Below are positions 1 to 55,134 of a stretch of DNA of 55,134 nt, piece after piece; the stretch's first letter is position 1, and every line of letters begins with the position of its first letter. Origin of the DNA: an uncultured Rhodobacteraceae bacterium. GTDB taxonomy: Bacteria > Pseudomonadota > Alphaproteobacteria > Rhodobacterales > Rhodobacteraceae. A model generated the notes under the pieces. It saw only the letters and a list, made by a program, of their open reading frames with translations. It made no database searches and had not been told where the DNA came from. Position numbers and translations under genes: made by a program. The stretch spans positions 1 through 55,134 of the forward strand of contig CBFHYV010000001.1 of assembly GCA_965660085.1 (NCBI GenBank). Reading direction: 5' to 3'.

Positions 1-446
1 GAACCTCTGCACATCACTCCCAGCCAATAAGGCCAGGATAGTCTCTGTCTGTTGTGCTTCAGTCTCCAAAAGAAACCGAAACCCTACAAACAGTGAAGCT
101 GTCACTCAATCATCGGGCCGAAACCCTATGAGTGCGATATACAGAAAGCCGATCCGTCGAAACGAACCAAACCGCCCGCATATCTCTTCAGTCATCCAAA
201 TTGTCAAACAGCAGAGACAAAAACAAACACCAACCACACATCAGCGTGGCAAGCGATGCCAAATCCCTCAGAAAGCTACCAGATCAAACCGTCTCCGATC
301 CAACCCAGCGTCCCAACCGCGCCTCAGCGCCGCCGGTGAAGCGCTGTCTAAGCAATACAATCATACCTCGCAACAAGAAAATACACACAAACACCAAAAA
401 AATGGATCTGCCGACATATAGCTGTTTCAATGAGCATGGATACTAG
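1..446 (-). promoter_or_regulatory. Putative rRNA-operon promoter/leader region, transcribed leftwards out of the window
   Basis: Non-coding, GC-poor, with extreme strand skew: the plus strand is almost only A/C and the minus strand is G/T-rich. A boxA-like element lies at 201-213 and a T-rich tract (minus strand) at about 372-402. An 11-nt direct repeat CCGAAACCCTA occurs at 76-86 and 118-128. The 16S gene is not in the window, so the call is inference. Confidence 0.4.
201..213 (-). promoter_or_regulatory. boxA-like antitermination element
   Basis: Minus strand reads TGCTGTTTGACAA, an 11/13 match to the E. coli rrn boxA TGCTCTTTAACAA. Confidence 0.4.
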
Positions 447-515
447 ATGCTGGCCTGCAGCCCAGAGGCAGGCTTGATGCCGGATCTGGCACCACCTGTG
501 GTGGCGCCGACCCTG

Positions 516-1124
516 TCACGCCAACCGCAGACGGTTCGCAGGCGGCAAGCGCAGGGCCAACAATCCAAGGATCAGCGTCAGATAAACCAGAGGTTCAAGC
601 TGAAACCCCTTGGTCAGCAGCAGGAAATGCACCGCACCCAACAGGCCGATCGCATACGTCAGCTTGTGAAGCTGACGCCAGCGCGCACCCAGCCTCCGGA
701 CAGAGGCGTTGTTGCTGGTGACCGCCAGGGGAATCATCAGCAGGAACGCCGCCATGCCGATGGTGATATATGGCCGCTTCACGATATCGGCCCAGATCTG
801 GGACAGGATCTGCACGTCCAGAACCAACCAGACCAGCAGGTGCAGCACCACATAGACAAAAGCCAGAATGCCCAGCGCCCTGCGGAACCGCAGCAGGTTC
901 ACACCCAGCAGCCTGCGCAGAGGCGTCACCGCAAGGATCACAACCATCAGCTGCAGCGCCAGCTCGCCCAAGGCATGTTCCAGCGCCTTGATGGGTTCCA
1001 CACCCAAGGCCCCCGTCATCCCCTGTGCCAGCAACACCGGCACAGGAATCAGGCCAAGCAGATAGACGGCCCAAACCGGAAAGGCGCGCAGCCCGCGGTT
1101 CGTGACCTCGATCACCGAGGTCAA
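516..1124 (-). CDS. msrQ: Protein-methionine-sulfoxide reductase heme-binding membrane subunit MsrQ (YedZ)
   Basis: 202-aa polytopic membrane protein with conserved His residues, collinear with E. coli YedZ. Its start overlaps the msrP stop by 4 nt. Confidence 0.88.
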
Positions 1125-2029
1125 AAGAACGTCCTCAGGTCCATCCCGGCATACATGGATGCGACCTCATCGGCATAGCCGTTGAACATCTGCGTGGGCT
1201 GACGCCGGGCAAACAACCCGCCGCCGATGCGCCGTTCCGTGGCCTGCGACCAGCGCGGATGGCTGACCTCGGGGTTGACGTTGGAATAGAACCCATACTC
1301 ACGCGGGTTGGCCACGTTCCAGGACGCCGGCGGTTGTTCGTCGGTCAGGGTGATCCGCACGATGGACTTGATGGATTTGAACCCGTATTTCCACGGCACC
1401 ACCAGACGCACGGGCGCGCCATTCTGATTGGCAATGGGGCGTCCGTAGATGCCCGTGGCCATCAGGGTCAGCGGATGCATGGCCTCATCCAGGCGCAGAC
1501 CTTCCACATAGGGCCAATCCAGCACCGGAAAGCGCGTGCCCGGCATCTCTTCCGGGCGCAACACCGTCTCGAAGGCCACATATTTGGCCTCAGGCTTCAC
1601 GCCCACCATGGCCAGCAGATCCGCCAGTTCAAAGCCGTTCCAGGGCACCACCATCGACCAGGCCTCGACACAGCGGAAGCGGTAGATGCGCTCCTCGATC
1701 GTCATGCGGGCAACGATGTCTTGCAGGTCATAGTCGCCTGGCGCATCAACCAGCCCGTCAATGCGGATGGACCACGGCTCCGTGGTCAGCTGATGGGCAT
1801 TGCGGGCCGGATCATCCTTGCCAGTGCCGAACTCGTAGTAGTTGCAGTAATTGGTGATGTCTTCCCAGCTGTTCGGCTCCGGCGCCTCCTGCGCGCGCGC
1901 CATGCCGGGCAGGCCTGCCGCGGCAACACCGGCGCCCATCAGGCCCAGCGCCCGCCTGCGGTTCAGAAACAGTGCTTCCGGCGTCACGTCTTCAGGGGTC
2001 AGGTCGTTTGTCCAGCGATGTGCCATCAT
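1121..2029 (-). CDS. msrP: Periplasmic molybdopterin-dependent methionine-sulfoxide reductase catalytic subunit MsrP (YedY)
   Basis: Twin-arginine signal [24 protein letters not shown] and the sulfite-oxidase-family motif RFRCVEAWS. Start trimmed from 2167 to the ATGATG at 2029/2026, preceded by GGAGGA (2030-2036). Confidence 0.88.
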
Positions 2030-2191
2030 GTCCTCCAACTCGGGCGTTGAAGGGAATGTAGCCATCGCGCCGCGCGCTTCCAAACCACAACGGGTCACGA
2101 TGGTGCGCAGGGCTTGAAACATCTGCCACGCAAAACGGCCCCGGCGGATGTGCCGGGGCCGTCGCATCCATGCGCTACAGTGGCTCTGCCG

Positions 2192-2659
2192 TCAGTTGAC
2201 GGGCTTGGCCTCCTGCGCGTCGATCTGCGTGGACCCGGCCGAGGCAATCTCGATCCGGCGGGGCTTCAGCGCCTCCGGCACTTCGCGGACCATATCGATG
2301 TGCAGCATGCCGTTCTCATGCAGCGCGCCGGTCACGCGGACATGATCCGCAAGGTGAAAGCGCCGCTCGAACGCGCGGGTGGCGATGCCGCGGTGCAGAT
2401 AGGTGCGGCCCTCCTCGGGCGCTTCCTTGCGGGCTGCCACGACCAGGGCGTTTTCCTTCACATCCACGGTCAGATCCGATTCGGCAAACCCAGCCACAGC
2501 GACAGAGATGCGGTAACTGTCGGTGCCGGTTTTTTCGATGTTATAGGGCGGATAGCTTTGCTGGCCCATATCGTTGGCCATCACGCGGTCCATCAGATCG
2601 GCGATCTGATCGAAGCCGACAGTTGCACGATACAGCGGTGCAAGATCGAAACGTTGCAT
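2192..2659 (-). CDS. Small heat-shock protein, Hsp20/IbpA family
   Basis: MQRFDLAPLYRATVGFD... aligns residue-for-residue with the E. coli IbpA N-terminus (MRNFDLSPLYRSAIGFD), and the C-terminus has PRRIEI. AGGAGG lies 7 nt upstream of the ATG at 2659. Confidence 0.9.
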   Translation of the reverse strand: MQRFDLAPLYRATVGFDQIADLMDRVMANDMGQQSYPPYNIEKTGTDSYRISVAVAGFAESDLTVDVKENALVVAARKEAPEEGRTYLHRGIATRAFERRFHLADHVRVTGALHENGMLHIDMVREVPEALKPRRIEIASAGSTQIDAQEAKPVN

Positions 2660-2750
2660 GGGGTAACCTCCTGTGAGCGATCCCGTTTCCATGATGCGCC
2701 CTCCTGCCGGACGGGCGCGGCACAGGGCCCGTATCGGCGCCCTGCCCGGA

Positions 2751-2781
2751 TGAGGTGGGAAAACCACGCCGGCCTTTCAAG
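2751..2781 (-). promoter_or_regulatory. Candidate RpoH (sigma-32)-type heat-shock promoter for hsp20
   Basis: Minus strand reads CTTGAA-N16-CCCACCTCA, compared with the sigma-32 consensus CTTGAA-N13-17-CCCCATNT. It lies about 90 nt upstream of the hsp20 start. Confidence 0.35.
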
Positions 2782-3457
2782 GGGGGCTGACGCGGCCCGC
2801 TGGCATCATCACGGCAAAGGCCCGCACCGTGTCACCATCGGCATTGCCCGCCGCGACGACCAGTCCAGCCACCGCCAGCCCGCCCGAGGCGTCCCGCACC
2901 AGCAGGGGCGAGCCTGACCCGCCTGCACCCGCCCCGCACGCAAGCTCTCGCAACCCAGGGCCGATGGGCTGCATGGCGCAGGTCCGCAAGGGCGATTGTG
3001 GCGGGGGCAACGCGGCACCGGCGGTGCGGGCCGCATCCGCCGCCATCGGCAAGGGCACCACGGTGCTGGCGGCCAGGGGATAGTCCAGCCGCAACAGCGC
3101 CAGATCCCGCCGCATCCTGTCAGGGGACACGGGCGCATCGGGCTGAAAGCCTTCGGCGATCCGGCTGTCCACCACGCCACGATAGGCACGCGCGCTGAAC
3201 CCCCCAACCCGGAAACGCAGATCACCCAAGGCCAGGGCCTGGTGCGTGCCGGGGGAAAACAGGCAATGCGCCGCGGTCAGCACCAGATCAGGCGCCACCA
3301 GCGTTGCCACGCAGATCGGCCAGCCGCGCAGTTCCAGCTGCCCCACGGCCAGCGGCGCGCGTTCAGCGGCAACCGGAACTGCGGCCCAGAACAAGGCCGC
3401 CGCCGCGATGGTTACTGCGCGCACAGCGCAGGCGGTTTCGGCCCGCCCGTTGCCCAA
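2777..3457 (-). CDS. Secreted trypsin-like (S1 family) serine protease
   Basis: Contains LTAAHC (catalytic His), DLALLRL (Asp) and GGSGSPLL (Ser). The N-terminus is hydrophobic and signal-like. Start uncertain: ATG 3457 overlaps glcF by 46 nt, and an alternative GTG lies at 3424. Confidence 0.7.
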   Translation of the reverse strand: MGNGRAETACAVRAVTIAAAALFWAAVPVAAERAPLAVGQLELRGWPICVATLVAPDLVLTAAHCLFSPGTHQALALGDLRFRVGGFSARAYRGVVDSRIAEGFQPDAPVSPDRMRRDLALLRLDYPLAASTVVPLPMAADAARTAGAALPPPQSPLRTCAMQPIGPGLRELACGAGAGGSGSPLLVRDASGGLAVAGLVVAAGNADGDTVRAFAVMMPAGRVSPP

Positions 3458-4704
3458 TCCAGCAGCTCCACACTGTGAACCACTGGCACCTCTGTTCCAG
3501 AGCCGATCTGCATCATGCAGCCGATGTTCCCAGCAGCAATCACATCGGGCTTGCGGGCCTCCAGCGTGCGAATCTTGCGCGCCTTCAGCTGCTTGGAAAT
3601 CGTGGGCTGCATCAGGTTATAGGTGCCGGCCGATCCACAGCACAGGTGGCTGTCCGCAGGCTCCACCACCGTGAACCCGGCCTTTTTCAGCAGATCCTTG
3701 GGCGCGGATTTGATCTTCTGCCCATGTTGCAGCGAACAGGCCGCGTGATAGGCCACCGTCAGCCCGCGCGGTGTGGCCGCGGCCGGAATGTCCAGCGTGG
3801 CCAGCAATTCCGTCACATCCATCGCAATCGCGGACACTTTCTCCGCCTGCTCCGCCAAAGGTTCATTGCGGAACATATGCCCGTAATCCTTGACGGTCGT
3901 TCCGCAGCCAGACGTGTTGATGACAATGGCATCCAGCCCCTCACCCGCCATTTCAGCAGTCCAGGCCCGGATATTGGCGGCAGCCGATCGGTGGCTTTCA
4001 TCCACCTTACCCATATGGTGGGTCAGGGCCCCGCAACAGCCCGCGCCCTTGGCCACCACAACCTCACAGCCCAGGCGGGTCAGCAGGCGGATGGTGGCAT
4101 CGTTGATATCGGTGTTCAGCGCCTTTTGCGCACAGCCGGTCATCAGCGCCACGCGCTTGCGCCGCGGCGCCGCCGGGGCGAAGCTCTGCGGATCATCGTT
4201 GCGCGACACAGGCGGGATCTGGCGCGGCGCCATTTCCAACATGGCGCGCAGGCGTTCATCCGGCATCAGAAAAGCAAAGGGCCGCCCCAGCTTCGCCGCC
4301 AGCAGCGCCGCCCGGAACCGCATGGGATAGGGCAGGATACGCGCCAGGATCCACCGCAAGGCCCGGTCAGAGAACGGGCGTTTGTAGTTTTCCTCGATAT
4401 ATTCCCGCGCGTGATCGACCAGATGCATGTAATGCACGCCGGATGGGCAGGTGGTCATGCAGGCCAGGCAAGACAGGCAGCGGTCAATATGCTTGACCGT
4501 GCGCGCATCGGGCACACGCTCGTTCTCCAGCATGTCCTTGATCAGGTAGATGCGCCCGCGGGGGCTGTCCAGTTCATCCCCCAGCACCTGATAGGTGGGG
4601 CATGTGGCGGTGCAAAAGCCGCAATGCACGCAGGATCGCAGGATCTCATTCGCGCGGGCGGTTCCCGGATCCTTCAGCTGATCCGGGGTAAAGGTCGTCT
4701 GCAT
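3412..4704 (-). CDS. glcF: Glycolate oxidase iron-sulfur subunit GlcF
   Basis: Two ferredoxin-type motifs (CVHCGFCTATCP and CLSCLACMTTCP) plus C-terminal CCG domains. Sits in glcD-glcE-glcF order. Confidence 0.9.
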   Translation of the reverse strand: MQTTFTPDQLKDPGTARANEILRSCVHCGFCTATCPTYQVLGDELDSPRGRIYLIKDMLENERVPDARTVKHIDRCLSCLACMTTCPSGVHYMHLVDHAREYIEENYKRPFSDRALRWILARILPYPMRFRAALLAAKLGRPFAFLMPDERLRAMLEMAPRQIPPVSRNDDPQSFAPAAPRRKRVALMTGCAQKALNTDINDATIRLLTRLGCEVVVAKGAGCCGALTHHMGKVDESHRSAAANIRAWTAEMAGEGLDAIVINTSGCGTTVKDYGHMFRNEPLAEQAEKVSAIAMDVTELLATLDIPAAATPRGLTVAYHAACSLQHGQKIKSAPKDLLKKAGFTVVEPADSHLCCGSAGTYNLMQPTISKQLKARKIRTLEARKPDVIAAGNIGCMMQIGSGTEVPVVHSVELLDWATGGPKPPALCAQ

Positions 4705-4742
4705 CGGAACACTCCTCGCGCCGGGCGCGGAAAAACAAGGGG

Positions 4743-5876
4743 TCAGGCGGCCATCAGGCCGGGGTTCAACAGGCCGCGCGGGTCAAAGCGTTCCCGCAAC
4801 CCGCGAGAGATCCGGGCAATGGGCGCAGGTTCGGGGTGGAACGCCGCCAGCTTGGCGCGCGTGGCATCATCGCCCCGCACCAGCGTGGCATGACCGGCGA
4901 AGGCACCCAACCGCGCGCGCAGATCAGTGCCCGGCGTCATGCGCAGCCACACAAGCCCGCCCCCCCAATCGAACATCGCGCCCTCGGCGCCGGCCCGGGC
5001 GACAAGCGCGGGCGCATCCGACGGTTTGACAGACAGCCGCCAGACATCGCCGGGTTGCGCATGAAACACCGCCACATCCCGCACCGCCGCCCAGCGCGCG
5101 GCTACGGCCTGCTTGTCCGTCTCCACGCGGACCGGGCCAAACCGCTCAGCCAGGCTGCGCAGTTGCTGCGCCCGATAGGCGACAGATTGGGTGAACCCTT
5201 CGATGCGCAGCAACGTCACGGACGCGCCCTCTGGCCCATCAGGCAAATGTGCAGCACCCGTCACGTCAAAGGGTGAACCAAGCCCCGCCGCCATGGCCTG
5301 CACCGCCTGCGCATCCTCCAGCCCCGTGATTTCGATGGATGCCATGGCATCCGGTTTGGGCAGCACCTTCAGCGATACCTCCGTCAGCACGCCCAAGGTG
5401 CCCCAACTGCCCGCCATCAGCTTGACCAGGTCATATCCGGTGACATTCTTCATCACGCGGCCACCGTTCTTGACGATGGTGCCTGCCCCATCGACAAACC
5501 GCACACCCAGCAGATGATCGCGGCAGGCGCCGGTCTGGATGCGCCGCGGACCAGAGGCGTTGGCCGCGACCATCCCCCCAACGGTCGGCAGGCCAGTGGT
5601 GCCAAGCAGACCGCGATAATCCACAGGCTCAAAGGCCAGGCGCTGACTTTCGGCATCAAGCGCAGCCTCCAGGTCCGGCAGCGGCGTGCCGGCCTGGACC
5701 ACCACGGTCAGCGCGCCGGGCTCATACAGGGTGATGCCGTTCAGGTTCCAGGTGCGCAGTTCCTGCGTCGGGCCACTCAAGCGGCCGATGGCGCGGGTGC
5801 CGCCGCCGTGCACATGGATGGGCGCGCGCGCGTCGCGCAGGATCTCGGCCAGTTCGGCCTCTGTCGAAGGGGTCAT
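4743..5876 (-). CDS. glcE: Glycolate oxidase FAD-binding subunit GlcE
   Basis: FAD-binding PCMH-type domain located between glcD and glcF. Start trimmed to ATG 5876, with an alternative ATG at 5912. The 5975 start would overlap glcD. Confidence 0.85.
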   Translation of the reverse strand: MTPSTEAELAEILRDARAPIHVHGGGTRAIGRLSGPTQELRTWNLNGITLYEPGALTVVVQAGTPLPDLEAALDAESQRLAFEPVDYRGLLGTTGLPTVGGMVAANASGPRRIQTGACRDHLLGVRFVDGAGTIVKNGGRVMKNVTGYDLVKLMAGSWGTLGVLTEVSLKVLPKPDAMASIEITGLEDAQAVQAMAAGLGSPFDVTGAAHLPDGPEGASVTLLRIEGFTQSVAYRAQQLRSLAERFGPVRVETDKQAVAARWAAVRDVAVFHAQPGDVWRLSVKPSDAPALVARAGAEGAMFDWGGGLVWLRMTPGTDLRARLGAFAGHATLVRGDDATRAKLAAFHPEPAPIARISRGLRERFDPRGLLNPGLMAA

Positions 5877-5928
5877 GTTGCGTTCCTGCTGGGCAAATGG
5901 GTCACGGGCCATGCGTCTGGGCGAAGGC

Positions 5929-7377
5929 TCATTGCGCGGCGATGGACGCGGTCCGCCGCTCATCCGAGGCCGCAAGGGGAAAGACCTTCGCCGGGTTCAG
6001 CAGCCATTTGGGATCAAACACATCCTTCACGGCCATCTGCGCCTCCAGATCGGCGGGGTCGAACTGATCCACCATCAGGTCCCGCTTTTCAATGCCAACC
6101 CCATGTTCGCCGGTCAGACATCCGCCAACCTCCACGCACAGCCGCAGAATGTCGGCGCCCAGCGCCTCGCATTTTTCCAACTCGCCCGGCTGGTTGGCAT
6201 TGAACAGGATCAGCGGGTGCATGTTGCCGTCCCCGGCATGGAACACATTGGCCACGTCCAGGCCGTAGCCCTTGGACATTTCGGAAATCCGCCGCAGCAC
6301 ATAGGGCAGCGAGGACACCGGGATCGTCCCGTCCAGGCACATGTAGTCATTGATCTGGCCCATGGCGCCAAAGGCGCTCTTGCGGCCCAGCCAGATGCGC
6401 CCGGCCTCATCGGCATCGCGGGCCTCGCGCAGCTCAACCGGGTTATGCCGGCGCGCGATCTGCAGGATCAGGCCCAGCTGCTCTGCGATCTCTTCCTCGC
6501 TGCCCTCAACCTCGACGATCAGCAGCGCCTCGCACATCGGATAGCCCGCCTTGGCGAAGGCTTCGGTGGCCTCGATGCAAGGGCGGTCCATGAATTCAAT
6601 GGCCACCGGCAGGACACCGGCCTTGATGATGTCTGACACGCAGGCGCCAGCGACCTCATTGCTGTCAAAGCCGATCAGAACGGGCCGCGCGCCCTCGGGC
6701 TTGCGCAGGATTCGCAGCGTGGCTTCCGTGACCACACCAAGCTGCCCCTCGGATCCGCAGATCAGGCCCAGCAGATCCAGCCCCGCCGCATCCAGATGGG
6801 CACCACCAAGCTCAATGATCTCGCCCTCCATCGTCACCAGCGTGACGCCCATCAGGTTGTTCGTCGTCACCCCGTATTTCAGGCAATGCGCTCCGCCGGA
6901 ATTCATGGCGATATTCCCGGCGATGGCACAGGCCAGCTGGCTGGACGGGTCAGGCGCGTAGAAAAAGTCCTGCTCCTCAACCGCGCCGGTGACGGACAGG
7001 TTGGTGCGCCCCGTCTGCACTCGGACAAAGCGGTTGTCATAATCGGTTTCCAGCACGTCGGTCATCCGCGCCACGCCCAGGATCACGCTGTCCGCCGTGG
7101 GCAGCGCGCCGCCCGCCAGGGATGTGCCCGCACCGCGCGGCACCACCGGCACACCCTCTGCGTGGCAGATGCGCAGCACATCGGCCACCTGTTGCGTCGT
7201 CTCCGGCAAGACGGCGGCCAGCGGCGGGCAACGATAGGCGGTCAGGGCATCGCATTCATAGGCGCGCGTCTCCGCCGGATCGGAAATCACCGCGCCCTCC
7301 GGCAGAACCTGCTGTAGCAGTTCCACGATGCGGGGCTTGCGCCCCAAGACAGACGGGTCGGGCTTGGGCATTTCCAT
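5929..7377 (-). CDS. glcD: Glycolate oxidase subunit GlcD (FAD-linked oxidase)
   Basis: 482-aa FAD-linked oxidase whose N- and C-terminal domains are typical of GlcD. ATG 7377 is preceded by GGAGGA. Confidence 0.9.
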   Translation of the reverse strand: MEMPKPDPSVLGRKPRIVELLQQVLPEGAVISDPAETRAYECDALTAYRCPPLAAVLPETTQQVADVLRICHAEGVPVVPRGAGTSLAGGALPTADSVILGVARMTDVLETDYDNRFVRVQTGRTNLSVTGAVEEQDFFYAPDPSSQLACAIAGNIAMNSGGAHCLKYGVTTNNLMGVTLVTMEGEIIELGGAHLDAAGLDLLGLICGSEGQLGVVTEATLRILRKPEGARPVLIGFDSNEVAGACVSDIIKAGVLPVAIEFMDRPCIEATEAFAKAGYPMCEALLIVEVEGSEEEIAEQLGLILQIARRHNPVELREARDADEAGRIWLGRKSAFGAMGQINDYMCLDGTIPVSSLPYVLRRISEMSKGYGLDVANVFHAGDGNMHPLILFNANQPGELEKCEALGADILRLCVEVGGCLTGEHGVGIEKRDLMVDQFDPADLEAQMAVKDVFDPKWLLNPAKVFPLAASDERRTASIAAQ

Positions 7378-7396
7378 GATCGCGATCCTCCGAAAC

Positions 7397-7415
7397 TGGT
7401 AAGATAATAATACCA
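7397..7415. promoter_or_regulatory. Candidate operator palindrome in the glcD/DUF599 divergent promoter
   Basis: TGGTA-AGATAATAA-TACCA lies in an AT-rich 83-bp divergent intergenic region. The TGGT/ACCA half-sites resemble GntR/FadR-family (GlcC/PdhR/LldR-type) operators, but the spacer is longer than the classic sites. Confidence 0.25.
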
Positions 7416-7460
7416 ATTTTTTCTGTTATGCAAGCGGCGCAGAGTCCATAAGCTGCGGCC

Positions 7461-8159
7461 ATGTCACCTGCTACGTTCCTTATGCTGTTCGGTCCGCTGG
7501 ACCTGGCTGCGGTCGCCTTCCTGTTTGGCGCCTGGGTGGGAATCGGCTGGCTGATTGAACATTCCCCGCGCTGGCGGCCTTCCACCGCTTCCCTGATGGT
7601 ACAGTATCGGCGCGAATGGATGGTGCAATTCATCACCCGGCAACCGCGCATTTTCGACGCAAGCATCATTGCCAATCTGCGGCAGGGCACGGCGTTCTTC
7701 GCCTCGGCGTCGATGATTGCCATCGGCGGGGGGCTGGCGCTGATCGGCAATGCCGACATGCTGCGCGGCGTGGCGGGGGATCTGCTGCCAGACAGCACGG
7801 ACCCGGTGGTGGTGTGGGAGATCAAGCTGCTGGTGATCCTTGTCTTTGCCGCGAATGCCTTTCTGAAATTCGTCTGGTCGCATCGGCTGTTCGGCTATTG
7901 CTCGGTCGTCATGGCCTCGGTTCCCAATGACGTGGACGATCCCCTGGCCCTGACCCGCGCCGCCCAGGCGGCGGAGCTGAACGTCACCGCGGCGCAAAGC
8001 TATAACAGAGGTCTGCGCGCCGTCTATTTCGGCATCGGCGCCTGTGCCTGGCTGATCGGGCCAGGGTGGCTGGTGGCGGGCACGGCGGTGACGCTGATCG
8101 TGATTGGCCGGCGCGAATTTGCCTCCCGCTCGCGCAGCGTTTTGCTGGGCAACACCTGA
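7461..8159 (+). CDS. DUF599-family integral membrane protein
   Basis: 232 aa with 4-5 hydrophobic helices. The sequence pattern (REWM..F..R.PRIFDA...NL...TAFFAS) is recalled as DUF599. Confidence 0.7.
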   Translation: MSPATFLMLFGPLDLAAVAFLFGAWVGIGWLIEHSPRWRPSTASLMVQYRREWMVQFITRQPRIFDASIIANLRQGTAFFASASMIAIGGGLALIGNADMLRGVAGDLLPDSTDPVVVWEIKLLVILVFAANAFLKFVWSHRLFGYCSVVMASVPNDVDDPLALTRAAQAAELNVTAAQSYNRGLRAVYFGIGACAWLIGPGWLVAGTAVTLIVIGRREFASRSRSVLLGNT

Positions 8160-8192
8160 TCTGACAGCGCGCAAGGGCCGGGACGGTCACGC

Positions 8193-8224
8193 AAAAGGGG
8201 CCGCCCGGCAAGGGCGGCCCTTTC
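8193..8224. terminator. Bidirectional Rho-independent terminator between convergent genes
   Basis: AAAA-GGGCCGCCC-ggcaa-GGGCGGCCC-TTTC: a perfect 9-bp GC stem flanked by A and T tracts. It lies between the DUF599 stop (8159) and the giant gene stop (8252). Confidence 0.8.
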
Positions 8225-8251
8225 GATCCTGTGCACAGATCACGCAGCCCT

Positions 8252-11200
8252 TTACGCGATCTCGATGAATCCAGCGAGCTGCGTGAGCGAGATGCCCGAC
8301 TGGCCCTGCAGGGTCAGCGTATCGCCATTGTCGAAGTCCAGCACGAAATCCGCGCCAGACACGCTGCCCAGCTGCGTGACAACCTGACCGGAGGTGAGGC
8401 CAGAGACCCCCAGCGCGGCGCCATCCAACTCGATGATGTCCAGGAACCAATCCTCCACAACATCGGCCCCATCGTTGAACACGAAGGTATCGCGGCTGGT
8501 GCCGCCGCGCAGAGTGTCATCGCCCGCGCCGCCCTCCAGCCGGTCATTGTTGCCGCCGCCGTTGAGGTAATCATTCCCCGCGCCGGCGATCAGGGTATCG
8601 TTCTCCTCACGCCCGAACAGGCGGTTGTCGCCCGTATCGCCATAGAGCAGGTCGGCAAAGGCGCCGCCGGCCAGATCCTCGATGCTGTCATAGCTGTCGC
8701 CCGCAGCCTCGCCCGTGTTCAGGCTGGTGTCGGCAAGGCTCGCCACGATCGCTGTCAGGCTTTCGGAATACTGGGCGCGGTCGCGGTTTTCGCCGCCGAT
8801 CAGCACGTCCTGACCCACACCGCCGAACAGCACGTCATCGCCCACGCCACCTTCCAGCGTGTCATTGCCGCGCCGGCCGAAGATGTAATCAACGTTCGCC
8901 ATGCCCTGGATGCGGTTGTCTTCCAGCGTGCCGCGAAGGTTTTCAAAGCCTTGGGAGCCGATCAGATGTTCGATCCCTTCAAACGTGTCGCCCTGCGCCC
9001 AGAAGGTGTTGATCTGCGGGAACAGCAGATCCACCCGCAGCGACCCGCGCGACCCTTCGTAGGACACGGTGTCGATGCCATCGCCCCCGTTGAAGGCATC
9101 CGCCCCGGCGCCGCCGTTCAGCAGGTCATCGCCCACGCCGCCATCCAGGCTGTCATCGCCATCCTCACCCAGCAGCGAGTCATTGCCCGCGCCCCCAGCC
9201 AGCGTGTCATCGCCGCCAGCAGCCGCCACGAAGTCAGCGCCGTTGCCGCCGGTGATGGAATCCGCGTTGGCGAAGCTTTCCAGGATATCGACAAGATTGT
9301 CCGCATCCGGGCCAAGCGCGATGAAGTTGTCCAGCAGCGTTTCGGCATCGCGCGGCTCGTAGAAGGCATAGGCCTCCACCAGCTCGCCATCCAGGAACAG
9401 CTGCATGGCCGTCACATCGCCCTTCACATCGCCGCCGGTCGCGGGTGTGTTCTTCTCGAAATCCCCGTAGAGCTGGACGAAATAGCCGTTCCCGCTGTTG
9501 GTATCGAAGAAGGAGACGAAGTTCTCATCCGCACGAGAGACCGGGCCGTCCAGCTTGTCGCCCTGCGTGTCCGACATATCCAGCGTGATCGCCTTGTCCT
9601 CGGCGAACTGGCCGAAGGCCCCGGTGAAGTCATCGCCGATCTCGATGGTGCGGGACGCGGTGACCACGCCATCCTGCCCCACAGAGGTGTTGGACGGAGG
9701 CAATGTCAGCGCCCCGACCGTCAGGTTCGGCAGGCTGTAGTCATCGGCTTCGCTGTAATCGACCGTATAGCCAAGATCCTGCAACGCACCGACCGACACG
9801 ATGCTGATGGGCATTGGCGGTTCGGTTTCCGCGAAGGGCGTCATCAGTTCGGTGTCAAACACCTCTTCGGACCAGTGGCCGCTGTCGCTCAGCGGAACGC
9901 TGTTGCCCAGCCCGCCCAGCGCGTTGAAGGCGTTGATGCCGGCCTGGCCGATATAGGTATCGCCCGAGATCAGACCTTCGCGGGCCCAAAGCGTGCCAAT
10001 GCCCAGCACATGGCCCATTTCATGCTCGATCACCTCACCCAGGATGCCGCGTTCGACCATGTATTCCAGGTCGGCCACGTCGAATTCCATCATCCCGGTA
10101 AAGGGCGTGCCATCGGCGCGGATGCGGGTTGGCCCGGCCTGGCCCAGGATGTTGCCCGCGCCGTCAATGTCCACGACCGATGCGGAGATCAGCAGATCAT
10201 CCACCAGCACGCTGGACCGGCCGCTCATGGACAGGTTGACATAGCTGGTATCGGGCAGGTCTTCGGTGATGATGGCCTCCCATGCCGCGGCGGCGTCCTC
10301 GAAATAGGACAGGAAGCGGTCGTCGCCGTTGAAATCCAGCGTGATGTTGAAGCCTTCCTGCGGCGCCGGGGCCTCGGGTTCCGGCTCTGGCTGGTCGGCG
10401 GCTTCGGTGATGGCCAGCTCATAGGTGCCCACGCCGCTGTTATAGGCCCGGGCGGCAATGTAATGCGTGCCATCCTGCGCCGCGACAAAGGACGCGAAGC
10501 TGTTCAGCCCCTCGCCATCGTCATCATCCGTGGTGCCGGCCTGCAAACGGCCATTGGCATCATACACGCCCATCAGGAACGGATCGCGCAGCGACCCATT
10601 GCCCGTCCTGACGCCCAGCACATCGACCTCATATCGGGTGCCCGCCTCAAGCTCGACAGCGAACCAGTCCTCGTCATCGGCCACCTCGATCGCGCCGCCG
10701 GTGATCCCGCCCACGGCGATGCTGCCGGTGGTGGTGGTGTCGGCAGCAAAATCGTCGGCGTTGTCCACGCCTTCAAGCTGGGACACGTTGAGCGTATAGC
10801 TGCCGGTGCCATAGCCAAACGCCGCGGCAGAGATGAAGACTGTTCCAGTTTCTTGCGCGAAATAGGTCGTCAGACTGTTCAGACCCTGCCCGCCGTCATC
10901 GTCAAAACTGTCAGAGATCAGCGTGCCGGTGCTGTCATAAACGCCGCGCATATAGGGATCCACCAGGGTGCCGGCGTCGGTTTCCTCGCCCTCAAGGCTG
11001 ATGGAATAGGCACGGCCCGCCACGACATCCATCGCGAACCAGTCCCTGTCGCCCCCGGTCTCGATCCGGCCAAAGGCCGAGCCATCGATCACCGCAGCGC
11101 CCGTGGTGGTGATGTCATCGGCAAAATCATCCGCCACGACAAAGCCGGTTTCCGTCACGGTGACCTTGTAGGTGCCGGTGTGGTCGGCAAAGGCGCCTGC

Positions 11201-14200
11201 GGCGATATAGTAGGTATCGCTGGCCTCTGCGGTGAACTCCAACCGGCTGTTCAGCCCCTGCCCGCCATCATCATCCAGCGTATCGGCAATCAGGGTGCCG
11301 GTGCTGTCATAGAGGCCGCGCAGGTAGGTATCGCTGAGCGTCCCGGAATTGGTGGCCATGCCTTCCAGATCAATCCGGTAATCAAACCCCGCCACCAGAT
11401 CGACAGCGAACCAATCCGTATCACCCGCGGCTTCGATCTCACCAAACGTGGTGCCATCCACGGCAACCGCGCCGGTTGTTGCCGTGTCGGCGGCAAAGTC
11501 ATCTGTCTGCACAACCTCCGTCACCGTCAGGCTATAGGTGCCGGTTGCGGCGCCAAAGGCGGTGGCCCCTATGAAATAGGTGCCCTGTTCCGACGCGGTG
11601 AAGGTCGCGCGGCTGTTCAGCCCCGCGCCGCCATCATCATCCGCAGCGCCGACAAACAGACCGTTGGTATCATAGACACCGGTCAACAGCGGGTCATGCA
11701 GGCTGCCTTGGCCCGTCGGGTCGCCTTCAAGATCCAGGATCACCGTCTGGCCTGCGGTCAGATCCAGCGCGAACCAGTCTTCGTCATATTCCGTTTCAAT
11801 CACACCCACGGTGGAGGCGCCGACAGAGATGGAGCCCTGGGTGGCAACGGTGTTGTCATAGTCATCCGCGGCCCCGGCCACGGCCTCGACCGTCAGGGTA
11901 TAAGAGCCCGTGTTGGCGCCAAATGCCCCGGCAGAGATGTAATACTGGCCGCCTTCGGTCGGGGTGAAGCTGACAAGGCTGTTGAGGTAATCGCCGCCAT
12001 CGTCATTCTGCGTGTCCGGCAAGAGGATGCCATTGGCATCGAAAATCCCGCGCAGATAAGGATCAACCAGCGTGCCGCCATCGCCGAAAGACCCAACCAG
12101 CGAGATGTCATACTGCACGCCGGCATCCAGGAACACGCCGAACCAGTCACGGTCATTTTCGGCCTCGATCACGCCGGTGACGCTCTGGTTGACGCCCATC
12201 TGCCCGGCAGAGTTCACGGTCTTGCCGTAATCATCGCTCAGCGACACATCGGTGAGGGTCATGGTATAGCTGCCAATACCCGACCCGAAGGCGCCTGCGG
12301 CGAAGTAATGCACGCCGCTTTGCTCGGCCGTGAATTCCAGCAGGCTGTTCAGCCCTTCGCCGCCGTCATCGTCAAATCCGCCGGGCAGTTCAACGCCATT
12401 GGCATCAAACACACCGCGCAGGAACGGGTCAGACAGTGTGCCGCCGCTGGTGGCAGAGCCTTCCAGGTGAATTTCATAGCTGCGGCCCGCCACAAGATCG
12501 GCGCCGAACCAGTCTGTGTCATGGGCTTCTTCAATCTCGCCCGTGGCAAAGCTACCGGCCTCGATCGTGCCTGCGGCCCCGACCGAAGATCCGAAATCAT
12601 CAATGACAGACTGTTCCTCGATCGCAACGGTATAGGTTCCGGTGTTAGACCCAAACGCCCCGGCCGAGATGAAATACAGACCCGAGCTGTCCGCCACAAA
12701 CTCCAGCTGGCTGTTCAGCCCCTGGCCGCCATCGTCATCCAGCGTGCCGGAAATCACCGCGCCGCTGGCATCGAAAATCCCGCGCAGATAGGGATCGCGC
12801 AGTGACCCGGCCCCCGTGCCCGCGCCTTCAAGGTCAATGGTATAGCTGCGGCCGCCTGTCAGGTTGACGGCGAACCAGTCCTCATCGCCCGCGGCCTCGA
12901 TCTCGCCCGTGCTGGAGCTGCCCACGGTCAGCGCCCCGCTGTTGGCGCCGGTCTGGCCGTAATCGTCCTGCACGGCATCCGGCACATCCACCGTCACATC
13001 CCGGACGGACAGCAGATAGGTGCCCGTGCTGCCGCCAAAAGCGCCGGCCTCCAGGTAATGCGTGCCAGAGAAATCGGCCGTGTATTCAAACCGGCTGTTC
13101 AGCCCCAGCCCGCCATCATCATTGGAGGAGTTGGGCAGCAGATCCCCGAAGACGTCATAGATGCCGCGGATGAACGGGTCAGACAGGGTGCCCACGTTTG
13201 TCGGCGCGCCCTGCAGGTCCAGCCGATAGGTGTTGCCGGCGTCGAATTCGATGGCGAACCAGTCGCGGTCGCCGCTCTCCTCGATGTCGCCCCGGGTGAA
13301 GCCGCCGACATTGACGGCACCGGACGACCCGGCGGACTCGCCAAAATCATCCCCGGTGCTTTCGTTGACGATGCTCAGCTCATAGCTGCCGATATTGCCG
13401 CCAAACGCACCGGCAGAGACATAGTGCAGACCGGATTGCTGGGCCGTGAACTGCAATTCACTGTCAAAACCCACGCCGCCGTCATCATCATAGGTGCCAA
13501 AGACCGGCGCGCCATCAAAGGTGAACACACCGTTCAGCAGCGGGTCGCGCAGGGTGCCGGCATCGGTATCCGCGCCGCGCAGACGCAGCGTGTAGACGTC
13601 GCCCTCTGCCAAGGTAACGGCAAACCAGTCGCTGTCGCCGAATTCCTCGATCACGCCGACGACCGCGCCATCCATCGGCAGGATGCCGGTGGTCGTCTCA
13701 TCACCCGCGAAATCGTCCTGGTTCTCTTCCTGGTCCACGGTGATCGTGTAGCTGCCCGTGCCCGAACCGAAGGCTCCGGCGGAGATGTAGACAAGCCCGG
13801 TTTCCTCTGCGGTGAATTCCAGCAGGCTGTTCAGCCCTTCGCCGCTGTCATCGTCCGAAAGACCGGCAATCGGGCTGCCGAAACCGTCAAACAGGCCCCG
13901 GATGAAAGGATCACCCAGCGTGCCGGCACCCGTCTCCGCGCCCTCAAGGGACACGGTATAGGTCGCCCCGGCATCGACGAACAAGGCAAACCAGTCACGG
14001 TCCCCGGCGTCTTCGATGGTGCCAAAGGCGCTGCTGCCGGGGCCGGTGAGGTCAAAGCTGGCCGTCTGCACGGTCTCTCCAAAATCGTCAGGCGAAACGG
14101 GATCCGGCAGGTCAGGCGTCAGATCGGTGATCGACAGCGTATAGCTGCCCGTTGCCCCGCCGAAGGCCCCGGCGGAGATATAGTGCACCCCATCCTCAAC

Positions 14201-16396
14201 AGCGGCAAAGCTGAGCTGACTGTTCAGTCCGAACCCGCCATCATCATTGGCGCTGTTGGGCTGAACCGCCCCGAAGGCGCCGAAGATCCCCCGCAGATAG
14301 GGGTCAGACAGCGTGCCCGCGCTGGTGGGCAGCCCTTCGAGGTCCAGCAGATATTCATGGCCGGCTTCCAGCGTGACGGCAAACCAGTCTTCGTCGCCGG
14401 CAAAATCAATCTCGCCACCGGCGCTGCCATCCATCGTCAGGGTGCCGGTTGTGGTGCTGTTGGCGGCATAGTCGTCCGACCCGGGCGTCGGGCCGAAATC
14501 ACCGGGATCGACAAACACGTTTGCCTGATCCACGCGCAGTTCATAATCGCCGGTATAGGTGCTGAAGGCGCCCGCGGAAATGTAGTAGAACCCGCTCTCG
14601 GTCGGGGTGAATTCCAGCTGGGCCGTCAGCCCCGCGCCGCCATCGTCATTGGCCGTGTTGGGCAACAGCGATCCGCTGGCGTCAAAAATCCCCCGGATGA
14701 AGGGATCAGACAGGGTGTCTTCGCCAAAGCTCGCCGCGCTTTGCGTGATGATATAGGTCGTCCCGGCAATCAGATAGGCTTCGAACCAGTCGCGGTCGCC
14801 GATCTCCTCGATGGAGCCGAAGGCGCCGATGCCCTCGCTGGTGTAGCCCGCCGTGAGTGTGGATTCGCCGAAATCGTCAAAGACATCCGGTGTTTCATCG
14901 ATCAGCTCCAGCGTATAGCTGCCCACCCGCGTGCTGAAGGCACCGGCCGAAATGTAATGCGTGCCAGAGCTTGTCGCGGTGAAGGACATCTCGGCGTTCA
15001 GGCCAAGCCCGCCGTCATCATCCAGCGTGCCCGGCAGGATCTGGCCGGTGCCGTCAAAGACACCGCGAATGTAAGGATCGCTCAGCGATCCGTCAGAGGT
15101 CTGCGAGCCGCGCAGCGATACCGTATAGGTGTGCCCTTCGATCAGGGCCGCGCGGAACCAGTCCTGGTCATCCGCGCGTTCGATGATGCCCGTTGTTACG
15201 CCATCCACGGGCACGGCGCCGGATGTTGCGATGGAGGCCGCGTAGTCATCCGTGGTGGGCAGCGGTTCTGGCGTCGGCTCCGGCGCCGGGGTCTGGTCCG
15301 TCAGCCGCATGGTGTAGGTGCCTGTCCCGGCGCTGAACGCCCCGGCGGAGATATAGTGCGTGCCAGATGTATCGGCGGTGAAGATCACCCGCGCGTTCAG
15401 GCCATCGCCGCTGTCATCATTGCTGGTGCCCGGCAGGATGTTGCCGAACGCGTCATGGATACCGCGCAGATAGGGGTCGCCCAGCGTGCCATCGCCATCA
15501 TGCGACCCGTCGAGTTCCAGCAGGTATTCATGCCCGGCGATCAGCGTTGCGCGGAACCAGTCCTCGTCATAGCTCTCCTCGATCTCGCCGAACGCGGTGC
15601 TGCCGACGGAAATGGTGCCGGTGGTCAGCGTATCCTGGCTGAAATCGTCCAGAACCGGGGCCGGGGTCACATCCACGATGTCCAGCGTGTACGTGCCCGT
15701 ATAGGAGGCATAGCCCCCCGCCGAGATGTAGTAATACCCGTCCTGGTCCGGCACATAGTTCAGATAGGCATCCAGACCCGGACCGCTATCATCATCGGTG
15801 CTGCCGGGCATCAGGGTGCCGTTGGCATTGTAGATGCCGCGCAGATAGGGGTCAGAGATCGTTCCACCGAACGTTTCCGTGCCACGCAGCGAAATATCGT
15901 AGATGCGCCCGCCTTCCAGAAACACGCCAAACCAGTCCTGGTCGCCGCTCTCCTCGATCTCGCCAGAGGCAAAACTGCCGACACTGGCAAACCCGGCGCT
16001 GAAGATGTTGTCGCCGAAATCGTCGGTGTCGGGGGTCAGGTCCGTCACGCTCAGGACATAGCTGCCCGTCCGGGTGCTGAAGGCGCCTGCGGAAATATAA
16101 TATGTGCTGGTCTGATCGGCGGTGAAATACAACAGGCTGTCCAGCCCGGAGCCGCCATCGTCATCCGTTGTGCCTGGCAGCTGTGCGCCGCTGCTGTCAT
16201 GGATGCCACGGATGTAAGGATCGCTCAGGCTCAAGCCCAGAAGCTCGACCTGGTATTGGTGCCCGGCCTCGAAGCTGATCTGAAACCAGTCCCGATCCCC
16301 CGATGTTTCGATCGTGCCGTTGGCGGTTGCCGTGTCGCCAAAAAACGGGGCCGCGCCGGTTGTGCCGAAAATGCTGCTACCAAAATCATCAGGCAT
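8252..16396 (-). CDS. Giant (2,714 aa) secreted multidomain protein: 16 PPC-like repeats, a leishmanolysin-like zinc metalloprotease domain and RTX calcium-binding repeats (probable T1SS substrate)
   Basis: Uninterrupted ORF with GGAG 7 nt upstream of ATG 16396. No N-terminal signal peptide. Domain evidence is given in the sub-features below. Confidence 0.9.
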   Translation of the reverse strand: MPDDFGSSIFGTTGAAPFFGDTATANGTIETSGDRDWFQISFEAGHQYQVELLGLSLSDPYIRGIHDSSGAQLPGTTDDDGGSGLDSLLYFTADQTSTYYISAGAFSTRTGSYVLSVTDLTPDTDDFGDNIFSAGFASVGSFASGEIEESGDQDWFGVFLEGGRIYDISLRGTETFGGTISDPYLRGIYNANGTLMPGSTDDDSGPGLDAYLNYVPDQDGYYYISAGGYASYTGTYTLDIVDVTPAPVLDDFSQDTLTTGTISVGSTAFGEIEESYDEDWFRATLIAGHEYLLELDGSHDGDGTLGDPYLRGIHDAFGNILPGTSNDDSGDGLNARVIFTADTSGTHYISAGAFSAGTGTYTMRLTDQTPAPEPTPEPLPTTDDYAASIATSGAVPVDGVTTGIIERADDQDWFRAALIEGHTYTVSLRGSQTSDGSLSDPYIRGVFDGTGQILPGTLDDDGGLGLNAEMSFTATSSGTHYISAGAFSTRVGSYTLELIDETPDVFDDFGESTLTAGYTSEGIGAFGSIEEIGDRDWFEAYLIAGTTYIITQSAASFGEDTLSDPFIRGIFDASGSLLPNTANDDGGAGLTAQLEFTPTESGFYYISAGAFSTYTGDYELRVDQANVFVDPGDFGPTPGSDDYAANSTTTGTLTMDGSAGGEIDFAGDEDWFAVTLEAGHEYLLDLEGLPTSAGTLSDPYLRGIFGAFGAVQPNSANDDGGFGLNSQLSFAAVEDGVHYISAGAFGGATGSYTLSITDLTPDLPDPVSPDDFGETVQTASFDLTGPGSSAFGTIEDAGDRDWFALFVDAGATYTVSLEGAETGAGTLGDPFIRGLFDGFGSPIAGLSDDDSGEGLNSLLEFTAEETGLVYISAGAFGSGTGSYTITVDQEENQDDFAGDETTTGILPMDGAVVGVIEEFGDSDWFAVTLAEGDVYTLRLRGADTDAGTLRDPLLNGVFTFDGAPVFGTYDDDGGVGFDSELQFTAQQSGLHYVSAGAFGGNIGSYELSIVNESTGDDFGESAGSSGAVNVGGFTRGDIEESGDRDWFAIEFDAGNTYRLDLQGAPTNVGTLSDPFIRGIYDVFGDLLPNSSNDDGGLGLNSRFEYTADFSGTHYLEAGAFGGSTGTYLLSVRDVTVDVPDAVQDDYGQTGANSGALTVGSSSTGEIEAAGDEDWFAVNLTGGRSYTIDLEGAGTGAGSLRDPYLRGIFDASGAVISGTLDDDGGQGLNSQLEFVADSSGLYFISAGAFGSNTGTYTVAIEEQSVIDDFGSSVGAAGTIEAGSFATGEIEEAHDTDWFGADLVAGRSYEIHLEGSATSGGTLSDPFLRGVFDANGVELPGGFDDDGGEGLNSLLEFTAEQSGVHYFAAGAFGSGIGSYTMTLTDVSLSDDYGKTVNSAGQMGVNQSVTGVIEAENDRDWFGVFLDAGVQYDISLVGSFGDGGTLVDPYLRGIFDANGILLPDTQNDDGGDYLNSLVSFTPTEGGQYYISAGAFGANTGSYTLTVEAVAGAADDYDNTVATQGSISVGASTVGVIETEYDEDWFALDLTAGQTVILDLEGDPTGQGSLHDPLLTGVYDTNGLFVGAADDDGGAGLNSRATFTASEQGTYFIGATAFGAATGTYSLTVTEVVQTDDFAADTATTGAVAVDGTTFGEIEAAGDTDWFAVDLVAGFDYRIDLEGMATNSGTLSDTYLRGLYDSTGTLIADTLDDDGGQGLNSRLEFTAEASDTYYIAAGAFADHTGTYKVTVTETGFVVADDFADDITTTGAAVIDGSAFGRIETGGDRDWFAMDVVAGRAYSISLEGEETDAGTLVDPYMRGVYDSTGTLISDSFDDDGGQGLNSLTTYFAQETGTVFISAAAFGYGTGSYTLNVSQLEGVDNADDFAADTTTTGSIAVGGITGGAIEVADDEDWFAVELEAGTRYEVDVLGVRTGNGSLRDPFLMGVYDANGRLQAGTTDDDDGEGLNSFASFVAAQDGTHYIAARAYNSGVGTYELAITEAADQPEPEPEAPAPQEGFNITLDFNGDDRFLSYFEDAAAAWEAIITEDLPDTSYVNLSMSGRSSVLVDDLLISASVVDIDGAGNILGQAGPTRIRADGTPFTGMMEFDVADLEYMVERGILGEVIEHEMGHVLGIGTLWAREGLISGDTYIGQAGINAFNALGGLGNSVPLSDSGHWSEEVFDTELMTPFAETEPPMPISIVSVGALQDLGYTVDYSEADDYSLPNLTVGALTLPPSNTSVGQDGVVTASRTIEIGDDFTGAFGQFAEDKAITLDMSDTQGDKLDGPVSRADENFVSFFDTNSGNGYFVQLYGDFEKNTPATGGDVKGDVTAMQLFLDGELVEAYAFYEPRDAETLLDNFIALGPDADNLVDILESFANADSITGGNGADFVAAAGGDDTLAGGAGNDSLLGEDGDDSLDGGVGDDLLNGGAGADAFNGGDGIDTVSYEGSRGSLRVDLLFPQINTFWAQGDTFEGIEHLIGSQGFENLRGTLEDNRIQGMANVDYIFGRRGNDTLEGGVGDDVLFGGVGQDVLIGGENRDRAQYSESLTAIVASLADTSLNTGEAAGDSYDSIEDLAGGAFADLLYGDTGDNRLFGREENDTLIAGAGNDYLNGGGNNDRLEGGAGDDTLRGGTSRDTFVFNDGADVVEDWFLDIIELDGAALGVSGLTSGQVVTQLGSVSGADFVLDFDNGDTLTLQGQSGISLTQLAGFIEIA
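8474..9254 (-). repeat. RTX nonapeptide (GGxGxDxL) calcium-binding repeat region, three blocks
   Basis: Block 1: GGNGADFVAAAGGDDTLAGGAGNDSLLGEDGDDSLDGGVGDDLLNGGAGADAFNGGDGID. Block 2: GRRGNDTLEGGVGDDVLFGGVGQDVLIGG. Block 3: GDTGDNRLFGREENDTLIAGAGNDYLNGGGNNDRLEGGAGDDTLRGG. These are followed by about 70 aa of acidic, non-repeat C-terminus (8252-8473), typical of a T1SS secretion signal. Confidence 0.85.
9750..10360 (-). other. Zinc metalloprotease domain, leishmanolysin (M8)-like
   Basis: HEMGH is encoded at 10010-10024. About 45 aa downstream lies SDSGHWSEEVFDTELMTPF, which resembles the M8 SHWE...ELM third-ligand/Met-turn region. Confidence 0.55.
10390..16396 (-). repeat. Array of 16 tandem ~125-aa (about 375-nt) PPC-like (pre-peptidase C-terminal type) modules
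   Basis: The D-W-F core occurs 16 times, from GDRDWFQISFEAGHQY at about 16283-16291 to DDEDWFAVELEAGTRY at about 10661-10669, with a mean spacing of about 375 nt. Each unit repeats GEIE..GD.DWF.V.L.AG..Y...L.G......GTLSDP(Y/F)(L/I)RG(I/V)(F/Y)D..G......DDDGG.GLNS.L.F.A...G.(Y/H)(Y/F)ISAGAF....G.Y.L.V. Confidence 0.8.
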
Positions 16397-16443
16397 CGGA
16401 ATGCTCCAGAAAATGAGGGATCATTTCTGAGCCTAGGCCGCAC

Positions 16444-16502
16444 CCTATACGTCTGACAATTTTTTTCTTGAAAGAGGTATCTGAACTATCAATTCGTATA
16501 GG
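16444..16502. promoter_or_regulatory. 8-bp inverted repeat bracketing an AT-rich core upstream of the giant gene
   Basis: CCTATACG (16444-16451) and CGTATAGG (16495-16502) flank 43 nt of AT-rich sequence. The element lies 48-106 nt upstream of the giant gene ATG, so it could be promoter/operator DNA or a 5-prime UTR hairpin. Confidence 0.3.
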
Positions 16503-16584
16503 CGGCGCCGCGCACTTTTCTGCGCGGGCGAACGCCCGCCAAAAACCTGCGGTCAAAACGGCTTGCCGGGCCAGAGCAGGCCTG

Positions 16585-16603
16585 TGCGGCATGACATGCC
16601 GCA
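16585..16603. promoter_or_regulatory. 19-bp perfect palindrome, candidate transcription-factor operator
   Basis: TGCGGCATG-A-CATGCCGCA lies about 190-207 nt upstream of the giant gene start and directly downstream of the response-regulator terminator. Confidence 0.3.
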
Positions 16604-16617
16604 GCGCGGCGCCCAAA

Positions 16618-16644
16618 CGAAAAACGGCAGGCCAAGGGCCTGCC
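16618..16644 (-). terminator. Rho-independent terminator of the response-regulator gene
   Basis: Minus strand reads GGCAGGCC-ctt-GGCCTGCC followed by GTTTTTCG. It begins 30 nt after the stop at 16674. Confidence 0.65.
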
Positions 16645-16673
16645 GATCAAAGCCGACGTGCGAATCCCTGAGG

Positions 16674-17276
16674 TCAGATCAGGCAGCGGTCCCGCGCGAT
16701 CATCGCGGCATGGGTGCGGTTGCGTGCGCCCAGCTTGCGGCTGAGCGTCTTGACATGCAGCTTCACCGTGACCTCCTGCAGGTCGTAATCGCGGGCGATT
16801 TCCTTGTTGGACTTGCCTTCGCAAATGCCTTTCAGCACGTCCAGCTCGCGCTTGGACAGCGGGCCCGTGACGTCCTCTTCGGTTTTCTGCATGAAATCGA
16901 AGGGCGCGTAGATCTCGCCCGCAGCCATGAACCGCGCCGCCGTCAACAAGGATTTTGCACCCAGCGTCTTGGGGATGAACCCCTGCGCCCCGGCCTTGAG
17001 CGCCGCGTCGGCAACCTCGCGTGTGGCAGAGCCGGACAGGATGGCGACGGGACGGTGATTGTTGGCCACCATCATCTGTTCCAGCCCGTCAAGGCCGTTC
17101 ATGCCCGGCATGTGGTAATCCAGAAGAACCAGATCGAAAGAGCCTGTATCCTCCGCCACTTTCACGGCCTCATCCAGCGAAGACACTGTCACGACCTCCG
17201 TGATGTCTTCACCCTTCAGAAAGGCCGCGATCGTGTCGCGGACCAGATCATGGTCGTCTGCCACCAGAATCCGCAT
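16674..17276 (-). CDS. Two-component response regulator, FixJ/NarL (LuxR-type HTH) family
   Basis: MRILVADDHDLVRD..., a phospho-acceptor context LLDYHMPGMNG, and a C-terminal LuxR HTH (LSKRELDVLKGICEGKSNKEIARDYDLQEVTVKLHVKTLSRKLG). Start trimmed from 17453 to ATG 17276. Confidence 0.9.
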   Translation of the reverse strand: MRILVADDHDLVRDTIAAFLKGEDITEVVTVSSLDEAVKVAEDTGSFDLVLLDYHMPGMNGLDGLEQMMVANNHRPVAILSGSATREVADAALKAGAQGFIPKTLGAKSLLTAARFMAAGEIYAPFDFMQKTEEDVTGPLSKRELDVLKGICEGKSNKEIARDYDLQEVTVKLHVKTLSRKLGARNRTHAAMIARDRCLI

Positions 17277-17547
17277 TTCGTCGCCCGTTGTTGCCCACCA
17301 CTTGACGCCGCACCGCAAAACCTTGCCGCACCGTGCCAGAGGCATACTACTTTGGCTTTGAAAGAAGTTGCAACAGGCACTTGCACATAGCCGGACCGGA
17401 CCCAGCGGCACTGCACCTGCCCCGGGCGGACTATACCAAAGAAGTAGCGACATACCTCAAAGGATGGTCCAATAACCACTCGCGCCATGTCAGAGCTGTG
17501 ATACTACTCAAGACAAACGAGTGTTGGTTAAGCGGAGTGTGACGGAC

Positions 17548-18063
17548 ATGATGTCCATGTTGAGCAAATCAATCCGGGCCGGCGTTGTTGCCGCGCTGCT
17601 GTGCGGCGCGTCGGCAGTGGCGGCGCTGGATGCGCCCTCTGGCGCGCCTGTCCTCCGGGTGACGGGGCAGATCACGGAGACCAATTCCGGCGCTGCGGCT
17701 GATCTGGACATCGCCCTGCTGCGGCAGCTTGGGGAAACCACGGTGACCACCAACACCATCTGGACCGAGGGCGAGCAGACCTTCGTCGGCACGCCGCTTG
17801 TTGCACTGGTGCGCGCCCTGGGTGCGTCCGGCGGCACGCTGCGCGCCTCCGCGGTCAACGATTACACCGTTGAAATCCCGGTATCCGATGCGGTGGAGAA
17901 CGGGCCGATCATTGCCTATGAACGCAACGGCCGGCAGATGTCCCTGCGGGACAAGGGGCCGCTGTGGATCATCTATCCCTATGATGACAACCCGGCCTAC
18001 CAGTCCGAAATCTACTATTCCCGCAGCATCTGGCAGATGGACCGGATCGAAGTTGTCCGATGA
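17548..18063 (+). CDS. Periplasmic protein with a sulfite-oxidase/YedY-like molybdopterin-binding-type fold, lacking the Mo-ligand cysteine
   Basis: Has a signal peptide (MMSMLSKSIRAGVVAALLCGASAVAA). The pattern F.G.PL..L....G......L...A.D.Y...IP..D.....P.IAY..NG..M....GPL.IIYP matches the Oxidored_molyb fold seen in MsrP at 1121-2029. The only Cys lies in the signal peptide. Start uncertain (17521, 17548 or 17557). Confidence 0.55.
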   Translation: MMSMLSKSIRAGVVAALLCGASAVAALDAPSGAPVLRVTGQITETNSGAAADLDIALLRQLGETTVTTNTIWTEGEQTFVGTPLVALVRALGASGGTLRASAVNDYTVEIPVSDAVENGPIIAYERNGRQMSLRDKGPLWIIYPYDDNPAYQSEIYYSRSIWQMDRIEVVR

Positions 18064-18129
18064 CATGGTCACCCGGCCGTCACGGGCACCTCGCCCGTGA
18101 CACCGCTGCCTGACACAGGCAGCCTGCGC

Positions 18130-20715
18130 ATGGCGCGGATCCGGCGTGGTATTCTCGCCGCGGGTCTGGCCTGTTTCTTCCTGATCCTGATGGTCTTTGC
18201 CGATGACGTGCGCGAAGGCCTGCAGCGCTATGCCACCGCATCGTCCGACAACGTGCAATGGACCCTCTCTCAGTCCGAGATCGAGGCCCTGCACCTGGCC
18301 CATGCCACCGACAGCGCCGCGCGCTTTGGCGACCCGAGCCTGCAGGAGGTGCGGCGGCACTTCGATATCTTCTATTCCCGCGTCATGACCCTGAGCCAGA
18401 GCGTCAGCTTCGAGGAGCTGCGCGCCAACGCCCAGGTGCAGGGCAATATCGATGAAATGCGCGCCTTCCTGGATCACTATGTTGCCGTGATCGACGGGCC
18501 GGACGAAGACCTGCGCGCCGCCCTGCCCGAAATGGCGCGCGAATCCGCACGCATGCAGCAACTGGTGCGCGCCACCGCCCTGGAAGGGATCCGCATCTTT
18601 TCCCTTCTGGCGGATGCCCGGCGCGATGACATCTCGCAGACGCTTTTGCGGATCGCGGTTTTGACGCTTGTCCTGATCCTCGCGCTTTTGGTGATGGTGG
18701 GCGTGCTGCTGCGGCTGGTTCGGCTGCGCGAACGCAGCGCGCGGGAATACCGCCTGACGCGCGACAGGATGCGCACCATCATCGCAACGTCGCTGGATGC
18801 GGTGATCGTGACGGATCTGTCAGGCCGGGTGATCGAATATAACGGCGCGGCCGAACGGATCTTTGGCTATCGCCGGGACCAAGCGCTGGGCCAGGACATG
18901 GCCAGCCTGATCATCCCCGACGAGATGCGCCCCGCGCATGACGCGGGCATGCACCGGTTCCGCACCACGGGCCATCGCAAGATGCTCAACAGCGGCGTCG
19001 TGCAGCTGGATGCCAAGCGGCAGGATGGCACCACGTTCCCGGTGGATCTGTCGCTGACGGCGGCGCAGACGGCGGATGGCGAAATCCTTGTGGGCTTCAT
19101 CCGCGACATCTCTGACCGGCTGCGCAACGAAGACGCCCTGCGCGCCGCGCGGGACCGCGCCATCGCCGGTGAAAAATCCAAGGCCGAACTGCTTGCGGTG
19201 ATGAGCCATGAGATGCGCACCCCCCTGAACGGGATGCTGGGCACGCTGGAACTGTTTGACCAGGCGGCGCTGGACCCCCGCCACCGCCGGTATCTGCGCA
19301 TCATCCGCAATTCCGGGCGGCTGTTGCTGAACCACGTCAACGACGTTCTGGACATCTCGCGCCTGGATGCAGGCAAGATGAAGATGAACAAGACCCGCTT
19401 TGACCTTGTGGCGCTGTTGCAGGAAATCATCGACGGTCAGGCGGGCCGCGCCCAGACCAATGGCAATGTGCTCACCCTCGCGCCGCTCAACCCGATGCTG
19501 CACGAAGCCTATAGTGACCCCGACCGCCTGCGGCAGGTGCTGCTGAACCTTGTGGGCAATGCCATCAAGTTCACCCAGAACGGGCGCATCACCGTCGAGG
19601 TCGAATGCCACCGCGGCCTGCAGGAGGTGGAGATCCGCGTCATCGATACCGGCGTCGGTATCGATGACGCGGATCTTGACCGGATCTTTGGCGATTTTGT
19701 CACTGTCGATGCCTCCTACCGGCGCAGCACGGGCGGCACCGGGCTTGGGCTGGGCATCGCGCGGCGGCTGACCACGGCCTTGGGCGGCACCCTGGGCGCC
19801 GAGAGCGAGCCGGGAGATGGCAGCGTGTTCTGGCTGCGCCTGCCGCTGGACCCACCCGCCGGCGTCGTGTTCGAGGAGCCTCTGCCCACCATCGTGGAAG
19901 ACACCCCGATCGAGCAAGTGGAACTGCCGCCGCTGCGCGTGCTGATGGTGGAGGACAACGAGGTCAACCGCGTCGTCGCCCGCGAGATGCTGGAACGCGA
20001 CGGCCATGTGGTGCTGGAGGCCCACAACGGCGCCGAAGGCGTCTCTCTGGCGCGCGAAAGCGCCTTCGATGCGATCCTGATGGATGTCTCGATGCCAGAG
20101 ATGGACGGCCTGACCGCCACCCGCTTGATCCGCGACAGCGGCGGCGAATCCGCCGACAGCCCCATCATCGCCACCACCGCCCATGCCATGCCCGACGAGG
20201 TGCGCCGCTTCCGCGAGGCCGGCATGACGGAGGTGCTGATCAAACCGCTGTCGATCAACAGTCTGCGCGCCGCGCTGGCGCTGGCGCTGCTGTCCGACGA
20301 TACAGACGATGACCCGGAGGAGCGCGCCACCATGCCAGACCCCACACCCCAGACCCACGCGCTTGTGGACCGTGACCACCTGGCCGAGGTCATGGAGGAT
20401 CTGCCAAGCGAACAGTTCCAGCGCGTTCTGAAGCAGTTTACCGGAGACACCTGCAAGTTCGTCCGCTCCATGCCCGAACTGGTGGAGCAAGAGGACCGCT
20501 GCCAGGAGCTGTCCGCCGAAGCGCACCGGATGGCAGGCTCTGCCGGGGTGTTCGGCGCCTTCCGGCTGGCCAGCCAGATGCGCCAGATGCAGGACAGCGC
20601 GCTGCACGGCACGATCGAGGAGCGCCGCGCCCTGGCCACGGAGATCCGCGAATGCTGGATTGCCACGCGGCAGGAGCTGGACCGCGACGGGCTGATCACG
20701 CTCAGCACCTCCTGA
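18130..20715 (+). CDS. Hybrid sensor histidine kinase (2 TM + periplasmic domain, PAS, HisKA, HATPase, REC, Hpt)
   Basis: H-box SHEMRTPLNG (His codon 19207-19209), an N box NLVGNAIKFT and G boxes DTGVGI/GGTGLGLGI. The REC Asp sits in ILMDVSMPEMDG (20083-20085). The Hpt His sits in AEAHRMAGSAG (20524-20526). Start is either ATG 18130 or GTG 18097. Confidence 0.9.
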   Translation: MARIRRGILAAGLACFFLILMVFADDVREGLQRYATASSDNVQWTLSQSEIEALHLAHATDSAARFGDPSLQEVRRHFDIFYSRVMTLSQSVSFEELRANAQVQGNIDEMRAFLDHYVAVIDGPDEDLRAALPEMARESARMQQLVRATALEGIRIFSLLADARRDDISQTLLRIAVLTLVLILALLVMVGVLLRLVRLRERSAREYRLTRDRMRTIIATSLDAVIVTDLSGRVIEYNGAAERIFGYRRDQALGQDMASLIIPDEMRPAHDAGMHRFRTTGHRKMLNSGVVQLDAKRQDGTTFPVDLSLTAAQTADGEILVGFIRDISDRLRNEDALRAARDRAIAGEKSKAELLAVMSHEMRTPLNGMLGTLELFDQAALDPRHRRYLRIIRNSGRLLLNHVNDVLDISRLDAGKMKMNKTRFDLVALLQEIIDGQAGRAQTNGNVLTLAPLNPMLHEAYSDPDRLRQVLLNLVGNAIKFTQNGRITVEVECHRGLQEVEIRVIDTGVGIDDADLDRIFGDFVTVDASYRRSTGGTGLGLGIARRLTTALGGTLGAESEPGDGSVFWLRLPLDPPAGVVFEEPLPTIVEDTPIEQVELPPLRVLMVEDNEVNRVVAREMLERDGHVVLEAHNGAEGVSLARESAFDAILMDVSMPEMDGLTATRLIRDSGGESADSPIIATTAHAMPDEVRRFREAGMTEVLIKPLSINSLRAALALALLSDDTDDDPEERATMPDPTPQTHALVDRDHLAEVMEDLPSEQFQRVLKQFTGDTCKFVRSMPELVEQEDRCQELSAEAHRMAGSAGVFGAFRLASQMRQMQDSALHGTIEERRALATEIRECWIATRQELDRDGLITLSTS

Positions 20716-20795
20716 TCCGGCCTCTGTGTGCAAGATGGGGCTGGTCCGGCACCGGGGCTTGGCCTAGCGTTGGCGCAAACAGGCATCCGAGCGTC

Positions 20796-23621
20796 ATGGC
20801 AAATATCGAGACAGACCCAACCCCGTCCGGCCGCGGTTTCGACGAAACGCGCAAGACCACATGCTATATGTGCGCCTGCCGCTGCGGGATCGACGTGCAT
20901 CTGAAAAACGGCAAGGTCGCCTATATCGAGGGCAACCGCGACCACCCGGTCAACCGTGGGGTGCTGTGTGCCAAGGGCAGCGCGGGGATCATGCAGCACA
21001 ATTCGCCGGCCCGGCTGCGCGCGCCCATGAGGCGCGTCGGCCCGCGCGGCGAAGGCCGGTTCGAGGAAATCAGCTGGGAGGAGGCGCTGCAAACCGCGGT
21101 GGACTGGATGGCCCCGCTGCGCAAGACCGCGCCGGAGAAGCTGGCCTTTTTCACCGGGCGGGACCAGAGCCAGAGCTTGACAAGCTATTGGGCGCAGATG
21201 TTCGGCACGCCCAACTATGCCGCGCATGGGGGGTTCTGTTCCGTCAACATGGCGGCGGCGGGGATCTACACTCTGGGCGGGGCCTTCTGGGAATTCGGCC
21301 AGCCGGATTGGGACCACACCCGCCTGTTCCTGCTGTTCGGCGTGGCCGAGGACCATGACAGCAACCCCATCAAGATGGGCCTGGCCAAGCTGAAGCAGCG
21401 CGGCGTCCGGGTGATCTCGGTCAACCCGGTGCGGACGGGATATTCCGCCGTGGCCGATGACTGGGTTGGCATCACGCCGGGCACGGACGGGCTGTTCATC
21501 CTGTCCCTTGTCCATGAATTGCTGCGTGCAGGTGCGGTGGATGCCGAATACCTGGCGCGCTACACCAATGCGCCGGTGCTGGTGGATTGCGACCCGAAGT
21601 CAGACACCCACGGGCTGTTCCTGCGCGATGCGGAAGGCACGCCGCTGGTGATGGACCGCCGCAGCGGCAAGCCCGCCCCCGTGACGGACCCGAAGGCGGA
21701 ACCGGAGCTGGGCCGCACATGGCGCCACGCCGGGATCAGCCACCGCAGCGTCATGCAACTGCTGGCGGAACGCTACATGCGCCCGGAATACGCGCCCGAT
21801 GCCGTGGCGGGGCGGTGTGGCATCTCCGCCGACCGCATCCGCCGCATCGCCGCTGAAATCGCCCGCACCGCCTTTGAAGAACCCGTGACGCTGGACCAGC
21901 CCTGGACGGACATGGCCGGCACCCGCCACGCGCAGATGCGCGGGCGGCCTGTCAGCTTTCACGCGATGCGGGGCATTTCGGCCCATTCCAACGGGTTTCA
22001 GACGGCCCGCGCGCTGCATGTGCTGCAACTGTTGCTGGGCACCGTGGAAACGCCCGGCGGTTTCCGGTTCAAACCGCCCTACCCCAAACCGGCGGAGGCG
22101 CACCCCCGCCCCCACGCGCACAGCCAGCCCGGCCACCCCCTGTCCGGCCCGCATCTGGGCTGTCCGCAAGGGCCGGAGGATCTGGCCATTGACGCGGACG
22201 GCAGGCCGCTGCGGATTGACAAGGCCTTCACCTGGGAAAACCCGCTCAGCCTGCATGGGCTGATGCATATGGTGATCTCCAACGCCCATGCGGGCGATCC
22301 CTACCGGATCGACACGCTGTTTCTGTATATGGCGAACATGGCGTGGAACTCCTCCATGAACACTGCCGCGGTCATCGACATGCTGACCGATCAGGATGAA
22401 ACGGGCGAATATGTGATCCCGCGGATCATCTGTTCCGATGCCTACAGCTCTGAAATGGTGGCCTATGCGGATCTGATCCTGCCAGATACCACCTATCTGG
22501 AACGCCATGACTGCATCAGCCTGCTGGATCGCCCGATTTCTGAGCCGGACGCCGCCGCCGATGCCATCCGCTGGCCAGTGGTGGCGCCGGACCGTAATGT
22601 GCGGGCCTTTCAATCGGTGCTGCTGGATCTGGGGGCGCGGCTGGGCCTGCCGGGTTTCATAGATGACAGCGGCGCGCCGGCCTATGCCGATTATGCCGAT
22701 TACATCACCCGCCATGAACGCCGCCCCGGCGTCGGCCCGCTGGCCGGGTGGCGCACGGGTGACAGCGGCATCAGCCACGGCCGCGGCGGGCCGAATGATG
22801 CCCAGATGGAACATTACATCGCCAATGGCGGCTTTTTCACCGCCGAGGTGCCGCCAGAGGCGCGCTATTTCAAACCCTTCAACGCCGCCTATCAGGATTG
22901 GGCGGTGCAGCTGGGCCTGCAGGACAAACCGCAGCCCTATCGCTTTCAGCTTTACCTGGAGCCGATGCGCCGGTTTCAGCGCGCCGCCGAAGGCCACGGC
23001 CCGATCCAGCCTCCCGATGCGCTGCGCGGACAGCTGCGCAGCATGATGGACCCGCTGCCCATCTGGCACGCGCCGATGGTGGATGCCTTTGCCGATCCGG
23101 CGGAATACCCGCTGCATGCCATCACGCAACGGCCCATGGCCATGTATCACAGCTGGGGCAGCCAGAACGCTTGGCTGCGCCAGATCCATGCGCAAACGCC
23201 GCTCTACCTGCCGCGGGCGGTGTGGGACAGCATCGGGTTAAAGGATGGCGATTGGGCGCGCGTGATCTCTCCGCATGGGGAAATCACGGTGCCCGTGGCG
23301 GTGATGGATGCGGTCAACCCCCATACCGTCTGGACGTGGAACGCCATCGGCAAACGGCGCGGCGCCTGGGCGCTGGACCCGAAGGCGCCAGAGGCCGAGC
23401 GGGGCATATTGCTCAACCACCTGATCAGCGAGTTGCTGCCGCCGCGCGGTGACGGACTGCGCTGGTCCAACTCTGACCCCGTTACGGGCCAGGCCGCGTG
23501 GTTTGATCTGCGGGTGCGGCTGGAACGGTCTGCGGCGCCAGAGGCCGTGCAGCCGCAGTTCCCCACGCTCGGCTCCGCACTGCCCGAGGGGCCCCGATTG
23601 CTGCGCTGGAAGGTAACATGA
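20796..23621 (+). CDS. Molybdopterin (bis-MGD) oxidoreductase catalytic subunit without a Tat signal; SoeA-like (cytoplasmic sulfite dehydrogenase candidate)
   Basis: N-terminal 4Fe-4S motif C-x2-C-x3-C-x26-C (CYMCACRCGIDV...VLCAKG, first Cys at 20862). The 941-aa size is typical of the DMSO-reductase family. There is no RR motif. Start trimmed from 20652 to ATG 20796. Confidence 0.8.
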   Translation: MANIETDPTPSGRGFDETRKTTCYMCACRCGIDVHLKNGKVAYIEGNRDHPVNRGVLCAKGSAGIMQHNSPARLRAPMRRVGPRGEGRFEEISWEEALQTAVDWMAPLRKTAPEKLAFFTGRDQSQSLTSYWAQMFGTPNYAAHGGFCSVNMAAAGIYTLGGAFWEFGQPDWDHTRLFLLFGVAEDHDSNPIKMGLAKLKQRGVRVISVNPVRTGYSAVADDWVGITPGTDGLFILSLVHELLRAGAVDAEYLARYTNAPVLVDCDPKSDTHGLFLRDAEGTPLVMDRRSGKPAPVTDPKAEPELGRTWRHAGISHRSVMQLLAERYMRPEYAPDAVAGRCGISADRIRRIAAEIARTAFEEPVTLDQPWTDMAGTRHAQMRGRPVSFHAMRGISAHSNGFQTARALHVLQLLLGTVETPGGFRFKPPYPKPAEAHPRPHAHSQPGHPLSGPHLGCPQGPEDLAIDADGRPLRIDKAFTWENPLSLHGLMHMVISNAHAGDPYRIDTLFLYMANMAWNSSMNTAAVIDMLTDQDETGEYVIPRIICSDAYSSEMVAYADLILPDTTYLERHDCISLLDRPISEPDAAADAIRWPVVAPDRNVRAFQSVLLDLGARLGLPGFIDDSGAPAYADYADYITRHERRPGVGPLAGWRTGDSGISHGRGGPNDAQMEHYIANGGFFTAEVPPEARYFKPFNAAYQDWAVQLGLQDKPQPYRFQLYLEPMRRFQRAAEGHGPIQPPDALRGQLRSMMDPLPIWHAPMVDAFADPAEYPLHAITQRPMAMYHSWGSQNAWLRQIHAQTPLYLPRAVWDSIGLKDGDWARVISPHGEITVPVAVMDAVNPHTVWTWNAIGKRRGAWALDPKAPEAERGILLNHLISELLPPRGDGLRWSNSDPVTGQAAWFDLRVRLERSAAPEAVQPQFPTLGSALPEGPRLLRWKVT

Positions 23622-24376
23622 CCGATCTTCCCAAAACAACGGACCGAACCCTGGGCCTTGTCATTGACCTTGACACCTGCGTGGGCTGCCATGCCTGCGT
23701 GGTGGCCTGCAAGGGCTGGAACACCCAGGCCCAGGACAGCCCTCTGGCCGATACGGACCCCTATGGCATATCGCCCGAGGGCGCCTTTCTGAACCGCGTC
23801 CACAGCTATGAAATCCGCCCTGACACCGGCGGAGTTGCGCAGATGGCGCATTTCCCGAAATCCTGCCTGCATTGCGCGGATGCGCCCTGTGTGACGGTCT
23901 GCCCAACGGGGGCGAGCTTCAAGCGCGCGGAGGACGGCATTGTTCTGGTCAACGAGTCCGACTGCATCGGCTGTGGCCTCTGCGCTTGGGCCTGCCCCTA
24001 TGGCGCCCGAGAGCTGGACCCGGCCGAAAAGGTAATGAAGAAATGCACGCTGTGCGTGGACCGCATCTATGACACCGCCCTGCCAGAGGCCGACCGCGTG
24101 CCAGCCTGCGTGCGCACCTGCCCCGCGGGCGCGCGCCATTTCGGCGATCTGTCAGACCCTGACAGCGCCGTCTCCCAACTGGTTCAGGAACGCGGCGGGC
24201 TGGAGCTGATGCCGGAACAAGGCACCCGCCCCGTCAACCGCTACCTGCCGCCCCGCCCCCGCGATACTCTGTCAGACCCGGAAGACATCGACGTTCTGGC
24301 GCCCTTCCTGGCCCCGGTCGCCGAAGAGCCGCGCGGCCTGCTGGCCTGGTTGGACCGCCAGTTGGAGAAGCTCTGA
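23618..24376 (+). CDS. 4Fe-4S ferredoxin-type electron-transfer subunit (DmsB/PsrB family; SoeB-like)
   Basis: Four Cys clusters (CVGCHACVVACK, CLHCADAPCVTVCP, CIGCGLCAWACP, CTLCVDR...CVRTCP). Its start overlaps the upstream stop by 4 nt. Confidence 0.85.
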   Translation: MTDLPKTTDRTLGLVIDLDTCVGCHACVVACKGWNTQAQDSPLADTDPYGISPEGAFLNRVHSYEIRPDTGGVAQMAHFPKSCLHCADAPCVTVCPTGASFKRAEDGIVLVNESDCIGCGLCAWACPYGARELDPAEKVMKKCTLCVDRIYDTALPEADRVPACVRTCPAGARHFGDLSDPDSAVSQLVQERGGLELMPEQGTRPVNRYLPPRPRDTLSDPEDIDVLAPFLAPVAEEPRGLLAWLDRQLEKL

Positions 24377-25239
24377 TGCATCCCGCGTCTTCCCTGATCC
24401 TGTTCACCACCCTGTCTGGCCTGGGGTTCGGGCTGATGGCCTGGCTGGGCGTGGACATGACCCCGCCTTCGGGCTGGGTGGCGGCAGTGTTCTACGCCAT
24501 TGCCTTTGCGCTGGCGGGCGCGGGGCTGCTCGCCTCCACCCGCCATCTGGGCCGGCCGGAGCGCGCGTTGAAAGCCTTTACCCAGTGGCGCAGCAGCTGG
24601 CTGAGCCGCGAGGCCTGGCTGGCCGTGGCCGCGCTGGGCGTCAATGGGCTGGCGGCGCTGCTGCGGATCTTCGGGCATCCGGCGCCGGTTCTGGGGGTGC
24701 TGGGGGCGGTGCTGGCGCTGGCGACGGTGGGCTGCACCGCGATGATCTACGCCCAGTTGCGCACCGTGCCGCGCTGGTATTCGCCGCTGACGCCGGCGCT
24801 GTTCCTGGCGCTGGCGGTGGCGGGGGGCGCATTGCTGGCCGGGCGGGTCACGCTGACGCTATGGTTGCTGCCCCTGGCGGGTGTTGTGCAGCTGGTCGCC
24901 TGGCGGATGGGCGATGGCGCCTTTGCCCGCAGCGGCAGCACGCTGAACAGCGCCACGGGCCTGCGCGGCGGGCTGCGCAGCTTTGCCCCACCGCATGAGG
25001 GGCCAAATTACCTGACCCGCGAAATGATGCATGTGGTGGGCCGCAAACACGCAACCAAGCTGCGCGTGATCGGATGGGCGCTGGCCTTTGCCGTGCCGGT
25101 GGCGCTGTTGCTGCTGCCCTTCGGGCACTGGCTGGGCCTTTTGGCGGTGCTGAGCAACCTTGGCGGCGTTTTGGTGCTGCGCTGGCTGTTTTTTGCGCAG
25201 GCCGAACATGTGGTGGGCCTGTATTACGGGGCGCGTTAA
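24376..25239 (+). CDS. Membrane anchor subunit (DmsC/NrfD-like; SoeC-like)
   Basis: 287 aa with about 8 hydrophobic helices. Translationally coupled (TGATG) to the Fe-S subunit gene. Confidence 0.75.
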   Translation: MHPASSLILFTTLSGLGFGLMAWLGVDMTPPSGWVAAVFYAIAFALAGAGLLASTRHLGRPERALKAFTQWRSSWLSREAWLAVAALGVNGLAALLRIFGHPAPVLGVLGAVLALATVGCTAMIYAQLRTVPRWYSPLTPALFLALAVAGGALLAGRVTLTLWLLPLAGVVQLVAWRMGDGAFARSGSTLNSATGLRGGLRSFAPPHEGPNYLTREMMHVVGRKHATKLRVIGWALAFAVPVALLLLPFGHWLGLLAVLSNLGGVLVLRWLFFAQAEHVVGLYYGAR

Positions 25240-25293
25240 CCAAGAGATCAACCTTCGGCTTCTAGGCTTCGGTCATCGGATCGGAGGAAAGCC

Positions 25294-26202
25294 ATGTTCA
25301 TCCCTACGCTAAAAGACCCCGGACACGCGGTGCGCGATGCGCTGATTGCGCTGTGGCACGGGATGGATGGGGGGACACCCCAGGGCTTTGCCGATGACGC
25401 CGTGATCGTGGATGCCGCCTTTGGCCAGATGAGCCTGCGCAGCTTTGCCGCGCTGCGCCAGGCGGTCCGCCAATCCATCCCCGATCATTCCATTCTGGTG
25501 GAGGACAGCGTCTGCCATGGCGACGGGCAGCGCATGATCGTCGTCTCCCGCCTGTGCGCCATTGGCACGCAAAGCGGGCATGGCCCTTTCGGCCCGCCCA
25601 CGCACCGCCCCGTCATCTACCGGATGATGGCCGAATCCCTGATCGAGGGGGAGCGGATCGTGCAGGTGCGGCTGATCCGGGACCGGGCGGGGTTCCTGGT
25701 GCCGGGGCAAGACGCCTCCTGCACCGCGGCGCGGGCAGCTCAGCCCGGCCCGGCGCTGCATTCCGGGGATCCGTGGGCTTCCGCTTTTGCGGAACTCTTG
25801 GGGAAAATGATGGATGGTGACTTTTCCGTCCTGCACCGGGCCTATGAACGCGGGGCAGAGCTTTATCACCCGCGCGGCCAGGTCCGCAGCGGGCGATTGG
25901 CGGCGGAAGGCTTCTGGCTGGGCATCCGCGCGGCCTTTCCCTCAGCTGCGCTGGTCATCCAATCCTCCATCGGACAGGAACCGCCGTTGGCATCGCCCCG
26001 TGTGGCGATCGGATGGCGGCTGTCCGGCCGGCATGACGGCTGGGGCCGCTACGGCGCCCCGACCGGGGCCGAGGTGCAAATGGACGGGATCACTTTCGCG
26101 GAATTTGGCCCCGCCGGTGTGCGCCGCGAATGGACGATCATCGATGATCTGGCCATTCAGGCCCAGATCGCATCACGCTTGACAGTGCAATCCGCGGCCT
26201 AG
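25294..26202 (+). CDS. Hypothetical protein with two tandem SnoaL/ester-cyclase-like (NTF2 superfamily) domains
   Basis: Both halves show the ester-cyclase pattern: R.A(F/I)P(D/S).......... G.H.G.(F/Y)G.PT(G/H)..V......(I/F)...... I.(Q/E).(R/W)...D. GGAGGA lies upstream of the ATG. The fold assignment is from pattern memory only. Confidence 0.45.
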   Translation: MFIPTLKDPGHAVRDALIALWHGMDGGTPQGFADDAVIVDAAFGQMSLRSFAALRQAVRQSIPDHSILVEDSVCHGDGQRMIVVSRLCAIGTQSGHGPFGPPTHRPVIYRMMAESLIEGERIVQVRLIRDRAGFLVPGQDASCTAARAAQPGPALHSGDPWASAFAELLGKMMDGDFSVLHRAYERGAELYHPRGQVRSGRLAAEGFWLGIRAAFPSAALVIQSSIGQEPPLASPRVAIGWRLSGRHDGWGRYGAPTGAEVQMDGITFAEFGPAGVRREWTIIDDLAIQAQIASRLTVQSAA

Positions 26203-26837
26203 CGGCCGCCACGCAACCAGCGGCCCAACCGACCGGAATTGCGCATGAAGGACTCGCTCGCATCATCCAGCGAGTCGCCCACATTGTCGATCAGGGGATC
26301 GATCCGGGCCAACCGGAACCGACGCCAGCGCACCCACAAGGCCCAAACGCCCGCACCAAGGGACGCCAGGATGATGATGTTCATCCAAGGGATGATGCGC
26401 ACATCCGGGCTGTCCACCGCGCGCACGGACACGGCGTTGGGATAGATCGACAGGAACTCGCTGCGCCAGCCGTAATGGCGCAGGACAGCCCAGCGCGGGG
26501 CATCGCCGGTGGAGCGCAGATCGGCGGCCTCTGCCTGAAGGGTCGCGGTGTCAAACTTGAAATAGGGCGGCCAGCCCCAGCCGGTGTCCTCATTGCGATA
26601 GACCATCGCATCACCGCTGGCGCGGCGGGTCTGGATGAAGAAGACATCGCGGTTGGTGGCGGTGGTTTCGGCGCGGCCGGCGGCGTTGCTCCAGAACAGG
26701 GGCATCTGGGCGGGATCTATGCGCTTTTCATAGGTATCGGTGATGCGCACCACATCATGCTGCGGCAGGGTATAGTGCAGAAAGGCGGCGATGATCCCCC
26801 AAAACAGGATGAACAGCGTCCAGCGCAGGATTGCCAT
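26199..26837 (-). CDS. DUF1523-family membrane protein
   Basis: N- and C-terminal TM helices. The motifs LPQHDVVRITDTYEKR, VFFIQT and YRNEDTGWGWPPYFKFD are recalled as DUF1523. Confidence 0.65.
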   Translation of the reverse strand: MAILRWTLFILFWGIIAAFLHYTLPQHDVVRITDTYEKRIDPAQMPLFWSNAAGRAETTATNRDVFFIQTRRASGDAMVYRNEDTGWGWPPYFKFDTATLQAEAADLRSTGDAPRWAVLRHYGWRSEFLSIYPNAVSVRAVDSPDVRIIPWMNIIILASLGAGVWALWVRWRRFRLARIDPLIDNVGDSLDDASESFMRNSGRLGRWLRGGR

Positions 26838-26972
26838 GCTCTATCTCCCCTGATGCCGGGCGGATGATCCGCCCCAAGGATCAGGTGACCCGTTCAGGGC
26901 GGAAAATCAACCGCAACAACCAAATTTCACACGGCGCGGGCAGGAAACCCCGCCCAGCGCCTGATCGTTGGC

Positions 26973-28178
26973 TCAGCCCACGACGTTGAAGCCCGGGCCA
27001 TAGGGGTAGCCGGTGATGTTTTCATTTCCGTCCTGCTGGACCAGCAAGATGTCATGTTCTCGGTATCCGCCTGCGGCTGGCTGACCCTCCGGGATGGTCA
27101 GCATCGGCTCCATGGAGATCACCATGCCGGGCTCCAGAACGGTATCGATGTCCTCACGCAACTCCAGCCCCGCTTCGCGGCCATAGTAATGCGACAGCAC
27201 GCCGAAGCTGTGCCCATAGCCAAAGCTGCGGTATTGCAGCAGGTCCCGATCTGCAAAGAACTGGTTGATGGCCTCGGTCACCTCGGAACAGCGGATGCCG
27301 GGCTTCAGCAGGCTGATGCCCAGTTCATGCGCCTCGACATTGGCCTGCCAGATCTTCAGCGAGGCGTCATCGACCTCTTGCACGAACATGGTGCGCTCCA
27401 GCGCGGTGTAATAGCCCGAGATCATGGGAAAGGTGTTCAGCGACAGGATATCGCCGCGCTGCAATTCCCGCGCGGTGACGGGGTTGTGGGCGCCATCGGT
27501 GTTCAGACCGGATTGGAACCACACCCAGGTGTCCCGATATTCCGCATCGGGGAAACGGAGGGCGATCTCGGCCTCCATCGCATCGCGCCCGGCCATGGCC
27601 ACGTCGATTTCCCGCACCCCGGGGCGCACGGCATCGCGGATGGCATAGCCGCCCACATCCGCCACGGCGGCCCCCGCACGGATCAGGGCAATCTCGGCCT
27701 CGGATTTGCGCATCCGCTGCTGCATGGTTGCGGCCGCGATGTCACAGGTCTGCGCGGGCGACAGGAAGCTGCGCAGCTTTTCCGCCGCATCCAGCGTCAT
27801 GTGATCCTGCTCTACCCCGACCATGCCGCCGGTGCCGGACACATGCGCCACGGCACGCCAGAAGTTGTCCCGTGCCCAATCGGTATAGGTGATGTTGTCC
27901 CCATGGCAGCGGCGCCAGGGCTGACCGGCATCGATGCCAGCAGAGATGGTCACGCTGTCCGTCGCCGTGACGACAAGCCCGTAGGGCCGGCCAAAGGCAC
28001 AATAGAGAAAGCCCGAATAATAGGCGATGTTGTGCATCGAGGTCATCACGCAGGCATCGATGCCGCGCTCCGCCATGATGCGGCGAAGGCCGGTCAGACG
28101 AGCCTCATATTCTTCCGCCGCAAAGGGCAGCGGAGCTTTTTCGCCGTTGTGAAAGCGGAAAAAGGCAGGACGTGTCAT
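26973..28178 (-). CDS. Creatinase (creatine amidinohydrolase, M24 family)
   Basis: Collinear along its length with Pseudomonas putida creatinase as recalled: FLYC.FGRPY.LVVT, GGQPWRR, NI.YTDW.RDN(F/Y), WFQSG(I/L)NTDGAHNPVT, YGHSFG.LSHYYGREAGLELREDIDTVLEPGMV.SMEP, GGYREHDIL. Confidence 0.88.
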   Translation of the reverse strand: MTRPAFFRFHNGEKAPLPFAAEEYEARLTGLRRIMAERGIDACVMTSMHNIAYYSGFLYCAFGRPYGLVVTATDSVTISAGIDAGQPWRRCHGDNITYTDWARDNFWRAVAHVSGTGGMVGVEQDHMTLDAAEKLRSFLSPAQTCDIAAATMQQRMRKSEAEIALIRAGAAVADVGGYAIRDAVRPGVREIDVAMAGRDAMEAEIALRFPDAEYRDTWVWFQSGLNTDGAHNPVTARELQRGDILSLNTFPMISGYYTALERTMFVQEVDDASLKIWQANVEAHELGISLLKPGIRCSEVTEAINQFFADRDLLQYRSFGYGHSFGVLSHYYGREAGLELREDIDTVLEPGMVISMEPMLTIPEGQPAAGGYREHDILLVQQDGNENITGYPYGPGFNVVG

Positions 28179-28358
28179 GGAAACCCTCCATCAAGAGGAT
28201 CGCGGCGGATGATCTTCGTGCCCAGCGCGATCCGGAACAGAAAGATCCCGGCGTGCAGGACAGGAAACTGACATGCGCCGGCACAGCCGGACACATTGGC
28301 GACGCCATCGCCGTGTCGCGCGCAAGATGCGGCCAAGCGCGCGGCGAGACAAGAGATT

Positions 28359-29168
28359 TCAGCGCGGGGTGGCGCCCGTTTTGCCCAGCAGGCAGCGCAT
28401 CAGCGCGCTGTCGGGCTGCGCAAGCCCGTCGATCACGTTGAAATGGTGGCGCTGCGGCTCAATGATATGCGCGCAGCCCCAAGCCTGCGCCAGCCAGCGG
28501 GCCTGGTCCAGGAATGCGGGACGTTCCTGCGCGCCAACCCATACCGTGACGGAACAGGCCGGGGCAGGCTTCAGCACGGGGCTTTCCGCCGCCGCCTCTG
28601 CCTGATCCAGGCGCAGGTCCAGGTTCATGGAGGCGCCCAGCAAGGGACGCAGATCCGCGACGGGAGATATCGGCATCACATGGCGCACACGCGCCAGAAT
28701 GGCCGCCGGCAGCAGCGCATCACACACCACCCGCGCCACAAGATGCCCACCCGCGGAATGGCCCGCAAGGATCACGTCCCCTGCCACTTGATCCGCTGCC
28801 ATGGCGATGGCCGCCGCGATCTGGCGGGAGATGTCAGAGATCCGCACATCCGGGCAGAGGTCATAGGACGGTATGGCCACGGCCCAGCCTGCGGCCAGGG
28901 CACCCTCTGCCAGAAAGGACCAGTCCTCTCGGCCAAACTGTTTCCAATAGCCGCCGTGAACGAACACGACGAGCCCGCGCGCAGGCTGGGCAGGATGGAA
29001 CAGATCCAGCGCCGTACGCGGACCGGCGCCATAGGACAGGCCAAGATCCGCCCTGCCCTGCCCAAGCAGCCTGTGCCGCAGCTCCTGTGAGCTGGACGCC
29101 CAACGCGGCGGAAAGGCGGCGGCACCCGGGATGAAGGCCGCATTGGCGTAGGCGTCATCTATGCTCAT
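28359..29168 (-). CDS. Alpha/beta hydrolase (fold-3, arylformamidase/esterase-like)
   Basis: Oxyanion motif HGGYW, nucleophile elbow GHSAGGH, and a C-terminal HF.. His. Confidence 0.7.
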   Translation of the reverse strand: MSIDDAYANAAFIPGAAAFPPRWASSSQELRHRLLGQGRADLGLSYGAGPRTALDLFHPAQPARGLVVFVHGGYWKQFGREDWSFLAEGALAAGWAVAIPSYDLCPDVRISDISRQIAAAIAMAADQVAGDVILAGHSAGGHLVARVVCDALLPAAILARVRHVMPISPVADLRPLLGASMNLDLRLDQAEAAAESPVLKPAPACSVTVWVGAQERPAFLDQARWLAQAWGCAHIIEPQRHHFNVIDGLAQPDSALMRCLLGKTGATPR

Positions 29169-29234
29169 CAGGATGCCTCAAGACCGCGCCGCGGCACAAG
29201 GACCGGCCCGGGCGGCCAGCCCGACATGCTGCGA

Positions 29235-29807
29235 TCAGCCCTGCGCGGCAGCCGGGGTTGAGGAAACACCGACCTGCGCCGGGCGCAGAAGGCGATCATG
29301 CAGCATGAAGCCTTCGGTAGAGACATCAATGATATCCCCCGCGCGCGTGTTGGGCACGGGCGCCTCGAACATGGCCTGGTGCAGCTTGGGGTCGAACTTG
29401 TCGCCCACCTCCGGCGTGATGGGCTGGATCCCGTGCTTGCGGAACACGTTCAGCAGCTCTCGCATCGTCAGCTGGATGCCTTCGATCACCGGGGATTGTG
29501 CCGCAACCTCATCTTCGCCAGCGGCGGCAATGGCCCGCTTCATGTTGTCATAGACAGGCAGCAAATCCCGCGCCAGGCGGGAGCCGCCGTAGTTCTCGGC
29601 CTCTTTGCGGTCCTTGTCGGCACGCTTGCGGGCGTTTTCCGCATCCGCCAGGGCGCGCATGAACCTGTCCTTGAAATCGTCACGCTCGGCGCGCAGAGCG
29701 TCCAGCTCCGCCTCTGCCGGGTCGATCTCTTCGGACTCCGATGCGCGGGCCTCGGCCTCGGCGGTTTCAGGATCGTCCAGAAACGGATCTTCGTTCGGAT
29801 TTGCCAT
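29235..29807 (-). CDS. grpE: Nucleotide exchange factor GrpE
   Basis: Acidic N-terminus, a coiled coil (LRAERDDFKDRFMRALADAENARKR) and a C-terminal beta domain. Lies downstream of hrcA. Confidence 0.92.
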   Translation of the reverse strand: MANPNEDPFLDDPETAEAEARASESEEIDPAEAELDALRAERDDFKDRFMRALADAENARKRADKDRKEAENYGGSRLARDLLPVYDNMKRAIAAAGEDEVAAQSPVIEGIQLTMRELLNVFRKHGIQPITPEVGDKFDPKLHQAMFEAPVPNTRAGDIIDVSTEGFMLHDRLLRPAQVGVSSTPAAAQG

Positions 29808-29811
29808 TCTC

Positions 29812-30909
29812 TTACCTCTCGTTCCGGTCCGAAATCAGCTTGCCCACCAGTTGCGCCGTGTAATCCACGATCGGCACGATACGTCCGTAGTTCAGCCGCG
29901 TTGGACCGATGACGCCCACGGCGCCGATGATCTTACGATCCGCGTTCATATATGGAGAGACCACCAAAGAGGAACCCGAAAGCGAAAAAAGTTTGTTCTC
30001 TGACCCGATGAAAATGCGCACACCCTCCCCGCCTTCGGCCAGTTCCAGAAACTCCGCGATATCGCGCTTGCGCTCCAGATCGTCGAACAGTTCGCGAATC
30101 AGATCGAGGTCATGCGCCTCTTCGCCATCGCCCAGCAGATTGGAGCGGCCGCGGACGATCAGCCGGGTGGCCGAATCACTGGTGCCCTGCCCTTCCCAGA
30201 TGGCCAGACCGCTTTCCACCAACTGCTGAGAGAGCGTGTCGATCTCCTTGCGGCGGCGGTCGATGTCCCGGTCAATGACATCGCGCAGCTCTGACAGGGT
30301 GCGGCCCTCGATCAGCGCGTTGAGGTAATTCGCCGCCTCACGCATGGCAGAGGCCGTATGCCCCGCGGGCGGGGTGAAGATGCGGTTTTCCACATGCCCA
30401 TCGGCAAACACCAGCACCACCAGCGACCGTTCGCGCGACAGGCTGACAAAATCGATATGCCGGATCGGCGCCTCCCGCTTTGGCGTCAATACCAGCGAAG
30501 CGCTGTTGGTCACACCGGACAGGGCCGAGCCGAGCCTGTCCAGCAACCCTTCGATTTCAGAGGCGTTGCTGCCCGTGGTGGCATCCAGCGCGCGGCGATC
30601 CTGTTCATCCAGATCGCCCATTTCCAGCAACCCGTCCACGAACATCCGCAGCCCCAGCTGCGTGGGCACCCGGCCCGCGCTGACATGCGGACTGTCCAGC
30701 AAACCCAGGTATTCCAGATCCTGCATCACATTGCGGATCGTCGCCGCGGACACCTTTTCCGACAAGGTGCGCGTGAGGCTGCGAGAGCCAACCGGCTCAC
30801 CGCTCATCAAATACCCTTCGACCACGCGGCGAAACACCTCGCGCGAGCGGTCATTCATTTCATCCAAAAGCTTTGCGCTGTCATTCATGGTTTGATCCGC
30901 CATTTGCAT
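29812..30909 (-). CDS. hrcA: Heat-inducible transcription repressor HrcA
   Basis: Contains [27 protein letters not shown] and a C-terminal GxIGVIGPTRxxY motif ([13 protein letters not shown]). Start ambiguous (ATG at 30909, 30903, 30888 or 30858). Confidence 0.9.
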
Positions 30910-31002
30910 GGCAGTGTTTTCCCATACTCGGTCAAGGTCAATCAGGGTTGCGCCCCCCGCCGCACCGGCGGTAGTCCGCAAGGGACAGATAAAGGGGTTC
31001 CC

Positions 31003-31716
31003 ATGCGACCGTCAGGACGAAAGCTAAACGAAATGCGGCCGGTTTCAATTGAAACTGGCGTGACCAAACATGCCGAAGGCAGCTGCATGATCCGCATGGG
31101 TGACACCCATGTGCTGTGCACCGCCACATTGGAAGAGCGTGTTCCGCCCTTCATCAAGGGATCGGGCCAAGGCTGGGTGACGGCAGAATACGGAATGCTG
31201 CCCCGTTCCACCACAAGCCGGATGCGGCGCGAGGCCGCCAGCGGCAAACAGGGCGGCCGGACCGTGGAAATCCAGCGCCTGATCGGGCGGTCCCTGCGCG
31301 CCGGCGTGGACCGCAACGCCCTGGGCGAACGCCAGATCACCGTGGACTGTGATGTGATCCAGGCGGACGGCGGCACACGCTGTGCCTCCATCACGGGCGG
31401 CTGGGTGGCACTGCGGCTGGCGGTGAACAAGCTGATGAAGGCTGGCATGATCTCCATGGACCCGCTGATGTCCCCGGTGGCCGCCGTCAGCTGCGGGATC
31501 TATGCGGGCCAGCCTGTTCTGGACCTCGACTATCCTGAGGATTCGGAGGCCGGTGTGGATGGCAATTTCATCCTGCGTGGTGACGGTCAGCTGATCGAGG
31601 TGCAGATGTCCGCCGAAGGCGCAACCTTCAGCCGGGCCCAGATGGGCGCGCTGATGGATCTGGCCGAGGCCGGTGTGGCCGAACTGGTTTCCGAACAGCT
31701 GAAGGCCGTTGCATGA
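31003..31716 (+). CDS. rph: Ribonuclease PH
   Basis: [41 protein letters not shown]... is canonical Rph. Only the last 237 codons of the 452-aa track ORF are real. Confidence 0.93.
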
Positions 31717-32324
31717 CCCGCAGATTCGAAGGCACCCGCCTGTTGGTGGCCACGCACAACCGCGGCAAGCTGGAGGAGATCGCGGATCTCCTGGCGCCCT
31801 ATGGCGTCTCTTGCGTGGGCGCGGCCGAGATGAACCTGCCAGAACCGGAAGAAACCGGCACAACCTTTGTGGAAAACGCGCGCATCAAGGCCCACGCCGC
31901 GGCACAGGCCACCGGCCTGCCCGCGCTGTCAGACGATTCCGGCATCGCCATTGACGCTCTGGACGGCGCGCCAGGTGTCTATACCGCCGACTGGGCCGAA
32001 ACCGCGCAGGGCCGGGATTTCGTCATGGCGATGACGCGCACCCATGACGCGCTGGTTGCCACAGGTGCTGCGGAACCATGGACCGCGCGGTTCTGCTGCA
32101 CCCTGGTTCTGGCCTGGCCCGATGGGCATGACGAGGTCTTCCCCGGCACGATGGAAGGGCGCGTGATCTGGCCCATGCGCGGGGACCAGGGCCACGGCTA
32201 TGACCCGATCTTCATTCCTGACGGACATGACATCACCTTTGGCGAAATGGACCGCTGGGAAAAGAACCGCATCAGCCACCGGGCGGATGCGTTCCGCAAG
32301 TTCGTGGCAGGCTGTTTTGGCTGA
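31713..32324 (+). CDS. rdgB: Non-canonical purine NTP pyrophosphatase RdgB (HAM1 family)
   Basis: Contains [14 protein letters not shown], the FVENA.IKA motif and GYDPIF. Has an ATGA overlap with rph. Confidence 0.9.
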
Positions 32325-33480
32325 AGATTGGCGCAACGGGGGCTTTGGCCTGTATCTGCACTGGCCTTTTTGCGAGGCCAAATGCCCCTATTGCGATTTC
32401 AACAGCCATGTCGCCCGCACCATTGACCAAAGGCGGTGGGCCGACGCCTTCGTGCGCGAGATTGACCGGGTGGGCCAGTTGGTGCCTGACCGCGTCGTCA
32501 ACACCATCTTCTTCGGCGGGGGGACGCCCAGCCTGATGGCGCCCGAAACGGTCGATGCAATCCTGACGCGGATCCGGGCGACCTGGCCGCTGGCCAATGA
32601 CATTGAAATCACGCTGGAGGCCAACCCATCCTCGGTCGAGGCGGGCCGCTTTCGTGCCTTTGCCGAGGCCGGAGTCAACCGCGTCTCCATGGGGTTTCAG
32701 GCGTTGAACGATGACGATCTGCGCCGCCTGGGCCGGATTCACACCGTGGCCGAGGGGTTGGCTGCGTTTGACACCGCACGCAGCGTGTTTGACCGGGTGA
32801 GTTTTGACCTGATCTACGCCCGTCAGGGCCAAACCCTGGCGGCGTGGCAGGAAGAACTGGCACAGGCGCTGGCGCTGGGGGGCGATCACCTGTCGCTCTA
32901 TCAACTGACGATCGAACCGGGCACGGCCTTTGGCGACAGATACGCGGCCGGAAAACTGCGCAACCTGCCGGATGATGACCTGGCCGCAGACATGTATCAC
33001 GCCACGCAGGAGATCTGCGCCGCCGCGGGCCTGCCTGCCTATGAGATTTCAAATCACGCAAGGCCCGGCGCCAAATCGCGGCACAACCTGATCTACTGGC
33101 GATACGGCGATTACGCCGGGATCGGACCGGGCGCGCATGGGCGGCTGACCATGGATGGCACACGCTGGGCCACGCAGACCCCCTTGGCCCCCGGCGCATG
33201 GCTGGCACAGGCCGAGGCCGGGAATGGCGGCCTGCCGCCTCAGCCGCTCTCCCCTCTGGATCAAGGGGGAGAATACATCATGATGGGGATGCGGATCTCT
33301 GAAGGCATAGATATGGACAGATATCATGGGCTGACGGGCGTGGAACTGCCTGGTTCAGCCCTGTCTGACCTTCAGGAACATGGGCTGATCGAAATTTCTG
33401 GCCGCAATTTGCGCAGCACGGAGAAGGGCCGCGCGCTGCTGAACCAGATCATCCTGGCCTTGCTGCCCGACGCGGACTGA
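32287..33480 (+). CDS. hemW: Radical-SAM heme chaperone HemW (oxygen-independent coproporphyrinogen oxidase-like)
   Basis: YLHWPFCEAKCPYCDF (CxxxCxxC) within the conserved rph-rdgB-hemW order. Start is ATG 32287 or TTG 32317. Confidence 0.85.
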   Translation: MRSASSWQAVLAEDWRNGGFGLYLHWPFCEAKCPYCDFNSHVARTIDQRRWADAFVREIDRVGQLVPDRVVNTIFFGGGTPSLMAPETVDAILTRIRATWPLANDIEITLEANPSSVEAGRFRAFAEAGVNRVSMGFQALNDDDLRRLGRIHTVAEGLAAFDTARSVFDRVSFDLIYARQGQTLAAWQEELAQALALGGDHLSLYQLTIEPGTAFGDRYAAGKLRNLPDDDLAADMYHATQEICAAAGLPAYEISNHARPGAKSRHNLIYWRYGDYAGIGPGAHGRLTMDGTRWATQTPLAPGAWLAQAEAGNGGLPPQPLSPLDQGGEYIMMGMRISEGIDMDRYHGLTGVELPGSALSDLQEHGLIEISGRNLRSTEKGRALLNQIILALLPDAD

Positions 33481-33482
33481 GC

Positions 33483-34382
33483 CTAGCCCTCACCCGACAG
33501 TCGGGAACAGATATCGTCCAACTGCGCCAGATCGCGGTAGCGCAAGGTGATCTCACCGCTTTCCGCGCCCGGGGCATGCTTGATGGCAACGGACAGGCCC
33601 AGAGCGGCGGATAGGTCAGCCTCCAACGCGCGGGTATCTGCGTCTTTCTCCGATGTCTTGCGCGGTGCGGGCCTGGGCCGGTCTGGGGCGGGCTCCGCAG
33701 CGCGGCGGGCGAGCGCTTCTGTCTCTCGAACACTCAAACCGCGCTCGACAACCTGTTGCGCCAACCGCACAGGATCTTGTGCCGTCACAAGCGCCCGGGC
33801 ATGTCCCGCGGTCAGGTCGCCCTGCCCTACCATTTTCTGCACGTCCTCAGGCAGGTTCAGAAGACGCAACAGGTTGGCAATGTGGCTGCGGCTTTTGCCG
33901 AGGGCTTCCGCCATTTTTTCCTGCGTATGGCCAAAGCGGTCCATCAGTTGGCGATAACCCAATGCCTCTTCTATCGCCGTCAGGTCTGCGCGCTGGATGT
34001 TTTCAATGATGGCGACTTCCAGAACCTCAGTATCGGAATAGTCCCGAACGAGGACGGGCAGTTCATGCACCTGCGCCATCTGCGCTGCGCGCCACCGGCG
34101 TTCCCCGGCAACAATCTCATACAGCCCATCGCTGTCCGGCTTTGGGCGAACGATCAATGGCTGAATGACGCCCTTGGTGCGGATGGACTCCGCAAGCTCT
34201 GACAGCTGATCCGGGGTGAACTGGCGGCGCGGCTGATCCGGGTTGGGCTGAATCTTGTCCACCGGGACGACCATATCGGCACGCCGGGCGGGTGAGTTGC
34301 TCTGAGGTGCCAGATCCACATCGGCCATCAGCGCCGACAAACCGCGCCCCAGACCCCTGCGCTGCTCTTTCTTTTCTGCCAT
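33483..34382 (-). CDS. parB: Chromosome partitioning protein ParB
   Basis: Contains GLGRGLSALM, the ParB box GERRWRAA and an HTH region. Lies downstream of parA. Confidence 0.93.
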   Translation of the reverse strand: MAEKKEQRRGLGRGLSALMADVDLAPQSNSPARRADMVVPVDKIQPNPDQPRRQFTPDQLSELAESIRTKGVIQPLIVRPKPDSDGLYEIVAGERRWRAAQMAQVHELPVLVRDYSDTEVLEVAIIENIQRADLTAIEEALGYRQLMDRFGHTQEKMAEALGKSRSHIANLLRLLNLPEDVQKMVGQGDLTAGHARALVTAQDPVRLAQQVVERGLSVRETEALARRAAEPAPDRPRPAPRKTSEKDADTRALEADLSAALGLSVAIKHAPGAESGEITLRYRDLAQLDDICSRLSGEG

Positions 34383-34394
34383 GTTCTACCTCTT

Positions 34395-35204
34395 TCAAGC
34401 CGCTTTGCGCGTGTTCTTCTTCAGGATTTCCAACGCCAGATCCCGATAGGCCTGCGAGCCCTTGGAGCGGGGATCGTAAGACAATACGGGCTGAGCGAAA
34501 GACGGAGCTTCGCTGACGCGGACATTTCGGGGGATGACCGTTTCAAACACCAGGTCTTTCAGCGTGGCCCGGGCATCTGTTTCAACCTGAAGGGACAAGT
34601 TGTTGCGGGCATCATACATGGTCAACACAACACCTTCGATTCTCAGGTCAGGATTTGCAGCTTCGCGCACCTCCCTGATCGAGAGCATCAGCTGAGACAG
34701 ACCTTCAAGGGCAAAGAACTCGCTTTGCAAGGGCACAAGCACGGAATGTGCCGCGACCAGCGCATTCACGGTCAACAGGTTCAGCGAAGGCGGGCAATCG
34801 ATCAGGATGAAATCATACCCGAATCTGTCCATCTCCACCTGGCGCAGGGCATCATGCATCATGAAGCTGCGCTTTTCATGGCTCATAAGCTCCAGGTCAG
34901 CGGAACTGAGATCAACGGTCGCGGGGATCAGATCAAGGTTTTCAATGTCGGTCTGTCGGATGACCTCATGGAGATCGGCATTTTCAACAAGCAGATCATA
35001 GGACGTCATCTCTCGTGCCTGGGGTTCGACCCCCAACCCGGTGGAGGCATTGCCCTGAGGATCAATATCCGTCACCAGAACTCGAAACCCCTGCTCCACA
35101 AAGGCCGCGGCAAGATTGATTGCTGTGGTCGTCTTGCCCACACCGCCTTTTTGGTTGGCAATCGCAATGATTTTCGGGGAATTGAGGAGTGCGCTATCAG
35201 ACAC
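34395..35204 (-). CDS. parA: Chromosome partitioning ATPase ParA (Soj)
   Basis: Deviant Walker A KIIAIANQKGGVGKTTT. Start trimmed to GTG 35204, which has GGAAGGA upstream and an 8-nt overlap with the rsmG stop. Confidence 0.92.
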   Translation of the reverse strand: MSDSALLNSPKIIAIANQKGGVGKTTTAINLAAAFVEQGFRVLVTDIDPQGNASTGLGVEPQAREMTSYDLLVENADLHEVIRQTDIENLDLIPATVDLSSADLELMSHEKRSFMMHDALRQVEMDRFGYDFILIDCPPSLNLLTVNALVAAHSVLVPLQSEFFALEGLSQLMLSIREVREAANPDLRIEGVVLTMYDARNNLSLQVETDARATLKDLVFETVIPRNVRVSEAPSFAQPVLSYDPRSKGSQAYRDLALEILKKNTRKAA

Positions 35205-35799
35205 GGCTGATCCTTCCAATCTCAAGGATACGGGCCTCGGCCTGTGTTTCGCTGGGGTGCGCGACAAGGTCGAAGCTCCATGACTTATAGGCAGATTCGA
35301 CCTCTTCCTGCCAGCGGGCACCCTTGGGAAACAGGCAGGTTGTCTCCTCTGCGCCATGCTTTTCGGCAAAAGCGAGGAGACGGTCTAGCGGCGCTAGGGC
35401 GCGGGCGGTCAGGGTTGATGCTTTCATGGGCGTCACAGCCTCTATCCGGGCAGTGACGACGGTAGCCTTTACGGACATCTGACGCAGCGCTGTGCGCAGG
35501 AACACGCATTTTCGCGCATCGGATTCGACGAAAGTGATGGCCGTGTCTGGCTGATGCTCTGCCAGCACAGCGGCGCAGACAAGTCCAGGGAAGCCTCCAC
35601 CGCTGCCGAGGTCAACATAATGCGCGCCCCAGTCTTGTTTCACGTGAAACAATTGTGCGCTGTCCATGATGTGCCGTTCCCAAATGCCGGGGATTGAAGC
35701 AGGGGCCACCAGGTTGATCTTGGGATTCCACTGCTCCACCAGCCATTGAAGCAACCGGAAACGGTCTTGTGCAGTCGGCGAAAAGGTGAACCTTGTCAT
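35197..35799 (-). CDS. rsmG: 16S rRNA (guanine527-N7)-methyltransferase RsmG (GidB)
   Basis: SAM motif DLGSGGGFPGL within the mnmG-rsmG-parA-parB order. Confidence 0.9.
   Translation of the reverse strand: MTRFTFSPTAQDRFRLLQWLVEQWNPKINLVAPASIPGIWERHIMDSAQLFHVKQDWGAHYVDLGSGGGFPGLVCAAVLAEHQPDTAITFVESDARKCVFLRTALRQMSVKATVVTARIEAVTPMKASTLTARALAPLDRLLAFAEKHGAEETTCLFPKGARWQEEVESAYKSWSFDLVAHPSETQAEARILEIGRISRV
35636..35651. other. parS centromere-like site (ParB binding)
   Basis: TGTTTCACGTGAAACA is a perfect 16-bp palindrome matching the parS consensus tGTTNCACGTGAAACa. It is embedded in the rsmG coding sequence (codons LFHVKQ). Confidence 0.85.
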
Positions 35800-35803
35800 T
35801 CCC

Positions 35804-37678
35804 TTACGCCGATTGCCGAGCCAACCGCCGCAGACGCGACATCAACAAAACAAGTGCGGCCGGGGTCATCCCCTCAACCTTGCTTGCCTGTGCGACATTT
35901 GCCGGCCTGGCTGCCGTCAGTTTGGCGGATAACTCGTTAGACAGCCCTTCAACAGAGGTGAAATCAAACCCCTCCGGGAAAGCAGCCGCCTCATCCCGCC
36001 GCAAACCCTCCACATCCCTCTGCTGTCGGACGATATAGTTGGCATACATCGCATCAATCCGGATCTGGCGCTTAATATCTGCTGGCAGCGCCAGATACGT
36101 TGGAGCGTATGTCCGCAACAGATCATCCGAGGGCTCTGCAAAGGCCATGACCTCATACAAGGCGCGCTTGTGGCCATCCTGCTTGATCTGAATATCATGC
36201 GCGGCCAGTTCCTTGGGTGACAGCACAGCTGCCTCCGCCGCAGCCTGACCCTGCGCCAACAGCTCAGACTTTCTGGCGAACATTTCCGCCCGTCGCTGAC
36301 CCACGCAGCCAATGGCAATCCCCTTGCCCGTCAACCGTTGATCTGCGTTATCCGCCCGCAGGGAGAGGCGAAATTCCGCGCGGGAGGTAAACATGCGGTA
36401 GGGTTCTGACACACCACGTGTGGTCAGATCATCAACCATCACGCCGATATAGCTTTCTGACCGGCTGAACGTGATGGCGCCCTGCCCCAAAGCCGAAGCA
36501 GCGGCATTCAACCCAGCCACGATGCCTTGGGCCGCAGCCTCTTCATACCCGGTGGTGCCGTTGATCTGGCCAGAAAGATACAGGCCTGGAACACCTTTGA
36601 CGGCCAATGTCAGGTCCAGGCTGCGTGGATCCACATAGTCATATTCAATCGCATAGCCGGGCTGAACGATGCTTACATCTTCCAGACCAACCATGGATCT
36701 GACGTAAGACTCCTGAACATCCTGGGGCAGCGATGTGGAGATGCCGTTGGGATAAACGGTCGGGTCATCCAGACCTTCTGGCTCCAAGAACACCTGATGA
36801 GAGGTCTTGTCGGCAAACCGAACGATCTTGTCCTCGATCGACGGGCAATACCGCGGGCCGACTCCATCGATCCGCCCGCCATACATGGCAGACCGGTTGA
36901 GGTTATCGCGGATGATTTCATGGGTTTTTTCGTTGGTATGGGTGATCCCACAGGCGATCTGACGCACGAAGGGTTTGGTGTTTTCAAAGGAAAACATCAT
37001 CGGCTCATCGTCACCCGGTTGGCTTTCCAGGGCATCCCATCTGATCGTGCGGCCATCCAGACGCGGCGGTGTGCCGGTTTTCAACCGGCCCGTGCGCAAG
37101 GCAAAGCCATCCATTTGTTCGGCGAGCCGAATGGAGGGAGCGTCCCCCATGCGTCCCCCCGGGAACTGCTGATCCCCGATATGAATGATACCCCTCAGGA
37201 AGGTGCCCGTGGTCAAGACAACACTGGCAGCGCGGATTTCCGTTCCGTCCGCCAAGGTCACGCCCACAACACGATCCCCGGACATCACAAAGGCCGCAAC
37301 TTCACCTTCGATGATGTTCAGATGTTCCGTCCCAGCGAGTTCAGCCTGCATCGTTTCGCGATAGATCTTGCGGTCTGCCTGGGCACGGGGGCCCTGCACC
37401 GCTGGCCCTTTGCGCCTATTCAATAGCCTAAACTGAATCCCCGCGCGGTCTGCAACACGGCCCATGACTCCGTCCAGCGCATCGATCTCGCGGACAAGGT
37501 GACCTTTTCCCAAACCACCAATAGCCGGGTTACAGGACATCACGCCGATTTTGGCCCGCTCCAACGTGATCAAGGCTGTTCGTGCGCCCATACGCGCCGA
37601 GGCAGCCGCAGCATCACAACCGGCATGCCCACCACCAATCACGATGACGGCGAAATCCAGATGTTTCACGTGAAACAC
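35804..37678 (-). CDS. mnmG: tRNA uridine-5-carboxymethylaminomethyl modification enzyme MnmG (GidA)
   Basis: The N-terminus has a [13 protein letters not shown] motif, and the 624-aa length is typical. GTG start at 37678. Confidence 0.93.
37662..37677. other. parS centromere-like site (ParB binding)
   Basis: A second perfect TGTTTCACGTGAAACA, overlapping the first five codons of mnmG (M-F-H-V-K). Confidence 0.85.
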
Positions 37679-37681
37679 TCC

Positions 37682-38965
37682 CTATTTCCCGAGGCAGAAC
37701 CGAGAGAATATCTCATCCAGCAAGGTTTCTACATCGATCCGGCCCACAAGCGATTCCAGCGCACGCACGACAAACCGCAATTCTTCGCTCACTAGTTCAT
37801 ATACATCGCTGCCTTGGGTCAACAACACCAAGGCCTGCGCCAGCCCATCTTCTGCACCAGCCAGTGAGGCATCCTGCCGGATATGTGCCACCAGCCCCGC
37901 TTGTTGACTGCGCTGTTCCAGCACATCCACAACGCGCGCAATCAGCTCATCAATCCCCTGCCCCGTCAGGCCGGACACACCCAACCCTTCGCAGCCGTAT
38001 AGATCACACTTGCCATAAGCCACGATATCGTTTGGCTTTGGCGGCAGTGCCGGCGCGCCACCGGGCTCCAGCAGAAATATACGCAAGTCCGCAGCATCCG
38101 CGCGCGCCCTCGCCCGATCAATGCCCATTTGTTCCAACTGGTCCTCAGTCTCCCGAAGACCGGCAGTGTCCAGAAGCGTAACAGGCAGCCCGCCTAGATC
38201 CATCCGTAATTCGATCACATCGCGTGTCGTGCCAGCAATCTCGGACGTCAGCGCAGCGTCACGCCCGGCCAAGACGTTCAGCAGAGTCGATTTTCCCGCA
38301 TTTGGCGGCCCGACAATCGCAACCTCAAACCCCGTGCGGATGCGTTCGGCGGCTGAAAAGCCCCGGCGTTGTTCAGAAATGCTGTTCAATACCTCTGTGA
38401 TCAGAGAGCGCACTTCCGGTGTCACATCCTCGGGGACATCTTCATCCGCAAAATCAATCGTCGCTTCGATCAGCGCAGCAGCCCGGATCAGCTTGTCCCG
38501 CCATTGGTCCGCCGCCTTCCCCAAGGCCCCATCCAGGCTGCGCAAGGCCTGCAGGCGCTGCGCTTCCGTCTCCGCCTCAATCAGGTCACCCAGGGCTTCA
38601 ACCTGTGTCAGGTCAAGGCGTCCGTTTTCCAGGGCACGGCGCGTGAATTCGCCAGGTTCCGCCATGCGAACCGCGGGCAGAGAGGACAAGCAGGACAGAA
38701 CAGCACGGGTCACCGCAATGCTGCCATGGACATGAAACTCCACAACATCTTCGCCGGTAAAGCTCGCCCCACGCTCAAAGCACAGCACCAGCGCCTCATC
38801 CAGGAAACCGACATCACTGAACCGCAACTGCCGCAGCGCCGCATGGCGCGGGCGCGGTAATTTGCAGAACTGCGCCGCCGTGGCCCAGGCGTCAGGCCCG
38901 GAGATACGGATCACCGCAACACCGGCGCGCCCCTGGGCGGTTGCCAGGGCAAAGATCGTATCCAA
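37682..38965 (-). CDS. mnmE: tRNA modification GTPase MnmE (TrmE)
   Basis: MDTIFALATAQGRAGVAVIRISG, G1 motif GPPNAGKST, DTAG, and a C-terminal CLGK. Confidence 0.93.
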   Translation of the reverse strand: MDTIFALATAQGRAGVAVIRISGPDAWATAAQFCKLPRPRHAALRQLRFSDVGFLDEALVLCFERGASFTGEDVVEFHVHGSIAVTRAVLSCLSSLPAVRMAEPGEFTRRALENGRLDLTQVEALGDLIEAETEAQRLQALRSLDGALGKAADQWRDKLIRAAALIEATIDFADEDVPEDVTPEVRSLITEVLNSISEQRRGFSAAERIRTGFEVAIVGPPNAGKSTLLNVLAGRDAALTSEIAGTTRDVIELRMDLGGLPVTLLDTAGLRETEDQLEQMGIDRARARADAADLRIFLLEPGGAPALPPKPNDIVAYGKCDLYGCEGLGVSGLTGQGIDELIARVVDVLEQRSQQAGLVAHIRQDASLAGAEDGLAQALVLLTQGSDVYELVSEELRFVVRALESLVGRIDVETLLDEIFSRFCLGK

Positions 38966-38992
38966 AGGTAAAGCTCCCCTTGCCCGGCCGGT

Positions 38993-40264
38993 TTAGCTGT
39001 TCATCGAGTCGAAGAATTCCGAATTTGTCTTTGTCTGCTTCAACTTCGAGATCAGGAATTCGATCCCGTCTGTCGTTCCCATCGGGTTGAGAATGCGGCG
39101 CAGAACATAGGTTTTCTGCAGATCGATCTTGTCCACCAGCAGATCCTCTTTCCGGGTCCCGGATTTCAGGATGTCGATTGCCGGGAACACCCGCTTGTCC
39201 GAGATCTTGCGGTCCAACACGATCTCGCTGTTGCCGGTGCCTTTGAATTCTTCAAAGATGACCTCGTCCATCCGGCTGCCGGTGTCGATCAGCGCCGTGG
39301 CGATGATCGTCAGGCTACCACCCTCTTCGATGTTTCGGGCGGCGCCGAAAAACCGCTTGGGGCGCTGCAACGCATTCGCATCCACACCACCTGTCAGCAC
39401 CTTGCCCGAGGACGGCACCACGGTGTTGAAGGCTCGTCCAAGTCTTGTGATCGAATCAAGCAAAATCACCACATCTCGTTTATGCTCGACAAGTCGCTTT
39501 GCTTTCTCGATCACCATTTCCGAAACGGCCACATGGCGCGTTGCGGGTTCGTCAAAGGTTGAGGAGATCACCTCGCCCTTCACGCTGCGCTGCATGTCGG
39601 TGACTTCTTCAGGGCGCTCATCGATCAGCAGGACGATCAGATAGCACTCAGGGTGGTTCTTTTCGATGCTGTTCGCGATGTTCTGCAGCAGAACCGTCTT
39701 GCCCGTGCGCGGCGGCGCCACGATCAGGCTGCGCTGGCCTTTGCCGATGGGTGCCACCAGGTCAATGATACGGGCCGAACGGTCCCTGATGGTGGGATCT
39801 TCGATCTCCATCTTCAGGCGCTCATCGGGGTAAAGCGGCGTCAGGTTGTCAAAGGCAATCTTGTGACGCGCCTGATCGGGTTGCTCGAAATTGATCAGGG
39901 TGACATCCATCAGCGCAAAATAGCGTTCGTTTTCCTCCGGGGCCTTGATGGAGCCTTCGATCGTATCCCCCGTCCGCAGAGAGAATTTGCGGATCATATC
40001 GGGAGAGACATAAATATCGTCCGGACCGGGCAGATAATTTGCCTCGGGCGAGCGGAGGAAGCCGAAACCGTCCTGCAGCACCTCCAGCACGCCATCGCCG
40101 AAGATATCCCAGCCCTCATCCGCGCGTTCCCGCAGGATCTGGAACATCATCTCGCCCTTGCGCATGGTCGAGGCGTTCTCGATCTCCAGCTCTTCCGCCA
40201 TCGCCAGCAATGCGGCGGGGGTCTGTGCTTTCAGATCGGACAGGTTCAGGCGGGGTTCGCTCAT
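38993..40264 (-). CDS. rho: Transcription termination factor Rho
   Basis: An N-terminal Rho_N domain, an RNA-binding domain (GFGFLR) and Walker A APPRTGKT. 423 aa. Confidence 0.95.
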
Positions 40265-40390
40265 GCAACGGCTCCTGTCGCGCCAAATGGGCGCGATGAC
40301 GGGTGGTCTGTGGGTGAAAATCCCCCTCGGACGAAGGGTGTCTTCGCTTAGCTCAGCTGACAGGTCAGAGTCAATCCGCCGCGCGTCGCC

Positions 40391-40840
40391 TCAGAACTTG
40401 AAGATCACCGATGCCACGATGACGATCATCAGCACTGTCGGCACTTCGTTCATCAGCCGGTAGTGGCGTCCGTTGCGGTCGTTTGTACCTGTCTCGAAAT
40501 CAGCCCGGCGCAGCGAAAGCCAATAGTGGAACCAGGTCATGGCAATCACGCTGGCTGTCTTTGTCCATGGCCAGATCAGGCCCCAATCGACGATGCCCGG
40601 TGTCGCAACCAGCCAAAGACCGCACAGCCAGGTGGTGATCATGGCCGGGCGCATGATGAAGCGCAGCAATTTGTCTTCCATCACGATCAGCGTGTCGCTC
40701 AGCTGATCGCCATGCGCTGCTCGCTCCGCGTGATAGACATAGAGGCGCGGCAGATAGAACAGACCCGCCATCCAGGACATCACTGCCATGATGTGCAGCG
40801 ATTTTATCCAAGGGTAGCTGATAGCGAAAAGATCGAACAT
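40391..40840 (-). CDS. hemJ: Protoporphyrinogen IX oxidase HemJ (UPF0093 / CopD-like)
   Basis: 149 aa with 4 TM helices. Contains WIKSLHIMAVMSWMAGLFYLPRL.VYH. AGGAGG lies upstream of ATG 40840. Confidence 0.8.
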   Translation of the reverse strand: MFDLFAISYPWIKSLHIMAVMSWMAGLFYLPRLYVYHAERAAHGDQLSDTLIVMEDKLLRFIMRPAMITTWLCGLWLVATPGIVDWGLIWPWTKTASVIAMTWFHYWLSLRRADFETGTNDRNGRHYRLMNEVPTVLMIVIVASVIFKF

Positions 40841-40860
40841 GCGTGGGCCTCCTGACCTCT

Positions 40861-40905
40861 CTTAAACAATTTAGAAAAAAGAATGAAAAGAAGTGTTTGT
40901 TGAAG
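40861..40905. other. AT-rich tract, candidate DNA-unwinding element
   Basis: CTTAAACAATTTAGAAAAAAGAATGAAAAGAAGTGTTTGTTGAAG is about 24% GC in a genome of roughly 62% GC. It lies adjacent to the DnaA-box cluster. Confidence 0.4.
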
Positions 40906-41250
40906 GGCAGCAGCCAATCTGTGGATACCTGAGTTCTCCGCCGGCTTGTCCCCAGATTGGACCGTCTGTGGGTAAAGCTGCGGACAAATCCTGAACATAT
41001 AGGTCAGACTCACTTCAAACGTCTGATTTCAATATCAAAACTGTTCTCACAACTCCAAAGGGCAATCTGTGGACAATTTGTGATCCTGGTCCATGAACAC
41101 GGTTTTCCCACAGCGCCCGAGTCTTCCCCACTCACATCTTGGCAACTGGGCTGGACTGGTGCAGAACACCCTGCGTTATCCCGGTGCCCTCAGGCCGGGC
41201 TCTGCTGTCCCCATCCTGTCCCTATGGATCACGGTCTTTTATCCCCGGAG

Positions 41251-41259
41251 TTATCCACA
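41251..41259 (+). promoter_or_regulatory. Perfect DnaA box
   Basis: TTATCCACA. Its last base is the A of the maf ATG. Confidence 0.6.
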
Positions 41260-41858
41260 TGCCATCTCAGATCATTCTTGCGTCGGGTTCGCAGATTCGT
41301 GCCCAGATGTTGCGCAACGCGGGGCTGACGATTGAGGTGCAAAGCCCCAGGGTTGACGAAGCGACCGTGCGCGATGCCATGCTCGCCGATGCGGCCCCGC
41401 CCCGGGATATTGCCGATACCCTGGCAGAGATGAAGGCGCGCAAGATCAGCGAGCGCAACCCCGACGCGCTGGTGATCGGCTGCGATCAGGTTCTGGCGCA
41501 TGACGGGTCTGTCCTCGGCAAACCCGAAACCCCGGATCAGGCGCTGGCCCATTTGCATGCCCTGCGCGGCGGCAAGCATCAGCTTTTGTCCGCGGCGGTC
41601 ATCGCACAGGCCGGGCGGCCATTGTGGCGCCATGTCGGGGTTGTGCGCTTGCACATGCGGGCCTGTTCTGACGCCTATCTGCAAGACTACGTTGCCCGCA
41701 ACTGGGACAGCATTCGCCACAGCGTCGGCGCCTACAAGCTGGAAGAAGAGGGCGCGCGTCTGTTCACCCGGATCGAAGGCGATTACTTTACCGTCTTGGG
41801 GCTGCCGCTGCTTGAGGTGCTGTCCTTTCTGACCGTTAGAGGAGAGATCGACGGATGA
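41259..41858 (+). CDS. maf: Maf-like nucleoside triphosphate pyrophosphatase
   Basis: MPSQIILASGSQIRAQML... is a typical Maf N-terminus. Start trimmed from 41139. Confidence 0.85.
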   Translation: MPSQIILASGSQIRAQMLRNAGLTIEVQSPRVDEATVRDAMLADAAPPRDIADTLAEMKARKISERNPDALVIGCDQVLAHDGSVLGKPETPDQALAHLHALRGGKHQLLSAAVIAQAGRPLWRHVGVVRLHMRACSDAYLQDYVARNWDSIRHSVGAYKLEEEGARLFTRIEGDYFTVLGLPLLEVLSFLTVRGEIDG

Positions 41859-42688
41859 GCATGACGCGTATTCCCCTGGCCGCGGTGATCGGCTCGCCGA
41901 TTGCCCATTCCAAATCGCCTCGGGTGCATGGCTATTGGCTGCGCAACTACGGGATTGCGGGCCATTACATCCCCATCGATCTGCCGACCGACAAGTTTCA
42001 TGACGCCTTGCGCATGATGCCGCATATGGGGTTTGTCGGGGCAAATGTGACCATCCCCTACAAGGAACGCGCGATGGAGGTTGCTGATGTCGTCACCGAC
42101 CGCGCGGCGATCATCGGCGCGGCCAACACTTTGATCTTCCGCCAGGATGGCCGGATTATCGCGGACAATACCGATGGCTATGGCTTTATCGAAAACATCC
42201 GCGCCGCCCTGCCCGCCTGGCAGCCACAGGACGGTCCGGCGCTGGTGCTGGGGGCGGGTGGCGCCGCGCGGGCCATCGTCAATGCGCTGTTGGAGGCTGG
42301 CGTGCCGGAACTGTTGCTGACCAACCGCACGCGCAATCGGGCAGATCGGTTGCGGGAAGATTTCGGCAAGCGCATCCGCGTCTTTGATTGGGTCAAGGCC
42401 GGCAACCTGATGGAAGAGGCCACGACCGTGGTCAACACCACCTCTCTTGGCATGACCGGCAAGCAGGAACTGCGCGTGCCGCTGGACGGGCTGCGCCCGG
42501 GCACCGTTGTCAACGATCTTGTCTATGCCCCGCTGGAAACCCGCCTGTTGCGGGAGGCCCGCGATCTGGGGTGCCATACGGTCGATGGCCTGGGGATGCT
42601 GCTGCATCAGGCCGTGCCGGGGTTTGAACGCTGGTTCGGCAAGCGCCCGGAGGTGACACAGGCGCTGCGCCAGGCCGTGTTGCGATGA
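41855..42688 (+). CDS. aroE: Shikimate dehydrogenase AroE
   Basis: Contains VIGSPIAHSKSPRVH, NVTIPYKE and GAGGAARA. Has an ATGA overlap with maf. Confidence 0.9.
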   Translation: MSMTRIPLAAVIGSPIAHSKSPRVHGYWLRNYGIAGHYIPIDLPTDKFHDALRMMPHMGFVGANVTIPYKERAMEVADVVTDRAAIIGAANTLIFRQDGRIIADNTDGYGFIENIRAALPAWQPQDGPALVLGAGGAARAIVNALLEAGVPELLLTNRTRNRADRLREDFGKRIRVFDWVKAGNLMEEATTVVNTTSLGMTGKQELRVPLDGLRPGTVVNDLVYAPLETRLLREARDLGCHTVDGLGMLLHQAVPGFERWFGKRPEVTQALRQAVLR

Positions 42689-43278
42689 CCTTTCGCCTCG
42701 GCCTGACCGGCTCCATTGGCATGGGCAAATCCGCCACGGCCCGCATCTTTGCCGAGGAAGGCTGCGCCATCTGGGATGCCGATGACACTGTGCATCGCCT
42801 CTATGCCGCCGGTGGCGCGGCGGTTGCGCCCATGGCTGCGGCCTTTCCCGAAGCCGTGGTGGGGGGGGCCGTCCACCGCCCCGCGCTGCGAGAGATCATC
42901 CAGTCAGACCCGGACGCCATCGCCCGGATTGAACAGATCGTCCATCCGCTGGTGCGGGCGGACCGGGAAGGGTTCGCCCAGCGGTCCGGGGCCGATATCG
43001 CGGTGTTTGACATCCCGTTGCTGTTTGAAACCGGCGCCGAGGCCGAGATGGATGCCGTGGCCTGTGTGCATATCGATGCCGCCACGCAGCGTGACCGTGT
43101 CTTGCAGCGGGGCACGATGACGGAACAGCAGTTGGATACCATCCTGGCCAAGCAGTTGCCCATTGACCAGAAGCTGGCGCGTGCGCGATTTTCCATTCTG
43201 ACGGACACCCCGGATCATGCGCGCGCCCAGGTGCGGCGGATCCTGACCACCATCCGCAAGGAGATCTCTGATGCGTGA
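42685..43278 (+). CDS. coaE: Dephospho-CoA kinase CoaE
   Basis: P-loop GLTGSIGMGKS and the FDIPLLFE motif. Has an ATGA overlap with aroE. Confidence 0.9.
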   Translation: MTFRLGLTGSIGMGKSATARIFAEEGCAIWDADDTVHRLYAAGGAAVAPMAAAFPEAVVGGAVHRPALREIIQSDPDAIARIEQIVHPLVRADREGFAQRSGADIAVFDIPLLFETGAEAEMDAVACVHIDAATQRDRVLQRGTMTEQQLDTILAKQLPIDQKLARARFSILTDTPDHARAQVRRILTTIRKEISDA

Positions 43279-43957
43279 AATCGTGCTGGATACGGAAACC
43301 ACGGGTTTTGAGGCCAACGGGGCCGACCGGATCGTAGAAATCGGCGCGGTCGAATTGCTCAACCACATGCCGACGGGCCGGACCTATCACCAATACATCA
43401 ACCCCGAACGGGACATGCCCGAAGATGCCTTTCGCGTGCATGGCCTGTCGGAGGAGTTTCTGAGCGACAAACCCGTGTTTGCCGCCATCGTGCAGGACTT
43501 CCTGGATTTCATCGGGGAAGACCGGCTGGTGATCCACAATGCCAAGTTCGACATGGAGTTCATCAATGCCGAGCTGCGCCGGGTGAATCGGGCGCCTCTG
43601 CCATCGCAGCGCGCGCTGGATACGCTGGACATCGCCCGGCGCAAATTTCCCGGCGCGGGCAATTCGCTGGACGCGCTGTGCCGCCGCTACGGGATCGACA
43701 ACTCTTCGCGCACCCTGCATGGCGCCTTGCTGGACTCGGAAATTCTCGCCGAGGTCTATCTGGAGCTGATTGGTGGCAAACAGCCGGATTTCGACCTGTC
43801 CAGCAGGCGCGGTCAGCAGGGCGGCGATACCACGCAGGAACTCTGGCGGCCCAAGCCGCGCCCCCGGCCCCTGCCGCCCCGGCTGACCGAAAAGGAAAAG
43901 GCGGCACATGCCGCCTTTGTCCAGAAACTCGGTGAAGGGGCGCTCTGGCTGAAATGA
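43271..43957 (+). CDS. dnaQ: DNA polymerase III epsilon subunit (3-5 proofreading exonuclease) DnaQ
   Basis: ExoI VLDTETTG, ExoII HNAKFD and ExoIII HGALLDSEILAEVY. Overlaps coaE by 8 nt. Confidence 0.92.
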   Translation: MREIVLDTETTGFEANGADRIVEIGAVELLNHMPTGRTYHQYINPERDMPEDAFRVHGLSEEFLSDKPVFAAIVQDFLDFIGEDRLVIHNAKFDMEFINAELRRVNRAPLPSQRALDTLDIARRKFPGAGNSLDALCRRYGIDNSSRTLHGALLDSEILAEVYLELIGGKQPDFDLSSRRGQQGGDTTQELWRPKPRPRPLPPRLTEKEKAAHAAFVQKLGEGALWLK

Positions 43958-43985
43958 TGCCAGTCAAAGCGCCTGTTCAGCGCGC

Positions 43986-44519
43986 TCAGTTGGGCGCTGT
44001 CTCCGGCGCGGCGGCTGCGCCTTCGGCTTTCTGCGCGGCCTGGCGGCGCGCGATTTCCTGACGGTACAGCGCCATGAAATCGATCGTTTCCAGGTTCAGC
44101 GGCGGGAAGCCACCGTCACGGGTCACGTCAGAGACGATGCGGCGCACAAAGGGGAACAGCATGCGCGGACATTCGATCAGCAGGAAGGGGTGCAGCTGCG
44201 CCTCGGGGACGTTTTCGATGTTGAAAACACCGGCATAATCCAGCTCCAGCAGGAACAGCTGATCCTGGCTGTCCTTGGCCTTGGAATCCACTTTCAGCTT
44301 CAGGACGACCTCAAACTGGTTCGGGGTCGTGCGCTTCTTGGCGTCCAGGTTCACCTGCACCTGAACGTCGGGCTGCACCTCGCCGGTGGCACCCTTTTGG
44401 GACAGGATGTTCTCAAAGGACATGTCCCGCACGAACTGCGCGAGCACGTTCATCTTGACGGGGGCGGACTGTTCCGCGCCACCCGCCTGCGGCGCAGCGC
44501 CGTTTTCCGTTTCAGCCAT
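43986..44519 (-). CDS. secB: Protein-export chaperone SecB
   Basis: Contains YVRDLSFE-like FVRDMSFEN, CPRMLFPFVRRIVSDVTRDGGFPPL and an acidic tail. Confidence 0.9.
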   Translation of the reverse strand: MAETENGAAPQAGGAEQSAPVKMNVLAQFVRDMSFENILSQKGATGEVQPDVQVQVNLDAKKRTTPNQFEVVLKLKVDSKAKDSQDQLFLLELDYAGVFNIENVPEAQLHPFLLIECPRMLFPFVRRIVSDVTRDGGFPPLNLETIDFMALYRQEIARRQAAQKAEGAAAAPETAPN

Positions 44520-44577
44520 GTGACAAGCTCTCCATCAGGTCAGTTTGCACGCCCTTTAGCAGAGGGGCGGGGTCGCC

Positions 44578-45087
44578 TCAATGCCTTGTCCAGCCGGATC
44601 CGGTGCCATGTGGCGGTTTGCCCGGCGGGGGCAGGTCATCATATTCGGCATCGATGATGTCGGGCTCATGCGGGCCATGAGGGGGGTGAGATCCGTGCGC
44701 CCCTTGCGGCCCGGCCTGGCCGCCCATTTCAAACCGGGCTACCTGAATACGCTGCGCCGCCCAGGCCAGCAGGGCGGTGCGCACCGCGGGGCTAAGCAGC
44801 GCAAAACCCACCGCATCGGTGAAAAACCCCGGCGTCAGCAGCAGCGCCCCGGAAAACAGGATCATCGCCCCATGGGCCAGCGGCCTTGCCGGATCATCCA
44901 GCGTGGAAAAGGACCGCCGCATATCCGCCATGGCCATCCGGCCCTGCTGGCGCACAAGATAGGTGCCCAGGGCCGCCGTCAGCACGACAATCGCCAGGGT
45001 CGGCCACAGCCCGATGGCGCCGCCCACCTGGATGAACAGCGCAATTTCGATCAATGGCACGGCCAGAAACGCCAGAAACAGCCACAT
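44578..45087 (-). CDS. fxsA: FxsA family membrane protein
   Basis: Contains MWLFLAFLAVPLIEIALFIQVG and LLLTPGF.TD..GF.LL.P. Confidence 0.85.
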   Translation of the reverse strand: MWLFLAFLAVPLIEIALFIQVGGAIGLWPTLAIVVLTAALGTYLVRQQGRMAMADMRRSFSTLDDPARPLAHGAMILFSGALLLTPGFFTDAVGFALLSPAVRTALLAWAAQRIQVARFEMGGQAGPQGAHGSHPPHGPHEPDIIDAEYDDLPPPGKPPHGTGSGWTRH

Positions 45088-45189
45088 GGGGGAACTCCTT
45101 TCACGCCCTGCGGTGGACTAACAGCAGGGCCTCTCCTACATAATTGCCGAGGACTGATATTTCCATGTATTCAAAGCACCGAGGTGGCC

Positions 45190-45849
45190 ATGAACTCTCC
45201 GATCCTTTCGCTTCTTGTTCTTGCCGGCATCGCGATCTTTCTCGTGCTGCGGCTGCGGAGCGTTCTGGGAACCCGCGAAGGGTTCGAAAAATCGCCCGAA
45301 CCCGCGCGCCCGGACACCAGCGCCCGGCGCCCGGACTTTGAGGTGATCGAAGGCGGCCCGGACCGCGACATCATTGACCATGTGCCCACCGGATCTGACG
45401 CGGCGGACGCCCTGGCCCGCATGAAGCGAGTGGAGCCCTCCTTCGGCGTGTCGGATTTCCTGTCCGGCGCCCGCGCCGCCTATGAGATGATCCTGATGGG
45501 GTTCGAACGCGGCGACCTGTCGGAGATCAAGGATTTCCTGGCGCCCGATGTGCATGACACTTTCGCCGAGGTCATCGCCGCGCGCGAGGCGCAGGGCCTG
45601 ACTGTCGAGGCAGAGTTCATCGGCGTGCGCGAACTGCTGCTGAAGGACGCCACATTCGACGACGCCACGCAGGAGGCGGAGATCACCATCGCCTTCACGG
45701 GCGAGCTCACCTTCGCCGTGCGCAACGCCGCAGGCGAGATCATCGAGGGCAACGCCACTCAGGTGAAGCGTCAGAAGGATATCTGGACCTTTGCGCGCAG
45801 CATGGGTGTGGATGACCCGAACTGGAAACTGGTGGCCACGGGTGAATGA
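45190..45849 (+). CDS. Tim44-like domain-containing membrane protein
   Basis: An N-terminal TM helix followed by a Tim44-like C-terminal domain (F.VSDFL.GA..AYEMI...F..GD......L...V...F...I..R), ending W.L. Start at ATG 45190. The upstream part of the 422-aa track ORF is antisense to fxsA. Confidence 0.75.
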   Translation: MNSPILSLLVLAGIAIFLVLRLRSVLGTREGFEKSPEPARPDTSARRPDFEVIEGGPDRDIIDHVPTGSDAADALARMKRVEPSFGVSDFLSGARAAYEMILMGFERGDLSEIKDFLAPDVHDTFAEVIAAREAQGLTVEAEFIGVRELLLKDATFDDATQEAEITIAFTGELTFAVRNAAGEIIEGNATQVKRQKDIWTFARSMGVDDPNWKLVATGE

Positions 45850-46892
45850 TCGGACGGGTCGGGGCAGCGGTTCTTGCGGGCCTGTTGATGGCCAGCGGGT
45901 CGGCGCCAGCGGCCTCTGACACGGTGCGCTACACCTTTCTGGGCTTTGAGTCCCTGGAAGGTTGGGACCAGGACGATCACGCCGCCGCTTTGGCCGTGTT
46001 TTCAAATACTTGCAAGGATATGGCGGGCCCGGAATGGTCCGCCATCTGCGCGGCGGCCCATGACCGGGTGCGTGACCCCCGCGCCTTTTTCGAGCTGCTG
46101 TTCCAGCCCGTGCTCATCACCGATGACCGCGACCCGCTGTTCACGGGCTATTTCGAGCCTGAGCTGAACGGATCAAAAACCCGCACCGGCCCGTTCCAAT
46201 ACCCCGTCTACAGCCTGCCACCAGAGGCACGCGATGGCAGCTGGCTGTCCCGCCGGGAGATCGAGACTGGCACCGCCATGCTGGGCCGCGGGCTGGAACT
46301 CGCCTGGGTGGATGATCCGGTTGAGCTGTTTTTCCTTCAGGTCCAGGGGTCCGGCCGCATCCATTTCCAGGATGGCAGCTTCATGCGGGTGGGCTATGCC
46401 GGGGCCAACGGACATGAATACCGCTCTGTCGGGCAGGAACTTGTCCGCCGCGGCATTTATGAAGCCCACCAAGTGTCAGCGGATGTGATCCGCAACTGGG
46501 TGCGCCGCAACCCCGAGGCCGGGCGAGAGTTGCTGTTTCACAACCCGTCCTATGTGTTTTTCCGCAATGTCGATGCCGTGCCCGCGGACAAGGGCCCTTT
46601 GGGCGCCATGAACCGCTCCATCACGGCCCGGCGCAGCATCGCGGTTGATCCGCGTTTCGTGCCACTGGGCGCGCCCGTCTGGGTGGAAAAACAGGGGGTG
46701 CGGCCGCTCAACCGGCTGATGATTGCCCAGGATACCGGATCCGCGATCAAGGGCGCACAGCGGGCTGACATCTTCATGGGCACCGGGGCCGAGGCCGGGC
46801 GCGCCGCGGGCCGGCTGCGCGATGACGGGCGCATGGTGGTGTTGCTGCCAATCCCCCTAGCCCAGGCATTGACGGAGGATGACAAGGCATGA
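45846..46892 (+). CDS. mltA: Murein transglycosylase A (MltA)
   Basis: Signal peptide, GYFEPEL.GS, LEL.WVDDPVELFFLQVQGSG and a 3D domain (IAVDPRFVPLGAPVW...A.DTGSAIKG). Has an ATGA overlap with the upstream gene. Confidence 0.88.
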   Translation: MIGRVGAAVLAGLLMASGSAPAASDTVRYTFLGFESLEGWDQDDHAAALAVFSNTCKDMAGPEWSAICAAAHDRVRDPRAFFELLFQPVLITDDRDPLFTGYFEPELNGSKTRTGPFQYPVYSLPPEARDGSWLSRREIETGTAMLGRGLELAWVDDPVELFFLQVQGSGRIHFQDGSFMRVGYAGANGHEYRSVGQELVRRGIYEAHQVSADVIRNWVRRNPEAGRELLFHNPSYVFFRNVDAVPADKGPLGAMNRSITARRSIAVDPRFVPLGAPVWVEKQGVRPLNRLMIAQDTGSAIKGAQRADIFMGTGAEAGRAAGRLRDDGRMVVLLPIPLAQALTEDDKA

Positions 46893-47497
46893 GCCGTCGC
46901 CGCCGATCGCTGAAGCCGGAAGAGCTGGAGCTGTGGCAGGTCGTGGCGCGTAGCGCGGACCGGCTGAAACGGCCCAGCCTGACCCTGCCAAACGGCGCCC
47001 ATGCGCCGACCCAACAGCAACCCCCGCGCCCTGCCCCGAAGGCCGACCAACCCCAGATCTCCCGGTTCGAGATCGGGCAAAAACGCCAGCCGGTCCCTGA
47101 AACGCCGCGCCTGCCACCCACTGCGGTGGAACGGTTGGCCCATGCGCCCCTGCAAATGGATGCCAAGATCCATGGCCGGATGACGCGGGGCAAGTTGGCG
47201 CCGGAGGCGCGGATTGATCTGCACGGCATGACCCTGGATCAGGCGCATCCGGCGCTGATCCGGTTCATCGCCAATGCGTCGGCGCGCGGGCTGCGGCTGG
47301 TCCTTGTGATTACGGGCAAAGGCCGCCGGTCAGACCCGCATGACCCGATGCCCAGCAGCCGGGGCGTGTTGAAGCGGCAAGTGCCCGTCTGGCTGCGCCA
47401 TCCCCCCTGCGGCGGGATGATCCTGCAAGTGACAGAGGCCCATATCAGCCACGGCGGCGCTGGCGCCTATTACGTTTACCTGCGCCGTCATCGATAG
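46889..47497 (+). CDS. Smr domain-containing protein
   Basis: The C-terminal Smr domain reads IDLHGMTLDQAHPALIRFI....RGLRLVLVITGKG. The N-terminal half is proline-rich and disordered. Confidence 0.8.
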   Translation: MSRRRRSLKPEELELWQVVARSADRLKRPSLTLPNGAHAPTQQQPPRPAPKADQPQISRFEIGQKRQPVPETPRLPPTAVERLAHAPLQMDAKIHGRMTRGKLAPEARIDLHGMTLDQAHPALIRFIANASARGLRLVLVITGKGRRSDPHDPMPSSRGVLKRQVPVWLRHPPCGGMILQVTEAHISHGGAGAYYVYLRRHR

Positions 47498-48735
47498 CGC
47501 TGGGCCCTGGCCACCCCGGTGGCCAGGCAGGCCACCGCAAAGGCAAAATAGCCCGCCACCCACAGGTATTGCGTGGCCAGCGATACGCCCCGGTCCAGTA
47601 GCAGCCCCGACAGACCCGGCCCGATGGCGGAGCCCAGCACCATCAGCGCGGCGGCGGCGGCCTTTATCGCGCCCAGATGCGCCGTGCCGAAATATTCCGC
47701 CCAGAACGCACTGGTCAGCGTGTTATGCGCCCCCGCCGATGCCGCCATCATGGCCAGCCCCACTGCCGCGCCGGGCAGGCTGCCCAGCTGCGAAAAGGCC
47801 ACAAACGCCAGCACATAGGGCACCTGATACCACTGGATCAGCCGGGCCACGCCCAGTTTGTCCAGCAGCAAGCCAGAGCCGACCAGCGCCGCCACGGAGA
47901 TCCCGGAATAGACGGGGAACAGCGCGGCCAGTTCAAGATGGCTCCAGCCCTTCAGCCCCGCGAATTCAACCTGCTGAAAGAAAAACGCCGTATTGAACGC
48001 CGGCGGGCCAAGCAGCGCGGGCACCGCCAGCCAGAACAGCCAATGGCGCAGGGCCTCGGCCCGGCTCCAGCTGCGGCCCAGCATGCCTGTGGATTGGCTG
48101 GCCTTGACATGGCTTTGGGGCGTGCGTTCCTTCGCCAGAAGCACCCGCAGCGGCAGGATTGTCAGCAGCGCCGCCCCCGCCGCCATCATCCAGACACCCC
48201 GCCACGGCATCCAGGCCTTCAGCCAGATGACGGTCATGGGCAACACCGCTTCGCCCAGTGCAAAGCCCAGCCCGGCCATCATCAGCGCCTTGCCCCGGTT
48301 GGAGGCGAACCACCGCGCCATGGACACCAGTGCGACATGGCTCATCATGCCTTGTCCGGTCAACCGCAGGCAAAAGATCACCGCTGGCAAGGCCCAGACC
48401 GCCTGGTTCATGGCCATGAACAGGCAGGAGGCAGCCAGCGCCAGCAGGACCACAGTGGCGATGGTGCGGCTGCGGAACCTGTCCGTCAGACCCCCGGCCC
48501 AGATCATCACCGCGGCCGACACCGCCGTGCCCAGGGCATAGCTGCTGCCCCAGGCACTGTGGGTCAGGCCGAATTCGCCGCGCAATTCTTCGGCAAAGAC
48601 AGAGATGAAGAATGTCTGACCGAAACTGGACAGCAAAGACATGACCATGCCCGCGCCCAGCCAGCGCCCGTTTTCCCGAAGAAACGGCGCCAGACCCACT
48701 GTGGGGGCCGGCCCTGGTTGGGCGTGTTGGGTCAT
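47488..48735 (-). CDS. MFS transporter
   Basis: About 12 hydrophobic helices and an MFS loop motif GGLTDRFRSR. Start trimmed from 48861 to ATG 48735. Its 3-prime end overlaps the convergent smr gene by 10 nt. Confidence 0.8.
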   Translation of the reverse strand: MTQHAQPGPAPTVGLAPFLRENGRWLGAGMVMSLLSSFGQTFFISVFAEELRGEFGLTHSAWGSSYALGTAVSAAVMIWAGGLTDRFRSRTIATVVLLALAASCLFMAMNQAVWALPAVIFCLRLTGQGMMSHVALVSMARWFASNRGKALMMAGLGFALGEAVLPMTVIWLKAWMPWRGVWMMAAGAALLTILPLRVLLAKERTPQSHVKASQSTGMLGRSWSRAEALRHWLFWLAVPALLGPPAFNTAFFFQQVEFAGLKGWSHLELAALFPVYSGISVAALVGSGLLLDKLGVARLIQWYQVPYVLAFVAFSQLGSLPGAAVGLAMMAASAGAHNTLTSAFWAEYFGTAHLGAIKAAAAALMVLGSAIGPGLSGLLLDRGVSLATQYLWVAGYFAFAVACLATGVARAQRYR

Positions 48736-48928
48736 CTTTGGTCCTTGCACGGGTGGGATGGTCCGAGGCCGGGAAATCACCGGCTGCGTGACGGGAGTGT
48801 GACAGATCCTGTGGCGACAACCAGCGATTTCCCCGGCATGTGTTCCGCGAAAACATGGCAAAGCTGTTGTTGACTCGGCTGTATCGCACTAGCTTTGCTG
48901 AGGAGACGCGTAACAAGGGGAGATACCC

Positions 48929-49363
48929 ATGACGTTCAAATTCGCAGCCATCGCTGCCGCCACTCTGATGGCATCCTCGGCCTTTGCGGCCGGCCACGGC
49001 GGTTCTGGTGATGCAGCAGCCGGTGAAAAGGATTTCAACCGCTGCAAGTCCTGCCACATGATCACCGCTGACGACGGCACCAACATCGTGCGCGGCGGCC
49101 GGACCGGCCCGAACCTGTATGGTGTCATTGGCCGCCAGGCAGGCACTGTCGAAGGCTTCCGCTACGGCGATTCCCTCGTCGAAGCTGGGGAAAAAGGCCT
49201 GATGTGGGACGAAGCCTCCTTCGTGGCCTATGTGGCTGATCCCAAGGCATTCCTGGCGGATTACCTGGGCGACAGCGGTGCACGGTCCAAGATGTCCTTC
49301 CGCCTGAACTCCGGCGCAGAAGACATTTACGCCTATCTGGTCTCCGTCGGCCCGGCGATGTAA
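48929..49363 (+). CDS. cycA: Cytochrome c2 (class I c-type cytochrome)
   Basis: Signal peptide, heme motif CKSCH, GPNLYGV.GR.AG and a distal Met (SKMSF). Closely collinear with Rhodobacter cytochrome c2 as recalled. Confidence 0.85.
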   Translation: MTFKFAAIAAATLMASSAFAAGHGGSGDAAAGEKDFNRCKSCHMITADDGTNIVRGGRTGPNLYGVIGRQAGTVEGFRYGDSLVEAGEKGLMWDEASFVAYVADPKAFLADYLGDSGARSKMSFRLNSGAEDIYAYLVSVGPAM

Positions 49364-49788
49364 GGCCCCGCCCCTGAGCCGGAACAACCGGCCCGGGACA
49401 AGATCATCAAATCCAGAAACAGGGCGTCTTGCGCCCTGTTTTTTTTGGCTTTCTCTTGTTGGCGCGCCCTGGTGCGCAGGGCGTGAATGGCCAAATCCTC
49501 GCCCACCGCGCGGGCCAGCCCCTGTTTCCGTGTCTCTTGCGTGGCGCGCAGCTGGGCAATCTCCATCAATGTCTCTTGTCTGCGGCGGGTCAGCGTTGCC
49601 AGCCAGGCGCCTGTCTGGCCCAGCACGGCGCGGGCGGGGTCGGTTTCCTGGCTGGCGTGGCTGATCTGCAACTGAATGGCGCGCAGCTTTTCGTCGGCCC
49701 GGATCAGCTCTGCCGTCAGCTGCGCCATGGCCTGGCTTTCGGCCCGGCGGCGCATGGCAGTGATCTTGGAGAGTTGCGGCAGCGTCAT
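49333..49788 (-). CDS. Coiled-coil hypothetical protein of the flagellar export cluster (FliJ-like role is speculative)
   Basis: Its ATG overlaps the flhB stop (ATGA), which argues for real translation. About 115 aa are heptad-like and Q/R/A-rich. The last ~35 codons run through the cycA terminator and into the cycA 3-prime end. Confidence 0.5.
   Translation of the reverse strand: MTLPQLSKITAMRRRAESQAMAQLTAELIRADEKLRAIQLQISHASQETDPARAVLGQTGAWLATLTRRRQETLMEIAQLRATQETRKQGLARAVGEDLAIHALRTRARQQEKAKKNRAQDALFLDLMILSRAGCSGSGAGPYIAGPTETR
49417..49446 (+). terminator. Rho-independent terminator of cycA
   Basis: AAACAGGGCG-tcttg-CGCCCTGTTTTTTTT: a 7-10 bp stem followed by a T8 run, 54 nt after the cycA stop. 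Confidence 0.85.
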
Positions 49789-50873
49789 CCCATGCCTTTC
49801 TTGCGTTTCTGGCGCAGCGCGTCTGCAAACCGGATCGCGGCGGCGACGGCTGCATAGTGGTCAGGGGGGATCTGCTGCCCCACCTCAACAGTGGCAAACA
49901 GTGCCCGTGCCGTGGGGGGATCGGAATGGATCGGCACCCGGGCGTCCTGCGCTGTTTCGCGGATGCGGCGCGCGATCTCATCCGTGCCCTTGGCCACGCA
50001 GACCGGGGCGGTATCCGCACCGCGATCCCACGCCAGCGCCACCGCGTAATGCGTGGGGTTGACGATGACCACATCCGCCTTGGGCACATCCTGCATCATG
50101 CGATTTGCGGCGATTTCCTGTGCCCGGGCGCGGCGCTGGGATTTTACATGGGGATCGCCTTCGGCGTCCTTGACCTCATCGCGCAGTTCCTTGTGGGACA
50201 TGCGGTTGCGCTTCATGAATTGCGCCCGCTGCCAGATGTAATCCAGCGCCGCGATGCCGGCGGCCACAAGCACGATCAGCCCCAGCAGACGCAGCGACAA
50301 GGCCCCCAGCATGGACATGCCCTGTTCCGGCGGCATCAGCACCGCGGCGGTGACAACGTCCATATTGCGCCGCAGGAAAATGAACAGGCAGGCCCCGAAA
50401 AGGCAGAGCTTCGCCGCGCTCTTGGCGAATTCGGACAATCCCTGAATGCCGAATTTCTGTTGCGCCGTCTGTATGGGCGAGATCCGCGACAGCTTTGGCT
50501 TGATCTTTGATGGCGCAAAAACAAAGGCATTCTGCGCGGCAACCGCCAGCAGAACGGCCACCATCGGGATGGCAAAGCCGGCCAGCAGGCTATGGCCGAT
50601 CTGCCGCAACAGGGCGCCAGTTGCGGGGCCCGCCTGGGATTGCAACAGTTGGGCGGCAATGTCGGGCGCCTGTGACAGCATGGCCGTCAGGCTGCCGCCG
50701 ATGTCGGACACCCATGCCACGCCGAAAGCCGACAGGCCCCCCCACCAGCCGACATAGGCCGCGGTGCTGCTGATATCGGCCGAGCGTGCGATCTCGCCCT
50801 TTTTGCGGGCGTCTTGCAGTTTCTTTTCGGTCGGGTCGTGGTTTTTCTCTGTATCGTCGTCAGCGCCTGACAT
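49785..50873 (-). CDS. flhB: Flagellar type III export protein FlhB
   Basis: Contains EKNHDPTEKKLQDARKKGEIARS, four TM helices and the NPTH autocleavage site (VIVNPTHYAVAL). Confidence 0.92.
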   Translation of the reverse strand: MSGADDDTEKNHDPTEKKLQDARKKGEIARSADISSTAAYVGWWGGLSAFGVAWVSDIGGSLTAMLSQAPDIAAQLLQSQAGPATGALLRQIGHSLLAGFAIPMVAVLLAVAAQNAFVFAPSKIKPKLSRISPIQTAQQKFGIQGLSEFAKSAAKLCLFGACLFIFLRRNMDVVTAAVLMPPEQGMSMLGALSLRLLGLIVLVAAGIAALDYIWQRAQFMKRNRMSHKELRDEVKDAEGDPHVKSQRRARAQEIAANRMMQDVPKADVVIVNPTHYAVALAWDRGADTAPVCVAKGTDEIARRIRETAQDARVPIHSDPPTARALFATVEVGQQIPPDHYAAVAAAIRFADALRQKRKKGMG

Positions 50874-51622
50874 CAGCGGACCCCCAGCGGATCCGAGAGA
50901 TACTGCGACAGCTCCCCGTGCCAGACGCCCAGCATGACCGGAGCACAGACTATCAACAGCGCCAGCGCGCCCAGCGTGATCACCGGCGCGCCGATAAAGG
51001 CCACCATCAGTTGCGGCATCGCGCGGTTGATGGCGCCCAGCGTCAGGTTATAGAGCGTTGCGGCGATCAGAAAGGGCGCCGCAAGTTGCAGCGCCAGACC
51101 GAAGCTCTTTGCGATCCGGGCCGTTCCCCATTCCGCCACCGCGGTTGGTGAAGGTGGCACGCCCATGGGCAACAGCTCATAGGATTGGATCAGCAGCATG
51201 ATTGCGGCGACATGCCCGTCTAGCAGCATGAACAGCGCCACAGCGGCCAGTGACAGCACCTGGCCCATCGCAGGAAGCGGATCGGGGAAGGCGCCGCCGG
51301 ACAGTTGCGCCAAGGATGTGGCCTGCGCGGCCATTGCGGCGGCGGTCTGCATGGCCATCAGGATCAGCCGCGCCCCGATGCCCAGCAGCAACCCGATCAC
51401 GGTTTCCGAGACAAGGTAGGCGGCAAAACTGCCAAGGCCGGGCGGCTGTTCTGGCATGGGGGCAGCGGGCAAGATGATGATGGTGGCCGCAGCTGCGGCC
51501 ATCAACTTGACCCGCACGGACAGGCTTTGTTCGCCAATGCCTGGCAAAAGCGCGAACATCGCCGCGACGCGCAGAAAAACCACGACTGCAGCCCAACCCA
51601 GTTCATCGGCCAGCGCCATCAT
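50873..51622 (-). CDS. fliR: Flagellar type III export protein FliR
   Basis: 249-aa polytopic membrane protein with F.R....F.LLPG.G. Positioned between flhA and flhB with overlapping stop/start codons. Confidence 0.88.
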   Translation of the reverse strand: MMALADELGWAAVVVFLRVAAMFALLPGIGEQSLSVRVKLMAAAAATIIILPAAPMPEQPPGLGSFAAYLVSETVIGLLLGIGARLILMAMQTAAAMAAQATSLAQLSGGAFPDPLPAMGQVLSLAAVALFMLLDGHVAAIMLLIQSYELLPMGVPPSPTAVAEWGTARIAKSFGLALQLAAPFLIAATLYNLTLGAINRAMPQLMVAFIGAPVITLGALALLIVCAPVMLGVWHGELSQYLSDPLGVR

Positions 51623-53706
51623 GCCGGTATGATCCCGACAAGCGCGGGCCGGGCCTCATGGCCCAGCTCCTCGTAGGACAGGACAGGGTTGCTCAGCCCT
51701 TTCACAGCCATCAGCGTGCTGAGAAACCGGCGGCGCCGGGCGGTCGTGATGACCGCCGGGAACACGCCATTTTCAGAGATCGTTGCAATCTGGCTGGCAA
51801 GGCCGTTTGTCAGCTTCTCAAAGGCGTCGGGGGGCAGACCCACGTCTGGCGCGCCGCGGTCGTTTTCGACCTCATGCGCGGCAAAGATCTCCTCCCACTC
51901 GGGGGCCAGTTGCAGCAACGGCACGGTGCCATCCAAGCGGCGCAGCTCTGCCACCAGCTGTGGCCCCAGCCGCTGGCGCACCAGTTCGCACAGGGTTTCC
52001 GGCTGGGTTGTGCTGACGCGCAGCTCTGCCAGGGTTTCCAGGATCACCGGCAAGTTGCGGATCGACACACGCTCTGCCAGCAGCAGGCGCAGCACGGCAT
52101 GCAGCAGTTCGACAGGAACGCGGTCCGGGATCAACTCATCCAGCAGGCGACGGTTGGCGCTTGCGCGTTCGGGGTTGGACAGGCTGGTGATCTCATCCAG
52201 GATCCGGCGCAGCGCCTTGAGCGTCAGCAGGCGCGGGAAATTGCGCTTGATCAGCTCCAGCAGATGGGTCGCAAGGACCTCGGCAGGTGAGATGATGGTG
52301 GCGCCTTGCAAGGTCGCGGTCTCCCTGTCGCGCGGGTGGATCCACCGGGCCGGCGCGCCGTAGACGGGCTCTTTGACATCGGGTCCGCTGGGCAGTTCCG
52401 GTGTGATGGTTTGCACTAGGGCCAGCACCATGTTCGGATGCAGCACGCCCCGCCCGGCCTCAACACCCTGGATGCGGATGATGTAGGTGCCAGGCTCCAA
52501 TCCGGCGGAGTCCGTGATGCGGATGTCCGGCATGATGAAGCCGAAGGTTTCGGCAATATGGGTCCGCATGCGCGTGATGCGGGAATCCAGCCCCGTCGCC
52601 GGATCCAGCACCATGCCCACAAGATCTGATGCAAATTCGACGTGAATGTCATCCAGATCCAGGGTGTCGCCCAGCGTCGGCGCGGCGGGCGGGGCGGTGG
52701 GATCGGCTTCGGTGGTCGTTGGATCCACGACGGTTTTGCGGGCCTCGCGCCAGGCCAGAAGGCCAAGCACCACGGCCCCGAGCATGAAGGGTACGAAGGG
52801 CAGCCCCGGCACCAGCGCGAACAGCCCCATCAGCAGCGCCACGGCCCGCAGGGCCTGCGGGTTGCTGCCCAACTGCCCCAGAACCGCCAGGTCCATCGCA
52901 CCACGGGTGCCCCCGCGTGACAGCAGCAGCGCCGAGGCGAAGGAAATCACCACTGCCGGGATCTGGGACACCAGCCCATCCCCCACGGTCAGGATGGCAT
53001 AGGTTTCAAAGGCCGCGCCGATCGCCATGCCATGGGCAAAGACGCCCATCGCAAGGCCCACCACCAGGTTCAGCAGGGTGATCAGCAGCCCCGCCACCGC
53101 ATCGCCGCGCACGAATTTCGACGCACCGTCCAAAGAGCCGAAAAAGGTGGTTTCCTGCTGTTCGCGTTCGCGCCGGGCCTTGGCCTCTTCATGGGTGATG
53201 GCGCCTGCGGACAAATCGCTGTCAATCGCCAACTGCTTGCCGGGCATCCCGTCCAGCGCAAATCGGGCGCCGACTTCGGCCATGCGGGTTGCGCCCTTTG
53301 TGATCACGATGAAATTGACGATCAGCAAGACGCCAAAGACGACAAGCCCCAGCAGGATGCTGCCACCCATGACGAAATTGGCAAACCCCTCGATCACGCC
53401 GCCGGCGGCATCGGGGCCGGTGTGGCCCTGCCCGATGATCAGCTTGGTCGAGGATACGTTCAACGACAGGCGCAGCATGAGCGAGGCCAGCAGCACCGTG
53501 GGAAAGGCCGAGAAATCCAGCGGATGTTCCGAAAACAGGGCGATACAGAAGATCAGGATGGCCAGCGCGAAGGACGCGGCCAGGCCCACATCCAGCACAT
53601 AGGAGGGCACCGGCAGGATCATCATCACGATCACGGCCATCAGACCGATGGCCGTGGCAAGCGACAGGGTCATGCGCCCCTGCGCGGGTTTGGCGGCGAC
53701 GGTCAT
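51619..53706 (-). CDS. flhA: Flagellar type III export protein FlhA
   Basis: 695 aa. The N-terminal membrane domain carries the FHIPEP motifs (ITKGATRMAEVGARFALDGMPGKQLAIDSDL), followed by a cytoplasmic ring domain. Confidence 0.93.
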   Translation of the reverse strand: MTVAAKPAQGRMTLSLATAIGLMAVIVMMILPVPSYVLDVGLAASFALAILIFCIALFSEHPLDFSAFPTVLLASLMLRLSLNVSSTKLIIGQGHTGPDAAGGVIEGFANFVMGGSILLGLVVFGVLLIVNFIVITKGATRMAEVGARFALDGMPGKQLAIDSDLSAGAITHEEAKARREREQQETTFFGSLDGASKFVRGDAVAGLLITLLNLVVGLAMGVFAHGMAIGAAFETYAILTVGDGLVSQIPAVVISFASALLLSRGGTRGAMDLAVLGQLGSNPQALRAVALLMGLFALVPGLPFVPFMLGAVVLGLLAWREARKTVVDPTTTEADPTAPPAAPTLGDTLDLDDIHVEFASDLVGMVLDPATGLDSRITRMRTHIAETFGFIMPDIRITDSAGLEPGTYIIRIQGVEAGRGVLHPNMVLALVQTITPELPSGPDVKEPVYGAPARWIHPRDRETATLQGATIISPAEVLATHLLELIKRNFPRLLTLKALRRILDEITSLSNPERASANRRLLDELIPDRVPVELLHAVLRLLLAERVSIRNLPVILETLAELRVSTTQPETLCELVRQRLGPQLVAELRRLDGTVPLLQLAPEWEEIFAAHEVENDRGAPDVGLPPDAFEKLTNGLASQIATISENGVFPAVITTARRRRFLSTLMAVKGLSNPVLSYEELGHEARPALVGIIPA

Positions 53707-54378
53707 TCAATACTCCACAAAGGGGGAGACGGGCACCGCATCCAGCGGCACGAGCGAGGCAAGGCTGGCGCCGGCACCGGGCCGCAGCAGCGCGAATTCC
53801 CGCGGCGACAACGCGCCATTGGTGGCCAGTTCCTGCTGCAGGTCCGTATGGATGCGCCGATACAGGTCCGTGTAGCGCTGGGCGTGGCGGGGCGTGCGGG
53901 AATGATAGGCCCCCACGGCGCGCACCCAGTCGTTCTTCTCGTCGTAAAGCTCTTGCAGGAACCGGGCGGCGTAGCGGGCATTGGCGCGCGGCTCAAACAT
54001 CTCCTGAACCGAGCGGAAGGCAGAGCCATGCCAGCGGTAGTTGATCTGGAAACACCCGACATCGAAGCTGGTCCGCCCGCTGTCGATCAGCCGCTGGGCA
54101 AAGGCCTCAGCCTCTGCGCGGGTGTCGAACCAATAGCCCTTGCCAGCGGCATTGATCGTCCAGGGCCAGGGCATGCGGCGGCCGTTGTGGCCACGGCCGG
54201 TTTCCAGGCGGGTGATGGCCAGCAGCACGTTGCGCGGCACCAGGGCATCCCGCGCCGCCGCCAGGGCAGCCCTGTCGCAGATGCCCGATGTTCCGCTATC
54301 AAGCGCGCGGGCCGGTGACGGGGCGCTGATCCAGGCGGCCAGAAGCGCGCCCAGGAAGATTCGCACGGCCAAAGACAT
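53707..54378 (-). CDS. Lytic transglycosylase (SLT domain), flagellum-cluster associated
   Basis: Signal peptide. An SLT-like catalytic region (LLAITRLETG with the Glu) is followed by DVGCFQIN and AYHS. Its stop abuts the flhA start (TGAATG). Confidence 0.7.
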   Translation of the reverse strand: MSLAVRIFLGALLAAWISAPSPARALDSGTSGICDRAALAAARDALVPRNVLLAITRLETGRGHNGRRMPWPWTINAAGKGYWFDTRAEAEAFAQRLIDSGRTSFDVGCFQINYRWHGSAFRSVQEMFEPRANARYAARFLQELYDEKNDWVRAVGAYHSRTPRHAQRYTDLYRRIHTDLQQELATNGALSPREFALLRPGAGASLASLVPLDAVPVSPFVEY

Positions 54379-54456
54379 TCTGTCCCTCCTTGCGTTGCGA
54401 GGCAGGGAACAGCTACGCGCGATGCGTTTACAAATCGTGGAGGCAGGCTCGGCGGT

Positions 54457-55134
54457 TCAGCCCTCTGACAGGCTGATCTGGCGTGACCGCTGGATCGCGT
54501 CCCGCAGCAAGGCCCCTGCCCCGCGCACCGACATCTCTTCCCCCGGTTGCGGGTACAGCGCGAATGTCACCAAGTGGTCATTCAGGATGGTCAGCGCGCG
54601 CCAGTGTTCCACCGTGGCCAGCCCGTCTGCCGGGCCAAGCTGGGTAAACAGCGTCCGGCCCTCTGTCCAATAAAGGCGCAGCGGCAGCCCCAGCGTTTCG
54701 GAAATCGCCTCGGCGCCGGGCAATGTGGTGCTGGCCACGCGCGGCCCGACAGCCACGGTCATTACCAGCGGCCGCACGGCCACGCCTTCGGCGCCATCGG
54801 TCAGGATACGGCAGCTGGCGATGGTCGCCCGGCTGCCCCAGGACCTGTTGCGAACCGAGCTTCCGTCGATGCAATAGCCCGCAGGTGCGGCGATCTGCAC
54901 ATCACCGCCACCCAGCGTGACCGTGGGCTCGACCTCGCGGCGGGTGCCAGCGAACAGGCCCAGAAATCCACGGCCCGTCGGTGCATTTCGGGACGCCGTG
55001 GGGTCTGCCCCGGGCTGTGGCGTGCTGCTGTCCGGGGTGGTGGCCGCTGTGTCATTGGCGGCAAACAGCCGCGCCAGCCATCCGCGCTGGGCGGGGCGCG
55101 CCTCTGCCGTGTTGCTGGGGTTGGCTGGCGCCAC
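54457..55134 (-). CDS. Hypothetical protein, 5-prime end possibly outside the window
   Basis: The ORF is open to the window edge. The N-terminal ~60 aa are low-complexity (P/T/A-rich), followed by a globular region. Codon usage matches its neighbours. No family recognised. Confidence 0.5.
   Translation of the reverse strand: MAPANPSNTAEARPAQRGWLARLFAANDTAATTPDSSTPQPGADPTASRNAPTGRGFLGLFAGTRREVEPTVTLGGGDVQIAAPAGYCIDGSSVRNRSWGSRATIASCRILTDGAEGVAVRPLVMTVAVGPRVASTTLPGAEAISETLGLPLRLYWTEGRTLFTQLGPADGLATVEHWRALTILNDHLVTFALYPQPGEEMSVRGAGALLRDAIQRSRQISLSEG

Follow-up and report, generated by a model that had tools for sequence, protein, structure and literature searches.

A window of 55,134 nucleotides from an uncultured Rhodobacteraceae bacterium contains a giant gene which, in an earlier sequence-only reading, was proposed to combine an array of PPC-like modules with a leishmanolysin-like protease and RTX repeats. 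The locus raises the question of what such a gene would encode: an ordinary RTX protease with extra domains, an adhesin-like surface protein, an inactive protease relative, or an RTX exoprotease built on a catalytic domain of another family.

Gene structure and composition

The gene comprises a single uninterrupted open reading frame of 2714 codons plus stop on the minus strand, with an ATG start and a TAA stop, in agreement with the unbroken 8.1-kb frame reported earlier; flanked by a ribosome-binding site and a terminator-like hairpin, it forms an intact single-gene unit (Table 1). The choice of ATG is supported because the N-terminal sequence M-P/S-D-D-F/Y recurs in many homologues, and the GC3 of the frame (0.77) resembles that of the adjoining genes. 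An Rfam scan of the whole window returned no matches. The encoded protein contains no Cys and 6 Lys, with Lys and Arg together accounting for 1 residue per 35 aa, a composition similar to that of secreted RTX-like proteins of Roseobacter strains, which are reported to be likewise low in basic residues (PMC3933643).

Table 1. Features of the giant gene and its product, with nucleotide positions in the window.
Feature	Position	Strand	Description
Whole gene	8252..16396	-	2714-aa ORF + stop; predicted 282 kDa, pI 4.05
GGAG ribosome-binding site	16404..16407	-	7 nt before ATG
Terminator-like GC hairpin + T-run	8198..8220	-	32 nt past TAA stop
16 PPC modules (pre-peptidase C-terminal / collagen-binding-domain-like)	10394..16390	-	aa 3-2001; Pfam PF04151
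34-nt stretch, module 7	13812..13845	-	identical to 12330-12363; encodes GEGLNSLLEFT in frame
34-nt stretch, module 11	12330..12363	-	identical to 13812-13845; encodes GEGLNSLLEFT in frame
Pro/Glu-rich linker	10355..10393	-	QPEPEPEAPAPQE; between PPC array and catalytic domain; read from translation
Leishmanolysin-type (M8-like) zinc metalloprotease domain (predicted)	9722..10360	-	aa 2013-2225, 213 aa; Pfam PF01457, 1LML
HEMGH	10010-10024	-	aa 2125-2129; zinc-binding/catalytic motif; HEMGHVLG = aa 2125-2132
Third zinc ligand His2174 (GHW)	9875-9877	-	45 aa past His2129
Met-turn Met2185 (in TELMT)	9842-9844	-	ELM motif
'Mid' domain, beta-rich, family-specific	9287..9634	-	aa 2255-2370, 115 aa; KLDG...G.F.K..P...KG motif
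RTX region	8507..9250	-	aa 2383-2630; GGxGxDxUx nonapeptides, 7 + 3 + 5 units, non-repeat spacers
84-aa non-repeat C-terminus	8255..8506	-	presumed uncleaved type I secretion signal region

An array of 16 PPC modules

The region preceding the catalytic domain is made up of exactly 16 modules, each centred on D.DWF and 121-134 aa in length, matching the 16 tandem modules of about 125 aa counted previously. Their PPC-like identity, also suggested at that stage, is upheld by Pfam (PF04151, E 9.9e-53 on the whole protein, in 11 stretches); scanned one by one, half of the modules (8/16) reach E<=0.001, and the other 8 are 36-56% identical to these. An alignment of all 16 has 18 invariant columns, including the starting DD, D.DWF and the DD of the DDDGG loop, and the conserved acidic positions (DD, E, D.D, DDD) would fit metal sites. 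An AF2 model of a di-module (pLDDT 86.8) has as its best PDB match in Foldseek the calcium-bound ColG tandem collagen-binding domain (CBD) 5IKU, with an E-value of 1.2e-9 across both domains. Judged from these alignments and the model, the modules belong to the PPC family and are predicted to adopt a beta-sandwich of the collagen-binding-domain type. Matches to FTR_C and fhcD inside the modules (Pfam/NCBIfam) were under cut-off and were dismissed as spurious.

The likeness to ColG CBD s3a-s3b (5IKU) thus extends over the tandem fold, the Pfam family and the acidic D.D(W/Y)(F/Y) motif, a region that contributes calcium ligands in ColG. There are also clear differences: ColG and other secreted proteases carry one or two PPC copies placed C-terminal to the protease, whereas the giant protein carries 16 and has them N-terminal. 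Collagen is an unlikely target of these modules in seawater.

At the DNA level the modules are 49-63% identical to one another, and their similarity within the protein is no higher than their similarity to modules from other species, which led us to reject concerted evolution. The earlier reading had pointed to a 34-nt identity between modules 7 and 11 as a sign of ongoing intragenic recombination. The identity is exact and maximal at 34 nt, is the longest exact repeat in the array, and was equalled or exceeded in only 2 of 300 synonymous-codon shuffles; it may be a weak hint of gene conversion. It is nevertheless the only such signal among modules that are not homogenised, so that the observation stands and the claim of ongoing exchange finds little in its favour.

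The same figures bear on whether the array or the reading frame could be an assembly artefact arising from repeat mis-assembly, a chimera or chance read-through of a pseudogene. In its favour, the encoded protein is highly repetitive here, and the source contig, 55 kb long, probably belongs to a draft assembly or MAG. An artefact is very improbable, however, because DNA identity among the modules does not exceed 49-63%, and read collapse or mis-joining is disfavoured because the longest exact repeat is too short. The neighbour-like GC3, the agreement of both the N- and C-termini with those of homologues, and the occurrence of homologues with 3-14 PPC motifs in many independent assemblies likewise speak against it.

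A leishmanolysin-type catalytic domain

The motifs HEMGH and GHW..ELM are present exactly as first noted, and His2125, Glu2126, His2129, His2174 and Met2185 are all intact. Scanned alone, the domain scores 25.6 bits against the Pfam M8 model (PF01457; cut-off 21), which is absent from the output of the whole-protein Pfam scan. A family profile matches leishmanolysin (1LML) at 5.6e-13; the alignment pairs HExxH, the third His and the Met-turn of the two, setting the His2174 and Met2185 regions on leishmanolysin GSAGSH and DELMAP, respectively. In a Foldseek search of the PDB with the domain model (pLDDT 80), 1LML was the sole match at E<=0.001 (E 4.4e-8, probability 1.00, 280 aligned columns), the structural alignment having 15% identity and a TM-score normalised to the target of 0.37. 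The M8 assignment is thereby supported by three independent methods (Pfam, family profile and Foldseek), in line with the M8-like signature recognised by eye, and on this evidence from sequence and model we assign the domain as leishmanolysin-type (M8) and not serralysin-type. Across 21 family members both His residues of HExxH are invariant, Glu is at least 90% conserved, and the zinc ligands and Met are invariant or nearly so. Homologues of the domain number 1481; some bear the name 'leishmanolysin-related zinc metalloendopeptidase', and homologues carry precomputed PF01457.

Family M8 is best known for the Leishmania virulence factor GP63. With leishmanolysin/GP63 (MEROPS M8; 1LML) the domain shares HExxHxxG, a third His that lies far downstream within G-x-H, and a (D/T)ELM Met-turn, but at 213 aa it is about half the size (leishmanolysin, ~470 aa), and the three-domain architecture, Cys-switch propeptide and disulfides of GP63 have no counterpart in it. 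The latter two are necessarily missing since the protein contains no Cys. Unlike leishmanolysin, it also has neither a GPI anchor nor a signal peptide and forms part of a bacterial RTX protein. The domain is therefore best called leishmanolysin-related and not a GP63 orthologue.

To our knowledge, RTX exoproteases have so far meant the serralysins (M10B: AprA, PrtC, serralysin, ZapA), and the giant protein could in principle be an ordinary enzyme of this type with extra domains. Like the serralysins it joins a zinc metalloprotease to C-terminal RTX repeats, the RTX regions being homologous, and it shares the lack of a signal peptide with these type I-secreted enzymes. Whole-protein NCBIfam matches to serralysin, ZapA and hemolysin models are confined to the RTX repeats and are far under their cut-offs, and Pfam M10 (PF00413) reaches 13.9 bits on the HExxH region. 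This score is below the M10 cut-off of 24, whereas M8 exceeds its own, and PF08548 gave no match. Foldseek places PrtC at E 0.56 compared to 4.4e-8 for leishmanolysin, and the family profile matches matrixins at 0.05 or worse compared to 5.6e-13 for 1LML. Furthermore, the motif HEMGHVLGIGT has no third His at HExxHxxGxxH and therefore departs from the metzincin motif. Taken together, the M10 score, the motif, Foldseek and the profile refute a serralysin-type identity, the probability of which we regard as negligible; the search for a known RTX protease family by HMM and structure, proposed as a check in the earlier reading, thus turned up none for the catalytic region. The layouts differ as well: the protease is N-terminal in serralysins and lies behind 2000 aa of PPC modules here, the giant protein is ~6 times larger and has an additional mid domain, and no adjacent inhibitor or T1SS operon was seen, unlike in serralysins.

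In two relatives (P0197 and P0239) HEMGH is replaced by HGIGH and GHW by GKEW, with loss of the catalytic Glu and the third His, so that not every member of the family depends on proteolysis. Such relatives would be compatible with the M8-like domain of the giant protein being a pseudo-enzyme within a purely structural or binding exoprotein, as would the truncation of the domain relative to leishmanolysin and the lack of an assayed bacterial member in the papers searched, none of which reported experimental protease activity for bacterial members of this M8-like clade. We consider this improbable for the present protein, in which the five key residues are intact and align to the active-site motifs of leishmanolysin.

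Mid domain, RTX region and secretion

Between the catalytic domain and the RTX repeats lies a domain that is conserved in family alignments, matches no Pfam or NCBIfam model and is rare, with 57 representatives among 1.84 billion proteins. It is found 120-150 aa past HExxH in most of 31 members checked. The core of this mid domain is modelled by AF2 with a pLDDT of about 85-92, and Foldseek yielded weak, non-significant LolA-like matches only (E 0.2-0.5).

The three RTX blocks recognised initially (aa 2383-2445, 2507-2533 and 2586-2630) are confirmed and contain 15 nonapeptide-like units, with a Pfam HemolysinCabind (PF00353) match at 4.8e-33 and structural matches to the CyaA RTX region (7usl, 3.5e-37) and PrtC (1.9e-9). 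They are followed by a non-repeat tail which is acidic, as described before, the last 60 aa having a computed pI of 4.05. Type I secretion signals are poorly conserved; the tail has no match among curated models (NCBIfam) and by eye resembles the C-terminus of a homologue from Cognatishimia sp. F0-27 (P0152). At the other end the protein leads straight from MPDDFGSS... into PPC module 1 and lacks a hydrophobic stretch: within the first 60 aa, Kyte-Doolittle hydropathy over 15 aa peaks at 0.9. Judged by hydropathy it appears to have no N-terminal Sec/Tat signal peptide, as previously proposed.

None of the 40 other ORFs scanned in the window encodes an ABC exporter, membrane-fusion protein or TolC-like protein, which agrees with the earlier reading, and we infer that export would rely on a machine encoded elsewhere in the genome. 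Three homologue loci have other RTX genes as neighbours and no T1SS genes within 10 kb, so that unlinked secretion genes may be usual in the PPC-M8-RTX family. Neither a conserved neighbourhood nor T1SS linkage was found at these three loci.

A recurrent family in marine bacteria

The order PPC array, HEMGHVLG-bearing M8-like domain, mid domain and RTX repeats recurs in at least 27 database proteins, which range from 1528 to 3678 aa. Members include proteins from Ruegeria aquimaris (P0142), Ruegeria marisflavi WL0004 (P0171), Cognatishimia sp. F0-27, Rhodovulum iodosum (P0153) and Rhodovulum sp. P5 (P0191), together with many metagenome proteins, and are named 'pre-peptidase C-terminal domain-containing protein' or 'Ca2+-binding RTX toxin-like protein' in databases. 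Most members share the M-P/S-D-D-F/Y start and the lack of a signal peptide. With 16 PPC modules as opposed to 3-14, the giant protein exceeds all other M8-bearing members listed. Its catalytic and mid regions are 31-49% identical to those of homologues, and a close orthologue is lacking, since identity reaches at best about 53% locally in the catalytic region and 49% in the combined alignment. A scan of genome contigs with the combined query yielded no identical locus, its best matches being 43-45% identical over the full query and 52% over the catalytic part, and the organism is placed in the Roseobacter group through the Rho cluster. Exact queries of the contig index with the giant protein and with a neighbouring DUF599 protein gave no record. 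Scanned as pieces, the catalytic, mid, tail and PPC regions matched no NCBIfam model.

The literature searched contained no paper linking leishmanolysin or M8 to bacterial RTX proteins or to Rhodobacterales. The initial impression that the architecture had not been described thus holds for the papers searched, but other database proteins share it. Each part is of a known domain type and public databases already contain relatives, and no new principle is involved; we view the giant protein as a variation, as yet uncharacterised, on the RTX exoprotease.

Proposed function and alternatives

We think it probable that the gene encodes a giant type I-exported, calcium-folded zinc endopeptidase that is held on its substrate by the PPC array. 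Such an exoprotein of a Roseobacter-group bacterium would be made without a signal peptide, probably leave the cell unfolded and C-terminus first, and fold outside on meeting calcium, with the RTX blocks and tail serving as export signal and calcium-driven folding nucleus. The leishmanolysin-type domain, with its HEMGH, His2174 and Met-turn, would be the active endopeptidase. The 16 PPC modules, as putative calcium-binding beta-sandwiches of the clostridial collagen-binding-domain type, could form a long multivalent array anchoring the protease to substrates that are insoluble or polymeric, with particles, gels and the surfaces of algae or other hosts as candidates.

A different role is suggested by the layout, which parallels that of RTX adhesins in its succession of long tandem repeats, cargo, RTX and presumed C-terminal signal. 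The protein could be retained at the cell surface, with the PPC array as a calcium-stiffened extender, as in LapA, MpIBP and FrhA, projecting the M8 and mid domains from the cell as a C-proximal functional head instead of releasing a free enzyme. In RTX adhesins calcium stiffens the tandem beta-sandwich repeats (PMC7493085), and the giant protein shares the very large size, tandem beta-sandwich repeats, acidity and, presumably, C-terminal RTX/T1SS module of these adhesins. In a wider protein set, PPC arrays with the same M-P/S-D-D-F/Y start also bear adhesion-type domains such as cadherin and Calx-beta. The repeats of giant RTX adhesins are BIg-like, however, and not PPC, and the N-terminal retention module of LapA/MpIBP-type adhesins, a plug for the outer-membrane channel that is often under LapG/LapD control, is absent: PPC module 1 begins at residue 3, and Pfam and NCBIfam detect no N-terminal retention or plug module. 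Along with the lack of LapG/LapD-type genes in the window and a cargo that is a protease with intact catalytic residues, this makes the adhesin-like arrangement unlikely, and the substrate-held exoprotease remains our preferred reading.

RTX-like proteins are reportedly secreted in abundance by some Roseobacter strains and are said to be largely uncharacterised (PMC3933643). A defined member with a predicted enzyme and binding array could help to explain how such bacteria attach to particulate or algal protein and degrade it. The exoprotease reading would imply that a second, unrelated zinc-protease family (M8) has been recruited to the RTX export scheme in marine bacteria, joined here to a calcium-type binding array of exceptional length, and the protein would offer a tractable bacterial model for leishmanolysin-type enzymes.

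More tentatively, and as a joint proposition that we hold to be possible but somewhat doubtful, proteins with the PPC/M8/mid/RTX order may constitute a class of "tethered" leishmanolysin-type proteases not described before in marine Alphaproteobacteria, secreted by the type I route and folded by calcium, in which 3-16 CBD-like modules would anchor the enzyme multivalently to particulate, host or algal polymers and the mid domain would regulate or target it. As part of the same proposition, the M-P/S-D-D-F/Y PPC scaffold would be reused with cadherin or Calx-beta domains and in pure PPC arrays as a general modular platform for exoproteins. Short M8-RTX proteins without the D.D[WY] PPC motif also exist.

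Domain architecture of the giant protein

Consistent with the sequence-only reading, the giant gene is a single uninterrupted ORF (see table) encoding a protein with a computed mass of 282 kDa and pI of 4.05, no cysteine, six lysines and 461 acidic vs 78 basic residues. A composition check revealed no hydrophobic stretch at the N-terminus, and the protein lacks a signal peptide, as had been read. Sixteen D.DWF motifs occur at a spacing of 118–134 aa, with none beyond residue 1912, and cuts at the conserved DD(F/Y) give 16 modules of 121–134 aa that together span aa 3–2001, matching the 16 tandem modules of about 125 aa described earlier. Pfam PPC (PF04151) matches the whole protein at E 9.9e-53, eight of the 16 modules reach E<=0.001 when scanned singly, the other eight show 36–56% identity with these, and 18 alignment columns are invariant in all 16. 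The best PDB match of an AlphaFold2 model of modules 15–16 (pLDDT 86.8) is the calcium-bound tandem collagen-binding domain of the ColG collagenase from clostridia, aligned over both domains (5IKU, E 1.2e-9), followed by other calcium-binding jelly-roll domains.

The modules have diverged, as noted previously, to 36–56% protein and 49–63% DNA identity. Each is as similar to modules of other species as to its own siblings, so the array does not look recently homogenised. The exact 34-nt match between modules 11 and 7 was confirmed and is maximal at that length. It encodes GEGLNSLLEFT, for which codon identity has a probability of about 8e-4 given the codon usage of the gene, and an exact repeat of >=34 nt arose in only 2 of 300 synonymous-codon shuffles of the array. 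This tract hints only weakly at a short conversion event and does not amount to evidence for the ongoing intragenic recombination suggested earlier. With no exact repeat longer than 34 nt, the array is unlikely to have been collapsed or mis-joined during assembly, and an artefactual origin of the gene is likewise unlikely.

Coordinates of features in and around the giant gene
Feature	Window position	Protein position	Strand	Remark
Giant ORF	8252..16396		minus	uninterrupted, 2714 codons, ATG start
GGAG			minus	7 nt upstream of giant-gene ATG
9-bp GC hairpin + T-run	8220-8198		minus	3' of giant-gene TAA stop
Mid domain, beta-rich	9287-9634	aa ~2255-2370	minus	between protease and RTX region
HEMGH	10010-10024	aa 2125-2129	minus	
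34-nt exact repeat	12330-12363 = 13812-13845		minus	modules 11 and 7
RTX region		aa 2383-2630		three blocks, 7 + 3 + 5 nonapeptide-like units
C-terminal tail		84 aa		non-repeat, directly after RTX region
Terminator-like hairpin	16645-16625			ends upstream LuxR-type regulator gene
LuxR-type response-regulator gene	16674-17453			upstream of giant gene
Upstream block	16674-25239			LuxR-type regulator, Oxidored_molyb-like ORF, PAS hybrid histidine kinase + Hpt, three-subunit DMSO-reductase-type molybdoenzyme
parB, parA, gidB, gidA, mnmE, rho	33483-40264		minus	origin-proximal set
FlhB-family, Bac_export_1/FliR-family, FHIPEP/FlhA-family genes	49785-53706			flagellar type III export, right end of window

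The predicted three GGxGxDxL blocks and non-repeat C-terminus are likewise present, with HemolysinCabind (PF00353) matching at 4.8e-33. Matches of the RTX region include the RTX domain of CyaA (7usl, 3.5e-37), the serralysin-family PrtC (1.9e-9) and RTX lipases. The preceding mid domain, modelled with high confidence, has no family match in Pfam or NCBIfam, and Foldseek returned just non-significant LolA-like matches. It is rare, with only 57 carriers among the 1.84 billion representative proteins covered by a profile search; it lies 120–150 aa past HExxH in most of 31 members checked, and its motif is absent from all of the 120 top-scoring short M8 homologues. A role in regulating or targeting the M8-like proteases of this clade is conceivable.

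A leishmanolysin-related catalytic domain

HEMGH lies exactly where the sequence-only reading had placed it, and its M8-like assignment is borne out by sequence and fold. Scanned alone, aa 2013–2225 pass Peptidase_M8 (PF01457; 25.6 bits, threshold 21) and fail Peptidase_M10 (13.9 bits, threshold 24). A 21-member family profile matches leishmanolysin (1LML) at E 5.6e-13, aligning HEMGH with HEMAH, the GHW histidine with that of GSAGSH, and TELMT with DELMAP. The catalytic residues are intact, and a pseudo-enzyme is an unlikely reading. In a Foldseek comparison of the AF2 model of aa 2013–2386 (pLDDT 80, pTM 0.79) with the PDB, 1LML was the only match at E<=0.001 (4.4e-8). A serralysin-type protease, the classical partner of RTX repeats in the earlier reading, is refuted by the M10 score, by an E of 0.56 for PrtC in the same fold comparison, and by the motif HEMGHVLGIGT, which lacks the third histidine of the metzincin HExxHxxGxxH. 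The domain is therefore leishmanolysin-related, not serralysin-like. It is far shorter than GP63, and the protein is free of cysteine; we term the domain M8-like and do not class it as an orthologue of GP63.

Distribution of the family

A full-length search retrieved many giant PPC-array proteins, including at least 27 others with the same order of PPC array, HEMGHVLG, mid domain and RTX repeats in the parsed results. Their arrays hold 3–14 D.D[WY] motifs, with no PPC module after the protease. Named sources include Ruegeria aquimaris, Ruegeria marisflavi WL0004, Cognatishimia sp. F0-27, Rhodovulum iodosum, Rhodovulum sp. P5 and a Roseovarius MAG, and automatic annotation calls these proteins "pre-peptidase C-terminal domain-containing protein" or "Ca2+-binding RTX toxin-like protein". 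With 16 modules, the window protein has the highest PPC count among the M8-bearing members listed. Searched by itself, the catalytic domain gave 1481 matches in a large bacterial family, some named "leishmanolysin-related zinc metalloendopeptidase", in which its partners include PPC with a T9SS sorting domain, Calx-beta, Big_2 and RTX. There are also M8-then-RTX proteins of about 600 aa, in which the protease lies close to the N-terminus and the D.D[WY] PPC motif is absent.

Among the papers searched, none ties leishmanolysin to RTX proteins of bacteria or to Rhodobacterales, and a 2010 RTX review mentions neither leishmanolysin nor pre-peptidase domains. The earlier view of the architecture as undescribed holds for the literature searched, but the architecture is not unique. 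The giant protein belongs to a small, catalogued but uncharacterised family.

Two metagenome relatives (P0197 and P0239, JGI/ENA) retain the layout with HGIGH for HEMGH and GKEW for the third-histidine motif GHW, and by sequence are probably catalytically dead. Among proteins of 2000–3500 aa from the full-length search, P0122, P0126 and P0127 consist almost wholly of 15–18 scanned PPC stretches, and others combine PPC arrays with cadherin or Calx-beta domains (precomputed Pfam). Many of these proteins start M-P/S-D-D-Y/F and lack a signal peptide, and in many Pfam detects no RTX repeats.

Proposed secretion and function

The sequence-only reading of the giant gene was essentially right, and its product is best seen as a variant on the known RTX-exoprotease theme. 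By analogy with what is established for RTX/T1SS substrates and for PPC/collagen-binding domains, we posit that the protein would stay unfolded in the low-calcium cytosol, that a T1SS encoded elsewhere would thread it C-terminus first, and that calcium binding by the RTX blocks, and probably also by acidic loops in every PPC module, would fold it stepwise outside the cell. The M8-like domain would then act as a zinc endopeptidase, and the 16 PPC modules would serve as an extended multivalent array for binding to, or spacing from, polymeric substrates. The main rival, a surface-retained, adhesin-like arrangement, is disfavoured because the protein has no N-terminal retention module. Near absence of basic residues is a reported trait of secreted Roseobacter RTX-like proteins (PMC3933643) shared by the giant protein, which tryptic proteomics would therefore miss. 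To the specialist, the M8–RTX combination and the collagen-binding-domain-like array of 16 modules are noteworthy, though not paradigm-changing.

Genomic context

The GGAG preceding the giant gene and the hairpins ending it and the upstream regulator gene suggest a single-gene transcription unit, with a GC3 (0.77) similar to that of neighbouring genes. The downstream side holds a DUF599 gene convergent with the giant gene, along with glcDEF-like oxidase genes. The upstream regulator, kinase and molybdoenzyme arrangement is not kept at the three homologue loci examined (Rhodovulum iodosum, Cognatishimia and Ruegeria aquimaris). As previously read, the window holds no T1SS genes: no ABC exporter, membrane-fusion protein or TolC homologue was found among its 40 other ORFs scanned, nor were T1SS genes found within 10 kb at the three homologue loci, where other RTX genes often adjoin. 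HemolysinCabind genes adjoin the homologue at each locus, six consecutively in R. aquimaris, and these loci look like RTX exoprotein islands lacking secretion genes within 10 kb.

The window is an origin-proximal chromosomal region with parB, parA, gidB, gidA, mnmE, rho, maf and aroE, and it also carries flhA, flhB and fliR. At 90% clustering, Rho groups with proteins of Roseobacter, Sulfitobacter and Sedimentitalea, whereas ParB, GrpE and FlhA each stand alone, and no identical locus occurs among 185,579 species representatives; these comparisons place the source in the Roseobacter group, as a species of which no close relative has been sequenced. G+C dips to 0.58 across about 34–42 kb vs 0.63–0.68 elsewhere in the window. 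On the minus strand, a Ferric_reduct-type membrane protein gene (516-1124) overlaps an Oxidored_molyb gene (1121-2167) by 4 nt, and the two look like an MsrQ/MsrP-type pair.

What the first reader, a model, noticed from the sequence alone, without database searches (positions are those of the whole stretch)
16674..20715. Phosphorelay whose sensor partner is a cysteine-free sulfite-oxidase-fold periplasmic protein, adjacent to the giant exoprotein gene
Seen directly: a FixJ/NarL response regulator (16674-17276, minus strand) is divergent from a two-gene unit. The first gene (17548-18063) encodes a 170-aa exported protein whose pattern matches the molybdopterin-binding fold of MsrP in this same window. 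Its mature part has no cysteine, so it lacks the Mo-ligating Cys (RCVEAW in MsrP aligns with TIWTEG). The second gene is a hybrid kinase with a ~150-aa periplasmic loop, PAS, HisKA/HATPase, REC and Hpt domains. Inference: the degenerate oxidoreductase fold may act as a periplasmic ligand-binding co-sensor for the kinase. The regulator lies directly upstream of, and co-oriented with, the giant gene, separated by its own terminator, so the giant protein is a plausible output. The kinase operon is also followed 80 nt later by the SoeABC-like genes, which raises a possible sulfite or sulfur-oxyanion link.
Basis: partly seen in the sequence, partly recalled or inferred. Interest (0 to 1): 0.6.

Follow-up and report, generated by a model that had tools for sequence, protein, structure and literature searches.

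The report
PruR-type pterin sensor phosphorelay
The small cysteine-free "sulfite-oxidase-like" protein and the hybrid kinase behind it belong to a published but untested class of periplasmic pterin-sensing systems (PruR-DTB). A conserved DNA operator suggests that here the system controls the neighbouring giant secreted protease rather than sulfite metabolism.

Summary
A 171-aa exported protein (17548-18063) has the sulfite-oxidase fold but no Mo-ligating cysteine. A TM-periplasmic-TM-PAS-HisKA-HATPase-REC-Hpt kinase follows it, and a NarL-type regulator with its own terminator lies divergent.

The pair is not new. The small protein matches the crystal structures of the pterin-binding protein PruR (E 1e-36; model TM 0.92-0.94). 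It keeps Trp in place of Cys and the Asn/Tyr/Trp pterin pocket. The kinase carries the DcpA-type periplasmic domain with its WX7E motif. This is the "PruR-DTB" class of Greenwich et al. 2024, named from genomes only.

Two points appear in neither of the two papers found that mention PruR-DTB:
- In 80 Rhodobacterales loci the three-gene module is conserved (kinase 74/80, regulator 66/80). It is usually set among exopolysaccharide genes.
- A 16-bp palindrome (CTATCCGAAAGGATAG) sits about 100 nt upstream of pruR in 65/80 loci and upstream of the flanking polysaccharide operons.

In this genome the fourth-best match genome-wide lies 85 nt upstream of the giant RTX protease gene. The giant gene is therefore a plausible output, inferred and not shown. 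The SoeABC/sulfite link is not supported.

The parts
16674..17276 (-). NarL/FixJ-type response regulator (REC about 16935-17270; GerE HTH about 16695-16862). It is the presumed final acceptor of the phosphorelay.
   Evidence: Pfam Response_reg E 1.4e-23 and GerE E 1.9e-18. NCBIfam best match is NarL, below cut-off. An orthologue is present in 66 of 80 related loci: directly divergent from pruR in 38, and one to three genes further away (opposite strand in all but one locus) in 28.
16625..16645 (-). Intrinsic terminator of the regulator gene.
   Evidence: 9-bp stem with 8 GC pairs, 3-nt loop and a T-run.
16483..16504 (-). Operator-like palindrome. The core at 16486-16501 reads CTATACGAATTGATAG toward the giant gene, 85 nt upstream of the giant gene start codon (ATG at 16396-16394).
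   Evidence: PWM score 19.1, rank 4 in the whole 3.2-Mb genome on both strands. The reversed-genome control gives 2 hits at 19 or more. The same position class, within 250 nt beyond the regulator's 3' end, is occupied in 26 related loci.
8252..16396 (-). Giant PPC/RTX exoprotein gene (2714 aa), a candidate regulated target.
Evidence: Pfam PPC x5 and HemolysinCabind x6. The link to the module rests only on the operator at 16483-16504.
17431..17470 (+). Degenerate or split copy of the operator in the divergent promoter. A left half (CTATACCAAAG, 17431-17441) and a right half (AAAGGATGG, 17459-17467) are separated by about 21 extra nt.
   Evidence: Best 16-mers carry 5-6 mismatches. PWM score 13.1 at 17449-17470, genome rank 14. 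In 65 of 80 relatives an intact site lies 50-160 nt upstream of pruR.
17548..18063 (+). pruR homologue: exported 171-aa pterin-binding-type protein with a degenerate SUOX fold. The signal covers about residues 1-25. Key residues are W72 (17761-17763), N104 (17857-17859), Y106 (17863-17865) and W162 (18031-18033).
   Evidence: phmmer against PDB: 7rkb E 1.2e-36, 7kos/7kou E 2.5e-34. Foldseek TMt 0.92-0.94, rmsd 1.2-1.4 A. W72, N104, Y106 and W162 are invariant in 24 homologues.
18130..20715 (+). DTB-type hybrid histidine kinase (an alternative GTG start lies at 18097). Segments: TM1 about 18151-18201; periplasmic four-helix domain about 18202-18642 with WX7E at 18259-18285; TM2 about 18643-18711; PAS 18766-19110; HisKA 19180-19374; HATPase 19516-19851; REC 19939-20277; Hpt 20425-20667.
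   Evidence: Pfam. TorS model TIGR02956 scores 371 bits over residues 349-862, below its cut-off. The N-terminal profile against GGDEF-linked partners gives hhalign probability 97.9% and E 6.6e-13. W is 97% and E 92% conserved. Model pLDDT 93, all-alpha.

Best explanation
This is a PruR-DTB signalling module.

Shown by sequence and structure comparison:
- The small protein is a secreted PruR-type protein, a truncated sulfite-oxidase fold. Trp replaces the Mo-binding Cys, and the Asn/Tyr/Trp residues that sandwich a small pterin ring in the solved PruR structures are kept.
- The next gene encodes a hybrid kinase whose periplasmic helical domain is homologous to that of DcpA, the protein PruR binds in Agrobacterium. 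It includes the WX7E signature.

Inferred mechanism:
- Periplasmic PruR, loaded with a reduced pterin (monapterin or neopterin type), docks on the kinase's periplasmic bundle and shifts its kinase/phosphatase balance.
- Phosphate then passes His (HisKA) to Asp (REC) to His (Hpt) to Asp of the divergent NarL-type regulator.
- The regulator dimer binds the palindrome CTATCCGAAAGGATAG.

Inferred output:
- In relatives the palindrome marks the pruR promoter and the adjacent exopolysaccharide operons.
- In this genome an intact copy sits 85 nt upstream of the giant RTX/PPC protease gene, and further matches lie in a polysaccharide cluster on another contig.
- The likely output is therefore secreted or surface matrix material. 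This parallels pterin control of adhesion in Agrobacterium, but runs through phosphorelay and transcription instead of c-di-GMP.
For: Identity of PruR:
- PDB sequence hits 7rkb E 1.2e-36 and 7kos/7kou E 2.5e-34.
- The model superposes on them at TM 0.92-0.94.
- W72, N104, Y106 and W162 are invariant and align with A. tumefaciens W70, N102, Y104 and W160 as described in PMC11194511.

Identity of the partner:
- WX7E is present and conserved.
- hhalign to the N-termini of GGDEF-type partners gives probability 97.9%.
- In a phylum-wide sample, 28 of 29 PruR loci examined have a downstream ORF of 340 or more residues starting within 140 nt of the pruR stop. Twenty of these show a histidine-kinase H-box, 7 a GGDEF motif and 2 neither within the stretch held.

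Published class: PMC11194511 and PMC13259868.

Module conservation: kinase in 74 of 80 loci, regulator in 66 of 80.

Operator:
- Found in 65 of 80 loci at -50 to -160 from pruR, including 37 of 52 loci not used to build the matrix.
- Further copies lie upstream of the WecG/Bac_transf gene, a conserved 485-aa gene of no Pfam family, the Poly_export/Wzx gene pair and pyruvyl-transferase operons.
- The window copy scores 19.1, genome rank 4.
- The motif at 2 or fewer mismatches occurs 13 times in 5 family genomes with PruR, and once in 5 genomes without a close PruR.
Against: - No ligand, binding or expression data exist for any kinase-linked PruR. Pterin binding here is extrapolated from homologues of 41-44% identity.
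- The PW motif of most PruR proteins is IW in this clade.
- That the NarL-type regulator is the protein binding the palindrome is inferred only from co-location.
- About 2 chance hits at 19 or more are expected genome-wide, so the giant-gene site could be chance or a relic of an earlier neighbour.
- The four nearest homologues of the giant gene that were examined have neither the module nor the site within the flanks held; for one of them (G374) the contig ends inside the gene, so its upstream side was not examined.
- The pruR-proximal operator in this genome is degenerate.
- A dedicated pteridine reductase (PruA) could not be identified.
Confidence: 0.72

Rival explanations
1. The module is a PruR-DTB system, but the giant gene is not its target. 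The palindrome upstream of it is a chance match or a relic of a displaced polysaccharide operon. The regulator acts only on its own operon or on loci elsewhere, such as the polysaccharide cluster on contig C25.
For: - The giant gene is not a conserved neighbour.
- Its homologues in four other genomes have neither the module nor a site at 11 or more within the flanks held.
- The reversed-genome control yields 2 hits at 19 or more.
- The best genome hit (29.2) lies on C25, next to polysaccharide genes.
Against: - The chance of a hit at 19 or more falling in this particular 277-nt gap is about 2-4 in 10,000.
- The site lies 85 nt from the start codon; the gene after the regulator in the scanned loci has its site 37-110 nt upstream.
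- It reads in the orientation that most pruR-proximal sites take toward pruR.
- 26 relatives carry a site in the same place, just beyond the regulator gene.
Confidence: 0.3
2. The small protein is a co-sensor of PruR architecture, but its ligand in this marine clade is not a pterin. It could be another planar heterocycle or redox-active metabolite, or the protein could act without a ligand.
For: - The PW motif is IW here.
- The review notes that pocket substitutions between PruR groups may alter specificity (PMC13259868).
- No PruA-type reductase was identified above cut-off.
Against: The three residues that contact the pteridine ring in the co-crystal structures are invariant across 24 homologues. 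The modelled fold is within 1.2-1.4 A of pterin-binding structures.
Confidence: 0.15
3. The small protein is a minimal but active molybdoenzyme or sulfite-related protein, functionally tied to the downstream SoeABC-like genes. Its adjacency to the kinase is incidental.
For: There is a sub-threshold PF00174 match. SoeABC-like genes start 80 nt after the kinase.
Against: - There is no Cys in the mature protein.
- The best relatives are non-enzymatic pterin-binding proteins with a truncated cofactor cleft.
- A kinase follows pruR in 74 of 80 loci, while SoeABC-like genes do so in none.
- No operator lies upstream of soeA.
Confidence: 0.03

Closest known systems
PruR-DTB systems (Greenwich et al. 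2024, PNAS, PMC11194511; review PMC13259868, with Ruegeria pomeroyi WP_011045932.1 as the example)
   Same: - The secreted PruR homologue lies immediately upstream of a two-TM protein.
- That protein has a DcpA-type periplasmic domain with WX7E.
- Its cytoplasmic part is TorS-like, with PAS, HisKA, HATPase and REC.
- A response-regulator gene is nearby.
- The host is an alphaproteobacterium of the Roseobacter group.
   Different: Nothing structural differs. The window kinase also carries Hpt. The class has been defined only by genome mining, with its outputs stated as unknown. The operator and the polysaccharide or exoprotein neighbourhood reported here appear in neither of the two papers found that mention the class.
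PruR-DcpA of Agrobacterium tumefaciens (Feirer 2015, PMC4488946; Greenwich 2024)
   Same: - The PruR fold and pocket residues match (41-44% identity over the Foldseek alignments).
- The partner's periplasmic domain is homologous (hhalign 97.9%).
- The operon order is the same.
- The biological theme is control of surface or matrix material.
   Different: The output domain is GGDEF-EAL (c-di-GMP) in DcpA. Here it is a four-step His-Asp-His-Asp phosphorelay to a DNA-binding regulator.
TorT-TorS of E. coli
   Same: A periplasmic ligand-binding protein controls a hybrid kinase with an all-helical periplasmic sensor. The cytoplasmic part of the window kinase is most similar to TorS.
   Different: TorT is a periplasmic-binding-protein fold that binds TMAO, not a SUOX fold. 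The TorS match covers only residues 349-862, and the periplasmic domains are not detectably related by the searches done.
SUOX-family molybdoenzymes (sulfite oxidase, SorT, YedY/MsrP)
   Same: They share the core beta-rich Moco-domain fold (Foldseek E 1e-6 to 1e-4).
   Different: - The Mo-ligating Cys is absent.
- The cleft hairpin is truncated, as described for PruR.
- There is no dimerisation or haem domain.
- The protein scores below Pfam's gathering threshold.

Membership tests
PruR (periplasmic pterin-binding protein, degenerate SUOX fold) | [quoted passage not shown] | tested here: met
   171 aa. A hydrophobic N-terminus ends in AVA/AL, and the model shows a helix at residues 4-18 ahead of the domain. 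No dedicated signal-peptide predictor was available.
PruR (periplasmic pterin-binding protein, degenerate SUOX fold) | Fold of the solved PruR structures (7kou, 7kos, 7rkb, 7kp2, 7kom) | tested here: met
   phmmer E 1.2e-36 to 1.4e-19. Foldseek TMt 0.85-0.94, rmsd 1.2-2.6 A.
PruR (periplasmic pterin-binding protein, degenerate SUOX fold) | Mo-ligating Cys of SUOX enzymes replaced by Trp | tested here: met
   W72 aligns with the Trp of TTPW in 7kos and 7rkb and is invariant in 24 homologues. The mature protein has no Cys.
PruR (periplasmic pterin-binding protein, degenerate SUOX fold) | [quoted passage not shown] | tested here: not met
   Here, and in 20 of the 24 aligned Rhodobacterales homologues, the motif is I-W (V-W in two more); only one has P-W. 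The paper describes the motif as common, not universal.
PruR (periplasmic pterin-binding protein, degenerate SUOX fold) | Pterin-contacting Asn, Tyr and Trp (A. tumefaciens N102, Y104, W160) | tested here: met
   N104, Y106 and W162 are invariant and align to the NDY and WQ motifs of the crystal sequences.
PruR (periplasmic pterin-binding protein, degenerate SUOX fold) | Binds reduced non-Moco pterins | not testable with these tools
   This needs purified protein.
DTB partner (DcpA-type periplasmic domain plus TorS/BaeS-like kinase) | Two TM helices flanking a periplasmic loop of about 138-150 aa, encoded immediately downstream of pruR | tested here: met
   About 147 residues lie between the hydrophobic helices. 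The gap from the pruR stop is 33-66 nt.
DTB partner (DcpA-type periplasmic domain plus TorS/BaeS-like kinase) | WX7E motif near the start of the periplasmic domain | tested here: met
   The motif reads W-TLSQSEI-E (W55/E63 counted from the GTG start). W is 97% and E 92% conserved in 72 sequences. W is invariant in alignment A2.
DTB partner (DcpA-type periplasmic domain plus TorS/BaeS-like kinase) | Periplasmic domain homologous to that of GGDEF/EAL-type DcpA proteins | tested here: met
   hhalign of a 72-sequence kinase N-terminal profile against 6 GGDEF-linked partners gives probability 97.9% and E 6.6e-13 over columns 8-116, including the W...E motif. A. tumefaciens DcpA itself was not in hand.
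DTB partner (DcpA-type periplasmic domain plus TorS/BaeS-like kinase) | Cytoplasmic two-component kinase most like TorS/BaeS, often with PAS and/or REC | tested here: met
   PAS, HisKA, HATPase_c, REC and Hpt are present. The best NCBIfam model is TorS, at 371 bits below its 676-bit cut-off, so this shows similarity and not TorS orthology.
SUOX-family molybdoenzyme (Pfam PF00174) | Passes the Pfam gathering threshold | tested here: not met
   20.2 bits against a cut-off of 24.
SUOX-family molybdoenzyme (Pfam PF00174) | Conserved Cys ligand to Mo | tested here: not met
   Trp occupies that position and the mature protein has no Cys.
TorT/TorS TMAO sensor | TorS equivalog score, and a TorT-type periplasmic binding protein as partner | tested here: not met
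   The TorS models score below cut-off and cover only the cytoplasmic part. The partner has a SUOX fold, not a periplasmic-binding-protein fold.

The most novel reading that the evidence does not exclude
In the Roseobacter group, PruR-DTB modules are pterin-responsive transcriptional switches for extracellular matrix production. They act through a dedicated NarL-type regulator that binds a conserved CTATCCGAAAGGATAG operator. In this uncultured plankton bacterium the switch has been rewired from exopolysaccharide operons to a 282-kDa secreted RTX protease. This would give the first defined output and cis-element for the kinase branch of pterin signalling.
Probability: 0.4. Interest if true: 0.55.

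Novelty: new member of a known kind. Interest (0 to 1): 0.4.

Why it matters
Pterin signalling through PruR has been worked out only for the c-di-GMP branch in Agrobacterium. The kinase branch makes up roughly a quarter of more than 5,500 known pairs, yet it has no known output.

The window adds no new kind of system. The comparative work around it does yield a testable regulon model for marine Rhodobacterales:
- a specific 16-bp operator;
- a specific regulator;
- exopolysaccharide or exoprotein targets.

Cultivable relatives such as Ruegeria, Sulfitobacter and Thetidibacter could be used to test this model. It also corrects a tempting but wrong reading of these genes as sulfite- or molybdenum-related. 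NCBI still names them 'molybdopterin-dependent oxidoreductase'.

Tried and rejected
- Sulfite/SoeABC link: rejected. The genes are not co-located in 80 related loci, and no operator lies upstream of soeA.
- Active molybdoenzyme: rejected.
- Complex prediction of mature PruR with the kinase periplasmic domain: 'weak support'. The score was 0.52 against a best control of 0.00. Runs agreed in at least 87% of contacts, and the partner pLDDT was at least 91. The tool states that passes at 0.60 or under were reached by only 7 of 80 solved complexes and by both mismatched pairs that passed, so such a pass is 'more often wrong than right unless the guess was likely beforehand'. No interface was given. 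This is not used as evidence.
- Expression data: no RNA holder was listed. The only holder is a marine plankton metagenome that may be the source of this DNA.
- Search for a PruA-type pteridine reductase with NF006598: 25 SDR matches, none over the cut-off, and the family did not pass its cut-off in any control genome either. The result is inconclusive.
- Foldseek of the kinase N-terminal model: only weak matches to four-helix sensor domains (NarQ, Adeh_2942, QseE, Tar; E of 0.03 or more). It is a generic helical bundle with no specific relative.
- Consensus sigma-70 promoter scan of 16300-20900: nothing found.
- Looking for a GGDEF-linked partner on plasmids: Agrobacterium, Shinella and Vibrio records all turned out to be kinase-type. 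GGDEF-type partners were obtained from the phylum sample instead.
- A. tumefaciens DcpA and R. pomeroyi WP_011045932.1 were not available by reference and were not compared directly.

Full report
**What is there**

The finding spans three genes. All three are real open reading frames at the stated coordinates.

- The regulator at 16674-17276 (minus strand) has a receiver domain and a GerE-type helix-turn-helix. It is closest to NarL models.
- A textbook hairpin-plus-T-run follows the regulator at 16645-16625. The regulator is therefore transcriptionally separate from the giant gene at 8252-16396.
- Divergent from the regulator, the 171-aa product of 17548-18063 has a hydrophobic N-terminal signal. 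It has no cysteine after that signal.
- After a gap of 33-66 nt comes an 861- or 872-aa kinase. It has two transmembrane helices around about 147 periplasmic residues, then PAS, HisKA, HATPase_c, REC and Hpt.

**The fold claim**

Pfam's Oxidored_molyb model matches the small protein only below threshold (20.2 against 24 bits). A direct BLASTP against the window's own MsrP (1121-2050, minus strand) is not significant (E 0.74).

The fold is nevertheless confirmed. An AlphaFold model built on 24 homologues has pLDDT 89.8. By Foldseek it matches sulfite dehydrogenase SorT, plant and chicken sulfite oxidase, SoxCD and YedY at E 1e-6 to 1e-4. Those are only the second tier of matches.

**What it really is**

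The top matches, by sequence and by structure, are the crystal structures deposited as 'pterin binding protein PruR'.

- 7rkb from Klebsiella: E 1.2e-36.
- 7kos/7kou from Agrobacterium: E 2.5e-34, TM 0.92-0.94, rmsd 1.2-1.4 A.
- 7kp2 and 7kom from Vibrio.

Greenwich et al. 2024 (PMC11194511) showed several things about PruR:

- It is periplasmic.
- It binds reduced monapterin-type pterins in a shortened version of the Moco cleft.
- It has Trp where SUOX enzymes have the Mo-ligating Cys.
- It sandwiches the pteridine ring between a Tyr and a Trp, with an Asn hydrogen bond.
- It controls the diguanylate cyclase-phosphodiesterase DcpA through DcpA's periplasmic domain, which carries an invariant WX7E motif.

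The same paper mined more than 5,500 pruR-partner pairs. In 23-29% of them the partner has the DcpA-type periplasmic domain fused to a TorS/BaeS-like histidine kinase. These pairs were named PruR-DTB. They are often near a response-regulator gene, and their outputs are unknown. A 2026 review uses a Ruegeria pomeroyi protein as the DTB example (PMC13259868).

**Membership, tested**

In the window protein the four signature residues are W72, N104, Y106 and W162. They align with the crystal sequences and are invariant in 24 homologues. One soft feature differs: Pro-Trp is Ile-Trp in this clade.

In the kinase the motif reads W-TLSQSEI-E. Across 72 Rhodobacterales partners W is 97% and E 92% conserved.

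To test homology with c-di-GMP-type partners, I sampled 301 genomes of the phylum. Thirty carry a PruR homologue.

- In 28 of the 29 loci examined the gene is followed within 140 nt by an ORF of 340 or more residues.
- Twenty of these show a histidine-kinase H-box, 7 a GGDEF motif, and 2 neither within the stretch held. The 29th (L117) showed only a short 129-residue ORF.
- Twenty-two of the 29 have WX7E within the first 120 residues.

A profile of the kinase N-termini aligns to a profile of six GGDEF-linked N-termini with hhalign probability 97.9% and E 6.6e-13, across the W...E region.

The N-terminal model is a confident all-helical bundle (pLDDT 93). It has only weak resemblance to other four-helix sensor domains.

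The pair is therefore a PruR-DTB system. It is not a SUOX enzyme and not a TorT/TorS system.

**Context survey**

I fetched 80 loci encoding close PruR homologues from Rhodobacterales genomes, with 10 kb on each side.

- A homologue of the window kinase lies directly downstream in 74.
- The NarL-type regulator is present in 66. It is directly divergent in 38, and one to three genes further away (on the opposite strand in all but one locus) in 28.
- Neither the giant protein nor SoeABC is a conserved neighbour. The giant protein gave only C-terminal RTX-repeat matches, in seven loci. Only one locus (L006) showed weak SoeA- and SoeB-like matches (24% and 42% identity), about 6-9 kb away on the opposite strand.

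The recurrent neighbours are polysaccharide genes:

| Neighbour | Loci |
|---|---|
| WecG/TagA-Bac_transf fusion, between the regulator and pruR | 25 |
| Wza-like exporter | 21 |
| GT2 glycosyltransferase | 22 |
| GT4 glycosyltransferase | 19 |
| Nucleotidyl transferase | 14 |
| Wzx flippase | 12 |

A second locus type places a pyruvyl-transferase/Wzx/acyltransferase/GT2/GT4 operon right after the regulator. An annotated example is a Sulfitobacter faviae plasmid.

**A conserved operator**

The regulator-pruR intergenic regions share a 16-bp palindrome, CTATCCGAAAGGATAG. It has 3 or fewer mismatches in 28 of 38 directly divergent loci, 75-140 nt upstream of pruR.

A 22-nt weight matrix built from those 28 sites gives the following:

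- It finds a site at the same place in 65 of 80 loci. This includes 37 of 52 loci not used for training.
- It finds further sites upstream of the flanking polysaccharide operons.
- In 26 loci a site lies within 250 nt beyond the regulator's 3' end. That places it in front of the next gene co-oriented with the regulator.

In a small comparison, the motif at 2 or fewer mismatches occurs 13 times in five family genomes with the module. It occurs once in five genomes without a close PruR. Related genomes are not independent, so this is supportive only.

**The window's own sites**

I scanned the whole 3.2-Mb assembly on both strands. This gives nine hits at 15 or more and four at 19 or more. A reversed-sequence control gives six and two.

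- Rank four (19.1) is at 16483-16504. Its core reads CTATACGAATTGATAG toward the giant gene, 85 nt upstream of its ATG and 170 nt past the regulator's stop.
- The chance that a hit this strong falls in that 277-nt gap is about 2-4 in 10,000.
- The copy upstream of pruR is degenerate (13.1). It looks like a palindrome split by about 21 extra bases (17431-17467).
- The best genome hit (29.2) and another (13.6) lie on contig C25. That contig carries a polysaccharide cluster with ABC-2 transporter, glycosyltransferase, sulfotransferase, UDP-glucose dehydrogenase, ManC and beta-helix genes.

Against a deep link, the nearest homologues of the giant gene in four other genomes have no module and no site within the flanks held; for one of them (G374) the contig ends inside the gene, so its upstream side was not examined. 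The association is specific to this genome and may be recent.

**Mechanism, and how sure**

- Shown by comparison: the identities of PruR and of the DTB kinase, the complete His-Asp-His-Asp domain set, the conserved three-gene module, and the conserved palindrome with its placement.
- Inferred from the Agrobacterium work: pterin binding, and docking on the periplasmic bundle.
- Inferred from co-location only: that the NarL-type regulator binds the palindrome, and that the giant protease gene is controlled through the 16486-16501 site.

No expression data exist. The assembly appears to come from a marine plankton metagenome.

**Verdict**

The system is already described as a class, so this is a new member of a known kind.

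- The sulfite reading should be dropped.
- The giant-gene output is plausible on new operator evidence, but unproven.
- The operator and the polysaccharide association are the useful new leads. Neither appears in the two papers found that mention PruR-DTB.

Noticed in passing
L083:6033-8342 (own genome, contig C107), with the neighbouring gene at L083:8440-9537(-): The genome holds a second, more divergent PruR-like gene (153 aa; PF00174 28 bits). It has Tyr instead of Trp at the former Cys position but keeps the NDY and WQ motifs. A TM-periplasmic-TM-HisKA-HATPase-REC kinase without an obvious WX7E follows it. Next to it lies a Wzc-like (GNVR/AAA_31) polysaccharide co-polymerase gene.
   Followed up: partly
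L028:10514-12652, L031:4912-7064, L038:10604-12088: In at least 3 of the 80 Rhodobacterales loci the close PruR homologue is followed by a SelO (protein adenylyltransferase) gene and, in two of them, an HTH-cupin regulator, not a kinase. This partner type is not mentioned in the parts of the PruR papers that were read.
   Followed up: partly
window 17431-17467: The operator upstream of pruR looks split. An intact left half (CTATACCAAAG) and right half (AAAGGATGG) are separated by about 21 nt that end in a repeat of CAAAG, as if a short duplication or insertion had disrupted the palindrome.
   Followed up: partly
Own genome contig C25 (L118, L124): sites at C25:2621 and C25:9096: The best genome-wide operator match (29.2) and a weaker one (13.6) lie in a polysaccharide cluster. 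The cluster holds an ABC-2 transporter, an ABC ATPase, a GT2+GT1 fusion, a sulfotransferase, UDP-glucose dehydrogenase, GT2, ManC and a beta-helix protein. Its genes resemble those flanking the module in L029, L036 and L047.
   Followed up: partly
L084 (A. tumefaciens plasmid pAtFPH-AT4a) 3929-7787; L087 (Shinella) 3351-7268: In Rhizobiaceae replicons, a REC-HD (HD_5, HD-GYP-like) gene immediately follows the PruR-DTB pair. This suggests that some kinase-type systems feed back into cyclic-nucleotide turnover.
   Followed up: no
Plasmid collection: [quoted passage not shown] They are mostly Klebsiella, Escherichia and Salmonella plasmids (391 predicted conjugative), at 32-40% identity over the C-terminal half.
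   Followed up: no
L016:7566-8786(-): In Paracoccus homiensis the gene after the regulator encodes a REC-SpoIIE (PP2C phosphatase) protein, not polysaccharide genes.
   Followed up: no
window 20716-20795: No terminator-like hairpin with a T-run was found between the kinase stop and the SoeA-like start. Read-through into the SoeABC-like genes cannot be excluded from sequence alone.
   Followed up: partly
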